A DNA stretch of 64,000 nt from Desulfomonilia bacterium (GCA_963664325.2 CAXXDQ010000003.1:672001-736000); one strand, 5' to 3'; positions 1 through 64,000 are shown, counted from the first letter of the stretch. The notes: generated by a model from the sequence alone, not told the origin. Translations and numbers: made by a program.

Positions 1-202
1 GAGGGGCTAAAATGAAAAAACGCCGGACCCATCGTTTCTGTGGAAATACCAAATTGATGCCTTAAGCTTCCTGTTCAGGAGGGAATTTTGGGGGAAATAC
101 TAATCAATCATCATTATCTGCCGAAAAGCCAAAATATGATTAAAAACAATTGGGCTAGAGAGATTTGGGTAAAAACTGAAAAAAGAAAGGGGGAAATGGG
201 AG

Positions 203-355
203 ATGTTCAAATTAACGGGAAAAACTGAATATGGAGAAGTAATATACTTTAGATTTAACGAGATCAGGCAGATTGTGAAGGAAGCTGACCTGGTGCTCCT
301 GGATAGACCCAGAGAAGCCTTCGTGAAATTATCCACAGTCGAGGTTGTGAAATAA
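203..355 (+). CDS. small hypothetical protein (50 aa)
   Basis: ATG..TAA read manually (MFKLTGKTEYGEVIYFRFNEIRQ...), purine-rich RBS-like sequence upstream; not in the ORF track; no family recognised. Confidence 0.35.
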   Translation: MFKLTGKTEYGEVIYFRFNEIRQIVKEADLVLLDRPREAFVKLSTVEVVK

Positions 356-379
356 GGGAAATAAAAATAGAAGGTTCAT

Positions 380-559
380 ATGAAAGTAGTGGGTCAATCA
401 GTCGCTCAAACAAATAAGGCAGTCAAGAAAACCAAGAAACAAAGAGCGCATCAAAGCCTGGTTGAAAAGAATTTGAAAGATCAACTTGAAGATCTGCAAT
501 ATGTTGTGAGAATGGTGTTTATGGATATTTATTCCATGACTTCAAGAAGAAAATGGTAA
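380..559 (+). CDS. small hypothetical protein (59 aa)
   Basis: ATG..TAA read manually (MKVVGQSVAQTNKAVKK...), GAAGG upstream; no family recognised. Confidence 0.3.
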   Translation: MKVVGQSVAQTNKAVKKTKKQRAHQSLVEKNLKDQLEDLQYVVRMVFMDIYSMTSRRKW

Positions 560-731
560 GGAGTAAAATACAGTTCATGTGTATTAGTTCCGATCAAATC
601 TGACAGGTGGGTACTCTATCTTCAACTACCCCCCAATCCTTGAATCGAAAATCGTACACATTGGAATCATGAACTAGCGGTGTACGAGTTCTGAGAATAA
701 ATGAACCCGCATAAATACACGTTTTATAGAA

Positions 732-790
732 TGCCCGGGGCGGGGGTCGAACCCGCACGGCCTCAGAGGCCGAGGGATTTTAAGTCCCTT
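732..790 (-). repeat. att site: duplicated 3' 59 bp of tRNA-Leu(TAA)
   Basis: TGCCCGGGGCGGGGGTCGAACCCGCACGGCCTCAGAGGCCGAGGGATTTTAAGTCCCTT is identical to 32428-32486; the 5' part of the tRNA is absent here. Confidence 0.97.
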
Positions 791-903
791 TATTACGCTT
801 CACAGAGCTTCACGGTATTTCATTAGATTATTGACAAACCAAGTAAAAAAGCCTATCTAACCTTCATGATGTTTCACTTTAGAAACCTAACCATCATTCA
901 TAT

Positions 904-925
904 TACTGGGGCAATACTGGGGCAA
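904..925 (+). repeat. putative integrase arm-type binding sites (left end)
   Basis: Tandem TACTGGGGCAA x2; the same motif pair occurs inside the other island end at 32335-32356. Confidence 0.75.
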
Positions 926-944
926 ACTGCCGAGGGATTATTTT

Positions 945-2171
945 ATGGCTGAAAAAATTGGAACTGATTTTCCAGGTGTCCGGTACAGGGAACATAAGAC
1001 AAGAAAGCATGGCGTAATGAAAGACAGGTGTTTTTTTATTCGTCATCGTGCAAACGGTAAGTGGATTGAAGAGTCTGTCGGATGGGGCAGCAAGAACATG
1101 ACGGCAAAAAAAGCCAATGCCATACTTGCAGGACTTCAAGAAAATCACCGAACAGGGAAGGGGCCGCAAACTCTGAGAGAAATGCGCGAGATTGAAAATG
1201 CAGGCCGTGAAGCTATTCAATTAGAAAAAGCCCGCAAGGTCAAGGAAGAGATCACACTCACGGATTATTTCACAACGGTTTATTTTCCGACATCAAAACT
1301 TAGCAAGAAAAAACAGACATATGACAGAGAAGAAACCCATTTCAGATTATGGATGGAAAAGACAATCGGCAATAAACCTTTAAAAGATATTAAACCGTTT
1401 GATCTTGAACGAGTTAAAAAAAATATAATAGATTCAAAGAAATCTCCCCGAACGCTGCAATACGTCTTTGCTACATTCCGGCAGGTCTGGAACATGGCCC
1501 GACTTAGCGGGATCATCAACGGCGATTCACCTACCAGGGCAGTTAAATTAATCCGTTTCGACAACAAGAGAATACGATATTTTACCATTGATGAAGAGAT
1601 CGCATTACTGGAAGATTTAAAGAAAAGAAGCATCCAAATCTATAACATGACCCTGCTTGCCTTGCGCACCGGCATGAGGGCAAGCGAGATATTCAATCTT
1701 AAATGGGGCTGTGTGGATGTTAAGAATGGCACGATCATGATTATGGATGGCAAGGGGGACAAAAGCAGGGCTGCATTTATGACAGATGATGTTAAAGCCA
1801 TGTTTAAAAGCATGATAGCCAAGGGAAATGACGCACTTGTTTTTCCAAACCCCAAAGGTCAACCACATAAAGAAATTCCAAACTCGTTTAAAAATGCAGT
1901 TGAGACCCTTAATTTGAATGAAGACTGTTCCGATAAACGGCAGCGCATTTGTTTTCATTCCTGCCGTCATACTTTTGCCAGCAGATTAGCGGAAAGCAGC
2001 GTTGACCTGTACACCATCAAGACCCTGCTCGGACATAGCACGATAGCATTAACAGAGAGATACAGTCACTTGAGTGAGGGCTCTTTACAGCAAGCTATGA
2101 GGACGCTCGACGTGGTAAACAAAAGGCCCAAACAGGCCAAGAAAAGCAATGTAATCCCATTCAGAGGATAG
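945..2171 (+). CDS. tyrosine recombinase / phage integrase
   Basis: Catalytic motifs TGMRASE (R), FHSCRH (HxxR), LLGHS (H), TERYSH (Y); N-terminal arm-binding-like region; adjacent to att. Confidence 0.96.
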   Translation: MAEKIGTDFPGVRYREHKTRKHGVMKDRCFFIRHRANGKWIEESVGWGSKNMTAKKANAILAGLQENHRTGKGPQTLREMREIENAGREAIQLEKARKVKEEITLTDYFTTVYFPTSKLSKKKQTYDREETHFRLWMEKTIGNKPLKDIKPFDLERVKKNIIDSKKSPRTLQYVFATFRQVWNMARLSGIINGDSPTRAVKLIRFDNKRIRYFTIDEEIALLEDLKKRSIQIYNMTLLALRTGMRASEIFNLKWGCVDVKNGTIMIMDGKGDKSRAAFMTDDVKAMFKSMIAKGNDALVFPNPKGQPHKEIPNSFKNAVETLNLNEDCSDKRQRICFHSCRHTFASRLAESSVDLYTIKTLLGHSTIALTERYSHLSEGSLQQAMRTLDVVNKRPKQAKKSNVIPFRG

Positions 2172-2415
2172 GATCGCAACTGATATGACGGGACTTCCTG
2201 ACCCGCCTTTCCTCTGGACATATCATGAGTGCAAGCCGATAACACCGATACACCCTGATATTAGCCTTTTTTACGAAGATTTAGAGCATATGTCTTAATG
2301 GGTCATTAAGGTTACCTTGATAACCTCTTTTTCTTAATATTTCCTTCTTTTTGTTGCGAATATCTAGTTCCCCATGGGATGTTTTCAATATAAAAAACAC
2401 AGGAGGTGAGTCACG

Positions 2416-2634
2416 ATGAAACCTGATCTATCTGTACTAAAAGAGGCTTGGCCCCACCCTTTTGTTGCAAGGCACGATGTCAGGAAGTTTTCCAGAACTT
2501 ATGACGGCCGAACTATAGCCAATTACGATTCAAAAGGCATCGGGCCCAAGGGTCGAATCATAATCGGCCGTGAGACGTGTTACCCTGTAGAGGAGCTTAT
2601 AGAGTGGCTTGAAGCACGCAGCACAAAGGTTTAA
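2416..2634 (+). CDS. excisionase/AlpA-like HTH DNA-binding protein
   Basis: TIANYDSKGIGPKGRIIIGRETCYPVEELIEWL fits the HTH_17/Xis pattern; strong RBS AGGAGGTG; follows the integrase. Confidence 0.75.
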   Translation: MKPDLSVLKEAWPHPFVARHDVRKFSRTYDGRTIANYDSKGIGPKGRIIIGRETCYPVEELIEWLEARSTKV

Positions 2635-2760
2635 TCATGCTAGGACAAATCGCACCCCGGCCTGGGAGGGCGACACGGGGGATAAATCTGGTGAATCTGG
2701 GTGCCAAAACCTTGACATATATCAACAACAGTGTCAAGTCGCGTCGATTCAGGTGCTATA

Positions 2761-5196
2761 ATGGAAAACTTTAAAATCCCAAAATCAGCTAGGGTAGAGG
2801 TTTTAACGGCTAATATCCCTGATGAACTCAGAGACACTTCTCAGTGGATTTGTTGGAAATATGAAGACAGGGACGGAAAATTATCAAAGGTTCCTTACGA
2901 TGCCAAATCCGGAGAGCTCGCCGCTGTAAATAAACCCGGAACGTGGGCTAATTTTCAGACAGCCTTTGACTTCTATGAAAATCAACATGACATTAACGGC
3001 ATTGGGTTTGTTTTGACTGAGAATGATGAATTCACGGGAATGGACTTAGATCATTGCATAAATGACGGAAACATTGACCCTCAGGCACAAGATATTATCA
3101 AACTTCTTGATTCTTATACTGAAACCACGCCATCAGGCGAAGGCATAAGGATAATCTGTATGGGGAAGCTGCCAGAGGGTAAAAGAAGACGAGGAAATAT
3201 TGAAGCGTACGACAATGGAAGATATCTAACTATTACTGGGCAGCGTCTTCCATCCGCCTGTGATTATATTGCGGTAAGGCGACAGGAACTTAAAACCTTC
3301 CATACTAAATATCTGGCTGATTCAGAAAAGAAATCTGAAACAAGACCCAAGAGTAAGACAAATTCACTTGAGGATGATGAGATTATCCGACACGCCGGAA
3401 ATGCTGCTAACGGAGACAAATTCCATCGCTTAATGTCAGGCGATACCAGTGGATATTCCTCTCAATCCGAGGCAGACGCTGCCTTGTGTATGATGCTGGC
3501 CTTCTGGTGCGGAAAGGATGCCGAGCAAATTGACCGTATTTTCAAAACATCAGGTCTGTATAGACCGAAGTGGGAGGAGCTTCATGGCCGTGCTACTTAC
3601 GGGCAGATTACTATTGAGAATGCTATTATTAGAGGCGCAGATAGTTATCAGAATGCAAAAAAGGGCGCAGATACAACAGGCAATACCCCCCTTAATTCGC
3701 AGTCTGACAAAAATATTTTTAAAATAAATGAGTGGCCTGTCCCAGTCCCGCTGCCAGACAGCCTGCCACCTGTAAAGACGCTAATCCCTGAGATGTTGCC
3801 GGAACCTTTCAGGCCGTGGATTATGGATATTGCCGAGCGAATGCAATGCCCCGTGGACTACGTTGCAGCAGCCGCCATTGTCGTCGCGGGCTCATTGATC
3901 GGGTCTGCGTGTTGTATTTATCCAAAAGAAAAAGATGACTGGCATGAGTTCCCAAACCTTTGGGGCGCTATAATTGGTAGACCTTCCCTCCTGAAAACGC
4001 CAGCAATGACTGAGGCAACTAAACCGTTGCGACAACTGGCAGCTGAGGCATCTAACGCTTACCAGGATAACCTCGTAAAGTACGATCAGGAAAAAATCAT
4101 TCACAAGGCAAAGCGGGATGTCCTCGATGGCGATCTAAAAAAGGCAATCAAGACGGGCGGCGACCTGCAAGCACTTATTAACGGAATCGGTGAATTAACC
4201 GTACCTGTCGAAAAGCGGTTTATGACCCAGGATGGCACAACAGAGAAAATCGGCGAAATACTTTTAGGGAACCCGCGAGGAATCCTTGCTTACCGCGATG
4301 AGATTGTCGGCCTGCTGCATTCTCTGGATAAGCAGGGACGCGAGGGCGATAGGGCTTTCTACCTTGAGGCTTGGAATGCAAAAGGTGGTTTTTCATATGA
4401 CCGTATAGGCCGGGGCACTCTGCATATTGAAATGCTTATACTATCAGTCTTTGGGGCCATAACACCTGGGGCACTGTCTGAGTACGTTTCAGGAGCCATA
4501 AAAGAAGGATGTAGTGACGACGGCCTGATGCAACGGTTCCAGGTTGCGGTTTATCCGGACCCTTCACCCGAATGGGAAAACGTTGATAGACACCCGGACC
4601 TAGAAGCAAAAAATCGGGCCTATGAAATTTTCAAAATACTTTCCGAAGATGAGATTTACAGCAACCTGAAAGGTGATCCCCCTGGCTTGCGTTTTGATGC
4701 AGAAGCTCAGGCTATTTTTAAAGAATGGAGGGCGGAACTGGAGACCCGACTCCGAAAGGGTGATCTTGCCTCTGTAATGGAATCGCATGTTGCCAAGTAT
4801 AGAAAACTCGTACCCTGCCTTGCACTGATATTTCATCTGATCGAGGTTGCAGACGGGACAGCAGAAGGCGATGTATCAGCGCGATCTTTTATTAAGGCGG
4901 CCGCTTGGGGTGAATACTTGGAAAGTCACGCTGTTCGCATTTACGACGCGGCCATTTCTTTCGGCATGCAGGCGGCGAAGGAATTGCTGCGGCACATTCA
5001 GACGGGAGAGATCAAAGATGGGGCAACACCACGGGACATCTATCAACATCACTGGACGAAATTGACAAGCCCGGAAGAGGTGATGCCCGCTCTTGAGATT
5101 CTGCAAGAATACGATTGGATCCGTTTAATAAAGATCGAAACCGGCGGCAGACCTTCCCAGATCATTAGGGTAACCCCTAAAGGGAAAAAACTTTGA
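2761..5196 (+). CDS. NrS-1-type primase-polymerase (AEP) + helix bundle + DUF3987 (YfjI-like) P-loop domain; replication protein
   Basis: NIPDELR..QWICWK..KVPY, GMDLDHC, ETTPSGEGIRI (AEP); SQSEADAALCMMLAFW..IDRIF..SGLYRPKW (helix bundle); PNLWGAIIGRPSLLKTP, AYRDE, DGLMQRF (DUF3987). Start placed at ATG 2761. Confidence 0.85.
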   Translation: MENFKIPKSARVEVLTANIPDELRDTSQWICWKYEDRDGKLSKVPYDAKSGELAAVNKPGTWANFQTAFDFYENQHDINGIGFVLTENDEFTGMDLDHCINDGNIDPQAQDIIKLLDSYTETTPSGEGIRIICMGKLPEGKRRRGNIEAYDNGRYLTITGQRLPSACDYIAVRRQELKTFHTKYLADSEKKSETRPKSKTNSLEDDEIIRHAGNAANGDKFHRLMSGDTSGYSSQSEADAALCMMLAFWCGKDAEQIDRIFKTSGLYRPKWEELHGRATYGQITIENAIIRGADSYQNAKKGADTTGNTPLNSQSDKNIFKINEWPVPVPLPDSLPPVKTLIPEMLPEPFRPWIMDIAERMQCPVDYVAAAAIVVAGSLIGSACCIYPKEKDDWHEFPNLWGAIIGRPSLLKTPAMTEATKPLRQLAAEASNAYQDNLVKYDQEKIIHKAKRDVLDGDLKKAIKTGGDLQALINGIGELTVPVEKRFMTQDGTTEKIGEILLGNPRGILAYRDEIVGLLHSLDKQGREGDRAFYLEAWNAKGGFSYDRIGRGTLHIEMLILSVFGAITPGALSEYVSGAIKEGCSDDGLMQRFQVAVYPDPSPEWENVDRHPDLEAKNRAYEIFKILSEDEIYSNLKGDPPGLRFDAEAQAIFKEWRAELETRLRKGDLASVMESHVAKYRKLVPCLALIFHLIEVADGTAEGDVSARSFIKAAAWGEYLESHAVRIYDAAISFGMQAAKELLRHIQTGEIKDGATPRDIYQHHWTKLTSPEEVMPALEILQEYDWIRLIKIETGGRPSQIIRVTPKGKKL

Positions 5197-5214
5197 AGCC
5201 CTATCAAAACGAGA

Positions 5215-5511
5215 TATCAAAAGTGGCAAAAGCCTCTTCTTTAACCTTTTGTTACTTTTGCCACTGCCATCCTAAAGGGATGAAAGACTTTTATCGCTCC
5301 ATACACAGCCTAGAGAAAAAGATTTTTATACCTATAACCCCAAGTATCAAAAGTGGCAAAAGCCCTCTTTTTTACATTGCAGGGGGATCACATGGGTAAA
5401 TGGATGGATATGCTTAAGACAGATAATATTTCTGCGCCTGCTAAGGAATGGGTTGCAAAAGTGGCAAAAGGTATCCACCCCTTACCTGATCCATTATCAA
5501 AAGTCTGGCAA
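5215..5511. repeat. iteron-like repeats, putative replication origin
   Basis: TATCAAAAGTGGCAAAAGCC at 5215-5234 and 5345-5364, inverted variant at 5245-5264, variants at 5453-5471 and 5495-5511, directly after the primase gene. Confidence 0.65.
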
Positions 5512-5952
5512 CTTCATGTTGTCAGGGTATTGAAAGAGGTCTGGCCTCGGTACACGCCCCTTTCATTCATAGCAGAGCAGCTTCATGTAACCGAAGGGCA
5601 GATCAGGCCTCTGGTGTCCCTATTGCTTACAAATAGAATCATCATGCAGTTGGGTGAAGGCTATCGGGTCAGTGATTACATTCAAGGCAATACCCGCAAG
5701 AGGCTGGTCCAGCTCGAAGACCTGACGGAATTGCAGCAAGAGCGTTTGGCCATCATGCGTCAGGATGGCATAGTCGCAGAGCATGAGGCGCTTGAAATAG
5801 TTGCAAACTCAATAACAGCGCAAAATATTCTGTCTGAATTTCCCGGCTCATTCGTTGCAAGGATGACAGCAGACCCGGGGACACAAGGAGAGAACCTAAA
5901 TAAAAAAGGAGTAAAAAATGTTGATAGCAGATTTGGAAAAGAACGCAGTTGA
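5392..5952 (+). CDS. winged-HTH-containing hypothetical protein
   Basis: PLSFIAEQLHVTEGQIRPLVSLL is HTH-like; ERLAIMRQDG motif; RBS AGGGGG before ATG 5392. Confidence 0.6.
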   Translation: MGKWMDMLKTDNISAPAKEWVAKVAKGIHPLPDPLSKVWQLHVVRVLKEVWPRYTPLSFIAEQLHVTEGQIRPLVSLLLTNRIIMQLGEGYRVSDYIQGNTRKRLVQLEDLTELQQERLAIMRQDGIVAEHEALEIVANSITAQNILSEFPGSFVARMTADPGTQGENLNKKGVKNVDSRFGKERS

Positions 5953-6148
5953 AGTTATCAGGGTAAGTCTTGCAGAATTTCACAACCACAGGTTTGTTGA
6001 TTGCCGTGTGTATTACCAGGACGATCAAGGCGAGTGGAAGCCGACCAAAAAAGGCATCGCCCTGAACGAGGGCACTATTGACGGCGTGATAAAGGCCCTG
6101 GAAGAAGGGCGTGTGCAACTTCAATCGGATGAAGGTCCACAGTTATAG
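5918..6148 (+). CDS. PC4/YdbC-family ssDNA-binding protein
   Basis: IRVSLAEFHNHRFVDCRVYY..GEWKPTKKGIAL is the PC4 signature. Confidence 0.85.
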   Translation: MLIADLEKNAVEVIRVSLAEFHNHRFVDCRVYYQDDQGEWKPTKKGIALNEGTIDGVIKALEEGRVQLQSDEGPQL

Positions 6149-6399
6149 GCCGGACACAGTTCCGGTGAAATGAAGGTATCAAGGTGTCGGCTAACTGAAA
6201 GCGGTATGAGGAGCGTATGCCACGGCCAGCCTGTGCTTACCTGGGCAGGCTTATACCGGGGATGTTTTCAATGCCTTTTATTATATTATTATATTAACAA
6301 TTTTGAATACTAATATTTTATTATTATATAAGCAGATTCCTAATCTCGCAGGAACCTGGGATATTTGACATCCTGCCGGAATAGTAGCATTTAAAAAGC

Positions 6400-6873
6400 A
6401 TGAAAACAGCAACGACGACAGAACCCAAAAGAAAGATAAGCAAGACGAGACTTGATTGTATGCTGCGAAGACGTAAAATAATCGAGGCATGTCTTGAAGG
6501 AAAACCCTTGAAAGAAACCGCTATTGCAGTGGGTTTATCGCCACGGTCAGCGGGAACACAGGTATCTCAAATATTAAAAGAACCGAAAGTTCAGCAGTAT
6601 TTTGCCGAAATATTGGAGACAGAGGGGCTATCTGATAAAATATTGGCAGAAAAGCTCCAATATCTATTGAATGCTCGCAATATCATCTATTTTCAGCACA
6701 AAGGACGTGTTACTGATGAAAGGGATGTTCCGGCTCACGAAACACAACGCAAGACCCTGGAACTGATCGCCCGGCTGAAAGGCCACCTGAAAGAAGCTGA
6801 TCGGGGTAGCGTAGATGTCCAGGTCAACCTCATGGGCCTTGTTGTCCAGGCACTAAAGCAGGATCAGGACTGA
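6400..6873 (+). CDS. terminase small subunit-like protein
   Basis: ETAIAVGLSPRSAGTQVSQILKEPKVQQY and RKTLELIARLKG resemble the TerS HTH and oligomerisation helices. Confidence 0.6.
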   Translation: MKTATTTEPKRKISKTRLDCMLRRRKIIEACLEGKPLKETAIAVGLSPRSAGTQVSQILKEPKVQQYFAEILETEGLSDKILAEKLQYLLNARNIIYFQHKGRVTDERDVPAHETQRKTLELIARLKGHLKEADRGSVDVQVNLMGLVVQALKQDQD

Positions 6874-7248
6874 TTCTATAAATATGATGAGAGAAACTCG
6901 AATTGTTACGGAGTAGTAACAATTCAAAGCTAGGGTCATGCTCTGATATGTGTTTTCAAACAAAGTTCTCTCTAGGGTGCTTTAAGCTCATTCTGAGGTC
7001 TATTTCAGGGCTTTCTGTTCATGTCTGATGAGTGCTTGCTTGCAGTGTGGTATGAATGATTGATGACAGTTAGCCACATCAATGGAATCTCTCATACCCC
7101 CCCCGTGGTAGTTGGAATACCCGAAAAACCGGCACTGCCCATTCAAGGAAAACCTATCAATGGGTACGCTACAGGTAGCGCATGCACCTTGTTTTAACAC
7201 CATGATAATATTTACATCTTGTAATTACAATAGGTTACAGCGTTAAAA

Positions 7249-7276
7249 TGTCCCGATAACGGTTATTATGTTAAGA
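7249..7276 (+). other. dif-like XerC/D recombination site
   Basis: TGTCCCGATAA-CGGTTA-TTATGTTAAGA: 11-6-11 layout with a near-canonical XerD arm (TTATGTTAA). Confidence 0.7.
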
Positions 7277-8083
7277 ATGACCATTCAGATATTGACCTGG
7301 TACATTCTATTTATGGGCTAGGTCATTATCGACTAATGCCATCTGCCTTCCCCTCTTGCCCTTTTTACATGCCCGCGGTTTGAATGCAAAAGGCAACCCT
7401 CTGATGCCACGGTTCGGGAGCCGGGGGGGGGTATGCGGGCCACAGACCTGCCCTTTCAATATTAACAAGACAGCCTCAGACTGCGATTCTATTTTTAAAA
7501 ATTCCGAAAATGAAGGCGGGAGATTTAATTTGGATCAATAGACTACTTGTTAAGGTCTCCGGTTGATACCTTCAAAACAAGCCTATTAGAGATTTCCTCA
7601 AGATATAGAAACTTTTTAAATAGACGTTTCACCAGGGCAATCATATAACAAAACCATCTTCCTGCCTCAAATCTCCTTGGATAGTATACTAAAGGATACC
7701 TATGGGCTGTTATGCTTGAAAATGGACCATCTTCGCACATATAAGACCCCCTGTTATTTTTAGTTCAACAGGACCCTGGAGTTACATCTATATCTTAACG
7801 TCAATGGAATTTATCATCATCTGGAAAACCTCTCTCGATGATGCTCTTCAGTCAGGCAAAGTGTACAGCAATCCCCCGTTGTTGTTGGGAAAATCGTCTT
7901 TGTGTGGGATTTCAGGTGCCGTTTCAGGCTTCATCGGGATAGTATACTTTAGGATAATAGACAGGTTATTTATTTAAGGAATATAATATAAATAAGAAAT
8001 TTTTATTACTTTTCCTGATAGCCAACAGGACATTCAACCATGAAATCGGAAATTCAATACCATTACTAATAGAGGAGGATACA

Positions 8084-9646
8084 ATGAAGAGGGCGTTATC
8101 AATTCTTATCGTATTTATACTCACAGCTATGCTGATTGGTTGTATCAAGGTTGTCAATACAAACCCTGCGGATGGGTCTACTGGAGTAGCAAAAGATACC
8201 AATATAAAGGTAACCTTTGACAATGAAGCCAAATCGTCCTCTGTGAATACCAGTACATTCATTGTCAAGGACAGTCTTAACAACCTTGTGGAGGGAACTG
8301 TATCATACTCTAAAAAGGTAGCAACCTTTACTCCGAAGAATAAATTGGCCCTACTCAGGGGCTTCACTGCGACCATAACAACTGGAGTTATGAACATATT
8401 CAACATTCACATGAAAGCTGAGTATATATTTAGCTTTACAACAGGTGATGGGGATTGGAACGCAGCAGAAATCATTGAGTCTGGTGGGTCATATCCTCAA
8501 ATTGCATTTGATGCTTCTGGAAATGCTATCGCTGTTTGGCAAAAGCCTGGTGGAAGCATACTATCCAAGAGGTATACAAAGGTAAGTGGTTGGGGCACCT
8601 CAGAAGTAATTGGAACTGATGGAGGAGTTAATCCACAACTTGCAATTAACGCTGCCGGAAATGCAGTTGTGGTATGGAGGCAGTCCGGAACAATAGATAA
8701 TATTTGGGCAAACGTGTTTACACCCAGTAGCGGTTGGGCCGAAGCACAGCTTATCGAGTCAAACAGTGGTAATGCTGATGCACCTCAGATAGCCATTGGT
8801 GCATCTGGTGAAGCAATCGCCGTATGGCAGCAGGATGACGGAATATATTACAGCATCTACTCTAATAAATATTCACCAGGAATTGGCTGGGGGACTACCC
8901 AACTTATCGAATCAAACAGTGGTACTGCCAATCATCCACGGATAGCTATGGCACCTAATGGAAATGCAATTGCTGTATGGTATCAGTGGGACGGTGCACG
9001 GTGGAGCATATATGCTAACCAGTATTATGGAAGTGGCTGGGGGGCTCCACAACTCATCGAGATAGACAATACCGGAAGTGCAGGGTACCCTGAGATTGCA
9101 ATCGACTCTGCTGGAAATGCAATTGCTGTATGGCAACAATGGGATGGAATAAGGTTTAGCATTTATGCCAACCGATACATACCTGACAGTGGCTGGGGCA
9201 TGTCACAACTTATTGAGACAAACAACGATGGGGATGTCAATAATGTTCAAATAGCCTTTGATTCTACCGGGTGTGCCATTGCGGTCTGGCAGCTTTTTTA
9301 CGGTACCTTTGCTAACATCTGGGCCAATCGATTTGTACCAGGTATCGGTTGGGGAACTGCTCAACTCATAGACACATACAATGATGGCATGGCCGATTAT
9401 CCTCAACTAGCCATTGATCCTTCCGGAAACGCAATTGTAGTTTGGGAAAAGGACAATGGAACAAGATATAATATCATAGCCAATAGATACATTCCAAGTA
9501 TCGGGTGGTCGGCTCCCAGCATTATTAATACTGATGTTGGTAATGCAAGGCACCCTCAGATCGCTGTAGATCATGATGGGAATGCGATAGCAGTGTGGGA
9601 CCAGGTTGGAGCTCAGATTAATGTCTGGGCCAAACGCCTTGAATAG
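8084..9646 (+). CDS. lipoprotein, Ig-like (Big_5) domain + repeated beta-propeller-like module
   Basis: Lipobox LIGC; TNPADGSTGV..IKVTF (Big_5); repeated PQIAID.SGNAIAVWQQ units. Confidence 0.85.
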   Translation: MKRALSILIVFILTAMLIGCIKVVNTNPADGSTGVAKDTNIKVTFDNEAKSSSVNTSTFIVKDSLNNLVEGTVSYSKKVATFTPKNKLALLRGFTATITTGVMNIFNIHMKAEYIFSFTTGDGDWNAAEIIESGGSYPQIAFDASGNAIAVWQKPGGSILSKRYTKVSGWGTSEVIGTDGGVNPQLAINAAGNAVVVWRQSGTIDNIWANVFTPSSGWAEAQLIESNSGNADAPQIAIGASGEAIAVWQQDDGIYYSIYSNKYSPGIGWGTTQLIESNSGTANHPRIAMAPNGNAIAVWYQWDGARWSIYANQYYGSGWGAPQLIEIDNTGSAGYPEIAIDSAGNAIAVWQQWDGIRFSIYANRYIPDSGWGMSQLIETNNDGDVNNVQIAFDSTGCAIAVWQLFYGTFANIWANRFVPGIGWGTAQLIDTYNDGMADYPQLAIDPSGNAIVVWEKDNGTRYNIIANRYIPSIGWSAPSIINTDVGNARHPQIAVDHDGNAIAVWDQVGAQINVWAKRLE

Positions 9647-9762
9647 GCTCTGGCATGTTTGGAACAATTTAGATCTAAAGAGTGTTGTACATGTAGGAGC
9701 TACTTTGATCTAAAGTGGCTCCTAACATTCAATATCAGACAAAATTATTGGGAGGGGGTATC

Positions 9763-12700
9763 ATGAAGCGATCTGTCCTTTTACTATCAATAATCATTGT
9801 TGTTTCTATCCTGAGCGGCTGCATTATCTCGGTTACGCCGAATAACCAAAAAGCAGTTATTGTGAAAGCGAATGGTATTCAAGCTTTTACAATAAAGGTT
9901 TTTTTGAACAATTCAGTTTATGAGTGGACGCTTGATGGCAAATTGCAAGAGTATGTAAAAGGAGACACCTTCAAGTATATATTCACTAATACAGGCATAA
10001 CAGTCCACACACTTTCTGTTAAAGTTGGTGTAGACAAGTATCAGTGGGTTATCATTGACGCTGAAGTCTTTCAGGAAATCGATTCACAAGGTGGTGTTTT
10101 AGAAGTAACTGATATTGAAAGTAATCTCTATGGATCAAAACTAGAAGTTCCGGCAGGTGTTCTTACAGAAAATGATCTTGTAAGAATGAATATATGCGAT
10201 GCTCCACCAACATTACCAGAAGGTCTACGTGAAGCAAGTAAGTTTATCCAGCTGGAAATTGGCTCTTCAAACAACACATTAACTCATAATAATATTTCAG
10301 TTCTTGGGTCTAGCAACGAAATGACTCTAACACTAGGGTATAATGATATTGATAATGATGGGCTAATTGATCACACTGGTGTTGACGAAACACAATTGAG
10401 GATCGGTCTTTATGATAATAAATTGCAGTCTTGGACATATGCACCTATTATTCAACAAAATACTACCACTAATACAGTTCAGATTAAATTGTCTCTAGAA
10501 CAGGCTCGCAATAGTATAATAGGCGGCTTTTATATTCCTCTAGCAAGTGATTCTCAATTGTATATTTATGTAATCGAAGGTCTTAGCTTTGATATACTTT
10601 TCAATCTGAATTTAGAGGGCTTCTGGAAAACTGAAAGTGATTTTCCAATAAGAGGGGAGTACCTAAAATCGTCAATTTTAGAGATGGGGATCGAATTATC
10701 TGGTAATGAGCTAAAAGAAGTTGATGTTGAAAGATTTTGTTGGTCTGGAGACTTCACTAATACCCCTGAAGTTATTTCAAAGCTTAAAACTGAATTACGT
10801 TTGGCATACGGAGAAGCAATCATTCGTGGTAAAAAGTTTGTTGTCGTAACACATAGTTGGGGAACTGTTTTGGGGTTACTTGCCCTTGAATATAATCAAG
10901 ATGTTAAACCTGATATGATTATCACTCTTTCTTCTCCTATTGGTTCGCATCATGTAACAGAATACAACTCCCAGATGTTTTGGAGTGAAATTCCAGTAAG
11001 CTTAGTGCAAGACTCAATTGAACTTGGTGTTCAGCATCAGGTTCAAGACACTTATACTTTTTTAGGAACACCCAGTAAACAGGGCATTTCTGGATTCGGG
11101 CGTTGGACTAATTATTGGCATGATTGTGATATTTTTTCCGGGCCACTGGATTCTGATATTATTAGGTGGTGGAATGGATATTTGACAACCACAAATGGAA
11201 TTTTTGAAGACAAAGAAATTTCATTATCAATTGATCCACTACCAAAAGATCAAACAAGAACGGGGGAAAAAACAAAAAAATATCATGCGCTTACCTCACT
11301 TAACCAAGGTTACTGGATGAAATATTGTCCAGATATGTTAGCAGCAGCTGGAGCATTCCGAGAAGAAGTTAAGACAAAGATTATTGATGTTGTATCAGAT
11401 ACAGATGGTGATGGATATAATAACTATATAGATAACTGCCCTAACACTTACAATCCCGATCAAACTGATTCAGATGCAGATGGTATTGGCGATGCATGTG
11501 AGGGAGTCGTCATCCCATCCATCCCGAGCGGATTCGGTCTCAACCAAATAGCAGGGGGCTTCAGGCTTTTCTGGGACAGTGAAAGCAGTGCTACTGAATA
11601 TCAGATATACTGGGGGACCAGTGATACTGTGGATGAAAATTATTTTTCGGGAGTCTTGAAGACACCTGATACGATATTTGATCACACGGGAAGGGTAAAT
11701 GGATACACCTACTATTATCGTATTAGAGCATGCAATGGTTCAGGGTGCAGCAGTTTATCATATCCATCAATATCCAGAAAATATGAGGTTACACCCTCTA
11801 TACCGACCGGATTTGGTCTCACCCAGATAACCGGTGGCTTCAGGCTTACCTGGAACAGTGTAAGTGGTGCCACTAGTTACAAGATATACTGGGGGAATGA
11901 TGATTCAGTTAACGAGACGAACCATGCAGGTATAATGGAGACTGCTGACACTAAATATGATCACACGAACCTAGTCAACGGCTACACATATTATTACTGT
12001 ATTAAGGCCTGCAATGGAGCGGGATGTAGCAATCTGTCAAGTCCTTTGATATCTAGTAAATATGAGGTTACGCCATCCATTCCATCCATCCCGACCGGAT
12101 TTAATCTCACTCAGATAAGCGGTGGATTCAGGCTTTCATGGAATAGCTCAAGTGGTGCTACTAGTTACAAGATATACTGGGGGAACGATAGTTCAGTTAA
12201 CGAGACGAACTATGCGGGCATAATGGAGACTACTGACACGAAATACGATCATACGAACTTGGTAAACGGATACACCTATTATTACTGTATTAAGGCCTGC
12301 AATGGTGCGGGGTGCAGCAACCTGTCAAGCCCTTTGATTTACAGCTTATATGAAGTTACACCCTCTATACCGACCGGATTTGGTCTCACCCAGATAACCG
12401 GTGGCTTCAGGCTTACCTGGAACAGTGTAAGCGGTGCCACTCAGTATCAGATATACTGGGGAAACGACAGTTCGGTAAGCGAGACAAATTATGCAGGGAT
12501 TCTTAACACAACTTCCACTTTATATGACCATACCGGGCTGAGCAACGGTTATACCTATTATTATCGTATCAGGGCCTGCAATGGAGCGGGATGCAGCAAC
12601 CTATCGAGTAACATAAACAGAACGTATCAAACTCCTCCGTCCATACCGACCGGATTTGGTCTCACCCAGATAACCGGTGGCTTCAGGCTTTCATGGAACA

Positions 12701-13191
12701 GTGTAAGCGGTGCCACTCAGTATCAGATATACTGGGGAAACGACAGTTCGGTAAGCGAGACAAATTATGCAGGGATTCTTAACACAACTTCCACTTTATA
12801 TGACCATACCGGGCTGAGCAACGGTTATACCTATTATTATCGTATCAAGGCCTGCAACGGAGCGGGATGTAGCAATCTGTCAAGCCCAGCGGTCTATAGA
12901 AAATATGAGGTGATACCGTCTGCACCAACTGGAGTCACTGCGGTATACCAATCAGCCCATAGCTGGAACTATATCAGCTGGAATGCATGCGCAGGAGCCA
13001 CTTCATACAAGGTCTACTGGGGAACATCGCCTGGCATTACAAAGTCAAGCAGTAGCCTGACACCCACGACCACAACCGATTATGGACACTCTGGGGTGCA
13101 AAGTGGATATACATATTATTATAGAATAACGGCTTCTAACAGTGCCGGAGAGTCGGGTCTATCTAGTGAAGTAAGTGTACATGTGCCATGA
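9763..13191 (+). CDS. large lipoprotein: Ig-like, alpha/beta-hydrolase-like, thrombospondin type 3 repeat and six fibronectin type III domains
   Basis: Lipobox LSGC; VVVTHSWG nucleophile elbow; DTDGDG..DNCP..NPDQTDSDADGIGDAC; six W..(V)SGATSY.IYW..YYY.I.ACN repeats; RBS GGAGGGGG before ATG 9763. Confidence 0.85.
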   Translation: MKRSVLLLSIIIVVSILSGCIISVTPNNQKAVIVKANGIQAFTIKVFLNNSVYEWTLDGKLQEYVKGDTFKYIFTNTGITVHTLSVKVGVDKYQWVIIDAEVFQEIDSQGGVLEVTDIESNLYGSKLEVPAGVLTENDLVRMNICDAPPTLPEGLREASKFIQLEIGSSNNTLTHNNISVLGSSNEMTLTLGYNDIDNDGLIDHTGVDETQLRIGLYDNKLQSWTYAPIIQQNTTTNTVQIKLSLEQARNSIIGGFYIPLASDSQLYIYVIEGLSFDILFNLNLEGFWKTESDFPIRGEYLKSSILEMGIELSGNELKEVDVERFCWSGDFTNTPEVISKLKTELRLAYGEAIIRGKKFVVVTHSWGTVLGLLALEYNQDVKPDMIITLSSPIGSHHVTEYNSQMFWSEIPVSLVQDSIELGVQHQVQDTYTFLGTPSKQGISGFGRWTNYWHDCDIFSGPLDSDIIRWWNGYLTTTNGIFEDKEISLSIDPLPKDQTRTGEKTKKYHALTSLNQGYWMKYCPDMLAAAGAFREEVKTKIIDVVSDTDGDGYNNYIDNCPNTYNPDQTDSDADGIGDACEGVVIPSIPSGFGLNQIAGGFRLFWDSESSATEYQIYWGTSDTVDENYFSGVLKTPDTIFDHTGRVNGYTYYYRIRACNGSGCSSLSYPSISRKYEVTPSIPTGFGLTQITGGFRLTWNSVSGATSYKIYWGNDDSVNETNHAGIMETADTKYDHTNLVNGYTYYYCIKACNGAGCSNLSSPLISSKYEVTPSIPSIPTGFNLTQISGGFRLSWNSSSGATSYKIYWGNDSSVNETNYAGIMETTDTKYDHTNLVNGYTYYYCIKACNGAGCSNLSSPLIYSLYEVTPSIPTGFGLTQITGGFRLTWNSVSGATQYQIYWGNDSSVSETNYAGILNTTSTLYDHTGLSNGYTYYYRIRACNGAGCSNLSSNINRTYQTPPSIPTGFGLTQITGGFRLSWNSVSGATQYQIYWGNDSSVSETNYAGILNTTSTLYDHTGLSNGYTYYYRIKACNGAGCSNLSSPAVYRKYEVIPSAPTGVTAVYQSAHSWNYISWNACAGATSYKVYWGTSPGITKSSSSLTPTTTTDYGHSGVQSGYTYYYRITASNSAGESGLSSEVSVHVP
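11512..13188 (+). repeat. six tandem ~280-bp FN3-encoding repeats
   Basis: Units start near 11512, 11791, 12070, 12358, 12634, 12913; units 4 and 5 are nearly identical in DNA. Confidence 0.85.
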
Positions 13192-13253
13192 TAATATTCA
13201 ATAAATGGGCAAGCGTGAGTATGAAATTTCAAGATAACATGAGGAGGTTTCTT

Positions 13254-14249
13254 ATGAAAAAGGGATTACTATTTATTATTAGTTTATTTCTGCTAATTTT
13301 GAGCGGGTGCATTCTATCTAAAACACCCAACACGAATAATGTTACTATGAAAGTTGGAGAGCAGAAGACATTCAGTGTGAATGTGTTTCCACCCGGAAGT
13401 TCATATGAATGGACCTTGGATGGGTCGCCAGTTTTGGCCCCAGGTAACTCGTATACTTATACAGCTCTAGCAAGAGGGCACAGCTTGGTAGTGAGGGTCA
13501 CACATCTTTTGGGCATGAATAAGCAGGCATGGTATATCTCACAGGAAGACCCAATCACCGAATTATTGAACTCCCTTTTGTACATCCCAGCTGGCACGTT
13601 CATGATGGGGAGCACAGACTACTGGTCGACAATACCGATTCATCAAGTTACGCTCTCGGAATTTTATATGAGTGCCTATGAGGTGACTCAAGTACAATAT
13701 CAGGCAGTCATGGGTACGAACCCTTCATATTTCCAAGCGAAATATGGTTACCCAGGGAGATATAACTACCCAGTGGATTGGCTTACTTGGTATGATGCTA
13801 GTGCTTTCTGCACACAACTCTCTGCGATGACGGGGCGCACATTTACACTTCCGAGTGAAGCTCAGTGGGAATACGCCTGCAGATCTGGAACTACAACTCC
13901 ATTCAGCTTTGGTAGCGATGATGAACAACTCGATAACTATGCTTGGTACGGAGAAAACTTAGATACTGGAACCACTCATCCCGTAGGCGAAAAGCTGCCG
14001 AACGCTTGGGGGTTATATGATATGATGGGTAATGTCTGGGAGTGGTGTCTGGATTCTTGGCATGAAAATTATGTGGGTGCACCCACAGATGGTAGTGCTT
14101 GGGAACCTGATATAGGTACCTACCGCTTAACTCGTGGCGGTAGTTTTTTAAGTGAAGATTCATGGAACATGTGGTCTTCAAGTCGTAATTATTGTAACCC
14201 ATCTTGTAAAAATAATAACTTTGGTTTTCGTATCATCGAAATTCCATAG
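13254..14249 (+). CDS. lipoprotein, Ig-like + FGE-sulfatase (SUMF1/CLec-fold) domain
   Basis: Lipobox LSGC; IPAGTFMMGS, LPSEAQWEYACR, PNAWGLYDMMGNVWEW, RGGS...GFR. Confidence 0.9.
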   Translation: MKKGLLFIISLFLLILSGCILSKTPNTNNVTMKVGEQKTFSVNVFPPGSSYEWTLDGSPVLAPGNSYTYTALARGHSLVVRVTHLLGMNKQAWYISQEDPITELLNSLLYIPAGTFMMGSTDYWSTIPIHQVTLSEFYMSAYEVTQVQYQAVMGTNPSYFQAKYGYPGRYNYPVDWLTWYDASAFCTQLSAMTGRTFTLPSEAQWEYACRSGTTTPFSFGSDDEQLDNYAWYGENLDTGTTHPVGEKLPNAWGLYDMMGNVWEWCLDSWHENYVGAPTDGSAWEPDIGTYRLTRGGSFLSEDSWNMWSSSRNYCNPSCKNNNFGFRIIEIP

Positions 14250-14421
14250 GGTTAAGGAAAGGTTTTGATGGATGGCACAAGGCGTAAATTCCATGTAATC
14301 TATTTACTCATATAAGGCATTATGTTCAAAAAATTATAAAACTGACTTATTGCTTCACCTGATACAGCATACCAGAACATTCATCTATGAAAACAGGAAT
14401 TAAAAAGTTGAGGAGGGTACA

Positions 14422-16137
14422 ATGAAAATCAGAAAGCATCTTATCATCATATTGGTGATCGGGCTATTCATGACTGCTTGCGGACCCAAGGTTGTCTCGA
14501 CTGATCCTTGCAAAACATGTGAGAGCCCCTGGTACACTACAGTGAATGCGACCTTCAATCAGAACATCAACCCCGCCACTGTCAACTCCACCACATTTAA
14601 GGTTGAAAAAGATGGCAGTCCTGTTCCCGGGACAATAATGGTCAGCGGCAAGACTGTGACCTTTATGCCAACCAGTTATTTCGATGTCCCTCATCCATAT
14701 ACCGTCACACTGACAAAGGGGATCAAGAACACATCGGGCTTTGCTATGCAGAAAGATTATTCATGGCCTTTCACGACTGAGCATGGATGGAAAAACCCTA
14801 AGAACATCGATGACAACATAAGTCCCAATGGAACTGGAGCTTACCTTTTGGGACATATTGAAGGATCCGAGAGCATTGTTACGAATGAAAAAAATGATGC
14901 CATTATTACATGGAGACAAGAAGGTGGAGGATCATACGATCAGATTTTCAAGAGCGAATATCACAATGGTATTTGGACCCATCCTTCTGGCCTCTCAGAC
15001 ACGGTCAGCCCTGATGGCACCAAAGCTAGTGAGCCTCGTGTTGGCTTGGACAATGAAGGCAATGCAATAATTGTTTGGCGCCAATATGTTGGACAACCAG
15101 ATGCAAGTTCTTATCATATGTTTAAAAGGGAGCGTCATGACGGTGTTTGGGAACCTAAACCGTCATTAACAGATTATTTTGATCCAGGCATTTCTAGCGG
15201 AAATAGTTCTTTTGTCATGAGTAGCGGAGGTGATGCAGTTTTCTCCTATGGTGAAAATCTAAATGCTCCTTCTGGTCGTAGCAGATTGTTTGCGAGTGAG
15301 TATCGGGATGGAGTATGGAATCATCTTGGACCTGATGACTATATTAACCCAGATGGCCCGGATTGGACCGAAAATGGAAATATAGCAATTAATGCAAATG
15401 GTGATACGATAATAACTTGGTATCAACCGGATGCAAGTGGCATATACCAGACCTTCAAGAGTGAATACAGGAATGGTGTCTGGATACGTCCTTTGAACCT
15501 ATCTGACAACATTAGCCCTGATGGTTGGGATGTAAGTTTCCCAATGGTCGCAATAGCAGACAATGATGATGCAATCATCGTGTGGCAGCAATATGATGGG
15601 ATCAGCAATGTCAGGATATTTAAGTATGAATATCGTAGTGGGTCTTGGTCGGGTCCTACATCTATCAGTCCTGTTGGAACATCGGCCGATTTCCCCCATG
15701 TGGCAATGGATGCCAATGGCAATGCAATCATAACATGGACACAGATTGATGAGAGTGGCTATTCCCAGTGCTTCAAAAGCGAATATCGAAATGGTGTCTG
15801 GACACATCCGTCAAGTATTTCCGATCACATCAGCCTCGATGGAACAGAAGTATTTGGTACGAATGTGGCCATGGATTCAAGCGGATCAGCCATCATAACA
15901 TGGTATCAGAAATGTTATAAAGGATATATTCAGGTATTTAAGTGTGAGAAACGAAATGGGTCATGGATATGCCCAACAGGACTCTCAGATCATCTCAGTC
16001 CTGATGGATCAGACACAGTAGCACACTCATATTTTTCTCCAGTTGTTGCAATGGATGGCAAAGGTAATGCGATAATAGCATGGAGTCAGTACGACAGTGA
16101 CCATTTCTATCAGGTTTTCAAGAGCGAGTACCGGTAA
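14422..16137 (+). CDS. lipoprotein, Big_5 + repeated beta-propeller-like module
   Basis: Lipobox MTAC; Big_5-like start; repeated VAMD..G.AIITW.Q...QVFKSEYR units. Confidence 0.85.
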   Translation: MKIRKHLIIILVIGLFMTACGPKVVSTDPCKTCESPWYTTVNATFNQNINPATVNSTTFKVEKDGSPVPGTIMVSGKTVTFMPTSYFDVPHPYTVTLTKGIKNTSGFAMQKDYSWPFTTEHGWKNPKNIDDNISPNGTGAYLLGHIEGSESIVTNEKNDAIITWRQEGGGSYDQIFKSEYHNGIWTHPSGLSDTVSPDGTKASEPRVGLDNEGNAIIVWRQYVGQPDASSYHMFKRERHDGVWEPKPSLTDYFDPGISSGNSSFVMSSGGDAVFSYGENLNAPSGRSRLFASEYRDGVWNHLGPDDYINPDGPDWTENGNIAINANGDTIITWYQPDASGIYQTFKSEYRNGVWIRPLNLSDNISPDGWDVSFPMVAIADNDDAIIVWQQYDGISNVRIFKYEYRSGSWSGPTSISPVGTSADFPHVAMDANGNAIITWTQIDESGYSQCFKSEYRNGVWTHPSSISDHISLDGTEVFGTNVAMDSSGSAIITWYQKCYKGYIQVFKCEKRNGSWICPTGLSDHLSPDGSDTVAHSYFSPVVAMDGKGNAIIAWSQYDSDHFYQVFKSEYR

Positions 16138-16230
16138 AGCAGGTGGAACGAGATTGGTGAGATAACTGAATCAAGTCCTGATGATTATAGGAACAAAAAA
16201 ATAAAATTTTAAAATCAATTGGAGGGTACA

Positions 16231-17289
16231 ATGAAAAGATCATTATTATTACTTACCTTACTTTTTGTCTCACTTATATTGGGCGGCTGCATCATGTCTT
16301 CAACACCATCTTCGCCTGTGTCAGTTTCTGCAGGTGATTCGATAACATTCAAGGTCACAGTGTTTCCTGTGAATATAACTGTGCAGTGGTACGTCGATAC
16401 AAATCTGGTTTCGGGTACTACAGAAAAGTCTTTCATCTATTCTCCCGAAGAAGGTGATGTTGGCACTCACACCATAACCATAAAGGAGACCTCGGGATGC
16501 ATTTTCCTTGGTCAGCATTCTTGGGAAGTTGAGGTCATTTCTAGCATAAAGGATATCACGCAGTTCACTATTCTCGGCATAAATGGCACGATAGGGACTA
16601 ATACGATAGCCCTAACAGTACCCTATGGGACAAGCCTTACATCTTTAACACCTACGATAACTCATACAGGAGCGAGCATAAACCCAGCATCCGGAGTAGC
16701 GCAGAACTTTACAAATCCTGTACAATACACAGTTACAGCTGAAGATGGATCAATGAAGAATTATATGGTTACCGTAAGTGTTGCCCCAAATAAATCTTAT
16801 ACATTTACTGCTACTTGGACCAATAGGCCTTATAGTACAGCTACAGAAGAAGGTACTAGAGGAAATGAAGGAGATGGTGATGATTCTACTTATTGGGGAA
16901 GTTATGTATATACTAATATTGATGGGGATTTTCATAATGAGAACACTGCCCATTTAACTTATACTTATAGTACTCCTCAAATAGTTACATCTGTTCGTTT
17001 TAAGATGATTCAATATGCGTATAGTACTGGCAATAATTATGAATGGAATACATTATCGTCTTCTTTATGTTTATATGATTGGTCTGATAATTTAGTAGCT
17101 ACATTATATAGTTTTAGTAAAACAACACCCCGTGCAAATTATACAAATGATACGGGAGATTTAACTTATAATACTGGTTGGGCTAATATTAAAAGAGTAG
17201 AATTAAATATGTTTGGTGTAGCTCATGGGGATGATGGTGGAGGATCTCGTCATAGGCTTTATGAGTTAACTGTTAATACTGCTGATTGA
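16231..17289 (+). CDS. lipoprotein, Ig-like domains + unrelated AT-rich C-terminal domain
   Basis: Lipobox LGGC; KDITQF..IALTVPYGT.LTSLTPT..NFTNPVQYTVTAEDGS.K.Y.VTV Ig-like (DUF5018-like) repeat. Confidence 0.8.
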   Translation: MKRSLLLLTLLFVSLILGGCIMSSTPSSPVSVSAGDSITFKVTVFPVNITVQWYVDTNLVSGTTEKSFIYSPEEGDVGTHTITIKETSGCIFLGQHSWEVEVISSIKDITQFTILGINGTIGTNTIALTVPYGTSLTSLTPTITHTGASINPASGVAQNFTNPVQYTVTAEDGSMKNYMVTVSVAPNKSYTFTATWTNRPYSTATEEGTRGNEGDGDDSTYWGSYVYTNIDGDFHNENTAHLTYTYSTPQIVTSVRFKMIQYAYSTGNNYEWNTLSSSLCLYDWSDNLVATLYSFSKTTPRANYTNDTGDLTYNTGWANIKRVELNMFGVAHGDDGGGSRHRLYELTVNTAD

Positions 17290-17301
17290 TAGGAGGATCC
17301 A

Positions 17302-18315
17302 ATGAAGAGATCATTATCAATTCTTATTGTGCTTATTTTCATGTCTTTACTGAGCGGGTGCATATTATCCAAAACACCTAAAACAGATACCATTGATATA
17401 CAATTGGGCAAGCAGGTAACTTTCAGTGTGAATGTTTTTCCATCCAATGCTACCTATACCTGGACATTGGATGGTACGCCCCTAATGTATGTATTTGGGA
17501 AATCGTATGTGTACACTTCTACTGGGGGTAATCACAAACTTGTGGTTAAGGCGAAACAATCTTTGGGTACAGATACCCAGACATGGAATATCACCTGTGA
17601 TCCAATTGTCGGTTTATTGAACAGCCTGGTCAGTATCTCAGGTGGCACATTCATGATGGGGAGCACAGATAATGAATATTCATGGGCGAAATACACCACA
17701 CCGGTTCACGAGGTGACAGTTCCGAGTTTTGAGATCGGCGCCTATGAGATTACTCAGGCGCAATATACAGCGATCATGGGTATTAATCCTTCTTATTACC
17801 AAGAGGGACATGGCTACTCTGGCACCGAGAACTACCCGGTGGAAAATCTTACCTGGTATGAAGCAAGAGAGTTTTGCACAGCTCTCTCGGTACAGACAGG
17901 ACGGACCTTCGACTTGCCAAGTGAAGCGCAGTGGGAATATGCCTGTCGAGCAGGAACTACTACACTCTACAGCTTCGGTGATGCTGATGAACTTCTAGCC
18001 ACCTATGGCTGGTACTATGCAAACAGCAATGATGCAACCCATCCCGTAGGCACGAAACTGCCGAACCCCTGGGGCTTGTATGATATGCATGGCAACGTGT
18101 GGGAGTGGGCTCTGGATTCATGGCACTTTAACTATGATGGAGCACCAACAGATGGCAGCGCATGGGATCCTGATACTGGCCCTTACCGCATGATTCGCGG
18201 TGGCAGCTTTTTCTCCGACCATGCGGGGAGCTGCCGGTCGGCGGCTCGTGGTGTCCTCTACCCCCCCAGCTACGCGAACCGGGGTCTAGGCTTCCGCATC
18301 GTCGAAATTCCATAG
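17302..18315 (+). CDS. lipoprotein, Ig-like + FGE-sulfatase (SUMF1/CLec-fold) domain
   Basis: Paralogue of 13254-14249; GLYDMHGNVWEW, RGGS..CRSAAR..GFR. Confidence 0.9.
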   Translation: MKRSLSILIVLIFMSLLSGCILSKTPKTDTIDIQLGKQVTFSVNVFPSNATYTWTLDGTPLMYVFGKSYVYTSTGGNHKLVVKAKQSLGTDTQTWNITCDPIVGLLNSLVSISGGTFMMGSTDNEYSWAKYTTPVHEVTVPSFEIGAYEITQAQYTAIMGINPSYYQEGHGYSGTENYPVENLTWYEAREFCTALSVQTGRTFDLPSEAQWEYACRAGTTTLYSFGDADELLATYGWYYANSNDATHPVGTKLPNPWGLYDMHGNVWEWALDSWHFNYDGAPTDGSAWDPDTGPYRMIRGGSFFSDHAGSCRSAARGVLYPPSYANRGLGFRIVEIP

Positions 18316-18337
18316 GGCGGCTAGGGCATAGTTTAAG

Positions 18338-18373
18338 AGATGGTACAGACTGTATGTCCTGTGCCATCTTTTT
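18338..18373 (+). terminator. intrinsic terminator-like hairpin after the lipoprotein cluster
   Basis: AGATGGTACAG..CTGTGCCATCT followed by a T run. Confidence 0.6.
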
Positions 18374-18409
18374 GCTCTTAGTAATACAAGTTTAGATAGT
18401 TTCATGTAG

Positions 18410-18514
18410 AGATATCTGCGATAGATAATAGCTTTTTTGAGTTCGTAAAAGCTATGATATCCGAATGAGTTCTAATAAATCCCAAAGCTTCATCTTGGAA
18501 TGAATTTCCTCAAG
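18410..18514. repeat. dispersed degenerate repeat, copy 1
   Basis: Ungapped match to 26199-26303 (77/105 identical by manual count); begins AGATATCTGCGATA. Confidence 0.7.
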
Positions 18515-18756
18515 CAGCCAACAGCCTCTGTGCAGATGTAATTCATGTAATAAACTTAAAAATTTGCCCATTGTATTATACTGATTACATTGAATTAAAT
18601 TTAAGTTTATTAGGAGATATATGCACTTTCCTAATGAACAATTATTTGATGATGACGGCCATTATATACAGTCCGTAAATGATCATCATTACTGTGTATC
18701 TCTTTTGGAGATCATAAGATTTTCGGCCTTTAAAAATTGAATGTTTTCTCAGGAGA

Positions 18757-18813
18757 TGATAACGTAAGGATCACCAGCGGCTGAAAGCCGACTGGTGCAT
18801 CCTTTTATTCGAC
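18757..18813 (-). other. integron attC site (57 bp)
   Basis: Minus strand GTCGAAT-aaaaggatgcaccagtcggctttcagccgctggtgatccttac-GTTATCA; imperfect palindrome with an unpaired base. Confidence 0.75.
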
Positions 18814-18894
18814 ATTGTTCTCACCATTGAACTTGTTGAGTGGCTCAGATACACCATTAAGCACTTCTTGGTAAGCTAACTTCTTCCATGTTCA

Positions 18895-20061
18895 TCATCT
18901 TCTTAGGAGTCGTTTGAACTGTTTCTGGCTCAAAGGTAAAAAAGGAACAACCGATACATTAGGTCCGCACGAAACTGCAATGGACTTCGAGATCCCCGCT
19001 CCGATTCTCGCTTTCTCGGCAGCAATCACTTTGATAGCACGTGCCCCTTCTATAACATCACCACCAGCTAATATTATGGATTCGATAATCTGTGCTCCTC
19101 GTCTAATATATACACCGTCACCGATGATGGCACATTTCACTTTAACGTCCTCTTCGATCGTTACCCCATCTCCAATCAAACATGGAGGTACGAGCCTAGC
19201 GCTGTTCGCTATCTTGGCATTCCGGCCAATATGCACCTTGTTTATTTCTGGCCCTAACAATGTTGAAAAATTGCCCTTGAGAGCATTCAATTGGGCGGCG
19301 TGATAAATGCCTAAGGTGCCAATGTCTATACGGTAACCCAAGCCAATGTCAAACGCCATGCAAGTTCTGCTCGAAACGAGTCTAGGAAACAAGTTACTGG
19401 CAAAATCGATGAATCCTTCCCTAGGGATTTCAAATAGGGCCTCCCGGCTCATAATGTATACAGCTGCGTTCGCTAAGGGATTCATGTAATCGGGAATCTT
19501 TTCCAAGAGCGCCTTCTCAGTAAACATTGTTATACGTCCTTGCTGGTTCACTTCCATTACGCCGTAATTCGTGCGGGTACCACGTGGGGGATACACAGGA
19601 TCTCTATCGTGATAATCGTACAGGAATGCTGAAAAATCGGGCTGGTGGGATAGAATCGTCAAGTCAGCTGCCATAGCTTTGTGGTTTTCCATCATAGCTG
19701 AAAAGTTCGCTGATAGAAGACTGTCGCCATAGACAATCATTACAGGATCAGAAAGGGAGTCTCTGATACGAGTGGCGACATCATATGAGCACCCAGCCGT
19801 GCCGCGCCATGGAAAGTCTTCTATATACCTTATACGCAAACCCCACGCACTCCCATCTTTATATCGTGATTTCACTTCATCATGCCGTCCTGACGAAGTG
19901 AAAACAACATCCTCAATGCCTTGGGAGCTTAGTTCCTTAAGCAAGTAGTCGAATAGTGGTCGCCCGAGGAATGGAACCATACATTTGACTATGTTCTCTG
20001 AAAGTGGCAGCATTCGGCTCGCTGTCCCTCCATTTAATAAGATTACTGTGATATCCTTCAT
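18895..20061 (-). CDS. sugar-phosphate nucleotidyltransferase (mannose-1-P guanylyltransferase-like, with hexapeptide LbH domain)
   Basis: VILLNGGTASRMLPLS..KCMVPFLGRP, GTAG, VYGD, FTEK, NAAVY, DIGT; C-terminal IGDGV repeats; start placed at ATG 20061. Confidence 0.85.
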   Translation of the reverse strand: MKDITVILLNGGTASRMLPLSENIVKCMVPFLGRPLFDYLLKELSSQGIEDVVFTSSGRHDEVKSRYKDGSAWGLRIRYIEDFPWRGTAGCSYDVATRIRDSLSDPVMIVYGDSLLSANFSAMMENHKAMAADLTILSHQPDFSAFLYDYHDRDPVYPPRGTRTNYGVMEVNQQGRITMFTEKALLEKIPDYMNPLANAAVYIMSREALFEIPREGFIDFASNLFPRLVSSRTCMAFDIGLGYRIDIGTLGIYHAAQLNALKGNFSTLLGPEINKVHIGRNAKIANSARLVPPCLIGDGVTIEEDVKVKCAIIGDGVYIRRGAQIIESIILAGGDVIEGARAIKVIAAEKARIGAGISKSIAVSCGPNVSVVPFLPLSQKQFKRLLRR

Positions 20062-20074
20062 TATAGATATTTCT

Positions 20075-22327
20075 TCAAACCCAGAAAGGCTCATCGGGAG
20101 TACCTTTTGTTGCCCACTCTTCAGCTAGGCGATAAGAAGAAAACTTCCTAAAAACCTCGAACAAGGCGTTCATATACAGATTCTGATGAAAATGCCTAGT
20201 GCAGTAACCACAAGCTTCTCTATCCACTGGCAATGGCCGCCTTTGAAATGCCTTATGATCCTCGCCAAACCAGATATTCTCCAACTCATTACCAGCTTTT
20301 GGGTCAACAGCAGTTCCGGCTGAATGTCGAAGGGATCCCATTTTGTATCTCTCCCTCAACTTCGATTCGCAGAAATTGTCGTCGAATAAAAAGCAGCATG
20401 GATAAACATCTCCATTGGCAGTGATTTTACACGTTAACCTGAGAGCCATACACGTGTAATCAGCCCGCCTGAGATCATGTAGCCGTTTGTTTACGGGTTC
20501 GCCTTTAGCCAAGCCTGAATAGTCGAAAATATTGTTATTTATCATCGTCTCCAAATATTTGAAATCAAAGCGGCTATTCAGACCTTGCAACGATACTCCT
20601 TCTCTTATCACTTTTCTCAACTCCATCTCGTTACACAGAAAACTTCGCCCCTGTTGATCAGGGCCATGTGCTATTTTGAATCTGACACTGTATTCTTTGG
20701 CGGTGAGCCATTCTGCTATGGCGAGAAAGTTCTCCTTGCCATTCAACAATTCTTTCACATTGTCTTTTTGAATTGTGTAGCACACTTCAACATTCTTAAA
20801 CTTGGCTTTTTCAAAAGACATGATCGTTGCTTTCACATAGTCTAACGAACCATTTTTCCTTATATCCCTGTAGATATCATCCGTGAAGGCATCAAGTGAT
20901 AATTGGACCCAGCTGCACGAGTTGGCAATTCCTTCTGCTTCCGCGATATTGATGCCACGGACTTCGCCATTTTTTTCCGGGTCCTGACGTATGCCATTAG
21001 TCAGCAGACCTATTTTTAAATCACATTGTTTTTTAGCGTAACGAAGAATATGCAAGATATCTGGCCTGGCAAGCGGCTCACCTCCGGATATTATCAATGC
21101 TCTTGTTTGCAGTTTCTTAATGCTATCCAGAATCCTTTCTATTTCCACCGTCTCTAACTCTTCGTCTGGATTATAGAGTGCATGGTGATTGCACATCTTA
21201 CAAGTGGTTGTACATCTATTGGTGACCAAGAATTGAATACAAGCGGGTCTGACTTTTGTTGATTTCCATGGTGGTAAGCCAAATTCAGATACGAATATGT
21301 TGGCCGCATAGGCATTTAGCGCTTCTGCTGTGTTGTTTCTCGTTATTGAGTGGAGGGGATAGTTCTCCAATTTGATTGTAGCGATATCATTCTCTGCCTC
21401 CTGCTTTTTCTTGTCATATTCCTTTATCGGATCGGCCATAAATTTGATCCTTGTGATATCGTCTCGAAATGGTTTAAAGTGATGGTCAAAACTCCTAGGA
21501 GCCAAGCGGCGTCTCTGAAAAACCAACATGGGTTTTGATAGGCCGCTCTTCGGATCTTCAAAAACGGTTCGAAGGTCCAAATGGAATCTCTCATCACGAT
21601 GATCCAACTTAAGATGGAGCATTCCGTTTCTGATCTGTCCCGGATAAACACTTAATTCTAGTTTTTCCAGGTCATTTGGTTGGTGGCTTTTCTTTTTACC
21701 TTCTTGCAACATAGTATTCGATTGGTTAATCTCCTCCAAGAATGTACGACGTATCTCCTTAAAATTACCAATCGCTTCTTCAATCTGGATGCTGAGCTTC
21801 TTGACCGCCTTAATGGCTTCTTCGTTTTCACTCTCGCCACCTTTCAACGGATTCAGGTCCAATACCGGCTCATATGGGTTTTGAATTACAAAATGAAGGC
21901 AACTCCCATGACGCAGTGCCGCTAGGATTTTATTGGACAGATCTCGCCGGCCAATTTCATACGATTCCATGTCGTGGTTGAAATAGAATTCATTCCCACA
22001 GAGCCAAGAAAAACAAGAACGACCTACAATCGTCAATTCGCCTTTACGTGTGGTAATCTCATCCAGTGTTTGCATTGGCCCGTAGCGAATCGGTACGCTG
22101 CTACGGTTTGGGTAGTACTTGACGGTCGGAGTTATGAAGTCTTCAGCATTGGCAACCAATATAACAACCAGCGATACTATAACAGTTAGAATTAAACTTG
22201 TGCCAATTAGTAACCAACCTCTTAACGGTGTAGTTATGCCAATTATAGTTATGATAAGAGTAAATAAGGTTAAAACACTTGGTGGAATTAACCACATTGA
22301 CTTTATGTATTTCTTCATATTTTGCAT
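20075..22327 (-). CDS. membrane-anchored radical SAM/SPASM-like protein with N-terminal 2 TM helices and DUF5919/PLD-like domain
   Basis: CTTTCKMC (CxxxCxxC), ISGGEP, LLTNG, QLSLD; C-terminal C..GDVYPCC..CGYC; two N-terminal hydrophobic helices. Confidence 0.85.
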   Translation of the reverse strand: MQNMKKYIKSMWLIPPSVLTLFTLIITIIGITTPLRGWLLIGTSLILTVIVSLVVILVANAEDFITPTVKYYPNRSSVPIRYGPMQTLDEITTRKGELTIVGRSCFSWLCGNEFYFNHDMESYEIGRRDLSNKILAALRHGSCLHFVIQNPYEPVLDLNPLKGGESENEEAIKAVKKLSIQIEEAIGNFKEIRRTFLEEINQSNTMLQEGKKKSHQPNDLEKLELSVYPGQIRNGMLHLKLDHRDERFHLDLRTVFEDPKSGLSKPMLVFQRRRLAPRSFDHHFKPFRDDITRIKFMADPIKEYDKKKQEAENDIATIKLENYPLHSITRNNTAEALNAYAANIFVSEFGLPPWKSTKVRPACIQFLVTNRCTTTCKMCNHHALYNPDEELETVEIERILDSIKKLQTRALIISGGEPLARPDILHILRYAKKQCDLKIGLLTNGIRQDPEKNGEVRGINIAEAEGIANSCSWVQLSLDAFTDDIYRDIRKNGSLDYVKATIMSFEKAKFKNVEVCYTIQKDNVKELLNGKENFLAIAEWLTAKEYSVRFKIAHGPDQQGRSFLCNEMELRKVIREGVSLQGLNSRFDFKYLETMINNNIFDYSGLAKGEPVNKRLHDLRRADYTCMALRLTCKITANGDVYPCCFLFDDNFCESKLRERYKMGSLRHSAGTAVDPKAGNELENIWFGEDHKAFQRRPLPVDREACGYCTRHFHQNLYMNALFEVFRKFSSYRLAEEWATKGTPDEPFWV

Positions 22328-22371
22328 GTGATCTCTCCTTCACATGGGATAGCTCTCTTTTTGCACTTTCC

Positions 22372-22425
22372 GTCCATCAGGCATCACCGGCGGCTGAAAG
22401 CCTCCGGTGCATCCTTTTGTTATAC
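22372..22425 (-). other. integron attC site (54 bp; R' degenerate)
   Basis: GTATAAC-aaaaggatgcaccggaggctttcagccgccggtgatgcct-GATGGAC; R'' overlaps the stop codon; same family as the 18757 site. Confidence 0.75.
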
Positions 22426-23103
22426 ATCTTTTACTGGTGGTTTTCCAATTCTCGATAGCTTCAAGTTCAAAGATTTCTTACGTTCATCAAGCCTTTTAGG
22501 CTGGACAAAAACAAAATCAAACAAAGAATCTAAGACTTCAAGAAGCCACTCTGCTTCACCGTTTTCAACATCTACAATTTCACCAGTGGAGACATCTTTT
22601 TCCGGATGAGCTGCAAAATTACCGATGGTTCTAATTGCGTCAATCGCTTCAGCTAAGTAAGATGGAGTTGTTTTGTTTTTCAAGAAGTCATCAATTTCTT
22701 TAGCGAGACTTGATTTCTTTATTTTTATTTCCTCCCTCAAAATACATTGCAAGAGTCTCCGACTTATAGCAGCACTTGCTTTTGGGCTTAGATTTAGTAC
22801 AGCAACAGCCTCTAAAAAATCATTCTTATAAATTTCTGGTACTTCTGGTTGGACAGGACGAATAGCCATTTTGGGGTAAAGAATTTCCTCGGAAGACACT
22901 GATGTTAGACTTTCACCGTATTTATCTTTTTTATATTCTCCTTCTTCTAAGATTACAATAAGCTCCTCGCATAATGGACAAAAACCATGGGTTACAGCAA
23001 AGCCACTACCTTTCGGTTCTTCCTCTTTATTTAAAGAATGGTACACAGCGCTATCAGGACTTTCAAAATGGATCCCCTTACCACAATGCGGACAAATATT
23101 CAT
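22420..23103 (-). CDS. DUF4145 domain protein with N-terminal Zn ribbon (cassette)
   Basis: CPHC..CPLC; EA..VL..SPKASA...RR.LQ, IRTIGNFAAH. Confidence 0.85.
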   Translation of the reverse strand: MNICPHCGKGIHFESPDSAVYHSLNKEEEPKGSGFAVTHGFCPLCEELIVILEEGEYKKDKYGESLTSVSSEEILYPKMAIRPVQPEVPEIYKNDFLEAVAVLNLSPKASAAISRRLLQCILREEIKIKKSSLAKEIDDFLKNKTTPSYLAEAIDAIRTIGNFAAHPEKDVSTGEIVDVENGEAEWLLEVLDSLFDFVFVQPKRLDERKKSLNLKLSRIGKPPVKDV

Positions 23104-23115
23104 TATTCATCTCCT

Positions 23116-23179
23116 GCATAACGCTGCGGCTCTGCAGCCGCGGCGCGCTTTCGCGGTCTGCAGCAGCCGCTTGTTAGCT
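23116..23179 (-). other. integron attC site (64 bp)
   Basis: AGCTAAC-aagcggctgctgcagaccgcgaaagcgcgccgcggctgcagagccgcagc-GTTATGC. Confidence 0.9.
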
Positions 23180-23196
23180 GATACTCGATAAAAACC

Positions 23197-23796
23197 CTAT
23201 TTCCAGGGTTCCATGGCTCTTTCTTCAAAAGTTTTTAAAAGCCTCGGCCCGACATTAATGGCCCATTTGGCTGAACGTTTATCTACTTGTGCCCCATGAG
23301 CTGCTTGGTTCAATAGGCCAATCATATCTGTAAGAATTGAATATTCTTCTTTACTTATAAGCTGCTTATTCAATACCTCAAGCAAAATGCCTCCAATTCC
23401 TCTGGCTCGAATCTCATGACCGCGAGAAATTGCTAAGGTGTTAAGTTTCTTCTCAAGCTCTATTCTCAATCCAGCAAGTGCAAGATTAGGATCTTGATCT
23501 GCAACTAACATAAATGAATATTCAGGGTCTTTCCCTTCCTTTTCGTTTACTGGTGAGAGTAAGCCTATCGCATCGGCTTTATCAGAGGTTTTTTGAAGAT
23601 CTTGAAATTCAACCTTCCAACCACCTGGAAATTCTAAGGTTTTAAAGAGCGGCGCAAGCCAAGGGATTATTGCTGCTACAAGCAGTACAATTGTTACATA
23701 ATCGATCCCAAGCTTGGGCCAAACAAGATGGATAAGCGCAAGCAAGAGAGCTGAAATTGTTACAATCTGTTTGAGTTTCTTATTATTCATTCTCAT
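23197..23796 (-). CDS. membrane-anchored hypothetical protein (cassette)
   Basis: Two N-terminal TM helices, helical cytoplasmic domain with NQAAH (HEPN-like); bounded by attC sites. Confidence 0.75.
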   Translation of the reverse strand: MRMNNKKLKQIVTISALLLALIHLVWPKLGIDYVTIVLLVAAIIPWLAPLFKTLEFPGGWKVEFQDLQKTSDKADAIGLLSPVNEKEGKDPEYSFMLVADQDPNLALAGLRIELEKKLNTLAISRGHEIRARGIGGILLEVLNKQLISKEEYSILTDMIGLLNQAAHGAQVDKRSAKWAINVGPRLLKTFEERAMEPWK

Positions 23797-23806
23797 TTAC
23801 CTGGAC

Positions 23807-23930
23807 AGCTAACGCTTGGCATCAGCGGCGGTTTACGTTTGCTACGTAGTAGCAACGTGGCATTTTGTTTGCTCTTTTTCTGCAAACAAAATGCCACGAG
23901 TAAGCCGTCCGTTGCATGCCGTTGTTAGCC
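23807..23930 (-). other. integron attC site (124 bp, long type)
   Basis: GGCTAAC...cgtggcattttgtttgc-loop-gcaaacaaaatgccacg...GTTAGCT. Confidence 0.9.
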
Positions 23931-23933
23931 TCT

Positions 23934-25843
23934 CTAGTATTTGCGGAGATATTTCATATCACGTATAGCATCTTTTAAGAACTCTGCGAAATCATCTCTC
24001 TGAATCAGAGCGCGTCGCACCTTCGAGCCGGTTATAGGCACAATTAAAGGGCTCGACGCATTTCCTGCTTGATTGCGGAGTGTGCGTATTGCATCTTCCG
24101 TGAAACCGCTTCCAGACACGAAGAACGCCAATTGAATGCCGCGGACTTGTGCAACCTTGTGGGCAAAGCTCCCAACTTCCTCCAGCGGAACGTCGGTGTT
24201 CCAGTTCTTACATTCCACCAATACTTCACCTCCGTAATCAGCCCAAAACGGTTCACTTTTCTTCATCTCTAGTACAAGGTCTATTTCGCCGTTTTCCGTA
24301 TTGTAATCACGCCTGACAATTGAGAAACACTGACCGAAGAACCTAGAAGAAAACTCCTCAAACAGCCTGCCTTTGTCATGTGATGCCAGCCCCGCATCGC
24401 CAGTGCGTTCAAGGAGGGCGAGAAGGTCGTCGTAGACGTCGACGGGCTCACGATCACTTAGGCTTCTATTCGCGGAGTCGATCAGTTGTGAGACGAAACC
24501 TTCGCCAACTTCGTGGATGAAGCTAGAGATCACATATTGAGTAAGGCGCCTATTTCGTGTTCTTCCGTGCGAGGACACATTTTGCCGCTAGCAGTATTTG
24601 GCGCTTCTCCACAGCAGCCTCAATGATAGGCCCGACGTCTGGAAGGAGACCGCATGCCATGACTACGAACATTATGGAGATCGAAGCGATCGACCATGCC
24701 GACGACTCTAGCCGGTTCGCTGCTGACAGCACGGGCGGAGTAGTACTCAAGGAACGTAAGGTGTATGAAGCAAACCTGGTTTGGGGAAATCTCAAGGAGA
24801 ATCCCTGTGGTAAGCAACTCGTCAAGGAATTGCTCGTCAGCATCTCTACGTTCCCCGTGAGCCTCAAGGAAATCGCCGAGCATGCCTCTAATTTCCGCCC
24901 GCGAGGCAGAGTTCTGAGCCCGCACAATCAGAAGTTCATAGCCTATCTGTTCCAGTGCGCTTTGCTTCGCGCGTAAGGAAATGCTTACTCTGGATACGCC
25001 CTTTGCTCGTTCCCATGTGGAGAGGAGAAAGTCTGTACAATCGGCATAAAGGGAGGTCAGATTATCCGGCAACATCCCTCTTGATCGAAACACCTGCCAT
25101 AGGAGGTGTAAGAGCAGCGGGTTAGAGGCGAGGGCATATAGGGTAAGGTGAGATTGGATTGCCTGGAGAAACCTATCGGCATATTCCGGCTGTTCCGCGG
25201 ACAGTCTACGTGACAACGCTCGGATGGATCCGATATCAAAGGGTTCAAGGTGGAAATAGACGAAGCCACGAATTGGCGAGGAAAGCCCGGAAGGACGCGA
25301 GGAAGCAAGCACTTTCAAGTCTGGATGGGCATGTCCAAGAGAACCCAACTCATTCACGAAGTGGTAGCGACGGGCTGAGTCAACTTCGTCGATCCCATCA
25401 ATAACTATGACAAAGCGATTGTCGCGGAGAAGAGAGCGCACCTGATCTGCTTGGTCGTCCTTTCCGATGCGCTGACAGACAATCTGGCCAAGCCGGTCCA
25501 CTAAAGTGTCCCCGCTCGCAAGTGAAGCAACATCAGGGGCACGAAAGAAGAGAGGACACGGTGCGAACTTCGTATCTTTCAAAAAGGCTTGTGCGAGAGT
25601 CACCGCGTAGAATTTTAGGAGGGTGGTCTTCCCAGCTCCCGGAGGACCCAGGATTGTCAGTCTCATGTGTTTGTCAATCGTCTGCCGTGAACCAAATAGC
25701 TCGCCGGTGGCATCTGCAACCTGTGGCTCGACAAAGAGCTTGTCGATATCTTGGCGAGTCGGACCTGCAACCGGCACTAGGTAGTCCAGGTACCCCAAGT
25801 CATGCAAAGCGAATTCGGCGATTCTTTTGAGTAATGACTTCAT
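23934..25843 (-). pseudogene. NACHT NTPase fused to a C-terminal Mrr-like PD-(D/E)xK restriction endonuclease, interrupted by two +1 frameshifts
   Basis: GPPGAGKTT, IVIDGIDEV, SSRP, NPLLL, FIHLTFLEYYSA; KGRLFE..GEIDLV..VECKNW. Removing one base near 24667 and one near 24573 joins three ORFs into 635 aa. Confidence 0.75.
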
Positions 25844-25856
25844 GTAATTCCCGAAA

Positions 25857-25890
25857 GGCTAACAATTAATATACGTAATATATGTTTATG
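25857..25890 (-). other. attI-like site / first cassette boundary
   Basis: GTTAGCC core exactly complements R'' (GGCTAAC) of this cassette's attC; upstream DNA is AT-rich and is not an attC hairpin. Confidence 0.55.
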
Positions 25891-26198
25891 CTGTTTTCAA
25901 ACAGCCCCCTTGGGTTAATGGTTAAATATTTACAATAACGTTCTAATTAAATCAAATATTTATAATTTAATGATTATGTATTTAGTACGTATTACCATTA
26001 AAAGCGTAATACGTATTATCAGTGGTATTTGGTTTATTCTTAGATTGGGCCTGCATAGTAAGCCCAACAAATCAATGTTGGATTTCACGTCTAATAACAT
26101 TCAACTCAAACTGCATATATGCCCGCAAGACCATTACTGTCCAGCGATTATGCAAAAATATACAGTGCTACAATACATCAATGCTCCTGCCAGACTAT

Positions 26199-26303
26199 AG
26201 ATATCTGCGATAAATGAGTGCTCTTCTGAACTCGAAAAAGTTATAATATCCAAATGATATAGAATGAATCTCCCGCACTCTTCTTGGGATGAAGATCCTC
26301 AAG
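26199..26303. repeat. dispersed degenerate repeat, copy 2
   Basis: Matches 18410-18514; a shorter third copy starts at 31857. Confidence 0.7.
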
Positions 26304-26494
26304 AGATCTATCATTTTTGAGATAGGAAAAACTATAATTTGCATGCCAGGATCGCAACTTTAATATCTGCATTTGATAGTATAGGTTTCTTCAGAAGATT
26401 AAAACAACAGCCATCAGGGGCATAGGTGGCAGCCCTCGTCAGTCTGCGTGCTATTGCTTGGTACCATTGTTCCCAATAATCATAACCCTCTTTA

Positions 26495-27724
26495 TTAGAA
26501 ACGAAGGGGAACAGATGAATCTTCTACTTCCACGAAGTCGTATGCATATTTCAAAAGCAACGAAACAACGGCAATTCTACCAAAATCTTTATTTGCAGTA
26601 GGTCCTTGGACAATCTTTTTTATTGGTAGAAGAGTACATTTGTTAACTACAGGAAATCTGAGTTCAGTATATGGGACAATTGAAGCATCCGAAGTACGAA
26701 ATTTCAATGCTTCTAAGTCATTACTTAAACCACTTGTTAACACACATCTCCATTCTTTCTCTTCATAAAAGCTTGGATGTTTGAAAGTGTATAGAAACTC
26801 TTCGATAATTATACCTGCAACATGACCAATGTATGCAATAATATTATTCTCCTCTTCTGCTGGACGGCCTATTGCATTCTTCTCAATACATTCATTTATC
26901 TGAGAGATAATATCATCGATAATTTTAAGTTGTATTTCAGGGTCATATATCACTCTCCTCAGGAAGAACCCAGGGTCCGTTATGGAAAGTTCATTTATTA
27001 TAGTTGAATCAAACCCTATGCAAAAACCAACCGAGCCTCCTGTATAGCCACGCCATTGGCTTAGTAAATCACCATTTTCACAAAAGCATAATAAAAATCT
27101 ATAATTACTTGGCCGGGTCTTGAAGACTTCTTTGCATCGTTCCCAAAACACTCTATGTTTAGCAGATTTTTCCCTACTCGAAATTTCTTTCTCTATTCGA
27201 TTAAAGATCAGTTCACGTGCATACTCAAGTTCTGAAGAATCATTTAAAAAGCGGAAGTCAGTTGCCCAAAGGTTCCCCTCTTTAAGAATCCCGATTAGAC
27301 CAGGAATTTTCGTATAGTGAAATAACAATGGCGGTCGCTGTCGCTGGTATTGTGACCAGTACTTATACAAGTTCGTGTTAAGCTCGGTTAAAAAAGATGT
27401 ATATGGTCCAATATCAACAAAGGAATGCTTACGACCGAAAAATACATCCGGATTTGCTGGTGATTTTAGTAAACGAGTATACAACTCAGGATACTTTGCT
27501 GGCTTAGTAAGATTATTCAACCAACCACAATTATTACAAATTCCGGCAGCGTTCGATAAATTAGGAAGATATTGCCCTTCAATAAGACTACTGTGACAAT
27601 ATCCACAAACGAAGCTGCCTGTCCCTTCTGTTTTTATCAAAACAGTCTTGTCAGAATTTAACTTTAATTTACCCATGTACTCACCACAACTGTCCGACAC
27701 TAGTGTTAACGGAATATTTTTCAT
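26495..27724 (-). CDS. DUF2971 domain protein with N-terminal Zn-finger-like extension
   Basis: LFHYT..G..GIL....LWAT....LNDSSE, CFCENGDLLSQWRGY, KHPSFYEEKEWR; CGYC..CNNC. Confidence 0.85.
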   Translation of the reverse strand: MKNIPLTLVSDSCGEYMGKLKLNSDKTVLIKTEGTGSFVCGYCHSSLIEGQYLPNLSNAAGICNNCGWLNNLTKPAKYPELYTRLLKSPANPDVFFGRKHSFVDIGPYTSFLTELNTNLYKYWSQYQRQRPPLLFHYTKIPGLIGILKEGNLWATDFRFLNDSSELEYARELIFNRIEKEISSREKSAKHRVFWERCKEVFKTRPSNYRFLLCFCENGDLLSQWRGYTGGSVGFCIGFDSTIINELSITDPGFFLRRVIYDPEIQLKIIDDIISQINECIEKNAIGRPAEEENNIIAYIGHVAGIIIEEFLYTFKHPSFYEEKEWRCVLTSGLSNDLEALKFRTSDASIVPYTELRFPVVNKCTLLPIKKIVQGPTANKDFGRIAVVSLLLKYAYDFVEVEDSSVPLRF

Positions 27725-28266
27725 TTGTACTCCCTTATACTTAACTAATAATTATATTACATATAATGCCTTATAGATTACCTTCCGGGGGAAAGGTCAC
27801 ATTCAAGAAACTTATTACTCCGACGATTATCTTATATCGCAGATTGTTAATTCTATTTCATTGTCTAATTTGTAATCCAAACAACTTGACTTTCAGTATG
27901 GTGAAATTATTATATCTATGTATAATTATTCAGCACACATTTTCACAGTGCTATTTGAAATGCCGAAGTAGTATCTATTGATTGATTTTCATGTAGTTCT
28001 CCATACACCAAAACACATCTTGAGTCAGAGAATTAAGACCAAAATTAAGGAATAGAAATCAGCATTCGAGTAGTTCTCCGTACCGTTGAGGAAGACTACT
28101 AAGAATCAACAAAAGAGGAAACAATTATGGCCAGAATTCATAAAAACATAGATAATAAGGCCTTTTTCAATAAGGTTTATGATTATCTAAAAAATATTTG
28201 CTCAAGTAATTTAACAGTCAAAGAACAAATCAATAAGTTCAAAGTAAGTTATTGATAGGAGGTTAT

Positions 28267-30462
28267 ATGGGTTCACTCGAAGAAGGAAATGAATATCATA
28301 CTCTTTCAGTAAAGGATCTTCTCGAGGCACGGGATGCATATCATGTTTTTCTTATGAGGAAAAAAAACGTTATTGGAACAGCAATCGGTTTATATCGTGT
28401 TTGCAAGGATAAAACAAAGCCCAGAACACTTAAGAACTCTGAAGTACGCAGCGGTTACTCATGGCCATGTGTGCTGGTGTTTGTAGAGGGATGGGTTCAA
28501 AAAAAGAGCTTTGGTAAGGCTCAAAAAGCATCATATAATGATTATATACCAAAATCTCTCTATCTCCCGGATGGTCGGGAAATCCCTGTGTGCGTTATAC
28601 TGTCAGAGTGGGGACAAAAAAATCCGGAAACAATTCTGAAGATGAAGTTTCCAGGAAATGTGATTGGCGGCGGTTATCCTATCATGACAAAAGTGCAAGG
28701 AGAAGAACGCTGGGCAACCCTGGGATGCCTAGTCAGTGATGGTAGGCTCACTTATGGATTGACTAACGCACATGTAACAGGTCAACCAGGCGAAAGCCTG
28801 TATACGATAATCAATGGCAATGAAGAAGAGATTGGTAAATCATCATCAAAAAACCTCAAGAAGATACCTTTTACTCAAGTTTATGAGAGCCTGCCTGGTA
28901 AACATGCATTGGTAAACCTTGATATCGGCCTGATCGAACTGAACGACATAAACAATGTCACATCGCAGATATTCGGATTAGGAAAGGTAATGGGTCTACT
29001 TGATGTTAATCATGACACATTGTCCCTTAAGCTCATTGGTTGTCCAGTAATGGGATTTGGATGTTCATCTGGTCTTATGAAAGGGGAGATTATTGCCCTT
29101 TTCTATAGGTATGAAACTGCGGGAGGATATGATTACATAGCAGACTACCTGATCGGTCCACGAAGTGAAAAAATCATGGTTGGTAAGTCATCCTTTAGCC
29201 CTAGGAAGGGTGACTCTGGGACCTTGCTGGTGATAGACAAACCTAAAAGTTCTGAACATATGAAGGCCATAGGTGTTCTGTGGGGTGGACAAAAAGATAT
29301 CACTAATGAATCCGAACAGCCTTATGGTTTAGCGACAAACCTTGGGACTATATGCAAGAATATGGACATTGAGCTTGTGTCTAGCTGGAACTCAAACTAT
29401 GACACTTTTTTTGGTGCATATGCCCACATAACATTGCCAGGAATGTGTCTCAAAGTGATCAAAGATAAAAAGTTGAAAACGCTTATGGAGAACAATGCTG
29501 ATCGATTCAGCTTGCCACTTGAAGAGACTGCTGTGAACGATACTAAGGGATTGAGCAAGAAGCATTTTGTTCCATTGTCCGATGTTCCAGACTTAGTATG
29601 GAAGAGTAGAGGTGGAGAATTCCAGCGGAGCAAGGAAGGGCCGAACCATTTTGCAGACATGGATCAGCCCAATCCATCAGTTGGCGGCAAGACCCTTCTT
29701 GATATATGTGAAAATGTTAAAAATATTGATCCCGATGTGTGGGTGAACTTCTATAAAGAGTTAAAGGCCAAAGACATGGGAGCATTGCCGTTCAGGATAG
29801 CACAAATATATGACGCACTTGTTAAGTTTGCCAGGCAGGGACATGTAACTAATTTCATCTGCGCAGCTGGCATACTGTCTCATTATGTTTTTGATTCATG
29901 TATGCCACTCCACATCAGCTATATGCACCATGGGGATCCTGACGGGCCAAAAGATAGTAGTAACAAATCAATTTCGTACAATGTACATGCCGAATTCGAT
30001 AACCAGATGGTTGAATACTACGTTGAAACACTCAGGAATAACCTGGATAATTATGTGAAGGAAAAAGATGATGTAGGTGAACCAGTAAAACGAGGGAGCA
30101 TAAAAACAACAAAAGATGCAGCTAGAGCAGCTGTGACATTGATGTATAACACAGTGAATAAATATGCGAACCCTAAGAACATAGTGAAGGATTATGAGAA
30201 ACTGGTTGATGAGAATAAACGTGCACGCTGTGCCCAGTTGTGGGATAAATATGGGGAAGGAATGCAGCACGCAATGGCAGAGGCCGTTGTACTGACAGCC
30301 CGATTGTGGGAAGCTGCTTGGGACAATGGAAATGGGAAAAACAACATCCACAATACAGATTCCATTCCTGAAGACGACCTGAAAAAACTCTATGAGACAA
30401 AGACAGGATTTCTTGACTCAGTTAGACTCTCAGAGATCAAGGGTACTATGACATGGACATAG
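28267..30462 (+). CDS. Nal1-like trypsin-fold serine protease fused to an S1/P1 nuclease / Zn-phospholipase C domain
   Basis: TNAHV / NLDIG / GDSG triad; FGAYAH, DVPD, NHFADMD, SHYVFDSCMPLH, VHAEFD Zn ligands; RBS AGGAGG before ATG 28267; no signal peptide. Confidence 0.8.
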   Translation: MGSLEEGNEYHTLSVKDLLEARDAYHVFLMRKKNVIGTAIGLYRVCKDKTKPRTLKNSEVRSGYSWPCVLVFVEGWVQKKSFGKAQKASYNDYIPKSLYLPDGREIPVCVILSEWGQKNPETILKMKFPGNVIGGGYPIMTKVQGEERWATLGCLVSDGRLTYGLTNAHVTGQPGESLYTIINGNEEEIGKSSSKNLKKIPFTQVYESLPGKHALVNLDIGLIELNDINNVTSQIFGLGKVMGLLDVNHDTLSLKLIGCPVMGFGCSSGLMKGEIIALFYRYETAGGYDYIADYLIGPRSEKIMVGKSSFSPRKGDSGTLLVIDKPKSSEHMKAIGVLWGGQKDITNESEQPYGLATNLGTICKNMDIELVSSWNSNYDTFFGAYAHITLPGMCLKVIKDKKLKTLMENNADRFSLPLEETAVNDTKGLSKKHFVPLSDVPDLVWKSRGGEFQRSKEGPNHFADMDQPNPSVGGKTLLDICENVKNIDPDVWVNFYKELKAKDMGALPFRIAQIYDALVKFARQGHVTNFICAAGILSHYVFDSCMPLHISYMHHGDPDGPKDSSNKSISYNVHAEFDNQMVEYYVETLRNNLDNYVKEKDDVGEPVKRGSIKTTKDAARAAVTLMYNTVNKYANPKNIVKDYEKLVDENKRARCAQLWDKYGEGMQHAMAEAVVLTARLWEAAWDNGNGKNNIHNTDSIPEDDLKKLYETKTGFLDSVRLSEIKGTMTWT

Positions 30463-30530
30463 GCAATAATGGCCGTCCTGGAACTTCTATATGACTGCCT
30501 TTTAAATGAGTCCAGGACGGCATTGCCTAT
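30459..30530. terminator. long hairpin after the protease-nuclease gene
   Basis: ATAGGCAAT..GCCGTCCTGGA ... TCCAGGACGGC-ATTGCCTAT inverted repeat. Confidence 0.5.
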
Positions 30531-30761
30531 CTGTTAATTATACATCGGAGCAAGGCTTACTACCTATCTTTAAGAAATGAATATCTCCAATTGTCAGCAG
30601 ATTGAATATCACTACGATGAATGAGAACTTTTACTGCACCCGGATAAATTATGATTTTCTCAAGATATATGAACTTTTTATGAGGCCGATAAATGATAAC
30701 TATTGTGCCTCTATATTCAGTTTTTAAAGGAGAATCTTTTTGTAAATATAACTTTTGCAGA

Positions 30762-30824
30762 TGATAACGGTCACGCTCAGCCGCTTGTGAAGCGAAGCAA
30801 ATCGGCTAGAATGCTGTGTTGGGC
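30762..30824 (-). other. integron attC-like site (63 bp)
   Basis: GCCCAAC-acagcattctagccgatttgcttcgcttcacaagcggctgagcgtgacc-GTTATCA. Confidence 0.7.
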
Positions 30825-30885
30825 TGCTTTTGTTGTTATGAAAGTACATTCCATTGGTGGGCCATTCCCACTTCATTTACACACT

Positions 30886-31473
30886 TCACTTATCAGCGGA
30901 CATAGATTTCCGTTGATTCTTCATTCCCTGCATGGCTTGCTCGTACTGTGTCATCACGTGGTCAAGTCCTGCCTTTATGTCATCGTAAAATTTCTCCGGC
31001 CAAGGCTGGCCCTTGATATAACTGGTATTTATACCTAATTCCCCCATCGCTTTCTGAATTCGCTCTTGGGTTGAATGCCGCAGATAATTATAGAAGCTCT
31101 CAGGAATATCTGCTCCCTCTGCAAGAAATAGTTTTGTTTTCAAAATTAACCGCATCTCGTCATGCAAGGGCTTAAAATAATCGTGATACAGAAAATCTCG
31201 CCCCTTCGTTTGAAGTTCGATGGGAAGGTGACGATCATCCAGCGAAATATCTTCTTCCATCAAAGCGGATTGCAATTCTTCACAAACAAAGATCTGCACC
31301 ACAAGATTAAAAAGCGGTCCGTAGAATTCTTCAATCTGACGTTCAAGATACTTTACCCTCAATTCTTGACGCCGCTGGTACATTTCACGTTGCTTCGTAA
31401 GATAGTATGCTACAAACCATCCGGCAATCGTGACGAGCACTCCCAAGAAACCTAAGAGAATATTCGTGTCCAT
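30886..31473 (-). CDS. hypothetical protein with N-terminal TM helix (cassette-like)
   Basis: TM helix then YLERQIEEFYGPL; GTTATAT core at 31490-31496 upstream and attC downstream. Confidence 0.75.
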   Translation of the reverse strand: MDTNILLGFLGVLVTIAGWFVAYYLTKQREMYQRRQELRVKYLERQIEEFYGPLFNLVVQIFVCEELQSALMEEDISLDDRHLPIELQTKGRDFLYHDYFKPLHDEMRLILKTKLFLAEGADIPESFYNYLRHSTQERIQKAMGELGINTSYIKGQPWPEKFYDDIKAGLDHVMTQYEQAMQGMKNQRKSMSADK

Positions 31474-32037
31474 AGTTTACCTTGTCAAGATATAACAGCT
31501 TTTCAGATACTGGCCCACCCAACTATCAATTGGTAGAAATTCTATGCACAACATTCATTTTTTATTTCTTACATTAAAAACTGAAAGAAATATGAAAGTC
31601 AAGCTTGTTATTATAGTGAAACTTCTTAATATTACATAAAATCAGTGAATAGTCCGGTATATAAATATTTAATGAACATTATCTTTCTTCAATATAACAA
31701 TGAAGTTCTATTATTTGAATTTTATAAAGGATATAAAAATCGATTTGCCGAAAAGTTTCCATATCATTGTAACGATTTGTTATGATTACATTTGAAGATC
31801 ATAACAACCTGGTTATAGTTATGAAGTATTAGTTATCTCTATTCATATTAAAGCTTAGATATCTGCGATATATATTCATTTTTGATATGCATGAAAAAGC
31901 GATGATATTATTCTGATATGTTCATAGGCTCAAGCATCAATGACTTTAGTGAAAGGGAACGTTCCCACAGAAACATCCAGAACATCATCATAGACCCGAC
32001 TAGGCCTAATTGTTTATCAGGTTTACTTTGAATTTAA

Positions 32038-32223
32038 TTATAACTGCTCCTGGCTGCACAGCTTATCCAGTAAATATTCATCACCATAATCCTCAAGGGA
32101 TTCTACAAACATGGTTATCATATCAGCGATAACCTCTGATAACTTGCTCTCGTCCGGCAATATTTCTCTGAAAAATTCATATTGCTCTTTATTTAATGAA
32201 ATGGTGATCCGTATACAAGCCAT
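32038..32223 (-). CDS. small ribbon-helix-helix-like protein
   Basis: RITISLNKEQYEFF...LSEVIADMI pattern. Confidence 0.45.
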   Translation of the reverse strand: MACIRITISLNKEQYEFFREILPDESKLSEVIADMITMFVESLEDYGDEYLLDKLCSQEQL

Positions 32224-32334
32224 AAGAGAGGTTATCGGTAATTGAGAGGGAAAATAAAAAATACTGGGTTCAATAGATAATTGGCACCGCTTGGCCGGTG
32301 AAGACCTGTCTTAATTATTTGCCGTGTAAAAAAA

Positions 32335-32356
32335 TACTGGGGCAGCGCTGGGGCAA
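32335..32356 (+). repeat. putative integrase arm-type binding sites (right end)
   Basis: TACTGGGGCAG-CGCTGGGGCAA, same orientation and 11-bp period as 904-925. Confidence 0.75.
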
Positions 32357-32427
32357 ATGGAGAAAAAACAAGATTAAGGGTTAAAGATGGAATGCTATTA
32401 TAACCTATATAATAGCGATTTAACAAG

Positions 32428-32512
32428 TGCCCGGGGCGGGGGTCGAACCCGCACGGCCTCAGAGGCCGAGGGATTTTAAGTCCCTTGTGTCTGCCGATTC
32501 CACCACCCGGGC
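32428..32512 (-). tRNA. tRNA-Leu (anticodon TAA)
   Basis: GCCCGGG acceptor stem, TGGAATCGGCAGACAC D arm, AGGGA-CTTAAAA-TCCCT anticodon arm, long variable arm, GTTCGA T loop; CCA not encoded. Confidence 0.97.
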
Positions 32513-32648
32513 ATGACGTTTTTTGCAAACTAATATTAAGTGTTTAAACATGTCAAGCTATACATATAAAGGTAATGACAAATAAACTCTCGATATGTGT
32601 TCTGGTTTTCTTCAGACAACATAACACAGATAGTCTACGCAAGATTCA

Positions 32649-33782
32649 TTAAAAAACATACCGCCCGCCCACGCCTGCATTCAGTCCGTAATAATTATTT
32701 TTCTGATCTGGATGGTTAATGTTTTTATCGTCAATAAGGTTAAAAATCCCGGCTGATATGTTCCATTTGAAATTGTCAGAATGTTTCATTTCAATTCCCC
32801 CTGACAGTTCAAGCTTTGTCCTTGAACCTATATAATATGGAGAATCTTCCGAATACGCGTTGGGGCCGAGATACATGAAAGCCAGACCGCCTATAAGCGA
32901 TGTTTTCGTATTAAGAAAGTATTTATATAAGCCGCTTGCATCATATTCCTGGCCATGACTGTTTCTGGGTTCGGGAGCAAAACCTTCTTCGCCCATAAAT
33001 TCACTTTTCGCACGGACTACCATGCTGAGATCAAGGTCGACTTCATATGAAGGTTTCGAATAGACGCCGTTGACGGAAACAGCGAACATGTTCCCTTCTT
33101 TGTAGTACTCGTTGCCGTCCTGCTTGTCTTTGCCGTATATGGCATATTCAAGGAACAGGTTGGCCTGCCAGTCATCGCTAATCAGGTATCCGCCTTTTGC
33201 AGTAAACGTAACAATATCGCCCGGGTCATACTTCTGAAGCTGGTCGCTGAAATCATATTCGCCCTGCCAGAGGAAACCTGCGCCCAGGCCCGCGATCCAT
33301 CTATCCCACTCCTTTGATACCGCCAGATAAGGATTGACGTTAAAACCTTCTCCGTATGTCGTGATAGGCATAAGGTCGGGTATTGTCAGCAACACCATAT
33401 CCGATTGAGGCAGGTTTGTTTTGCCGGTGGGGATGTTGAGTCCAAGTCCGAAAAGCATATCAACAGGCAGTTTGTCTTCAATCTTGTATGTTCCGTTCAG
33501 TTTGGTATCGAGAAAGTGAGTCAGAGTCGCACTGTCTGCGCCGGACTGTTCTACATGCGTATAGACCAGCGCATTGAGTAGTGAAAATTCAAAATCCTTG
33601 AAGACTGCTTCCAGCGTAACAGGTATAAATGTCTGAATGCCGGTATCGGAATGATTGTCCCGCCATGCATTGAGCATAAGGCCGGATTCCGCTGAATAAT
33701 TCTGTGCGTTTAAGGGGAACACAAAAAAAGAAGACAGACATGAAATCATGAATATCCGCATCAGATAATAAGGCTTTCTCAT
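32649..33782 (-). CDS. outer-membrane beta-barrel protein
   Basis: Signal peptide, alternating amphipathic strands, C-terminal YVF. Confidence 0.75.
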   Translation of the reverse strand: MRKPYYLMRIFMISCLSSFFVFPLNAQNYSAESGLMLNAWRDNHSDTGIQTFIPVTLEAVFKDFEFSLLNALVYTHVEQSGADSATLTHFLDTKLNGTYKIEDKLPVDMLFGLGLNIPTGKTNLPQSDMVLLTIPDLMPITTYGEGFNVNPYLAVSKEWDRWIAGLGAGFLWQGEYDFSDQLQKYDPGDIVTFTAKGGYLISDDWQANLFLEYAIYGKDKQDGNEYYKEGNMFAVSVNGVYSKPSYEVDLDLSMVVRAKSEFMGEEGFAPEPRNSHGQEYDASGLYKYFLNTKTSLIGGLAFMYLGPNAYSEDSPYYIGSRTKLELSGGIEMKHSDNFKWNISAGIFNLIDDKNINHPDQKNNYYGLNAGVGGRYVF

Positions 33783-33810
33783 TTACAACCCCTCTTTATT
33801 CTCGATAATA

Positions 33811-36699
33811 TCACGGCCACAATCTAACCAGTGAGAAATCTATGGCATCGTTCACCACCAGACCGACTCCCCCGGCTGCGACAATTTTTCCGTCCGGCTG
33901 CATGGACATGGCGAAAGCCCCTGTATCAACGTCCATTTTAATTATCAGGTATCCCGTGCCGCTTGCAAATGTTGAATCCAGAGATCCGTCGGCAGTTAGC
34001 CTTGCCACTATCATTGAGTGCTCCTGGTCTGTGTTTCTGACCCATCCGGCAAGGTATATTTTGCCGTCCGACGGATTTACATCGATTGCATAACAGGATG
34101 CGGCTTCATATCCGGGAATCTCTATCGTCTTAATGCCGCTGGCATTATCTCCAAAGTCCGGATCAAGGGCCCCTGTCGCAAGATTATATTTGGCGACTGC
34201 GATCTTATACATTTCAGTATACTCAATGCCTGTATTGCCGGCTGCAATGATGCTGTCCTGTGTTATTGCAATTGCATTAATTTCGGAATGCACTTCGTCT
34301 CCTATCTGGGTCAGCACATATCCATCCGGAGAGCCGAAAGAAGTGTCAAGGCCTGTGCCGTCGGCATTGAATTTTGCGACCAGGAACACCCATCTTGAGG
34401 TATTTGAGAGATATAACATACCTGCTGCTATAATCTTGCCGTCTGCAGGGACTATCGCCGCAGCGTTTGCAGTCACAGAAGTAAAGGGTTCAATTTGCAG
34501 CATTGAATAGCCATTGGAGCCGAATGATGTATCGAGAACGCCGGATTCGAGATACCTGATGAGCATGAAGTCATCTGAATTCTGGGTGGTGCTGTAGGCG
34601 TCTCCAACTGCGATAATGCCCCCTGACTGGTTCTGGTAGGCCATTGACCTGAATTTCGCATGCGAATAATTCGGAGGATTGGGGACGATAAGCATATCGG
34701 TGTCTTCGTTTATTGAGCCGTCCGGGCCGTATTCGGCAAAAAGGAAATACTCTTCCATATTATCTTCTGTGAAATAATATCCCCCTGTTATTATCTTTCC
34801 ATCGGGCATCAGCACTGCAGAATATGCCGAGTATGCCTTATAGTATATATTGGGTACCGGGGTTATGACAGTTCCGCTGTTTCCGAAAGATGAATCCGGT
34901 GAGCCGTCAGTATTGTATCTGGCCAAGGCTATTCCCGGTCCCGAACCGTTTGTTGTAAAACCCGCTGCAACAAGTTTTCCATCAGGCTGTATAATAAGAG
35001 ATTTCACCTCGGCATCCGCATATCCCATAGGAGTTCGGGCGCTCCCGTTATTGCCGAAGCCTGTGTCGACTGAACCGGCAGGGGTAAATTTCGAAACAAG
35101 AGACATATGTCTGTTGAAAGCCGATGATGTGGCACAAACACCTATAGCGACTATACTACCGTCGCCGAGCACTTGTGATGATATTGCACGATGAACGAAC
35201 CCATCCTCAAGAATGGTGATGCCATTAATACCAAAGCTCTCATCCTGGGTCATGTCTGCATTTTTCTTTACTATTGTCGCTTGAGGTGTAAATTCACCGC
35301 CGGAAAAACCTGTGCAGATTATTTTGTTGTCAGGCAGGATATTTATGCTCCTGATTTCTGAATAGCCTTTATCATCCAGCATCGTTCCTGAAATCTCGGC
35401 AGCTCCGCCAGATGTATTGTATGTCGCAAACGCCATTATATTATTGACGCCTGTTGATACAAATCCTCCTGCAACTATTCGACCTGAATTGTCTATGGCC
35501 AGTGATTGAATGACAGACCTATACAAGCCGATATCGGTAGCCACAACGCCTGTGATGCCTATGTTCGAAGCGAACGAGGAATCGATGTCACCGTTTGATG
35601 AAAATCTAGCTACAGTAAATACATTGTGGAGAAATGAAGAATTACCAAATGAATACCCGCCTGCGACGATTCTTCCGGAAGGGTCAAGGGCTATTGAATT
35701 GATGCAGGCGTCACTTGTCCCGACCGGGAAGGCTACATAGCCGTTTGGCGCCCCGAAGTCTGTATTGTCAAGCGAGCCGTCCGGGTTATATCTTACCAGA
35801 GTGAAGACGCTGATATTTGAAGACATTAAATGGATGCAGCCGCCGGCGAGGATTTTCCCGTCATTCTGTACAGCCAGAGAATATATGGCCCCGTCGTCGC
35901 CCAATATGGATGTAATGACAATTCCTGTTTTATTGGACCCGAAACCGGCATCAAGTGTCCCGTCAGGATTATACCTTGCAATAGCCCATTTGAATTTCCC
36001 GGCGGAGTTGTCCCAGAAACTGCCTCCTGCAATTATTTTTCCGTCCTTTTGTATTGCAAGCGAGTTGATTCCGGCCAAGTTAAGATCGGTCATGACGATG
36101 CCTTTCTCCCCGAATGCCTGATCCAGTGACCCGTCGGTATTATACCGGGCAAGAGCGAATAATTTCTTTTGACCTTTTAAACACGTCCCTCCTGCGACGA
36201 TTTTTCCGTCGCTTTGAATCGCTGAGGCGTTCATTTCCGCGTTGGCGAATCCCATGGAAGTCCTGACTTTGCCTCCATCCCCGAAACTGACATCGAGATC
36301 CCCTGTTTTCGGCGGACTGACTATGAGTACGCCGGCGTCATTTGTCACGCCCCCTTCAATCTTTATGCCTGTTTTTTCTACCGTATAGAGTATCTTGCCC
36401 GAAGCGTTTTTCATGTAGATGACAAGGGTGTAGTTCTCTCCGACGGGTATGTTTTCAAGAGAACCTGAACGGGCGCTGCACGCCCATGGGCCGCCTGTTG
36501 CAAGTGTTGCGCCTGAGGCGTCCTTTATCTCGGCGGTAACGTTGTCTATGCCGTAGAGAGTACAGTCAAAAGACTCTCCGGTCGATACGGCCTGACCGTG
36601 CATTTTAACGGAGAAACTGAGCGCTCCCGAATCGCCGCCGTCTGAACCGCAGGCCTGGAGAAGCAAAAGCAATGATATGATGAAAATCGCCTGGGTCAT
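33811..36699 (-). CDS. delta-60 repeat (beta-propeller) lipoprotein
   Basis: Lipobox LQAC after ATG 36699; many IQ.DGKIVAGG...ARYN.DGSLD.SFG..G repeats. Confidence 0.88.
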   Translation of the reverse strand: MTQAIFIISLLLLLQACGSDGGDSGALSFSVKMHGQAVSTGESFDCTLYGIDNVTAEIKDASGATLATGGPWACSARSGSLENIPVGENYTLVIYMKNASGKILYTVEKTGIKIEGGVTNDAGVLIVSPPKTGDLDVSFGDGGKVRTSMGFANAEMNASAIQSDGKIVAGGTCLKGQKKLFALARYNTDGSLDQAFGEKGIVMTDLNLAGINSLAIQKDGKIIAGGSFWDNSAGKFKWAIARYNPDGTLDAGFGSNKTGIVITSILGDDGAIYSLAVQNDGKILAGGCIHLMSSNISVFTLVRYNPDGSLDNTDFGAPNGYVAFPVGTSDACINSIALDPSGRIVAGGYSFGNSSFLHNVFTVARFSSNGDIDSSFASNIGITGVVATDIGLYRSVIQSLAIDNSGRIVAGGFVSTGVNNIMAFATYNTSGGAAEISGTMLDDKGYSEIRSINILPDNKIICTGFSGGEFTPQATIVKKNADMTQDESFGINGITILEDGFVHRAISSQVLGDGSIVAIGVCATSSAFNRHMSLVSKFTPAGSVDTGFGNNGSARTPMGYADAEVKSLIIQPDGKLVAAGFTTNGSGPGIALARYNTDGSPDSSFGNSGTVITPVPNIYYKAYSAYSAVLMPDGKIITGGYYFTEDNMEEYFLFAEYGPDGSINEDTDMLIVPNPPNYSHAKFRSMAYQNQSGGIIAVGDAYSTTQNSDDFMLIRYLESGVLDTSFGSNGYSMLQIEPFTSVTANAAAIVPADGKIIAAGMLYLSNTSRWVFLVAKFNADGTGLDTSFGSPDGYVLTQIGDEVHSEINAIAITQDSIIAAGNTGIEYTEMYKIAVAKYNLATGALDPDFGDNASGIKTIEIPGYEAASCYAIDVNPSDGKIYLAGWVRNTDQEHSMIVARLTADGSLDSTFASGTGYLIIKMDVDTGAFAMSMQPDGKIVAAGGVGLVVNDAIDFSLVRLWP

Positions 36700-36815
36700 G
36701 TTCAAAACACCCCGGTCGGCAATTGACCGATGGGATGTGATTAAAGATCTATTTACGGGTATGAAGCCCTCATTTGACATTGACAGTAATCCTTCGTTTG
36801 TTATTTTCATAGGTT

Positions 36816-37742
36816 TCACCATGTGAAGTTGATTTTTCCGGTTTTTGATTCTTTTTCTATATCATTCGGGTTGGATTTTCTGAAAGTTGCCGTATTCATG
36901 CTTATACTGGCTGTTGTGGAATTCTGGTTTTCCATTTCCTTGATTGTGGTATCCGTCCTGACATTCTTGGGTGCAAGCTTCATGTTCTGAAGCTGCCTTG
37001 ATGCATCGGCAGCGGGTTTCAGGCCGGGATCGGCAATTCTCGCCTTTTTGTAATAGACGGCAGCCTGTCTGTAATTTCCCCTGTCGCTGCTGTCCAGGCC
37101 CAAAGAAAAATAATACAGCGCCTTATAACTCGTTGTGAACGGTTTCTTCAGCCTTTCCATCTGTTCCTTGCTTAAAGATATGTTCAATTGGTCACAGATT
37201 GCGAACAAAAGCTGCTTTTCGATGTCGAATATGTTGTCCAGCTCTCCATGAGCCGAAGGCTTTCCGAGTATCTCTTTAGTCCTCACTCCAAGCAGGTAGG
37301 ATGAAGCCTCGATACCCGTAGCTCCAGAGCTTGAAATATCTCCGCCAATAATATAGTTGGCCCTTAGAAGCTTCCCGATTCTCGGGGCGGCCTGAACATC
37401 CACAATCCCCGAGGCGCCCATTTTAAGCTCTTCCACAAGGGCCTGAAGTTTTACCCTTTCCAGGAGGTTTATGCCGGGGACTTCGGCCAGATCGGTCATA
37501 AGCATGAATGCAAAACCCTTCTGCAAAGGGTTAAGATCGGCCTTCCCCGATTTGTTGTTAAAATAAAGTACAGCCAGATTATTGCCTGAGGGAGAGGCAT
37601 CAAGGTTTTTCTCCTGCCTTATCGCCTCCTTCGCCCAGTCAAGCTCGTTTTGCGTAATCACATCTCCTGCAGAAGCCGCCGTGTTTGAAGCCAGGAGCAG
37701 AACAGCAACTAAAACAGACTTAAAGCCTTTTATCGGACTCAT
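36816..37742 (-). CDS. CsgG/HfaB-family (TolB_N-like) periplasmic protein with TPR
   Basis: LAVLYFNN, LMTDL..VPGINLLER.KLQALVEEL, APRIGKLL.A; C-terminal TPR-like helix pair. Confidence 0.8.
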   Translation of the reverse strand: MSPIKGFKSVLVAVLLLASNTAASAGDVITQNELDWAKEAIRQEKNLDASPSGNNLAVLYFNNKSGKADLNPLQKGFAFMLMTDLAEVPGINLLERVKLQALVEELKMGASGIVDVQAAPRIGKLLRANYIIGGDISSSGATGIEASSYLLGVRTKEILGKPSAHGELDNIFDIEKQLLFAICDQLNISLSKEQMERLKKPFTTSYKALYYFSLGLDSSDRGNYRQAAVYYKKARIADPGLKPAADASRQLQNMKLAPKNVRTDTTIKEMENQNSTTASISMNTATFRKSNPNDIEKESKTGKINFTW

Positions 37743-38359
37743 ATAAAGTACCTCCATAATGGCCAGATCCGGAAAACGGCGGATCCGTGAACAAATGAAT
37801 TTTTAACGTTGCTGTTGTTGACAAGGTCTGACTAGGAATTCTATGTTGTCCCGCTTTATCCTCACCTGAAACATAGCAGTCAGAGGCCGGCAGGAGGAGT
37901 AGTGTATCATTAAATGACATGCACATTGGGACACTTCCGATTGCAGGATTTGTTGAACTTCTATCTTTCATAATAACCATCCTGGAAATTTATTAAGAAA
38001 GAAAAGCCGTGATGCGTTAAAGTAATAATTCACATAAATATTTTAAAAGTCAAACCCTGCTTTGCGATCGACACGTATAATTTTTTGTTTTGACATGCTC
38101 CAACTCGACAAATCATGAATGAAAAACTTCTGATTGCATGGCTTTTGCGGTAAGCAGATTATTTGATTGGCCGATTATTCTGGGAACTGTGTTTGATCTG
38201 TTTGAAGCCGGAGATGACCTCTTTCGCGAATTTCATGCAACCTGAAAACATCTGCATTGAAGTTGTTCCGAATGATAAGGAAAAGCTCCCATGTGGCGCT
38301 TGTCCTTTTGGCAGGCCTGTGTTAGGGAATTTTTTGGATGAATCACTGGAGGTGCTCTC

Positions 38360-39559
38360 TTGAATTACAGGTTTAAAACTCACGATTATATCATCTTTGC
38401 TCTCAGTTATGTTTTCTTTGCCCTTTATGCAGTTGACATGACGGGCCAGGCTGTACTTCCAGTCGACCTGCCGGCTTGGGTTTATCTCATTGTGGCAGTC
38501 CTTCTTAATGTCTGGGTATTACCATTGCCAGGCATTCATCCAAGGCTTCCAAAACCGGAAGTATCCCTGCCCGAATTGCCGCCGTCAGAAGAGATAAAGG
38601 TTATCCCGAAAGAAAAGCCTGTTCCGGAAAAAGAGGCTGTATCAGCACAGAAAAAACTCGAAAAGGGACTCTCAAAAACCCACAAAGGTTTCATAGACAG
38701 GATAGCTTCGGTATTCAGCAGGCATGAAAAGATTGACGCCGCTGTTTTAAATGATCTGGAAGAAACGCTTGTCGGTACGGACATAGGGATCAAGACGGCG
38801 TACAAGATATTCGAAGACATTAAGAAAGAAATTGTATCAGTGGACAGTGCAGATGCTGCAATGAACATGGTTCGTGCGGAAATCAGCCGTATTCTGGCAC
38901 AGAGGGAAAGGCATCTCGATATCACAAATGGCGTAAAGCCGTATGTTATAATGGTAAGCGGGGTCAACGGTTCGGGAAAGACCACGACCATCGCCAAGAT
39001 AGCATGGCTCCTCAAGAACCAGGGCAAGAGCGTTATTATCGCAGCAGCGGACACATTCAGGGCGGCTGCAATAGAACAGCTCGAGCATTGGGCGAACAAG
39101 TCCGGTGCCGATTTTATAAAATCCCAGGAAGGGGCGGACCCTTCCTCGGTTGCCTATGACGGCCTGGAGGCTGCAATTAAGAGGGGGCATGACGTGCTCA
39201 TAATCGATACCGCCGGACGCCTCCATACCCGTGAAAACCTGATGGAGGAGCTGAAAAAGACAAAGCGGGTTCTGGATAAGAAGATGCCAGGCGCGCCGAA
39301 CGAGGTGCTGCTTGTCCTTGATGCGACAATAGGCCAGAACGCCATCGAGCAGACACGGCAGTTCAACAATGCGATTGATGTGACCGGGATCGTACTGACA
39401 AAAATGGACGGGTCGTCAAAGGGCGGGGTCATAGTCGGTATAGCAGATGAATTTGATATACCTATACGTTTCGTGGGTGTCGGAGAGGCCATGGATGACC
39501 TTCAGGAATTTAACGCGGGTCATTTCGTGGAAGCCCTTTTCAAGAATAATGCCGAATGA
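38360..39559 (+). CDS. ftsY: signal recognition particle receptor FtsY
   Basis: GVNGSGKTTT, DTFRAAA, DTAGRL, TKMDGSSKGG. Confidence 0.97.
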   Translation: MNYRFKTHDYIIFALSYVFFALYAVDMTGQAVLPVDLPAWVYLIVAVLLNVWVLPLPGIHPRLPKPEVSLPELPPSEEIKVIPKEKPVPEKEAVSAQKKLEKGLSKTHKGFIDRIASVFSRHEKIDAAVLNDLEETLVGTDIGIKTAYKIFEDIKKEIVSVDSADAAMNMVRAEISRILAQRERHLDITNGVKPYVIMVSGVNGSGKTTTIAKIAWLLKNQGKSVIIAAADTFRAAAIEQLEHWANKSGADFIKSQEGADPSSVAYDGLEAAIKRGHDVLIIDTAGRLHTRENLMEELKKTKRVLDKKMPGAPNEVLLVLDATIGQNAIEQTRQFNNAIDVTGIVLTKMDGSSKGGVIVGIADEFDIPIRFVGVGEAMDDLQEFNAGHFVEALFKNNAE

Positions 39560-39566
39560 GGGAAAG

Positions 39567-40565
39567 ATGATTAAAATTTCTCCGGAAAGGCTTACCGTTA
39601 TATTTGATGCAATGTCCCAAAAAAACATTCTCATTATAGGCGACATCATGCTGGATGAGTATATCTGGGGTACGGTCGAACGCATATCCCCCGAAGCCCC
39701 GGTGCCTGTTGTGAACGTCAGGGAAGAGACATTCAGGCTGGGCGGGGCCGGAAATGTCGTCAGGAACCTGAGAAGTCTTAATGCCGGCGTCAAGATGTTT
39801 TCCGTAATAGGCAGCGACAGACAGGGAGAAACGATATTTGACCTTCTCATGGACGAAGGGGTCGATGCCGGTGGCCTCATAAAAGATGATTTGCGCAGGA
39901 CGATAGTCAAGACACGGATAATCGCGCATACCCAGCAGGTTGTCCGGATCGACAAGGAAGACAGGGAACACATCTCCCCCGACAACACGCAGAAACTCTT
40001 ATCGGCAGTAAAACAGAATATGACAGGCGCTGATGCAGTCATTCTTTCAGATTACGGGAAAGGCCTGCTTAACACAGGGCTTATTGCGGATATAATTGCC
40101 GAAGCAGGTAAATACGGTCTGCTCGTGAGTGTTGATCCGAAAGAGAGGAATTTTCCTCATTATAAGAATGCCGGCATAATTACGCCGAACAAGAAGGAGC
40201 TTGCCTTCGGGGCTGGCATGTCGATTTCCTCTGAAAAGGATATGGCTGAGGCGGCGGGCCGTATATTTGACATGCTCGGATGCAGAATGATTCTTGCTAC
40301 GCGCGGGGCCGAGGGCATGAGCCTTTTCGAAAGCAGGGACGATGTGACCCATATCCCGACCGCAGCGAAAATGGTATTTGATGTGACAGGTGCGGGAGAC
40401 ACCGTCATATCTGTATTTACACTGGCTAGCGCGTCAGGTGCAACGCCTGTCGAGGCGGCGGCAATCTCGAATATTGCGGCGGGTATCGTTGTAGGCGAAG
40501 TCGGTGCGGCGACAGTCGGTTTCGAAGTATTGAAACACGCATGCATGGAGGAACTGGGTGGGTAG
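39567..40565 (+). CDS. hldA: D-glycero-beta-D-manno-heptose-7-phosphate kinase (RfaE domain I)
   Basis: GDIMLDEY, RISPEAPVPV, LGGAGNV, SDYGKG, DVTGAGDT. Confidence 0.93.
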   Translation: MIKISPERLTVIFDAMSQKNILIIGDIMLDEYIWGTVERISPEAPVPVVNVREETFRLGGAGNVVRNLRSLNAGVKMFSVIGSDRQGETIFDLLMDEGVDAGGLIKDDLRRTIVKTRIIAHTQQVVRIDKEDREHISPDNTQKLLSAVKQNMTGADAVILSDYGKGLLNTGLIADIIAEAGKYGLLVSVDPKERNFPHYKNAGIITPNKKELAFGAGMSISSEKDMAEAAGRIFDMLGCRMILATRGAEGMSLFESRDDVTHIPTAAKMVFDVTGAGDTVISVFTLASASGATPVEAAAISNIAAGIVVGEVGAATVGFEVLKHACMEELGG

Positions 40566-41085
40566 CATACATCTTCCCAGGGATGTGATGCTTTTCGCAA
40601 GCATCATTTACCGGAAAAACCCGGACGATGCACTCGTGCTGCTTGAAAAGGAATTTGGAAACGTTGTTTATCAAAGCATTGAACTGCCGTTTGATTATAC
40701 AGATTATTATGAAACCGAGATGGGTACAGAGCTTAAAAGAATGATAGTCGCCTTCGAGCGGCTCGTCCCTAGAGATTTCATGCCCGAGGCTAAAATAAAG
40801 TCAAACGGGATTGAAGATGTTTTTTTAAAAGATGGGAAAAGGTGTATAAACATCGACCCCGGTATATTGTCTCTTGAAAATGTATGTCTGGCAACGACGA
40901 AGCCCTACAGTCACCGAATATACCTGTCCCAGGGCATATGGGCGGAAGTTACATTGATTTACAAAGGCGATACATATTCGGGTCTTGAATGGACGTACCC
41001 GGATTATGCTTCGGAAGAACTTAGAAAAGTCTTTAAGGAAATCAGAAATATATACAAAGGAGGGCTGAAATGCCAGGCAGCATGA
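40558..41085 (+). CDS. DUF4416 family protein
   Basis: FDYTDYYETEMG, NIDPG, LATTK.YSHRIYL..GI.AE, WTYPDY. Confidence 0.88.
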   Translation: MGSIHLPRDVMLFASIIYRKNPDDALVLLEKEFGNVVYQSIELPFDYTDYYETEMGTELKRMIVAFERLVPRDFMPEAKIKSNGIEDVFLKDGKRCINIDPGILSLENVCLATTKPYSHRIYLSQGIWAEVTLIYKGDTYSGLEWTYPDYASEELRKVFKEIRNIYKGGLKCQAA

Positions 41086-41927
41086 CAGGGTATGGCCATG
41101 CGGAAGAGGGTGGATATCTTGTTGAAATAAAGGGTTTGAATCACAGGTACAAGGACATTCGCGTAAAGCTGCCGCGCGATCTTAACCAGATTGAGATGCA
41201 GGTCCGTTCCTCTGTTTCCGACTCGATTCAGAGGGGAAAAGTGGATGTCATAATAACAAGGAATATTGCCGAGGCGGAAAAGCAGGGACTTAAAATAAAC
41301 TGGGATTATGCAAAAGCGGTTTACACCGATTTGAAGACAATGGCCGGGCATTTCGGAGGCGAGGCCTCTTTCAGGGACGTTATTTCAATTCCAGGTGTTG
41401 TAGGAGAAGAAGAAAAGCTGATCGAGGAGCAGTGGGGATTGATCAGCATGCCGCTTGAAAGGGCTTTAAAGGCTTTTCTTGATTCAAGATTGGAGGAAGG
41501 GGAAAAGCTGGGCAGGGATATGGCTGAAAGGATACAGGTGCTTGAAAGCATACGTTTATCGATAGAATCATCTTCTGCGGCAATGCCGAAGATATTTGCC
41601 GAGCGGCTCAATACAAATATAAACAGTCTGCTGCAGGGTAAGATCCAGGTTGATGAAGTAAGGCTTGCACAGGAGATTGCCATAATGGCTGAACGGTGCG
41701 ATATAACTGAAGAGGTGGTAAGGCTTAAAAGTCATTTTGATGTTTTCGGGCAGGCTTTAAAATCGGCAAGTGCTGCAGGCAGGAGGCTGGAATTCATACT
41801 CCAGGAGATAAACAGGGAATTCAATACGATAGGGTCCAAGTCTCAGGATGCTTCTATCAGCATCTTTGTCATAGATGCCAAAACAGAGATTGAGAAGATA
41901 AGGGAACAGTTGCAGAATATAGAATGA
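41070..41927 (+). CDS. yicC: YicC/YloC family endoribonuclease
   Basis: SMTGYG, NHRY, RGKVD, DITEEVVRL.SH, QEINREFNTIGSK, EKIREQLQNIE. Confidence 0.95.
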   Translation: MPGSMTGYGHAEEGGYLVEIKGLNHRYKDIRVKLPRDLNQIEMQVRSSVSDSIQRGKVDVIITRNIAEAEKQGLKINWDYAKAVYTDLKTMAGHFGGEASFRDVISIPGVVGEEEKLIEEQWGLISMPLERALKAFLDSRLEEGEKLGRDMAERIQVLESIRLSIESSSAAMPKIFAERLNTNINSLLQGKIQVDEVRLAQEIAIMAERCDITEEVVRLKSHFDVFGQALKSASAAGRRLEFILQEINREFNTIGSKSQDASISIFVIDAKTEIEKIREQLQNIE

Positions 41928-41936
41928 ATAAGAGGG

Positions 41937-42233
41937 GTGTTTATGGCAAGGAATGAGAGCAAACTTTTAAACATTGGCTTTAACAACGGTGTGGTATCTA
42001 ACAGGATCATCGCTATTGTAAATCCCGCTTCATCCCCCATGAAAAGGATGCGCGAGGATGCAAAGGACAGAGGGCAGCTCATTGATGCGACACAGGGAAG
42101 AAAGACGCGTTCAATAATAATAACTGACAGCTCGCACGTCATCCTCAGCGCAATCCAGGCAGAGACGATTGCAAACAGGCTTAATGAAGGAGCGCTCAGG
42201 GAAGAAGACAGGTCGGTAAGGGAACAGGATTGA
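41937..42233 (+). CDS. remA: DUF370/RemA family regulator
   Basis: [45 protein letters not shown]. Confidence 0.92.
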
Positions 42234-42826
42234 GGATATTCATATCAGGACCCTCAGGGGTCGGCAAATCTACAATAATACGGGAACTGCTTAATAGTGA
42301 TCCCGGAATACTTCTGTCAATATCATACACGACCAGAAGTCCAAGGCCGTCCGAAATCAACGGGAGGGAGTACTTTTTTATCGGGACTACCGAATTTGAA
42401 AAAATGATTTCGGAATCGGGCTTCCTTGAATGGGCGCATGTGCATAAAGACTATTACGGGACATCTCTGAAATGGGTGGATGAAAAGGAGAAACAGGGGA
42501 AAAACATACTGTTTGATATTGATGTCCAGGGTGTAAGACAGGCCAGGGCGAAAGGCTCTGAAGGCTCGTATATAATGATTATCCCGCCCGATATGGCCGA
42601 GCTTGAAAAACGGCTTGTCGGGAGAGGAACCGAGAGCAGGGAGTCGCTGGAAATAAGGCTTGAAAATGCGATAAAGGAGCTTTCCTGCTGGGAGATGTAT
42701 GACTATATAGTCGTTAATGATTCCCTTGAAAGGGCGGTGGAGGATATTCAGACGATTATCAGGGCTTATGGCCTGACGGGAAAACAGGTGGCCGGGAGGA
42801 CCGCATGGCTGCAAAAGATAAAATAA
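42230..42826 (+). CDS. gmk: guanylate kinase
   Basis: [38 protein letters not shown]. Confidence 0.96.
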
Positions 42827-43524
42827 TTTTTGCTCTCGATGTTGCAAACAAAGATGAGGCCTCGAAATGGATATCGGTCCTGAAAGGCAGGGTCGGTTTT
42901 TTTAAAATCGGTCTTGAGCTTTTCACAGCGGCTGGCCCCGATATTGTCAGTCAGGTCAAGGCAGCCGGTATTAGGGTTTTTCTCGATTTGAAATTCCATG
43001 ACATACCCAATACAGTGGCCGGTGCCGTCAGGTCGGCGGTAAGACTCGGTGTCGACATGATGACCCTTCACCTTTCCGGAGGCAGTGCAATGATTGCAGC
43101 GGGAGTTGATGCGGCCCGTGAAGAATCATCCAATCTGGGTCTGAAGAAGCCGAGGATTATCGGTGTCAGCGTCCTGACATCCCTTGGAGATTCCGATATG
43201 AAAGAACTCGGGTTCAGATCGAACGCCGTGGAACAGGTCATGACCCTTTTATCCGTTGCATTGAAATCGGGTGCTGACGGCATGGTATGTTCACCCGCCG
43301 ATCTTGACCGTGTAAGCCCGCTTGCACCAAAAGGTTTCACAATTATCACTCCGGGCGTGAGACCTGCCGGGACTGATAAGGGTGACCAGTCACGGGTTGC
43401 CACCCCGGCATCTGCGATTAAGGCCGGTTCGAGCCTGCTTGTAATAGGCAGGCCGATAAGTGCAGCGATAGACCCGGTCAAAGCAGTCGAACTCATCGTA
43501 TCGGAAATGGAAGCTGCCGGCTGA
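42805..43524 (+). CDS. pyrF: orotidine-5'-phosphate decarboxylase
   Basis: ALDV, KIGLELF, FLDLKFHDIPNTV, TPGVRP, DQSRV.TP, VIGRPI. Confidence 0.97.
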   Translation: MAAKDKIIFALDVANKDEASKWISVLKGRVGFFKIGLELFTAAGPDIVSQVKAAGIRVFLDLKFHDIPNTVAGAVRSAVRLGVDMMTLHLSGGSAMIAAGVDAAREESSNLGLKKPRIIGVSVLTSLGDSDMKELGFRSNAVEQVMTLLSVALKSGADGMVCSPADLDRVSPLAPKGFTIITPGVRPAGTDKGDQSRVATPASAIKAGSSLLVIGRPISAAIDPVKAVELIVSEMEAAG

Positions 43525-43551
43525 GAAGAGGCCGGGCCCGGGTCACGGTGA

Positions 43552-44346
43552 ATGATGTACAAGAATTTATTTGCTGCATGCCTGGTAATATCAATTGGAT
43601 TTCATATAATTCTTGCAGTCTTTATAATCAGTCATAAGCCCGTCTCAGAAAACATACCAGTTGTATCTGTTCAACAGGTAAGCCTTGTCGGAAATATTAA
43701 GTCCGGTTTAAAGTCTATCGTGATTGCCGAGACAAACAAACCCATTCGGGATATTCCAAGTCCGATGCTGGAAAAAATATCATCCGGATTGGAGAAAATA
43801 CGACCCGGAACCAATTCTTCTGATATGTCCAGACCGCTTGATGCGAAAACAGAAAACTCCTCTGCAGGCTCCGGACTTGGAAACGCATCAAAACCGGTGA
43901 ATGAAGAAAAAGAGGAAAAGGGCAGCCCGGCATCCGGGTTGTCAGGTACGGAAACGGTCAGAGGAAATGGGGGAGATAATCATGTTCCTGTCAGCCGGAC
44001 CTTGAACGGTGCCCAATACGGCATCACAAAAGCGCACCTTATTAATCAGCCGGATATCCGCTATGATGAAATGTCAAGGAGGCGCGGGGAGGAGGGCAAT
44101 GTGGGCGTAGCCCTTGAGATTGACAGGTCGGGCAATCCCAGAAAGGTAAGGCTTACGGAGTCTTCGGGTTATCCGAGGCTGGACAGGGTTGCTTTAAACG
44201 GGATTCGTTCCTCACGTTTTTCACCGACCATGAAAAGCGGAAGGCCGGTTGAGTCCGAAGTCGAATATACAATTATTTTCAGGCTGAAGGATGAGAAATC
44301 CGGCATGATGATTGAAGAAGACAGAAATGTCAGGATTCTGGAGTAA
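43552..44346 (+). CDS. energy transducer TonB family protein
   Basis: N-terminal TM with SxxxH; C-terminal SRRRGEEG.V, SSGYPRLD. Confidence 0.85.
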   Translation: MMYKNLFAACLVISIGFHIILAVFIISHKPVSENIPVVSVQQVSLVGNIKSGLKSIVIAETNKPIRDIPSPMLEKISSGLEKIRPGTNSSDMSRPLDAKTENSSAGSGLGNASKPVNEEKEEKGSPASGLSGTETVRGNGGDNHVPVSRTLNGAQYGITKAHLINQPDIRYDEMSRRRGEEGNVGVALEIDRSGNPRKVRLTESSGYPRLDRVALNGIRSSRFSPTMKSGRPVESEVEYTIIFRLKDEKSGMMIEEDRNVRILE

Positions 44347-44352
44347 TAATAA

Positions 44353-45420
44353 TCAGGGTCTCTCTGCTTGATCCTTTACCTCTATGTCGGACGAAGTTGC
44401 ATATATATCCCATGCTGTTATGAACAGGGAAGCAATGATCGGACCTATGATAAAGCCGAGTATTCCAAAGAGGGTCAATCCACCGAGGGTGCTGAAGAGG
44501 ATCATTAATTCATGCATCTCGGTATCCCGGCCGACAAGCCAGGGCCGCATCAGGTTGTCAATGCTGCCGACAACAATGCTGCAAAAAACAAGGAGAATGA
44601 CAGCCTTTATCATGTGACCGGTCAAGGCCAGCATTATCACGGCGGGAAACCAGACAATAGCTGTGCCGATAATCGGGATTATTGAGGCAAATGTCATGAT
44701 CGTGCCCCAGAAGATGGCGCTTTCGATTCCGAGGACCCAGAAGGCCATTCCCTGAAGCGTGCCCTGTACAATGCCTATTACGAGAGTCCCTTTTATTGCC
44801 GCGCGCGATACTGATCTGAATTTTTCAAGAATGCCTATAGCTGTGTCTTTCGGCAACGGTAGATAATAAACGAATTTAGAGAGTATTTCAGTGCCCTGTT
44901 TAAGGAAAAAGAACATCGAGTAAAGGAATATGAAGAACTGAAATACAAAATTTACAGTCCAGAGAGTCAGGAAAGAAGCCCCTGAAACAATCAGATTGCT
45001 TATTTTCCCCACACTTTCACCGGTTTTTTGAACAATCAGGTCTTGATAGCCTGCAAGGGCTTTTAACTGGGGAATATATTGTGTGAGTTTTTCAAAGGGG
45101 TTTGGTTTGTTTATCCATTCATCCATCCAGGGCCTGATTGCCGTGCTGATTTTGACAGCCTCATTGGCAACAAGTACAAGTAATATTGCCAAAGGGATGA
45201 AGAAAAGAAGGAATATGATGGCTATGGTTATGAAGGATGCGAGATTCTTTCTGCCGTGAACCCATTGATCGATGCGTATATATAAAGGTCGGGCCAGAGA
45301 GGAAAATATTGCGGAGAGCAATATGGCCATCAGGAAATCACGTATCATGTAAAGAAAGACGGCTGTTATTGCCAGCACTACAACAAGAATCATAATCCTG
45401 TTAGTTGTCGGACGTTCCAT
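44353..45420 (-). CDS. AI-2E family transporter
   Basis: Multi-TM; SIIPIIGT, DNLMRPWLVG, GG...FG..GFIIGP. Confidence 0.92.
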   Translation of the reverse strand: MERPTTNRIMILVVVLAITAVFLYMIRDFLMAILLSAIFSSLARPLYIRIDQWVHGRKNLASFITIAIIFLLFFIPLAILLVLVANEAVKISTAIRPWMDEWINKPNPFEKLTQYIPQLKALAGYQDLIVQKTGESVGKISNLIVSGASFLTLWTVNFVFQFFIFLYSMFFFLKQGTEILSKFVYYLPLPKDTAIGILEKFRSVSRAAIKGTLVIGIVQGTLQGMAFWVLGIESAIFWGTIMTFASIIPIIGTAIVWFPAVIMLALTGHMIKAVILLVFCSIVVGSIDNLMRPWLVGRDTEMHELMILFSTLGGLTLFGILGFIIGPIIASLFITAWDIYATSSDIEVKDQAERP

Positions 45421-45442
45421 CAGCCACCTTTATTGGAAGAAA

Positions 45443-45468
45443 GGGTCATCCCAAGCTTGGGATGACCC
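45443..45468. terminator. perfect 26-bp palindrome, terminator-like
   Basis: GGGTCATCCCAAGCTTGGGATGACCC just downstream of the FadL-like gene. Confidence 0.55.
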
Positions 45469-45485
45469 ATGTATAATTTTTTTTG

Positions 45486-46892
45486 TTACCACGCTATGTT
45501 AAGGTTCAGTCCTGCAGCAAAGGAATTTCCCTTTACCTCATAACTGACCTGGTTAAGCCAGCTCTGACCGCCGGTAACACCATCCTTAATGACTGTTATA
45601 CCCTTGAGCTGCTGATATTGAAGTACTCCTTCAACCTTAAGCGGCTGTTTGAATATATTCCATGGGAATATGAACTGATACCCGGCCCCGAGCGAGAAAA
45701 TATTTTTGTCAAGGTCGATATAGTTGGATATTTTGCCGGACTGGTCAGGTACAGGAGAAGGCTGATATACGTAACCTGCATTGATGTTCAGGTTCTTGAT
45801 GCCCTTGTATGATACGCCTATGCGGTAATTGGTCGTGTCGCTGAAGTCCGGGTCTGGATATCCGTTGACACTGTCTGTAGTGGATAACCCATACTTGCTC
45901 CATTTCTGGAGGTTGGCCTCTATCGAGACAAGTACCGGTTCGGTGTCGATTGCCAGGCCCAGTGAATATTCTTCTGGCGTGAAATAGCAGTTCATGTCCA
46001 GCATCATAGGCATGGTATAAGTAATTCCGCCAATCTCCAGTTCTGTTGTAACCGGAATAGGCCCCAGCTTGAGTTCCTGCTCGCCTCGCCAGGAGAATCC
46101 GAGTTTGATTTTTGCCTTTGTCTTTTCTTCAAGCACAGGGGAAGCGAGCAATATGCCAGCCGTAGGTACATATTCAAATACTGCTCCGAATTCGGATTCG
46201 GCCTCGACATCCTGGTATGAATTATAAGGACTATCGCTGCTGCTTCCGCTGAACAGGCCGTTCACATAGAATTTACCGGGGCCGTGCAGCATGGCCTGTA
46301 TTCCCCCGCCAATATATGCAATATCCTTGTAAGCCTCAATCCCAAGTCCTGCTGCAAGAGTAATACGGTTGATGTCATCTCCGTAACGGATAAAATGAGG
46401 CTGGTCAGGCGGATAGTCATGAAGCCTGTACGATACATCACCCTGTTCGGGAATGCCGGCGGCGATTCCCAGTTGCGCATGAATGGGCATTTTGACGATC
46501 TTGTTAATATCGATCATCAGGCCCAGAACAGGTATTCCCAGATTAAGCCCGTTTGCAGCAGTCGCCTCGGTCGGATCGTTTCTGACGCCTGAATCGATAT
46601 TATTGGGGTTGTTGTATATTTTGAGCGAACCGCCGCTGAGCTTATCAACCTTTATACTGGGAGATGTGTACAGGTATTCAAGCGAAAGCCCGAGGCCCTT
46701 GCTTTGGGCAAGACCGGCCGGATTGTAATATGCGGCGGAGAAGTCGTCCGCAACAGCAGTGAATGCCCCGCCTAATGAAATGGCCCTGTTGCCGATGCCG
46801 TACGTATCGGTATAGCCGGAAGCAAAAGCCGGCGAACTGCACATAGCGACTGCAAGAATTATCGATATATAAAGGATTGTTTTGTTTTTCAT
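45486..46892 (-). CDS. FadL/OmpP1/TodX-family outer-membrane transporter
   Basis: Signal peptide; RAISLGGAFTAVADDFSAAYYNPAGL; C-terminal W. Confidence 0.9.
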   Translation of the reverse strand: MKNKTILYISIILAVAMCSSPAFASGYTDTYGIGNRAISLGGAFTAVADDFSAAYYNPAGLAQSKGLGLSLEYLYTSPSIKVDKLSGGSLKIYNNPNNIDSGVRNDPTEATAANGLNLGIPVLGLMIDINKIVKMPIHAQLGIAAGIPEQGDVSYRLHDYPPDQPHFIRYGDDINRITLAAGLGIEAYKDIAYIGGGIQAMLHGPGKFYVNGLFSGSSSDSPYNSYQDVEAESEFGAVFEYVPTAGILLASPVLEEKTKAKIKLGFSWRGEQELKLGPIPVTTELEIGGITYTMPMMLDMNCYFTPEEYSLGLAIDTEPVLVSIEANLQKWSKYGLSTTDSVNGYPDPDFSDTTNYRIGVSYKGIKNLNINAGYVYQPSPVPDQSGKISNYIDLDKNIFSLGAGYQFIFPWNIFKQPLKVEGVLQYQQLKGITVIKDGVTGGQSWLNQVSYEVKGNSFAAGLNLNIAW

Positions 46893-46914
46893 AGTCTTAT
46901 CCTTCTTCATTGTA

Positions 46915-48276
46915 TTACCAGCTAAAGCTGAGATTGATTCCGCCGGCAAGGGCGTTGCCCTTGACTGTGTAGCTCACCTGATCCACCCAGGTTGCCCCTT
47001 TTACGCCATCCTTGTTCACATTCAACGTTTGAAGAAGCTGGTATGAAAGCATTGCCCCCACGGTCATCGGTTTATTGAGTGCAAAGGGGACATTGAAAGT
47101 ATACCTTCCCCCGAGGGAAAATATGTCCTTGTCCATATCGATATAATTGGATATCACGCCTGACTGGTCGGGCACAGGCGTCGGCTGATGGCAGTAGCCA
47201 AAAGTGGCGTTGGCATTTTTATTGATTTTCCATTCAACTCCAAGACGGTAATTGATGGTGTCCTTGAAATCAGGCATGCCTGCAAATCCTGCTTGTGTGA
47301 GTTCATTTACCTTTTCTTCAGGCATTATATCGTAATCGCTCCATTTCTGCAGGTTGGCCTCAGCTGAAACCATCAGGAAATCAAAATCATAAGAGGCGCC
47401 GAGGGAATATTCTCTCGGCGTATAGAATGCCCAGAGTCCCATGACGATACCGATATTTCCCTGAAATGGCGAACCTATTGCAGTAATCAGTGTGGGAAGA
47501 GGGTCTACTTCAACCTGCTCCTTGTCTCTGAACGAAAAACCGATCTTAAGTTTCTTGTCCAGAGGCGTTACCATTATGCCGAAAAGGGGATCCATCTTTA
47601 AGAGATTGGACTGCTTTACCTCTGCGACGGCTTCCCCGTTCGAAGATGTCATATTCAGCCCGTCGACATATATCATCCCGTCGCCGTAAAGCATTGTCTG
47701 TGCGCCGATGCCGACATAGACGAGGTCTTTCCAGCACTCGACGCCAATGCCTATCGCTGCATGTATACGGTCGATATTATCGCCGTATCTTATGAAATGA
47801 GGCTGATCGACAGGGTAGGAATATATCCTGTACATGGTGTCACTGTGTTCCGGCATGGAGATTGCCATACCGAACTGGACATTTATGGGCATGTTAACAA
47901 TGTCGTTTACATCTATTCCCAACCCGATGAGCGGTATTGAAAGATCAAGTCCCCTTGAACTTCCCCTGTATTCAGTTGGGTTCGTCTTGACACTTCCGTT
48001 GGGCGTTGTGACAACCAGGTCGTTTCCCGCATCGTCTTCAACTTTTATCTTGGGTGACGTGTACATATAATCCAGGGTGACATAATTCCTGCTGCTTTGC
48101 GCAAGCCCGGCCGGATTGTAATAGGCGGCTGAATAGTCATCTGCAACAGCGGTAAAAGCGCCTCCCAGCGAAACGGCCCTTGATCCGAATCCCCAGGTGT
48201 CGGCAAAACCGGCGGCATGGGCGCTAAGGCCTGAACAGAGAAATACCGATAAAAAAAGAAGCAGTTTCTTGCCCAT
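46915..48276 (-). CDS. FadL/OmpP1/TodX-family outer-membrane transporter (paralogue)
   Basis: RAVSLGGAFTAVADDYSAAYYNPAGL; C-terminal FSW. Confidence 0.9.
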   Translation of the reverse strand: MGKKLLLFLSVFLCSGLSAHAAGFADTWGFGSRAVSLGGAFTAVADDYSAAYYNPAGLAQSSRNYVTLDYMYTSPKIKVEDDAGNDLVVTTPNGSVKTNPTEYRGSSRGLDLSIPLIGLGIDVNDIVNMPINVQFGMAISMPEHSDTMYRIYSYPVDQPHFIRYGDNIDRIHAAIGIGVECWKDLVYVGIGAQTMLYGDGMIYVDGLNMTSSNGEAVAEVKQSNLLKMDPLFGIMVTPLDKKLKIGFSFRDKEQVEVDPLPTLITAIGSPFQGNIGIVMGLWAFYTPREYSLGASYDFDFLMVSAEANLQKWSDYDIMPEEKVNELTQAGFAGMPDFKDTINYRLGVEWKINKNANATFGYCHQPTPVPDQSGVISNYIDMDKDIFSLGGRYTFNVPFALNKPMTVGAMLSYQLLQTLNVNKDGVKGATWVDQVSYTVKGNALAGGINLSFSW

Positions 48277-48376
48277 TTGTAACCCCTTTCAATGAAATAG
48301 TTTAAAGGGGGATGATTCTTTCATCATCCCCGGGAAAATCATAGAAGAAAAATTCGTGCTGATTTAGTCTGTTTGT

Positions 48377-51300
48377 TTACTTGACAGAAATATTATTTAG
48401 CAGATTTTCAAAAGTCAGTATCAGGTTGTCGTTTTTCTCAGTGCCCGGTTTGAAAAGTGAAACGCCATTACCTTGTGTTTCCTCGTAAAGCTCCACAAGG
48501 ATTCTCTGCATGAATTCGCTGTCTTCGTTTACTCTGTTCAAGTTGATAAGTTTAATAATATTGTAAGCCACGGAATCTTCTTTAACCCCGTCTCCGTCAT
48601 TGTCCACAGCAGTGAAGAGAGCCTTTATGAACCTGGCTTCTATGCTGATATCGTAGTAGTTTGCTCCCGCTTCTTCTCCACCCATTATCATACTCATCAT
48701 TCCTCCACTGTTTAACATAGGCCTAATAACATCAGGAGAAGCGGTCAGTTCCAAAAGGAAGTCTTTTAAAGGCGTCAAGTCGTACAGGCCTGGATCTTCC
48801 GAACTGCCGGTAACTAATTGAGCCACCTTTTCAGTAAGCGTAACAGGCTCGGCCGGCCCGGTTAAATGTGTAAGCAGGCTGCTGGGTCCTGTAATGGGGG
48901 TTGTCCCCGTAAGGAGACCAGCCGGGTTGTAAGTGGCGTCCTGGATGTCCATCATCCTGAAGAGCAGGGTTTTGCCGTTTGATACAAATGGGTTTTCCTC
49001 ATCGTCGATATTGGCTTCGAGATAATCCATCAGTTGTGTCATGGTGGAGGCATCTGAACTGTCTGTGGATGTGGTTATCAAATCCGAAAGGATCGGGCTT
49101 ATCATGTCGTAATCTTCAACAACAAACTGATTTGAATGATCAACAAGCGCATCAAATAACCCGCTGTCTTTAAGTGATTTGCCCATTACACTTGCGAATC
49201 TGACTATAGTGTCGCGGTTATCCGCATTCAGCAGGGCGGCCGCATTTGTAATGAAAGTCCTGTTCTCTTTGTCTTTGTTGACAAAAAGTTTTCTTATTAG
49301 ATTGTCCTGGTCATCGTTATCCATTTCCTGCATGTTGAGGTCATTGATGACTGCATCGAGCAGGGATGTTTCATTCAAACCCGTTAAAAACGGAGGTGAA
49401 GCGGCATCCAGTTTTTCAACTGCCCTCAGGGCCAGGTCGAGAACCGGTGCAATTATTCCTGTGGTGTCGCCTGCACGGTTGTTAAACGCAGGCTTTAGGG
49501 CTGTTTCCAGCTCTTTGAAGACCGTTCCCTGGTTATCCTGTCTGAATGTCGCGCTGCTGCCGTTCTTAAGCGGTACATATGTGTCATAATTGATTTCATT
49601 GAGCTGTGTCATCATATTTACCATATCGCCCTGTGTGTTTGTATCCCAGTAATGCGCCATCATCGGGGCAAAGAGAGAGAACAGTTTGTGACGGACAGCC
49701 GTCTCTCCTTCTGAGGGTTTGGTCTTCCAGCTATCTGAATTGGGGTTGCTGTAATTGCCTGCAAGCTCGACAAACGCCGGGAAAGGATCAAGGATGCCGT
49801 CCGCGCTTTTTGCCCCCGGGTATAACGATTTAAGTAAATTGAATATACTGTTATCTTTTCTGAAAATGTCCATCATCGAATCTTGCATCATGTCAGCCAT
49901 ACCATCATAGGTCTTGGCTGTAAAAATTGTGAGGCTGCCTATCTTCAATGCAAGGAGCTGATATTTCTTTACATAGAGCACCCAGTTAAGAGTTTGTGCA
50001 GGTGTTTTCTTGGCTGTTCCACGTGCGTCATCGGTCCAGTATTTCAATGCAGAAGCCACTTCACCTACTGTCCATTCAGCCATGTTGAGTGTTCTTTCCT
50101 TTGAGACTGGAAGACCTAGGCTTACATCATCCGGCGAAGACATCAGGTTTATGATCTTCATCCTGTTGAGGATGTTGTCCGTATCGCCCGCTTCCTGCAT
50201 CATGTACATTAGCGTCCTGAGCTCGCTTATCTTAACATCAGAAGAATCCTTGCTCAGACCATACATATTACCCTCAAGTGCAGCATTCAATCCTGCTGCA
50301 ATTCCGGGAATATCAGCCTTGTCGATTCTGGCAAGTCTGGGTGCTAGTCCTTTAAGTACATCAGGGTTGGTTGTGGGTGCGATGCCGTCCAGGGCTTTGT
50401 CAACATAAGCCTGCAATGTTGCTTGATTTATTGAAAGGACATCCGACAATCCCTGGAGTGTGTCTGCCATGTCCGTGCTTGTCAGAAACAGATTAAGAGA
50501 GTTTGACAGGTTGCGGGTGTCATTCTGAATATCAACACTCCAAGTCTGTCGCAGGGCTTTCATTACGCCCTTTTCAGTGCCCCAGATAAGTTTTTTCTGG
50601 TCATCGTTATAAGGGCCAACTACCGCAGGTTCCTCATCGGGGGTATTTGTTGGGGTATAAGGACCGGTCAATGTACTTAATGAATCAAAAAGGTCCCTGA
50701 TATCATCAATGGTAACGGAATTCTGTTCGGTCTTTAATAAATAATCGAGCATCCTGATGCTGTTATGGATATCCTTATACTTGCCGTCCTGATCAATTAG
50801 GCCGTTTGCAACCCTCATCAGGTTATCTAAGTTGTCGCCTTCCCTGAGCGTGTCAAGAGATATTCCGCCGCTGCCGCTGAGCGCGTTTTTGAGGATTTCA
50901 TCATCAGCACCCATGGCATAAGAGATCATAGGATAGATATTCTGGGTAAGGCAGTCCGAACCGGCCTGCTTGAGAACCTGATTGAGCAGCAGACCGACTT
51001 TTGCTTTAACCGCCATATCTAAAAGGTCTGACATGGTATTGGGATGGTCCAGATCATACAGATCGGGATCGGCCCCATACTTTGTCTCATACTCTGCCTT
51101 CTCATCCAGCAGATACTGATGGACGTTTTTAAGGATATTGAGAAGTGTCTGGTAATCCTCTTTTGTCGTATATCCCTGTTCAGCAAGGGTATTGAGCGTC
51201 TTCAGGCTGTTGCCTAAAAGATCAAGGACCTGTCCGAATGTAAGATGTCCGACAAGTTCATTCAGATTGTCCTCTCCGGCAAGGAGTTCTTCTGTATTTA

Positions 51301-51418
51301 TCCCATCGAAGGAAAGACTGTCTCTCGTTACGTCCGAGCGCTTGTCACATGCCGTGATCGACATGCCGAGAAGAACCAGGACCGCTATGATAAAATTGCT
51401 GGAATTTTTCATACTCAT
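48377..51418 (-). CDS. large acidic alpha-helical lipoprotein, unknown function
   Basis: RBS GGAGG then ATG 51418; lipobox ITAC; same strand as and upstream of the FadL pair. Confidence 0.75.
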   Translation of the reverse strand: MSMKNSSNFIIAVLVLLGMSITACDKRSDVTRDSLSFDGINTEELLAGEDNLNELVGHLTFGQVLDLLGNSLKTLNTLAEQGYTTKEDYQTLLNILKNVHQYLLDEKAEYETKYGADPDLYDLDHPNTMSDLLDMAVKAKVGLLLNQVLKQAGSDCLTQNIYPMISYAMGADDEILKNALSGSGGISLDTLREGDNLDNLMRVANGLIDQDGKYKDIHNSIRMLDYLLKTEQNSVTIDDIRDLFDSLSTLTGPYTPTNTPDEEPAVVGPYNDDQKKLIWGTEKGVMKALRQTWSVDIQNDTRNLSNSLNLFLTSTDMADTLQGLSDVLSINQATLQAYVDKALDGIAPTTNPDVLKGLAPRLARIDKADIPGIAAGLNAALEGNMYGLSKDSSDVKISELRTLMYMMQEAGDTDNILNRMKIINLMSSPDDVSLGLPVSKERTLNMAEWTVGEVASALKYWTDDARGTAKKTPAQTLNWVLYVKKYQLLALKIGSLTIFTAKTYDGMADMMQDSMMDIFRKDNSIFNLLKSLYPGAKSADGILDPFPAFVELAGNYSNPNSDSWKTKPSEGETAVRHKLFSLFAPMMAHYWDTNTQGDMVNMMTQLNEINYDTYVPLKNGSSATFRQDNQGTVFKELETALKPAFNNRAGDTTGIIAPVLDLALRAVEKLDAASPPFLTGLNETSLLDAVINDLNMQEMDNDDQDNLIRKLFVNKDKENRTFITNAAALLNADNRDTIVRFASVMGKSLKDSGLFDALVDHSNQFVVEDYDMISPILSDLITTSTDSSDASTMTQLMDYLEANIDDEENPFVSNGKTLLFRMMDIQDATYNPAGLLTGTTPITGPSSLLTHLTGPAEPVTLTEKVAQLVTGSSEDPGLYDLTPLKDFLLELTASPDVIRPMLNSGGMMSMIMGGEEAGANYYDISIEARFIKALFTAVDNDGDGVKEDSVAYNIIKLINLNRVNEDSEFMQRILVELYEETQGNGVSLFKPGTEKNDNLILTFENLLNNISVK

Positions 51419-51692
51419 AAATTCCTCCTGCATCTGTATTATGCAAACGATATGCCGGAATAAGATAATCAATGAAATATTTTTCCCTCCGCATAGTGCA
51501 AACCGCATAATATCTTTAAATTTCTTTCTATTATGGATAAGGTTGATTTTGTTGTCAAGATATAATGCTTGGATACGGTTTAACCGAAAATTAGTGTGCG
51601 AAAAATAAAGGAATATTTTGGAAATAAATTTCACACAAACGGTAGGTTTAGTGCTTGACCATTTATCATAAGGTGTCATAACTCGAAATGTC

Positions 51693-52217
51693 ATGTCAGT
51701 AAGAATTTGTGCAGGGGTTTATAAATCAAGAAGGATAGCTTGTCCCGATGATATCAGACCCACTTCCGACAGAGTCAAAGAGGCATTGTTTTCCGCGCTT
51801 CTCATTGATTATAAAGGTCTTGATGTCCTTGATATTTTTGCAGGCAGCGGATCGCTTGGTATTGAGGCGCTCAGCAGAGGGGTTAAAACGGCAACCTTTG
51901 TGGATAATTCAGCCTCAAGCATCAATTTTATTAATAAAAATACTGAGCAATTAGGGATCTCGGAACAGTGCGTCATCATTAAATCCGATGCCTTGGCGTA
52001 CATCAAAAAATGCGGACAGCTTTTCGATCTTGTTTTTATGGATCCCCCGTACAATAAAGGTCTTGCTTCGCAGGTTGGACCTGAGCTATATTTTCTGATT
52101 AAGCCGGGCGGGGTAATGATAATAGAACACTCCCCGAAGGAATTAATATATATGAGTTCATACAAGCGTAAGTCCTATGGAGATACGATGCTGACGTTTA
52201 TAAGAAGGGAGCCGTAA
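51693..52217 (+). CDS. rsmD: 16S rRNA m2G966 methyltransferase
   Basis: RPTSDRVKEALF, LDIFAGSGSLGIEALSRG, DPPY. Confidence 0.95.
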   Translation: MSVRICAGVYKSRRIACPDDIRPTSDRVKEALFSALLIDYKGLDVLDIFAGSGSLGIEALSRGVKTATFVDNSASSINFINKNTEQLGISEQCVIIKSDALAYIKKCGQLFDLVFMDPPYNKGLASQVGPELYFLIKPGGVMIIEHSPKELIYMSSYKRKSYGDTMLTFIRREP

Positions 52218-52715
52218 ATGAGCGGAAAAATTGCTGTTTGTCCCGGTTCATTTGATCCGATAACGAACGGTCACATTGATATTATCAGGAGGGGGCTGGG
52301 TGTTTTTGACAAGGTTGTAATTGCTGTTGGCCATAATGCCTTGAAACAAGACCTCTTTACTACTGATGAAAAAGTGGAGATGATCAAGAAATGTGTCAAA
52401 TCCATTGACAGGATCAGTGTTGATGTATTCGAAGGCCTGCTTGTCGATTATGTTAAAAAAATTGGCGCGTGTGCAATTCTGAGAGGCCTGAGGGTTGTGT
52501 CAGATTTTGAATGGGAAATGCAGCTTTCGCTTATGAACAGAAAACTCTACGGCGATGTGGATACTTATTTTTTAATGACCGATTTCAGGAACCTGTTTGT
52601 CAGCTCGACCATAATAAAGGCTACAGTCTCAGCAGGAGGCTCTGTCAGAGGACTTGTGCCTGATCCCGTCCTAATAAAGCTTAAGGAAAAATTCCCTTTA
52701 ATGAGCACTGAGTGA
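52218..52715 (+). CDS. coaD: phosphopantetheine adenylyltransferase
   Basis: PGSFDPITNGHIDII, RGLR..SDFE.E. Confidence 0.97.
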   Translation: MSGKIAVCPGSFDPITNGHIDIIRRGLGVFDKVVIAVGHNALKQDLFTTDEKVEMIKKCVKSIDRISVDVFEGLLVDYVKKIGACAILRGLRVVSDFEWEMQLSLMNRKLYGDVDTYFLMTDFRNLFVSSTIIKATVSAGGSVRGLVPDPVLIKLKEKFPLMSTE

Positions 52716-52749
52716 ACCGGAACAAACCTAATCTGATGGAGGAAATATA

Positions 52750-53913
52750 ATGAAGATCTCGAAACTTGTATCAAGCATTCAGGAATCTGCAACCCTTGCC
52801 GTCACTGCAAAGGCAAACGCACTAAAGGCCGAGGGCAAGGATGTCATCGGATTTGCCGCCGGTGAGCCGGACTTTGATACACCTGATGATATCAAGGAAG
52901 CCGCGATAAAAGCAATCAGGGATGGCAAGACAAAATATACCCCTGTTGCCGGAATACCTGAACTCAGAAAGGCTGTGGCCGATGTAGTAAATGAAGAATA
53001 TGGTACAAAGATGACCACGGCGAATGTACTGGTTTCATGCGGTGCTAAACATAGCCTGTATAACCTTTTTGTAACAATATTCGATGCCGGGGATGAGGTT
53101 ATATGCCCTTCACCTTACTGGGTTTCCTATTCGGCCATGATCGAAATTGCGGGCGCCAGACCCATTCTTATCGACACGAGGGATACCGGCCTCAAACTTA
53201 AGGCTGAGCAGGTAAAAAAGGCGATTACTCCGAAAACACGTGGAATAATAATCAACTCTCCGTCTAATCCGACCGGCATGATATTCGAAAAGAAGGAGCT
53301 CGAAAAAATTGCCGAGCTTTGCATCAAACACGACATAGTCATAATTGCCGACGATATCTATCATAAACTTGTATTTTCAGGGAATACGTTTACGAGTATT
53401 GCTTCACTCGGACCCGAGGTTGCCGCCAGGTCGTTCATCGTTATCGGTGCTTCAAAGACTTTTTCAATGACAGGGTGGAGAATCGGCTACTGCATCGGCG
53501 ACAAGGACGTGATCGCAGCTATGGGAAGACTTCAGAGTCAGAGCACATCCAACCCGACATCATTTGCCCAGTATGGGGCTTATCAGTCGCTGACAGGTGA
53601 TCAGAGCATCGTGGCGGAACGTACAAAAATATTTGAAAAACGCCGTGATCTGATGGTTTCTAAAATCAGAGAGATTCCGGGTATGGATATTATCAAACCT
53701 GAAGGTGCATTTTATTGTTTCCCTTCAATGAAAGGCCTTATCGGGAGGTTCAAAGGTTCAACAGATCTTGCAAATTTCCTGCTTGACAGGGCGCTTGTAG
53801 CTATAGTCCCGGGAATCGAATTCGGAAGCGATGAACATTTCAGGCTTTCATATGCAACCTCAGATAAAAACATAATCGAAGGGCTTGAGAGGATTAAAAA
53901 AGCGCTTGCCTGA
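52750..53913 (+). CDS. PLP-dependent aspartate aminotransferase (class I)
   Basis: GEPDFDTP, NSPSNPTG, DDIY, SKTFSMTGWRIG. Confidence 0.93.
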   Translation: MKISKLVSSIQESATLAVTAKANALKAEGKDVIGFAAGEPDFDTPDDIKEAAIKAIRDGKTKYTPVAGIPELRKAVADVVNEEYGTKMTTANVLVSCGAKHSLYNLFVTIFDAGDEVICPSPYWVSYSAMIEIAGARPILIDTRDTGLKLKAEQVKKAITPKTRGIIINSPSNPTGMIFEKKELEKIAELCIKHDIVIIADDIYHKLVFSGNTFTSIASLGPEVAARSFIVIGASKTFSMTGWRIGYCIGDKDVIAAMGRLQSQSTSNPTSFAQYGAYQSLTGDQSIVAERTKIFEKRRDLMVSKIREIPGMDIIKPEGAFYCFPSMKGLIGRFKGSTDLANFLLDRALVAIVPGIEFGSDEHFRLSYATSDKNIIEGLERIKKALA

Positions 53914-53930
53914 AAAATATCCATAAAAAC

Positions 53931-53954
53931 GTGGTGCAGAAAATACTGCACCGC
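53931..53954. terminator. hairpin between convergent genes
   Basis: GTGGTGCAG-aaaata-CTGCACCGC. Confidence 0.5.
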
Positions 53955-53957
53955 GCA

Positions 53958-55301
53958 TCAATTATCAACAAGCAAAATTCTCACATCCATCACGTTTGTA
54001 CGGGTTGGACCCGTTATCAGTAAGTCTCCGGTCTGCTTCAGATAGTTATAGGAATCATTTGAATCAAGGTACATGTCGATATTCAGCCCTTTTTCTTTTC
54101 CACGCGCAACTGTTTCCGTGTCGACAATACCTCCTGCCGCATCTGTAGGCCCGTCTGTGCCGTCGGTGCCGCCGCTGAGCACAACTATATTCTTATCCAT
54201 ACCGCAGATTTCTTTTGCTGCCGCAAGGGCGAATTCCTGGTTGCGGCCTCCTGTGCCTGAGCCTTTTACAATCACTGTTGTTTCGCCGCCGCTTATTATG
54301 CATGCAGGCGGTTTTGCCGGATTGCCAGAAAGCAGTATGTCACGGGCTGTTGCTACATGTGCTTTTGCAACCTCTGTCGTATCGCCTTCACTCATGGAGG
54401 AAACGATAACCGAGTTGTAACCGGCCGATGAAGCTTCTTCCCGGGCTGCCCTGCAGGCAAGGATGTTGCTTCCGATAGTTTTGTTCATAACCCGTTCGAA
54501 GATGGGGTCTCCCGATTTGGGTGTTTCAGGGATGCTGCCCCCGGCACCTTCGGAGAGTCTTGACATGACGGTTGCCGGCATTTTATGCCGCATGCCGTAT
54601 TTGTCGATGATATTTATGGAGTCTGTGTAAGTTGAACTGTCAGGCACAAAAGGGCCGGATGCAATTACATCCATGTCATCGCCGATAACATCGGAAAGCA
54701 TAAGGTTTATAACAGTTGCCGGATATGCCGTTTTGGCAAGTCCTCCTCCCTTGGAGACGGAAAGATGTTTTCTGACTGTATTCAACTCATGGATGTCTGC
54801 CCCGCATTTCAGCAGTCCGTCGGTCGCTCTTTTCTTGTCCTCCAGGGATATGCCCCGAGCGGGTAAAGGCAGAAGGGCCGATCCCCCGCCTGATATCAAA
54901 GAGATAACAAGGTCTTTTTCAGTGCAGGCTGCAAGAAGTCCGGCAATCCTTTTAGCCCCGGCAAGTCCGTTATCATCCGGCACAGGATGTCCTGCCTCAA
55001 TAAGATCGATCCTATTCAGTGGCAGGCCGTGGCCGTATTTTACAACAATGATTCCCTTGTTTATCCTGTCTCCCAATATGGTCTCAACGGCCTTTGCCAT
55101 CGGAGCGGATGCCTTGCCTGCCCCGACAACAAAAATCCTTGAAAACATGTTCAAGTCATAGGTTTTCCCGCCGGCGTTCAGATTGTCGCCATTACGCGAA
55201 AGAAATGAACCCACCGCATTCTCCGGGTCGACTGCAGCTATTGCCGATCTGAATATTTTAACCGCATCTTTTCTCATGCCGGCTATTTTATCTGCCATCA
55301 T
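53958..55301 (-). CDS. glycerate 2-kinase (DUF4147/MOFRL family)
   Basis: GAGKAS, HPVPD, ISGGGSAL, SDVIGDD, GGETTV, GGRNQE, GTDGTDG, TGPTRTNVMD. Confidence 0.93.
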   Translation of the reverse strand: MMADKIAGMRKDAVKIFRSAIAAVDPENAVGSFLSRNGDNLNAGGKTYDLNMFSRIFVVGAGKASAPMAKAVETILGDRINKGIIVVKYGHGLPLNRIDLIEAGHPVPDDNGLAGAKRIAGLLAACTEKDLVISLISGGGSALLPLPARGISLEDKKRATDGLLKCGADIHELNTVRKHLSVSKGGGLAKTAYPATVINLMLSDVIGDDMDVIASGPFVPDSSTYTDSINIIDKYGMRHKMPATVMSRLSEGAGGSIPETPKSGDPIFERVMNKTIGSNILACRAAREEASSAGYNSVIVSSMSEGDTTEVAKAHVATARDILLSGNPAKPPACIISGGETTVIVKGSGTGGRNQEFALAAAKEICGMDKNIVVLSGGTDGTDGPTDAAGGIVDTETVARGKEKGLNIDMYLDSNDSYNYLKQTGDLLITGPTRTNVMDVRILLVDN

Positions 55302-55412
55302 ACACCTCCGGGAACCTGACTGATAAGGAATGTTATCATGAGTATTATGTTCCGGCCATAGATATGTATGGGCTCGTTGACATGTGAATGTAATTTCCTT
55401 AAGGTGCAAAAC

Positions 55413-56009
55413 ATGCAGATAATTCTGGCATCAGCTTCGCCCAGGAGAAAGGAGTTGCTTAAATATCTGGGAATCGAATTTGATATCATCATCCCGGACA
55501 TACACGAGCATGCCCGCGATGGTGAGAACCCCGAGGACTTTTGCGCGCGTATCAGCAGGGAAAAGGCCCTTTCAGTAAAAAAGGGGTTTCAGGATTCCCT
55601 TATAATAGCAGCCGATACAATAGTTGTTATTGACGGTGAGATTCTGGGCAAGCCGAAAAATAGAGATGAGGCCTGCTCATATCTCAGGCTTTTATGCGGG
55701 CGGCAGCACACTGTCTTTACAGCCTTCACAATATTATTCCCCGATGGAAGTAATGGAATAACCAGGATTGAGCGTTCAACAGTCCACTTTGCCGATATGA
55801 GCGAGGATGATATTATATGGTATGTTTCTACAGGCGAACCCATGGATAAGGCCGGTGCATACGGCCTTCAAGGGATAGGTGCAGCTTTTGTGGACAAAAT
55901 TGAAGGTTCGTTCACAAATGTTATCGGCCTTCCTCTTTCTGAAGTATATAAATGCATTAAGCCATACATAATTTTCAAGAAAGATATTTCAGGAGGTATT
56001 CATGCGTAA
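55413..56009 (+). CDS. maf: Maf family nucleoside triphosphate pyrophosphatase
   Basis: ILASASPRRKELL, ADTIV, GKP, DKAGAYG.QG, NVIGLP. Confidence 0.95.
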   Translation: MQIILASASPRRKELLKYLGIEFDIIIPDIHEHARDGENPEDFCARISREKALSVKKGFQDSLIIAADTIVVIDGEILGKPKNRDEACSYLRLLCGRQHTVFTAFTILFPDGSNGITRIERSTVHFADMSEDDIIWYVSTGEPMDKAGAYGLQGIGAAFVDKIEGSFTNVIGLPLSEVYKCIKPYIIFKKDISGGIHA

Positions 56010-57489
56010 GTTCATCATGGCTATTGACCAGGGAACAACAGGCACGAGGGTGATGATTGTCGATAAGAAGGGCGCGATCGCGGCTAGTGCCTATACCGAA
56101 TTTCCTCAGATTTATCCGAAGCCCGGATGGGTGGAGCACAATGCAGAAATAATCTGGGATTCGACAGTACAGGTAATGGGCCAGGCTTTTAAAGATGCGG
56201 ATATAACAGCAGCGAATATTCAGGGAATAGGAATTACCAACCAGAGAGAGACTTCTGTTATCTGGGACAGGAAGACTTTAAAGCCTGTACATAACGCCAT
56301 TGTCTGGCAGTGCAGGAGGAGTTCGGTCATTTGTGATGAAATGAAGGAAAAGGGTCTTGAACCGGTCTTCCAGAAGAAAACTGGGCTTGTCCTGGATGCG
56401 TATTTTTCAGGTACAAAGGTTAAGTGGATATTGGACGAATATCCTGAAATCAGAAACAGGGCCGAAGCCGGTGAACTCGCTTTCGGAACCATAGATACCT
56501 GGATTATTGCAAAGCTTACCGGCGGAAGGATTCATGTGACGGATTACACTAACGCTTCCCGTACCCTCATGTACAATATTCATGAAAAAAAGTGGGATGA
56601 TGAACTGCTCAAATATCTAAATATTCCAGCGTCGCTGTTGCCGAAGGTCGTCTCCTCGTCGGAGATTGTAGGGGAAAGCGATCCTCATGTGGCGGGTGCT
56701 GCGATACCGATAGCAGGGATTGCCGGCGACCAGCAGGCGGCACTTTTCGGCCAGGGTTGTTTTTCAGAGGGGCAGGCGAAAAACACTTACGGAACCGGCT
56801 GCTTCATGCTTTTAAATGTCGGCAATAAAGAGGTGGAACCAAAAAACGGGCTTATCCTGACGCTCGCATGCAACGGTGAAGGACAACCCTGTTACGCAAT
56901 GGAGGGGTCCATCTTTATCGGCGGGGCGGTAATGCAGTGGTTGAGGGACGGTCTCGGGCTGGTATCATCTGCCGCGGAATCACAGGCTATTGCAGAAAGC
57001 GTAAAAGACACGAACGGGGTATATCTGGTACCTGCTTTTGCGGGCCTGGGGGCGCCGTACTGGGATATGTATGCAAGGGGAGGGATTCTTGGTATCACAA
57101 GGGGGACAACGCGTGCCCACATTATCAGAGCGGCGCTTGAAGGAATAGCTTTCCAGGTCAAGGATCTGATAGGCGCATTTGAAAGTGTATCAGGAGAAAA
57201 ATTCTCAGAACTGAGGGTTGACGGCGGGGCATGTAAAAATAATTTTCTCATGCAGTTCCAGGCCGACACGCTCGGGTTTCCGATAGACCGTTCTTCATAT
57301 ATCGAATCAACAGGAATGGGGGCAGCATTCCTTGCAGGATTGTCAACTGGTTTCTGGCCGTCGAGTGGAGATATAAAAAATCTGAGAAAATCGGAAAAGG
57401 TTTTTTATCCGAAAATTAATGAAGAATTACGGGCAGGGATGTATAACGGCTGGATTGACGCTGTCAGCAGGGTGAAAAGCAGGGTTTGA
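56002..57489 (+). CDS. glpK: glycerol kinase
   Basis: DQGTTG, GITNQRET, NAIVWQCRR, GDQQAALFGQ, KNTYGTG, PAFAGLGAPYW. Confidence 0.97.
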   Translation: MRKFIMAIDQGTTGTRVMIVDKKGAIAASAYTEFPQIYPKPGWVEHNAEIIWDSTVQVMGQAFKDADITAANIQGIGITNQRETSVIWDRKTLKPVHNAIVWQCRRSSVICDEMKEKGLEPVFQKKTGLVLDAYFSGTKVKWILDEYPEIRNRAEAGELAFGTIDTWIIAKLTGGRIHVTDYTNASRTLMYNIHEKKWDDELLKYLNIPASLLPKVVSSSEIVGESDPHVAGAAIPIAGIAGDQQAALFGQGCFSEGQAKNTYGTGCFMLLNVGNKEVEPKNGLILTLACNGEGQPCYAMEGSIFIGGAVMQWLRDGLGLVSSAAESQAIAESVKDTNGVYLVPAFAGLGAPYWDMYARGGILGITRGTTRAHIIRAALEGIAFQVKDLIGAFESVSGEKFSELRVDGGACKNNFLMQFQADTLGFPIDRSSYIESTGMGAAFLAGLSTGFWPSSGDIKNLRKSEKVFYPKINEELRAGMYNGWIDAVSRVKSRV

Positions 57490-58256
57490 TGAAGATTTTT
57501 GAATATCTGGGACGCACTGTAATATCTTTTATTGAGCAGGTAGGTGAGATAGGCATCTTCCTGTCAAGTATAGTTAAATGGCTTTTCAGGAAGCCGTTTT
57601 TCTACCATCAGCTTTTCAAACAGATGGAATTCATCGGTGTAAAATCAAGCACGGTTATCCTACTGACAGGTATTTTTACCGGTATGGTTACAGCGCTTCA
57701 GATGCACTATGGATTCAAACAGTTCGGTGCCGAGGCGCTTGTCGGCTCAACAGCCACTCTCAGTATAACACGAGAACTGGGTCCGGTACTGGCTGCGCTT
57801 ATGGTTACGGCCAGAGCAGGCTCGGCAATGACCGCCGAAATCGGTTCCATGAGAGTCACAGAGCAGATCGATGCGCTTACGGTAATGGGGGTCAACCCGT
57901 TTCAGTATCTTGTTATCCCCAGGATAATTGCAGCCCTACTTGTCATGCCCATGCTGACGATTATTTATGATGCGGTAGGCATGGTAGGGTCATGGATTGT
58001 CGGTGTGAAGATACTTGGTATCAATGAGAGCATGTTCTGGTTTCGTATATCTGAATATGTTGATTACAAGGATATATTTACCGGGTTGTTCAAAGCCGCG
58101 TTTTTCGGATTGATAATAGCAATCGTCGGCAGCTATAAAGGTTATACGACCACAGGAGGTGCAGAGGGCGTGGGCCAGGCAACGACATATTCGGTTGTCA
58201 TTTCTTCAGTAAGTATCCTGATTGCAGACTATATCCTTACGGCGTTTATGTACTGA
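57486..58256 (+). CDS. mlaE: MlaE-family ABC transporter permease
   Basis: RELGPVLAALMV.AR.GSA..AEIGSMRVTEQIDAL. Confidence 0.93.
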   Translation: MMKIFEYLGRTVISFIEQVGEIGIFLSSIVKWLFRKPFFYHQLFKQMEFIGVKSSTVILLTGIFTGMVTALQMHYGFKQFGAEALVGSTATLSITRELGPVLAALMVTARAGSAMTAEIGSMRVTEQIDALTVMGVNPFQYLVIPRIIAALLVMPMLTIIYDAVGMVGSWIVGVKILGINESMFWFRISEYVDYKDIFTGLFKAAFFGLIIAIVGSYKGYTTTGGAEGVGQATTYSVVISSVSILIADYILTAFMY

Positions 58257-58270
58257 TCAAAGAATTGATC

Positions 58271-58900
58271 TCAGATTCGGAAAGTACCGCTCAAAAGGAA
58301 ATTCTTAACAAGGATTGCGGTCTTTTTGTTCCTGTGGACAGCCTGATGAGGCCAGAAATTTCTAAGAATAAAATCATGCATGCCGTTAAATCTCATTTCA
58401 GATACGGCAATCAGATCATCATTATCACCCGGTATGAATGGATTGAATCCGAATCGCATTCCTGTTCCTGCTGCAATGACTCCGATTTTCTTTCCAACAG
58501 GAATATTTTCTGAAGGCGCAGATAAATCAGCAAGGGTTTTAGAAAAACAATCGGCATAGGGTAGGCTTGATAAATGTTTTGCCATAACCGAACCGTTTAC
58601 AGGTGATGAGATAAGAACAATATTTCCAATTCCGGAAATGTCATATCTTGTCAGGATGTCCAGAATAATCCTTCCCCCGGAACTGTGGCCAACCAGATGA
58701 AGTATCTTCCATGAATGTTCCGACAAGATATCATAAAGGAGATCGCTGCATTTCCCTATTCCGGCCGTAGTGACAGGCAGAGTCGGAACAATAGTGTTAA
58801 AGCCGTTTTTTATGAAAAATCTTTTCAGATAATTCATATCCCGGGCGGTTCTGAGATAGCCATGCAGGAGTAAAACAGTCGGGACTTCTGAGGTATTCAT
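58271..58900 (-). CDS. alpha/beta hydrolase (lipase/esterase-like)
   Basis: LLHGY, VGHSSGG, SSPVNGS, DNDDLI. Confidence 0.85.
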   Translation of the reverse strand: MNTSEVPTVLLLHGYLRTARDMNYLKRFFIKNGFNTIVPTLPVTTAGIGKCSDLLYDILSEHSWKILHLVGHSSGGRIILDILTRYDISGIGNIVLISSPVNGSVMAKHLSSLPYADCFSKTLADLSAPSENIPVGKKIGVIAAGTGMRFGFNPFIPGDNDDLIAVSEMRFNGMHDFILRNFWPHQAVHRNKKTAILVKNFLLSGTFRI

Positions 58901-58930
58901 CTGAAAAGTATATGGTTTATTTAAATAACA

Positions 58931-58974
58931 AAAGGGAATGGCCTACTGTTCTGATAAAGCAAACCATTCCCTTT
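58931..58974 (-). terminator. hairpin downstream of the PEP-CTERM gene
   Basis: AAAGGGAATGG ... CCATTCCCTTT. Confidence 0.5.
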
Positions 58975-58993
58975 AAAGGCTTTAAAGTCTATT

Positions 58994-59380
58994 TTATTTA
59001 TGTGGTTTGGTCCTCTTCCTGGCAAAAAAACCGACCGAAAGCATGCCGAGACCGACAAGTACCATTGATGCAGGCTCAGGAACAGGCGCTGGAGAATCAT
59101 GGCGGCCTGTGTGTGATGAACAGTCAAAATTATAATCTCCACCTAGAGATGCCAGCGTAACTGTCAGAATTCCGTTTTGGAAGCTGACATTGTAATTATA
59201 TGTCCCTGTACCAATTTCTCCGACAGCCCATTCATCTGTATTTGTCCAGACATCAACACAACTTTGGCCGTCAGAATAGCCGTTGAAGGTGTATACATTA
59301 TTTAATGATATCGGGGCTGCAAGAGAAGTTCCTGCAAAGAGAAAGATAAATAATGCTGAGATTATCAGAAGTTTCCTCAT
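58994..59380 (-). CDS. PEP-CTERM sorting-domain protein
   Basis: Signal peptide; VPEPASMVLVGLGML + basic tail RKRTK. Confidence 0.92.
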   Translation of the reverse strand: MRKLLIISALFIFLFAGTSLAAPISLNNVYTFNGYSDGQSCVDVWTNTDEWAVGEIGTGTYNYNVSFQNGILTVTLASLGGDYNFDCSSHTGRHDSPAPVPEPASMVLVGLGMLSVGFFARKRTKPHK

Positions 59381-59512
59381 ATTGTATCCTCCGTCAAAAT
59401 TTAAAGTGCTTTAAATCCCTCATCTAAATTTGTAATAATTCATAATATCAGACTATTAAATATAATTTGTTCATGCGCATTGTCAATAATTAAAATAACT
59501 TTTTGACAGTGT

Positions 59513-60526
59513 TTAACATATTCTCGGAACAAGCTCTCCTGTTGGCAGGTCTATTTCACGGAAGCCGCCGATAGCTGTTTTAAGAATGAGTTTCCCCCGG
59601 CCAGATGATTCGGCAACATTGCCGACTAAAACCGCATCCCTGCCGAATTGATTTGCTCTCATGATTTCAAGGATCATTCCGGCTGATTGTTCCGGACAGA
59701 ATACGGCGAATTTACCTTCATTCGCAAGATAGAGCACATCCAGACCGAGAATTTCACAGGCGCCCCTGACCTGTTCTTTAACAGGGAGCAGGGCTTCGTC
59801 AATTGTTATTGCAAGTCCTGACTGCTTGGCAATCTCGGCCAGAATGGCGCCCAGGCCGCCGCGTGTTGCGTCGCGCATGCAATGAACATCGGGGCATACA
59901 TTAAGTATTTCTTCGACAATGCCATTCAGCGGCGCAGAATCAGATAGGGTGCCTTCTTCAATACCCATTCCTTCACGTACGCTAAGTATTGCCGTTCCAT
60001 GATCGCCTATGGTGCCGTTTATGATAATACAATCTCCCGGCCTTATGCTGCTGACCCCGATCGGATTTTTATATGTGATTATTCCGATACCGGAAGTATT
60101 GATGAATATGCCGTCTGCAGCGCCTTTAGCAACAACCTTGGTATCACCGGTTACGATCTTAACTCCGGCCACCTCAGCAGCTTCGGCCATTGAGGAAATT
60201 ATTTTTTCCAGTTGATCCATCGGGAAGCCTTCTTCGATTATGAATCCTGTGCTAAGAAACAGCGGTTTTCCTCCGCACATTGCAATGTCGTTCACTGTTC
60301 CATGCACTGCCAGTGAGCCTATATTGCCTCCGGGAAAGAATATTGGCTGAACAACATACGAATCTGTGGAAAAGCAGAGTTTTGTTTTCATTATATCGAA
60401 AACCGCCCCGTCCTCCAGCCTTTCAAGGTAAACATTTCGGAACAGGGGGAGAAATCCTTCGCTTATAAGCTCATTGGATAAAAGACCGCCGCCGCCATGT
60501 TCCAGAAGTATTTTCTCATATTTCAT
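59513..60526 (-). CDS. hypE: hydrogenase maturation protein HypE
   Basis: HGGGG, TDSYVV.P.FFPGG.IG.LAV.GT.ND, RDATRGG, C-terminal PRIC. Confidence 0.97.
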   Translation of the reverse strand: MKYEKILLEHGGGGLLSNELISEGFLPLFRNVYLERLEDGAVFDIMKTKLCFSTDSYVVQPIFFPGGNIGSLAVHGTVNDIAMCGGKPLFLSTGFIIEEGFPMDQLEKIISSMAEAAEVAGVKIVTGDTKVVAKGAADGIFINTSGIGIITYKNPIGVSSIRPGDCIIINGTIGDHGTAILSVREGMGIEEGTLSDSAPLNGIVEEILNVCPDVHCMRDATRGGLGAILAEIAKQSGLAITIDEALLPVKEQVRGACEILGLDVLYLANEGKFAVFCPEQSAGMILEIMRANQFGRDAVLVGNVAESSGRGKLILKTAIGGFREIDLPTGELVPRIC

Positions 60527-60537
60527 TGTTATAACCT

Positions 60538-62841
60538 CTAACTCTTGATTAATTCCCTTTCAGCAGCATAAACCGCCTGTCCAAGCGCAATTCCACCGTC
60601 ATTAGTCGGGACAAGCCTGTGATGGCATACATCAAAACCGTTTTTCCTTAAATTATTTATAACACCTTCAAGTAATAATTTATTCTGAAAACATCCTCCG
60701 CTCAAGACTGTCCTGTTTAGACCATGTTCATCTCTTATTCTGACTGCGATTTCGGATACGGCATCTGCAAGTGCCAGATGGAAACCCATGCCAATGTCTG
60801 CTGCACTGACACCGGAAATAACGTCCTCAACTATTTTCCTGATAAGCTTTCTTATGTCAAATATGAAACCGTTATCATTCTTGACAATTTCATACCCATA
60901 AGGTTTTCCTTTGCCACCATTGGATACGGCCTCCAGCTCCATTGCCGCCTGGCCTTCGAAACTGACAGTCCTTCTTATGCCGGCAAGCGCTGAGACACCG
61001 TCAAAAAGCCTTCCCATGCTGGATGTAACAGGGCTGTTTATCCCTGTTGACATTATCTTATCAAGAACTCCTGCATTAATACCCTGTTGAACAAGTTTCA
61101 ATTTTTCAGAATAACCAATCCAGTCATCTCCGAAAGACTCTTTTAATAAACTTGCCGCAACCCTCCAGGGTTCATTAATCGCCTTTTCACCACCGGGCAG
61201 AACAAATGTTCCCAAATGACCGGCACGTAAAAAATCTTGTTCATCGGCAATAAGAAATTCTCCGCCCCAGACCGTGCCGTCTGTTCCATAACCTGTGCCG
61301 TCAAGGGCAATCCCGAGTACTTTACCTGATATGCTGTTTTCCGCCATGCAGCTGACAATATGCGCATGATGGTGCTGAATCCTGTAAACCGGCCTGTTCA
61401 TTGATTCGGCAATCTTTGTTGAGTAATATGCCGGGTGCATATCACAGGCAACAACATCGGGCCTGCATTCTGTCATCTCCTGCATTAGCTTGAGGTTTTC
61501 ATGATAAAAATCCCTTGCCTGAGGGGTTTCCATATCCCCAATATGAGGGCTTAGGTAGGCGGCATTGCCCTTAAGAACACAAATGGTTGATTTCATCTGA
61601 GGTCCCATTCCAAGAACTTTGGGATAGTCTTTTTTAAGCAGCACGGGCCTTGGCGCATAGCCCCTAGAGCGTCGCATAATGCGGGGAGAACCGGCTGCCA
61701 TGAATGAAATAGAGTCATCGCAGCGCACAAGTATATCGCGGTTGTGAACGAGAAAGTAATCGGCTATCCCTTTCAGACGTTCAAGAGCCTCCCTGTTTCC
61801 AGTACAGATTGGCTCATCTGTCTGGTTAGCGCTGGTCATAACCAGCGCCTCAAAACCTTCTTCGAATAGAAGGTAATGAAGCGGTGCATAAGGAAGCATG
61901 ACACCGAGGCGTGAAAGGCCTGGCGCAACCAGTGAAGAGAGGCCGGATGGTTTTTTCTCAAGAAGCACGATCGGTCTCTGATGAGACTTGAGCAGCAATT
62001 CTTCTTCACCGTTTATGTCTGCATAAATTCCGGCCAAGTCGATGTTCTTCACCATTATTGCAAGAGGCTTTTCCTCACGGTATTTGCGGCCCCTGAGCCT
62101 TGCAACTGCATCATCGTTCTTTGCATCAACGCACAGATGGAATCCGCCTATGCCCTTAACGGCTATTATCTGGCCCGCTTTCAACAGCTCGGCGGTTTTA
62201 CTGACAGGGTCCCCTTTTATTTCAGTACCGTCCGGCTGAAGCAGCTTTAGCCTGGGCCCGCAGACTTTGCATGCATTCGGTTCCGCATGGAATCTCCGGT
62301 TCATCGGGTCTTCGTATTCAGCCCTGCAATCGGGACAAAGCTCAAAACACGACATTGAAGTGTTTTTTCTGTCATATGGTATGTCCCTGATGATTGTAAG
62401 CCTCGGCCCGCAATCTGTGCAGTTGATAAACGGGTAGTGGAACCTTCTGTCATCTGTGTCAAAGAGTTCCTTGAGGCATTCCCTGCATGTGGCAATATCA
62501 GGAGTGATATGCACATTCGTTTCGCCTGAGGCATCGCTGGCTATAATCGTGAAATATTCTCCGCCGGCGGGAGTTATTTCAGTTTCTTCAAGAGAAGTTA
62601 TATCCGCAAGAGGCGGAAGCTCATGCCTTATTGAATCAAGGAAAGAAACAATTGAGGTATGGTCCCCTTCGACTTCGGCGATTACACCGTCGGTCCGGTT
62701 CTGCACATAACCGGTAAGGCTGTTACGGACGGCAAGCCTGTAAATGAACGGCCTGAATCCCACTCCCTGAACAATTCCTGAAAAATGGAATCTGACCCTT
62801 CTGATTTTATGTATTTTTCCTGTATGACTCAATCTGCTCAC
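60538..62841 (-). CDS. hypF: carbamoyltransferase HypF
   Basis: GIVQGVGFRPF, Zn fingers, KGIGGFHL, QHHHAH, DGTGYG, PTNDGGIALGQ. Confidence 0.97.
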   Translation of the reverse strand: MSRLSHTGKIHKIRRVRFHFSGIVQGVGFRPFIYRLAVRNSLTGYVQNRTDGVIAEVEGDHTSIVSFLDSIRHELPPLADITSLEETEITPAGGEYFTIIASDASGETNVHITPDIATCRECLKELFDTDDRRFHYPFINCTDCGPRLTIIRDIPYDRKNTSMSCFELCPDCRAEYEDPMNRRFHAEPNACKVCGPRLKLLQPDGTEIKGDPVSKTAELLKAGQIIAVKGIGGFHLCVDAKNDDAVARLRGRKYREEKPLAIMVKNIDLAGIYADINGEEELLLKSHQRPIVLLEKKPSGLSSLVAPGLSRLGVMLPYAPLHYLLFEEGFEALVMTSANQTDEPICTGNREALERLKGIADYFLVHNRDILVRCDDSISFMAAGSPRIMRRSRGYAPRPVLLKKDYPKVLGMGPQMKSTICVLKGNAAYLSPHIGDMETPQARDFYHENLKLMQEMTECRPDVVACDMHPAYYSTKIAESMNRPVYRIQHHHAHIVSCMAENSISGKVLGIALDGTGYGTDGTVWGGEFLIADEQDFLRAGHLGTFVLPGGEKAINEPWRVAASLLKESFGDDWIGYSEKLKLVQQGINAGVLDKIMSTGINSPVTSSMGRLFDGVSALAGIRRTVSFEGQAAMELEAVSNGGKGKPYGYEIVKNDNGFIFDIRKLIRKIVEDVISGVSAADIGMGFHLALADAVSEIAVRIRDEHGLNRTVLSGGCFQNKLLLEGVINNLRKNGFDVCHHRLVPTNDGGIALGQAVYAAERELIKS

Positions 62842-63469
62842 TCAGCCAGGCAAACCATGCCTGCAGGCCATCTCCTGTTTTACACGAGACTTCGAAGATC
62901 ACAAGGTCCTGGTTCAAACCCAGGGCATCCCGTTTTGCCTTTTCGAGATCGAAGCTGACATAGGGCATGAGATCCATTTTATTGATTATCAGTACTCTGG
63001 ATTCCTTAAACATAAGGGGGTACTTTGCAGGTTTGTCCGCTCCCTCCGGAGTGCTCAGAACCATTGCCTTGAAATTTTCTCCGACCTTGAATTCCGCAGG
63101 GCATACCAGGTTGCCGACGTTTTCCACGATCAGAAGGTCTATCTTGTCAAAGTTAAGGCCCGGGAATGCATCCCTTATCATGTTTCCGTCCAGATGGCAG
63201 GCACTGCCAGTATTTATCTGTACCGCCGGAATGCCAAGCGCGGCAACCCTGTCTGCATCGTACGTATCCTGAATATCGCCTTCTATGACAGCAATTCTAT
63301 ATTTATCCCTGAGTGCCAGAATTGTTTTTTCAACAAGGCTTGTCTTGCCCGCACCGGGGCCGCTCATGAGGTTGATAACGAATATCTTCTTTCCATCGAA
63401 CATTGTCCTGTTTTCCAGGGCGATTCGTTCATTGGCATCGAGGACGTTTCTTACTACCGATACTTTCAT
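62807..63469 (-). CDS. hypB: hydrogenase nickel incorporation GTPase HypB
   Basis: GPGAGKT, CHLDG, ENVGNLVCPAEF, DKPAKYP. Confidence 0.97.
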   Translation of the reverse strand: MKVSVVRNVLDANERIALENRTMFDGKKIFVINLMSGPGAGKTSLVEKTILALRDKYRIAVIEGDIQDTYDADRVAALGIPAVQINTGSACHLDGNMIRDAFPGLNFDKIDLLIVENVGNLVCPAEFKVGENFKAMVLSTPEGADKPAKYPLMFKESRVLIINKMDLMPYVSFDLEKAKRDALGLNQDLVIFEVSCKTGDGLQAWFAWLSEQIESYRKNT

Positions 63470-63593
63470 TCTATTCCTCCAGTTATCTTTTTAAAAACCA
63501 GCTTTTAAACTGTTAAGTAAAACAGTGACTATATTTCTAGACCTTGGTCGGTATTGCCTTTCAGCTCATCAGCCTTACAATCTATCATCTGTT

Positions 63594-64000
63594 TTACCTG
63601 TACTTATAATAAGAGGCGCACGTTCCTTCTGCAGATACCATGCAGGGCCCAACAGGATTGACCGGCGTACATGCCTTGCCGAATAAAGGGCATTCAAGGG
63701 GTGTTTTTATCCCTTTCAGCATGTCTCCGCATGCGCAGCCTTTGACCTCCAGTGATTTGATTCGAGGTATATCGAAGCGTCTTAGCGTGTCAAATGAGCG
63801 GAAATCATCCCTGATAAAAAGTCCGCTTGCCGCAATATTTCCAAGCCCCCGCCATTCTGAATCGCCGATTTCAAAGACGGTATCAATGGCTTCCCTCGCT
63901 TTAGGATTGCCTTCCCAAACCACACCCCTTTTATATTGTATCGCCACATCCGGCCTGTTTTCCGCAATCTGTTCAAGGATCAGTAAAACGCCTTCAAGGA
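63594..64000 (-). CDS. hypD: hydrogenase maturation protein HypD (3' part; runs off the window)
   Basis: WRGLG, CACGDMLKG..P.ECPLFG..CTP.NPVGPCMVS.EG.C. Confidence 0.95.
   Translation of the reverse strand, partial: LEGVLLILEQIAENRPDVAIQYKRGVVWEGNPKAREAIDTVFEIGDSEWRGLGNIAASGLFIRDDFRSFDTLRRFDIPRIKSLEVKGCACGDMLKGIKTPLECPLFGKACTPVNPVGPCMVSAEGTCASYYKYR

Follow-up and report, generated by a model that had tools for sequence, protein, structure and literature searches.

Organization of the locus

The window, i.e., the whole stretch of 64,000 nucleotides analyzed here (Desulfomonilia bacterium, GCA_963664325.2 CAXXDQ010000003.1:672001-736000), carries the two open reading frames of the original prediction, designated A and B, and both were found again at the coordinates first given for them (Table 1). 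Read from its first ATG, B shares 20 nt with the end of A; an alternative start at M12 (position 20061), 13 nt past the A stop codon, agrees with the starts of the homologues and gives a protein of 388 aa.

Table 1. Features of the A/B locus and of the adjoining array, in window coordinates.
Feature	Position	Strand	Description
Gene A	20075..22327	-	750 aa; 2 TM (~13-60), PLD-fold (~62-355), radical SAM (368-519), partial SPASM (626-709)
Gene B	18895..20094	-	399 aa; sugar-1-phosphate nucleotidyltransferase fold and C-terminal left-handed beta-helix
attC-like hairpin upstream of A	22360..22425	-	3' end of DUF4145 cassette; 5'-side ATAAC core, 3' core degenerate
attC-like hairpin downstream of B	18750..18815	-	3'-side GTTATC core, 5' core degenerate
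Canonical-looking attC	23104..23196	-	CTAAC...GTTAT imperfect palindrome; after 199-aa ORF cassette
Canonical-looking attC	23797..23933	-	CTAAC...GTTAG, ~120 nt, fold z -7.7; after NACHT + Mrr_cat pair
Neighbouring DUF4145 cassette gene	22420..23103	-	PADLOC model PD-T7-4 match, 9e-16
NACHT NTPase gene	24620-25843	-	Domain match; one of gene pair 23934..25843
Mrr_cat nuclease-fold gene	23934-24578	-	Domain match; one of gene pair 23934..25843

Genes A and B are bracketed by two hairpins that are related to each other and differ by a compensatory stem change, with DNA fold z-scores of -3.5 (upstream of A) and -5.7 (downstream of B); this hairpin sequence is present in only two copies in the 4.3-Mb genome, both of them at A and B. 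The proposal that the two genes occupy a cassette bounded by attC sites stands in part: it is favored by these flanking hairpins and by the canonical-looking neighbouring sites, but each flanking hairpin retains a single recognizable attC core and lacks the other canonical one. Together, A and B belong to a four-site attC-type array located in a tRNA-Leu island with an integrase, and the cassette-like unit that they form adjoins, as had been proposed, defence-like cassettes, with matches to PD-T7-4, to NACHT and Mrr_cat, and to DUF2971/PDC-S31. Three further attC candidates (30755-30850, 25850-25935 and 27725-27860), retrieved with a loose core-site regular expression that is not specific, folded no better than shuffled sequences and were dropped.

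No integron integrase was detected genome-wide at the curated cut-off (best TIGR02249 match, 84 bits against 265) in this assembly of 95.6% completeness, which classes the array as CALIN. None of 60 related genomes, three of the same genus among them, yielded gene A. A search of sequencing reads located the array in low-depth contigs, probably of the source sample, and, in a further study, as pieces of 151 nt that match exactly; neither excision joints nor sequence variants of the array were seen in those contigs and pieces. Integron cassettes have been reported to encode anti-phage systems, according to parts of two preprints.

Domain architecture of gene A

Two N-terminal transmembrane (TM) helices are present in the predicted structure of A, modelled at approximately residues 18-32 and 38-65, as first noted. 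Reading of the sequence leaves about six residues between them, and such a short hairpin loop suggests that the TM module is an anchor or an effector, making the "membrane sensor" of the original prediction unlikely. Since a whole-protein Foldseek search matched the radical SAM half only, the N-terminal domain was folded separately. Residues 62-355 alone were modelled with a pLDDT of 83 and a pTM of 0.81, and matched exclusively PLD-superfamily folds (E 8e-5 to 7e-3), including FAM83 pseudo-PLD, TrmBL2, Streptomyces PLD, Nuc, PssA and vaccinia F13. The catalytic PLD motif HxK(x)4D occurs as a string in one of 19 members, the A protein of the window itself, and its residues are not conserved, in agreement with the initial description of a PLD-like domain devoid of HKD. 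The suggested likeness to DUF5919 (PF19319) was not confirmed, as none of the 19 N-terminal domains matched it in Pfam at E<=1 and the Atlas lead (0.76) falls below the Atlas noise level; a PDB sequence-profile search with the N-terminal domain also returned nothing. Residues R103, T104, W108, Q149, N234/S235, D251, K265/P266, S327 and R330 are conserved in the domain. A complex prediction with two copies of it scored 0.24 (mark, 0.42).

The second half of A was assigned to Radical_SAM (PF04055) with 71.1 bits against a cut-off of 29.5 (1.6e-19), and both its CxxxCxxC motif (C372/C376/C379) and GGEP 415-418 are invariant in the 25 aligned members, which substantiates the radical SAM assignment made at the outset. 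Moreover, SPASM (PF13186) was matched at 29.6 bits against 21.5 (8.6e-7). A full SPASM domain contains the seven-cysteine motif CX9-15GX4C...CX2CX5CX3C...C and holds two auxiliary clusters. In A the motif is partial, its first half being conserved as C626...G639xxxxC644/C645 and followed only by C706xxC709. Judging from the sequence, these cysteines appear to be enough for one auxiliary cluster, in a twitch-like manner, in keeping with the SPASM/twitch-like cysteine cluster first noticed. Outside the fusion, relatives of the radical SAM half are all distant, the nearest being at 26-29% identity. Its top structural matches are the peptide-modifying SPASM enzymes CteB, SkfB, SuiB and anSME; BlsE, DesII, MoaA and viperins are also found among the matches, with the peptide-modifying enzymes matching at least as well.

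Rarity and module swapping in the gene A family

A profile of the PLD-like domain retrieved 68 representatives among 1.84 billion, so the family is small enough for a complete survey. CxxxCxxC follows the PLD-like domain in 45 of the 46 members of at least 600 aa, and this joint occurrence indicates that the PLD-fold and the radical SAM domain constitute one functional core. The N-terminal TM helices, on the other hand, are missing from 12 of 46 full-length members. Their place is taken by TIR_2 in three proteins (P0083, 8e-16; P0094, 6e-13; P0091, 8e-13), by the CAP12/Pycsar effector TIR PF10137 in P0090 (6e-28), and by an XRE-type HTH_3 in P0070 (3e-9), while P0079 gives a weak EAD8 match (4e-4) that lies below the Pfam cut-off. 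In all of these TIR-, HTH- and EAD8-type members, the signature residues of both core domains are retained without exception. EAD8-type domains recruit effectors in conflict systems, as described in part of PMC7159879. Immune and conflict proteins typically exchange modules in this way, and the replacement of the TM helices by TIR, HTH or EAD-like modules newly supports a role of A in defence or conflict. Separately, P0025 (1116 aa) was considered as a possible A-B fusion and rejected: its N-terminal extension of 470 aa does not correspond to B.

Gene B and its association with gene A

Gene B matches NTP_transferase (PF00483) with 93.5 bits against a cut-off of 21.2 (2e-26), in addition to Hexapep/LbH, and keeps in alignments the motif positions GGTASR, K, YGD, EK and DIGT, which we take to be catalytic; its description as an NDP-sugar pyrophosphorylase-like enzyme is well founded. 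Narrower assignments were less successful, as the best score against mannose-1-phosphate guanylyltransferase models (NF052502 and equivalogs) was 149.5 bits, with a cut-off of 440, and PADLOC-DB v2.0 contains no match for B.

B is the sole recurrent neighbour of A, being found in 6 of 25 loci (the window included) that are scattered over the A tree. When only the 12 distinct loci with both flanks readable are considered, B adjoins A in six, in either gene order. Moreover, in three genomes without an adjacent B no match to it was obtained at E<=1e-10, the only match in a fourth being partial and generic. These counts do not support a generally conserved pair, nor do they support an obligate two-gene pathway, whereas a self-contained one had been put forward initially. 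As B is often neither adjacent to A nor found elsewhere in the genome, A is best seen as the autonomous core; likewise, since about half of the readable loci lack B, the data do not demand an NDP-sugar substrate.

In a quick, unrooted FastTree of a hand-picked sample, a branch with a support of 99 sets five B proteins linked to A, together with 15 rare relatives, apart from 21 generic guanylyltransferases. At the level of sequence, B thus looks like a dedicated lineage outside the generic guanylyltransferase clade, and it plausibly acts as an optional supplier of substrate to A. The link between A and B is also favored by a relative of the radical SAM half encoded by a phage, whose neighbours are a cytidylyltransferase and sugar-type methyltransferases, and by the nucleotide and NDP-sugar enzymes among the structural matches of A.

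Genomic neighbourhoods of the homologues

Inspection of the neighbourhoods placed the homologues outside LPS, capsule and secondary-metabolite clusters. As to the suggested check for defence islands, the pair in the window lies beside defence-like cassettes, while contexts elsewhere are mixed, mostly housekeeping or unclassified, and do not form clear defence islands. A PADLOC scan of 76 neighbours of homologues gave 10 singleton model matches, mostly to candidate (PDC) families; because these are counted per model and not per protein, they correspond to at most 10 defence-like neighbours among the 76.

Proposed function and alternative explanations

Starting from the architecture, rarity and module swapping of the A family, its cassette setting and the separate lineage of B, we infer a defence role, a substrate class and an activation logic. 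The family combines a radical SAM enzyme, an HKD-less PLD fold and an exchangeable TM/TIR module, and A is plausibly a new anti-phage or conflict protein. Full-text literature searches, with supplementary tables outside their scope, retrieved neither a TIR/TM-PLD-like-radical SAM protein nor a defence pair made of a radical SAM enzyme and a sugar nucleotidyltransferase. Our preferred reading, to which we tentatively assign a probability of about 0.4, is that the locus is a mobile integron-type cassette encoding a rare conflict protein, most likely anti-phage, together with the optional helper B. Protein A would then consist of three parts: an exchangeable N-terminal module, here a two-helix membrane hairpin and in relatives a TIR, an XRE HTH or an effector-associated-type domain; a non-catalytic PLD-fold with its own conserved polar pocket, presumably serving ligand binding or assembly; and a radical SAM enzyme with one predicted auxiliary Fe-S cluster. 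The radical SAM core may use as substrate a small molecule linked to a nucleotide (probably an NDP-sugar); the nucleotidyltransferase would make it from sugar-1-phosphate and NTP where B is present, and it would be drawn from the host pool where B is absent. The product, or the reaction itself, could limit phage replication directly, following a viperin-like logic; alternatively, either of them might switch on the N-terminal module, leading to membrane damage here and to NAD+ cleavage in the TIR forms.

Several other explanations were weighed against this reading. One that we hold to be unlikely is that A is a membrane-anchored modifier of lipids or glycans, with the PLD-like domain binding a phospholipid or a lipid-linked head group and B supplying an activated sugar; the locus would then confer an envelope accessory trait, with or without an effect on phage adsorption, and A would not be an intracellular immune protein. 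The succession of two TM helices and a PLD-fold does recall membrane phospholipid enzymes, in keeping with the fold matches to PssA and bacterial PLDs, the tetraether lipid synthases Tes and GDGT-MAS are among the matches of the radical SAM half, and B belongs to a classical type of glycan-precursor enzyme. In addition, the viral relative mentioned above belongs to a sugar-modification cluster, and one locus (L010) has a PMT_2-type glycosyltransferase-like gene after B; nevertheless, no glycosyltransferase, flippase or exporter recurs beside A among the loci compared. Furthermore, the same conserved core is found without TM helices, and with soluble TIR, HTH and other modules, in the 12 members mentioned above, the HKD catalytic motif is missing, and the neighbours in the window are defence-like cassettes, with envelope genes not among them, all of which argues against an envelope function.

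It is distinctly improbable, in our view, that A is a maturase of peptides or proteins, either for a RiPP-type cross-link or for the maturation of a protein effector as in HXS, with B being unrelated or directed at the same target. The best structural and profile matches of A do modify peptides or proteins, since PqqE and the mycofactocin maturase join the four SPASM enzymes named above, and radical SAM/SPASM maturases are known from conflict systems (in part of PMC7159879) and from the HXS anti-phage system (in part of PMC13128918). However, among 200 candidate peptides encoded no more than 700 nt from A, taken from 19 loci, no shared cluster emerged, so that no conserved small ORF is present there and the absence of a nearby peptide substrate, as first noted, holds. 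B is the only recurrent neighbour, an RRE/PqqD domain was not detected in A by domain search, and the SPASM motif is kept only as its first half plus CxxC.

We consider it equally improbable that the radical SAM/PLD core is an infection sensor and not an effector, monitoring a phage-perturbed metabolite (e.g., SAM or a nucleotide sugar) and triggering killing by the TM or TIR module in abortive infection. A constant region is indeed preceded by TM or TIR modules, the Pycsar/CAP12-type TIR among them, a layout also seen in Pycsar and CBASS effectors, in which ligand sensing falls to the constant part. The PLD-like domain has TrmBL2 as one of its fold matches, and the corresponding domain of TrmB-family regulators binds sugars; the HTH-fused member likewise resembles a ligand-controlled regulator. 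Against a sensor, the fusion with a weak EAD8 match suggests an effector role for the core, and the strict conservation of all catalytic radical SAM features suggests real turnover and not mere binding. Finally, it would be a long shot to take the PLD-fold and radical SAM core as a new immune module that uses radical SAM chemistry as an infection switch, in which a phage-perturbed SAM or a B-made nucleotide sugar is converted, or fails to be converted, the PLD-like domain reads the result, and the TM hairpin or TIR NADase kills the cell; if true, A would be the first abortive-infection protein to be gated by radical SAM chemistry, and it would come as a single integron cassette.

Few forms of radical SAM enzymes in antiviral defence are known to us, namely viperins along with Ophion and HXS, both reported recently. 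If the preferred reading of A as a conflict protein with an anti-phage role is correct, the A family would add a new enzymatic logic to bacterial immunity, and integron-borne defence would extend to a large two-gene cassette in what are apparently mostly anaerobic lineages. The family may also represent a new source of modified nucleotides or nucleotide sugars.

Comparison with known systems

Prokaryotic viperins (pVips) are, like A, radical SAM enzymes, and serve antiviral defence by acting on a nucleotide substrate. The similarity to A is weak and limited to the radical SAM core (PADLOC pVip, 4e-12; NCBIfam viperin_w_prok, 9e-10, with 38.2 bits against a cut-off of 180); apart from this generic pVip match, PADLOC-DB v2.0 gave only NsnC (0.004) for A, and no specific model. 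Unlike viperins, A has a C-terminus of the SPASM auxiliary-cluster type, a PLD-fold domain and a TM/TIR module, and its partner gene encodes a sugar-1-phosphate nucleotidyltransferase, whereas that of viperins encodes a kinase.

Ophion, a validated anti-phage system formed by the radical SAM protein OpnA with PHP and PRTase, resembles the A locus in having a radical SAM enzyme at its centre and nucleotide-metabolism partners (bioRxiv 10.1101/2025.09.30.679545, in part). It differs in comprising three genes with other partner folds, and the portion of that preprint considered here mentions no PLD-like/TM/TIR fusion. HXS also employs radical SAM/SPASM-type enzymes in phage defence, with the maturases HxsB and HxsC and the effector HxsA, which carries HxS repeats; as far as the relevant part of its report goes (PMC13128918), it matures a separate protein effector, whereas conservation of a partner of this kind, or of a peptide, was not seen next to A. 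The HxsC profile matches A weakly (1e-10, against a cut-off of 268 bits).

The TM- and TIR-type effectors of Pycsar and CBASS share with the A family an N-terminal two-TM or TIR module followed by a constant C-terminal region, and TM and TIR are interchangeable across the relatives of A. The constant region of A, however, is a PLD-fold with a radical SAM domain and not a cyclic-nucleotide-binding one, and no cyclase or CD-NTase is linked to it. DesII, BlsE and MoaA, structural matches of A (8hzv, 7vob and 1tv7/2fb2) with 12-18% identity in fold alignments, lie in biosynthetic clusters and, unlike A, have no PLD-like/TM/TIR fusion; they use nucleotide-linked substrates, which fits the link of A with a nucleotidyltransferase. 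Lastly, the best fold matches of residues 62-355 are FAM83 DUF1669 and the TrmB-family effector domain (4urj and 5bpd), from which the HKD motif is missing as well. No sequence similarity between these domains and A was detectable in the Pfam and PDB profile searches described above, and the PLD-fold domain of A is distinguished from both by a conserved residue set of its own.

Gene pair, domains and structure of A

The two genes proposed in the original prediction are real open reading frames, situated where it had placed them (Table), and they are tightly coupled whichever start is used for B: its first ATG overlaps the end of A by 20 nt, while the second (M12, at 20061) lies 13 nt past the A stop, in the same place as the start of the homologues. 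In Pfam, A matches Radical_SAM at residues 368-519 (1.6e-19) and SPASM at 626-709 (8.6e-7), with no match in residues 1-360. In NCBIfam, matches were sub-threshold only and spread over many radical SAM equivalogs (mycofactocin maturase, AhbD, NirJ, MoaA, Tes, viperin and HxsC). B carries NTP_transferase and hexapeptide/left-handed beta-helix (LbH) domains, and among equivalogs mannose-1-phosphate guanylyltransferase scores highest (149 bits versus a cut-off of 440). Alignments indicate that B retains residues where the usual catalytic motifs of the fold sit, which presumably keep their catalytic roles.

Table. Features of the window and of related loci
Feature	Position	Strand	Description
Gene A	20075-22327	minus	750-aa ORF
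Gene B	18895-20094	minus	399-aa ORF
Hairpin flanking A/B pair	18750-18815		DNA fold z -5.7
Hairpin flanking A/B pair	22360-22425		DNA fold z -3.5
Next intergenic region	23104-23196		Textbook-like attC site
Next-but-one intergenic region	23797-23933		Textbook-like attC site
Array gene			DUF4145 protein, matches PD-T7-4 (9e-16)
Array gene			199-aa ORF, unannotated
Array genes			NACHT and Mrr_cat pair
Gene further up			DUF2971/PDC-S31-like
Island bracket	32427-32512		tRNA-Leu(taa)
Island bracket	720-790		93%-identical partial copy of tRNA-Leu 3' part
Repeat of ~108 nt, three copies	18407-18514, 26196-26303, 31857-31883	plus	73% identity
Lipoprotein gene run	8084-18315	plus	Convergent with gene B
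FGE-sulfatase-domain proteins in run	13188-14249, 17302-18315		Two paralogues
Nal1_C protein	28252-30462	plus	736 aa
Truncated A and B homologues	L022 3499-5810		Metagenome locus
Viral radical SAM cluster	L033 3870-13147 (also L034)		DUF6625, FkbM methyltransferase, CTP_transf_3 cytidylyltransferase, class I methyltransferase

A was modelled with confidence by AlphaFold2 from a 25-member alignment (pLDDT 86.3, pTM 0.82). With the whole chain, Foldseek returned radical SAM enzymes only, namely sactipeptide/SPASM maturases (CteB, SkfB, SuiB), anSME, BlsE, MoaA, PqqE, viperins and DesII; a rival reading is that A is a peptide or protein maturase. In the SPASM region, the conserved parts are limited to C626...G639xxxxC644/C645 and C706xxC709, cysteines that would suffice for one auxiliary cluster. 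Residues 62-355, modelled alone (pLDDT 83, pTM 0.81), matched folds of the PLD superfamily only (E 8e-5 to 7e-3), including FAM83 pseudo-PLD, TrmBL2, Streptomyces PLD, Nuc, PssA and vaccinia F13; another rival reading makes A an envelope or lipid-modifying enzyme. HKD does not characterise the family, as the string was found in 1 of 19 members and its positions vary; the conserved polar set is a different one (R103, T104, W108, Q149, N234/S235, D251, K265/P266, S327 and R330). The proposed PLD-like domain without HKD thus holds, while its likeness to DUF5919 was not confirmed: none of 19 members matched in Pfam at E<=1, and the score of the Atlas lead was just 0.76. The original prediction also described a membrane sensor; in the model the two transmembrane (TM) helices span about residues 18-32 and 38-65, and the linker of about 6 residues read from the sequence implies a hairpin entering from and returning to the cytoplasm, an anchor or membrane-active element and not a periplasmic sensor.

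The A family and its N-terminal modules

When 5.8 billion proteins were searched by word index, 30 homologues of the full-length type were retrieved besides the window's own (E<=6e-66). The best is 56% identical, and nearly all stand for clusters with a single sequence or just a few. The PLD-like domain profile alone found 68 proteins among 1.84 billion representatives, with CxxxCxxC downstream of that domain in 45 of the 46 members of at least 600 aa, and the radical SAM half alone brought the same family back, the first outsiders being 26-29% identical. PLD-like domain and radical SAM half thus make up a single unit, which other architectures do not share. Named carriers, all metagenome-assembled genomes (MAGs), are patchily distributed across phyla, with the labels Desulfobacteraceae, Bacteroidales, Smithella, Methylococcaceae, Treponema, Holophagales and Lentisphaerae.

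N-terminal TM helices are present in 34 of 46 full-length members and absent in 12. None of these 12 has lost a signature residue in either core domain, so that the TM-less proteins represent the same core (PLD-fold domain plus radical SAM half) with another N-terminal module. These modules include firm matches to TIR_2 (P0083, 8e-16; P0094, 6e-13; P0091, 8e-13) and to the CAP12/Pycsar effector TIR (P0090, 6e-28), a weak TIR (P0089, 0.007), an XRE HTH (P0070, 3e-9) and an EAD8 match below cut-off (P0079, 4e-4). Extensions without significant Pfam match occur in P0025 (residues 1-470), P0060, P0076, P0088 and P0092; by BLAST, three of these five resemble the N-terminus of P0089 and a fourth, that of P0060, resembles that of P0092. 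The extensions could represent additional modules of TIR-like or effector type. Among such TM-less extensions, weak hints only were seen to DUF4062 (0.07) and nucleoside deoxyribosyltransferase (0.26).

Effectors of the Pycsar/CBASS/Thoeris type follow this pattern, a constant region being joined to either a TM or a TIR module. The swapping seen here is the strongest argument for the A family acting in biological conflict, and it is independent of the window's neighbourhood. EAD8-type domains, according to the available part of PMC7159879, recruit effectors in conflict systems.

Genomic setting

The pair had been placed in a cassette between attC sites. Both flanking hairpins do fold and each has one recognisable attC core, while the other core is degenerate in both, which leaves the claim partly upheld. 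The hairpins are related, differing by one compensatory stem change, and have no further copies in the 4.3-Mb assembly. Three further attC candidate regions were dropped, as they did not fold. The best integron integrase match in the whole genome reached 84 bits versus a curated cut-off of 265, which makes the array a short cluster of the CALIN type. It lies, with its neighbouring cassettes, inside an island of about 31.7 kb that also encodes a P4-type tyrosine integrase and a primase-polymerase/DUF3987 helicase gene (945-2171; 2731-5196). A is single-copy in the genome, and a search of 60 related genomes, among them 3 from the same genus, did not find it. In their abstracts, two preprints report anti-phage systems encoded by integron cassettes; the term 'radical SAM' is absent from the main text of the first of these and of a 2026 cassette-screen preprint.

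Other features of the region were also recorded. All three copies of the ~108-nt repeat lie in long spacers with few ORFs, between genes of the minus-strand array; the exact core of the repeat, AGATATCTGCGATA, has 4 matches at <=2 mismatches, a number reached in 0 of 100 shuffles. In the lipoprotein run, signal peptides begin almost identically (at 8073, 16220 and 17291); the run also contains a Big_5 domain and numerous 'NGNAI..W' repeats. Inside the island, just past the attC array, the Nal1_C (protease-like) protein has a weak zinc phospholipase C match.

Partner B and a viral relative

When every ORF up to 6 kb away from A was clustered across 25 loci, B was the sole recurrent neighbour, found in both gene orders beside A in the window, L004, L006, L010, L011 and L022. 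In L022, A and B homologues are both truncated and a C-terminal piece of A is inverted beside B, either a decayed locus or an assembly chimera. Counting just the 12 distinct loci in which both flanks of A could be read, the others being too short, B was present in 6 and missing from L001, L002, L003, L005, L014 (= L016) and L017, so the pair is not generally kept. In a quick tree, B-bearing loci are scattered over a star-like A topology, and a clade of 10 members has no locus with B. Among MAGs of unstated completeness without adjacent B, three gave no B match at E<=1e-10 and a fourth a partial generic match only. Together with the absence of B from half of the readable loci, this indicates that A can stand alone. 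The nearest relatives of B, 34-61% identical, are 15 rare proteins marked by a distinctive N-terminal signature, and an unrooted FastTree of a hand-picked sample separates these and 5 A-linked B proteins from 21 generic guanylyltransferases (support 99); B is not a stray housekeeping gene.

Moreover, a stand-alone relative of the radical SAM half, 25% identical to A residues 361-726, is encoded by a radical SAM/SPASM gene on two viral contigs of about 57-61 kb (L033 and L034). Its cluster resembles a phage-encoded pathway for modifying sugar nucleotides, and is a second, independent link between this radical SAM lineage and the chemistry of nucleotide-activated sugars.

Proposed function and comparison with known systems

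Overall, A is predicted most likely to work autonomously, as a protein of conflict or anti-phage defence. The constant core would act on a nucleotide-linked small molecule, provided by B in about half of the lineages, with the N-terminal hairpin anchoring the protein or acting on the membrane. The core may be the effector, following a viperin-like logic, which the EAD8 hint and the strictly conserved catalytic residues favour; alternatively, it may be a sensor firing the TM or TIR module, as the Pycsar-like layout would suggest. Against a defence role stand the diverse neighbours elsewhere (DUF3786, PilZ, Big_2, ClpB, nucleoside hydrolase, HisF, PEMT-like, PD-(D/E)XK transposase and unknowns). 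A PADLOC bulk scan of 76 neighbours gave just 10 singleton model matches at E<=1e-8, mostly to 'candidate' families, and no specific PADLOC model matched A or B; location of the homologues in defence islands was thus not borne out. Full-text literature searches, covering main texts, turned up no description of this architecture. Compared with known systems, A/B differs in architecture and partners from the pVips and, as far as the available parts of their sources describe them, from Ophion and HXS.
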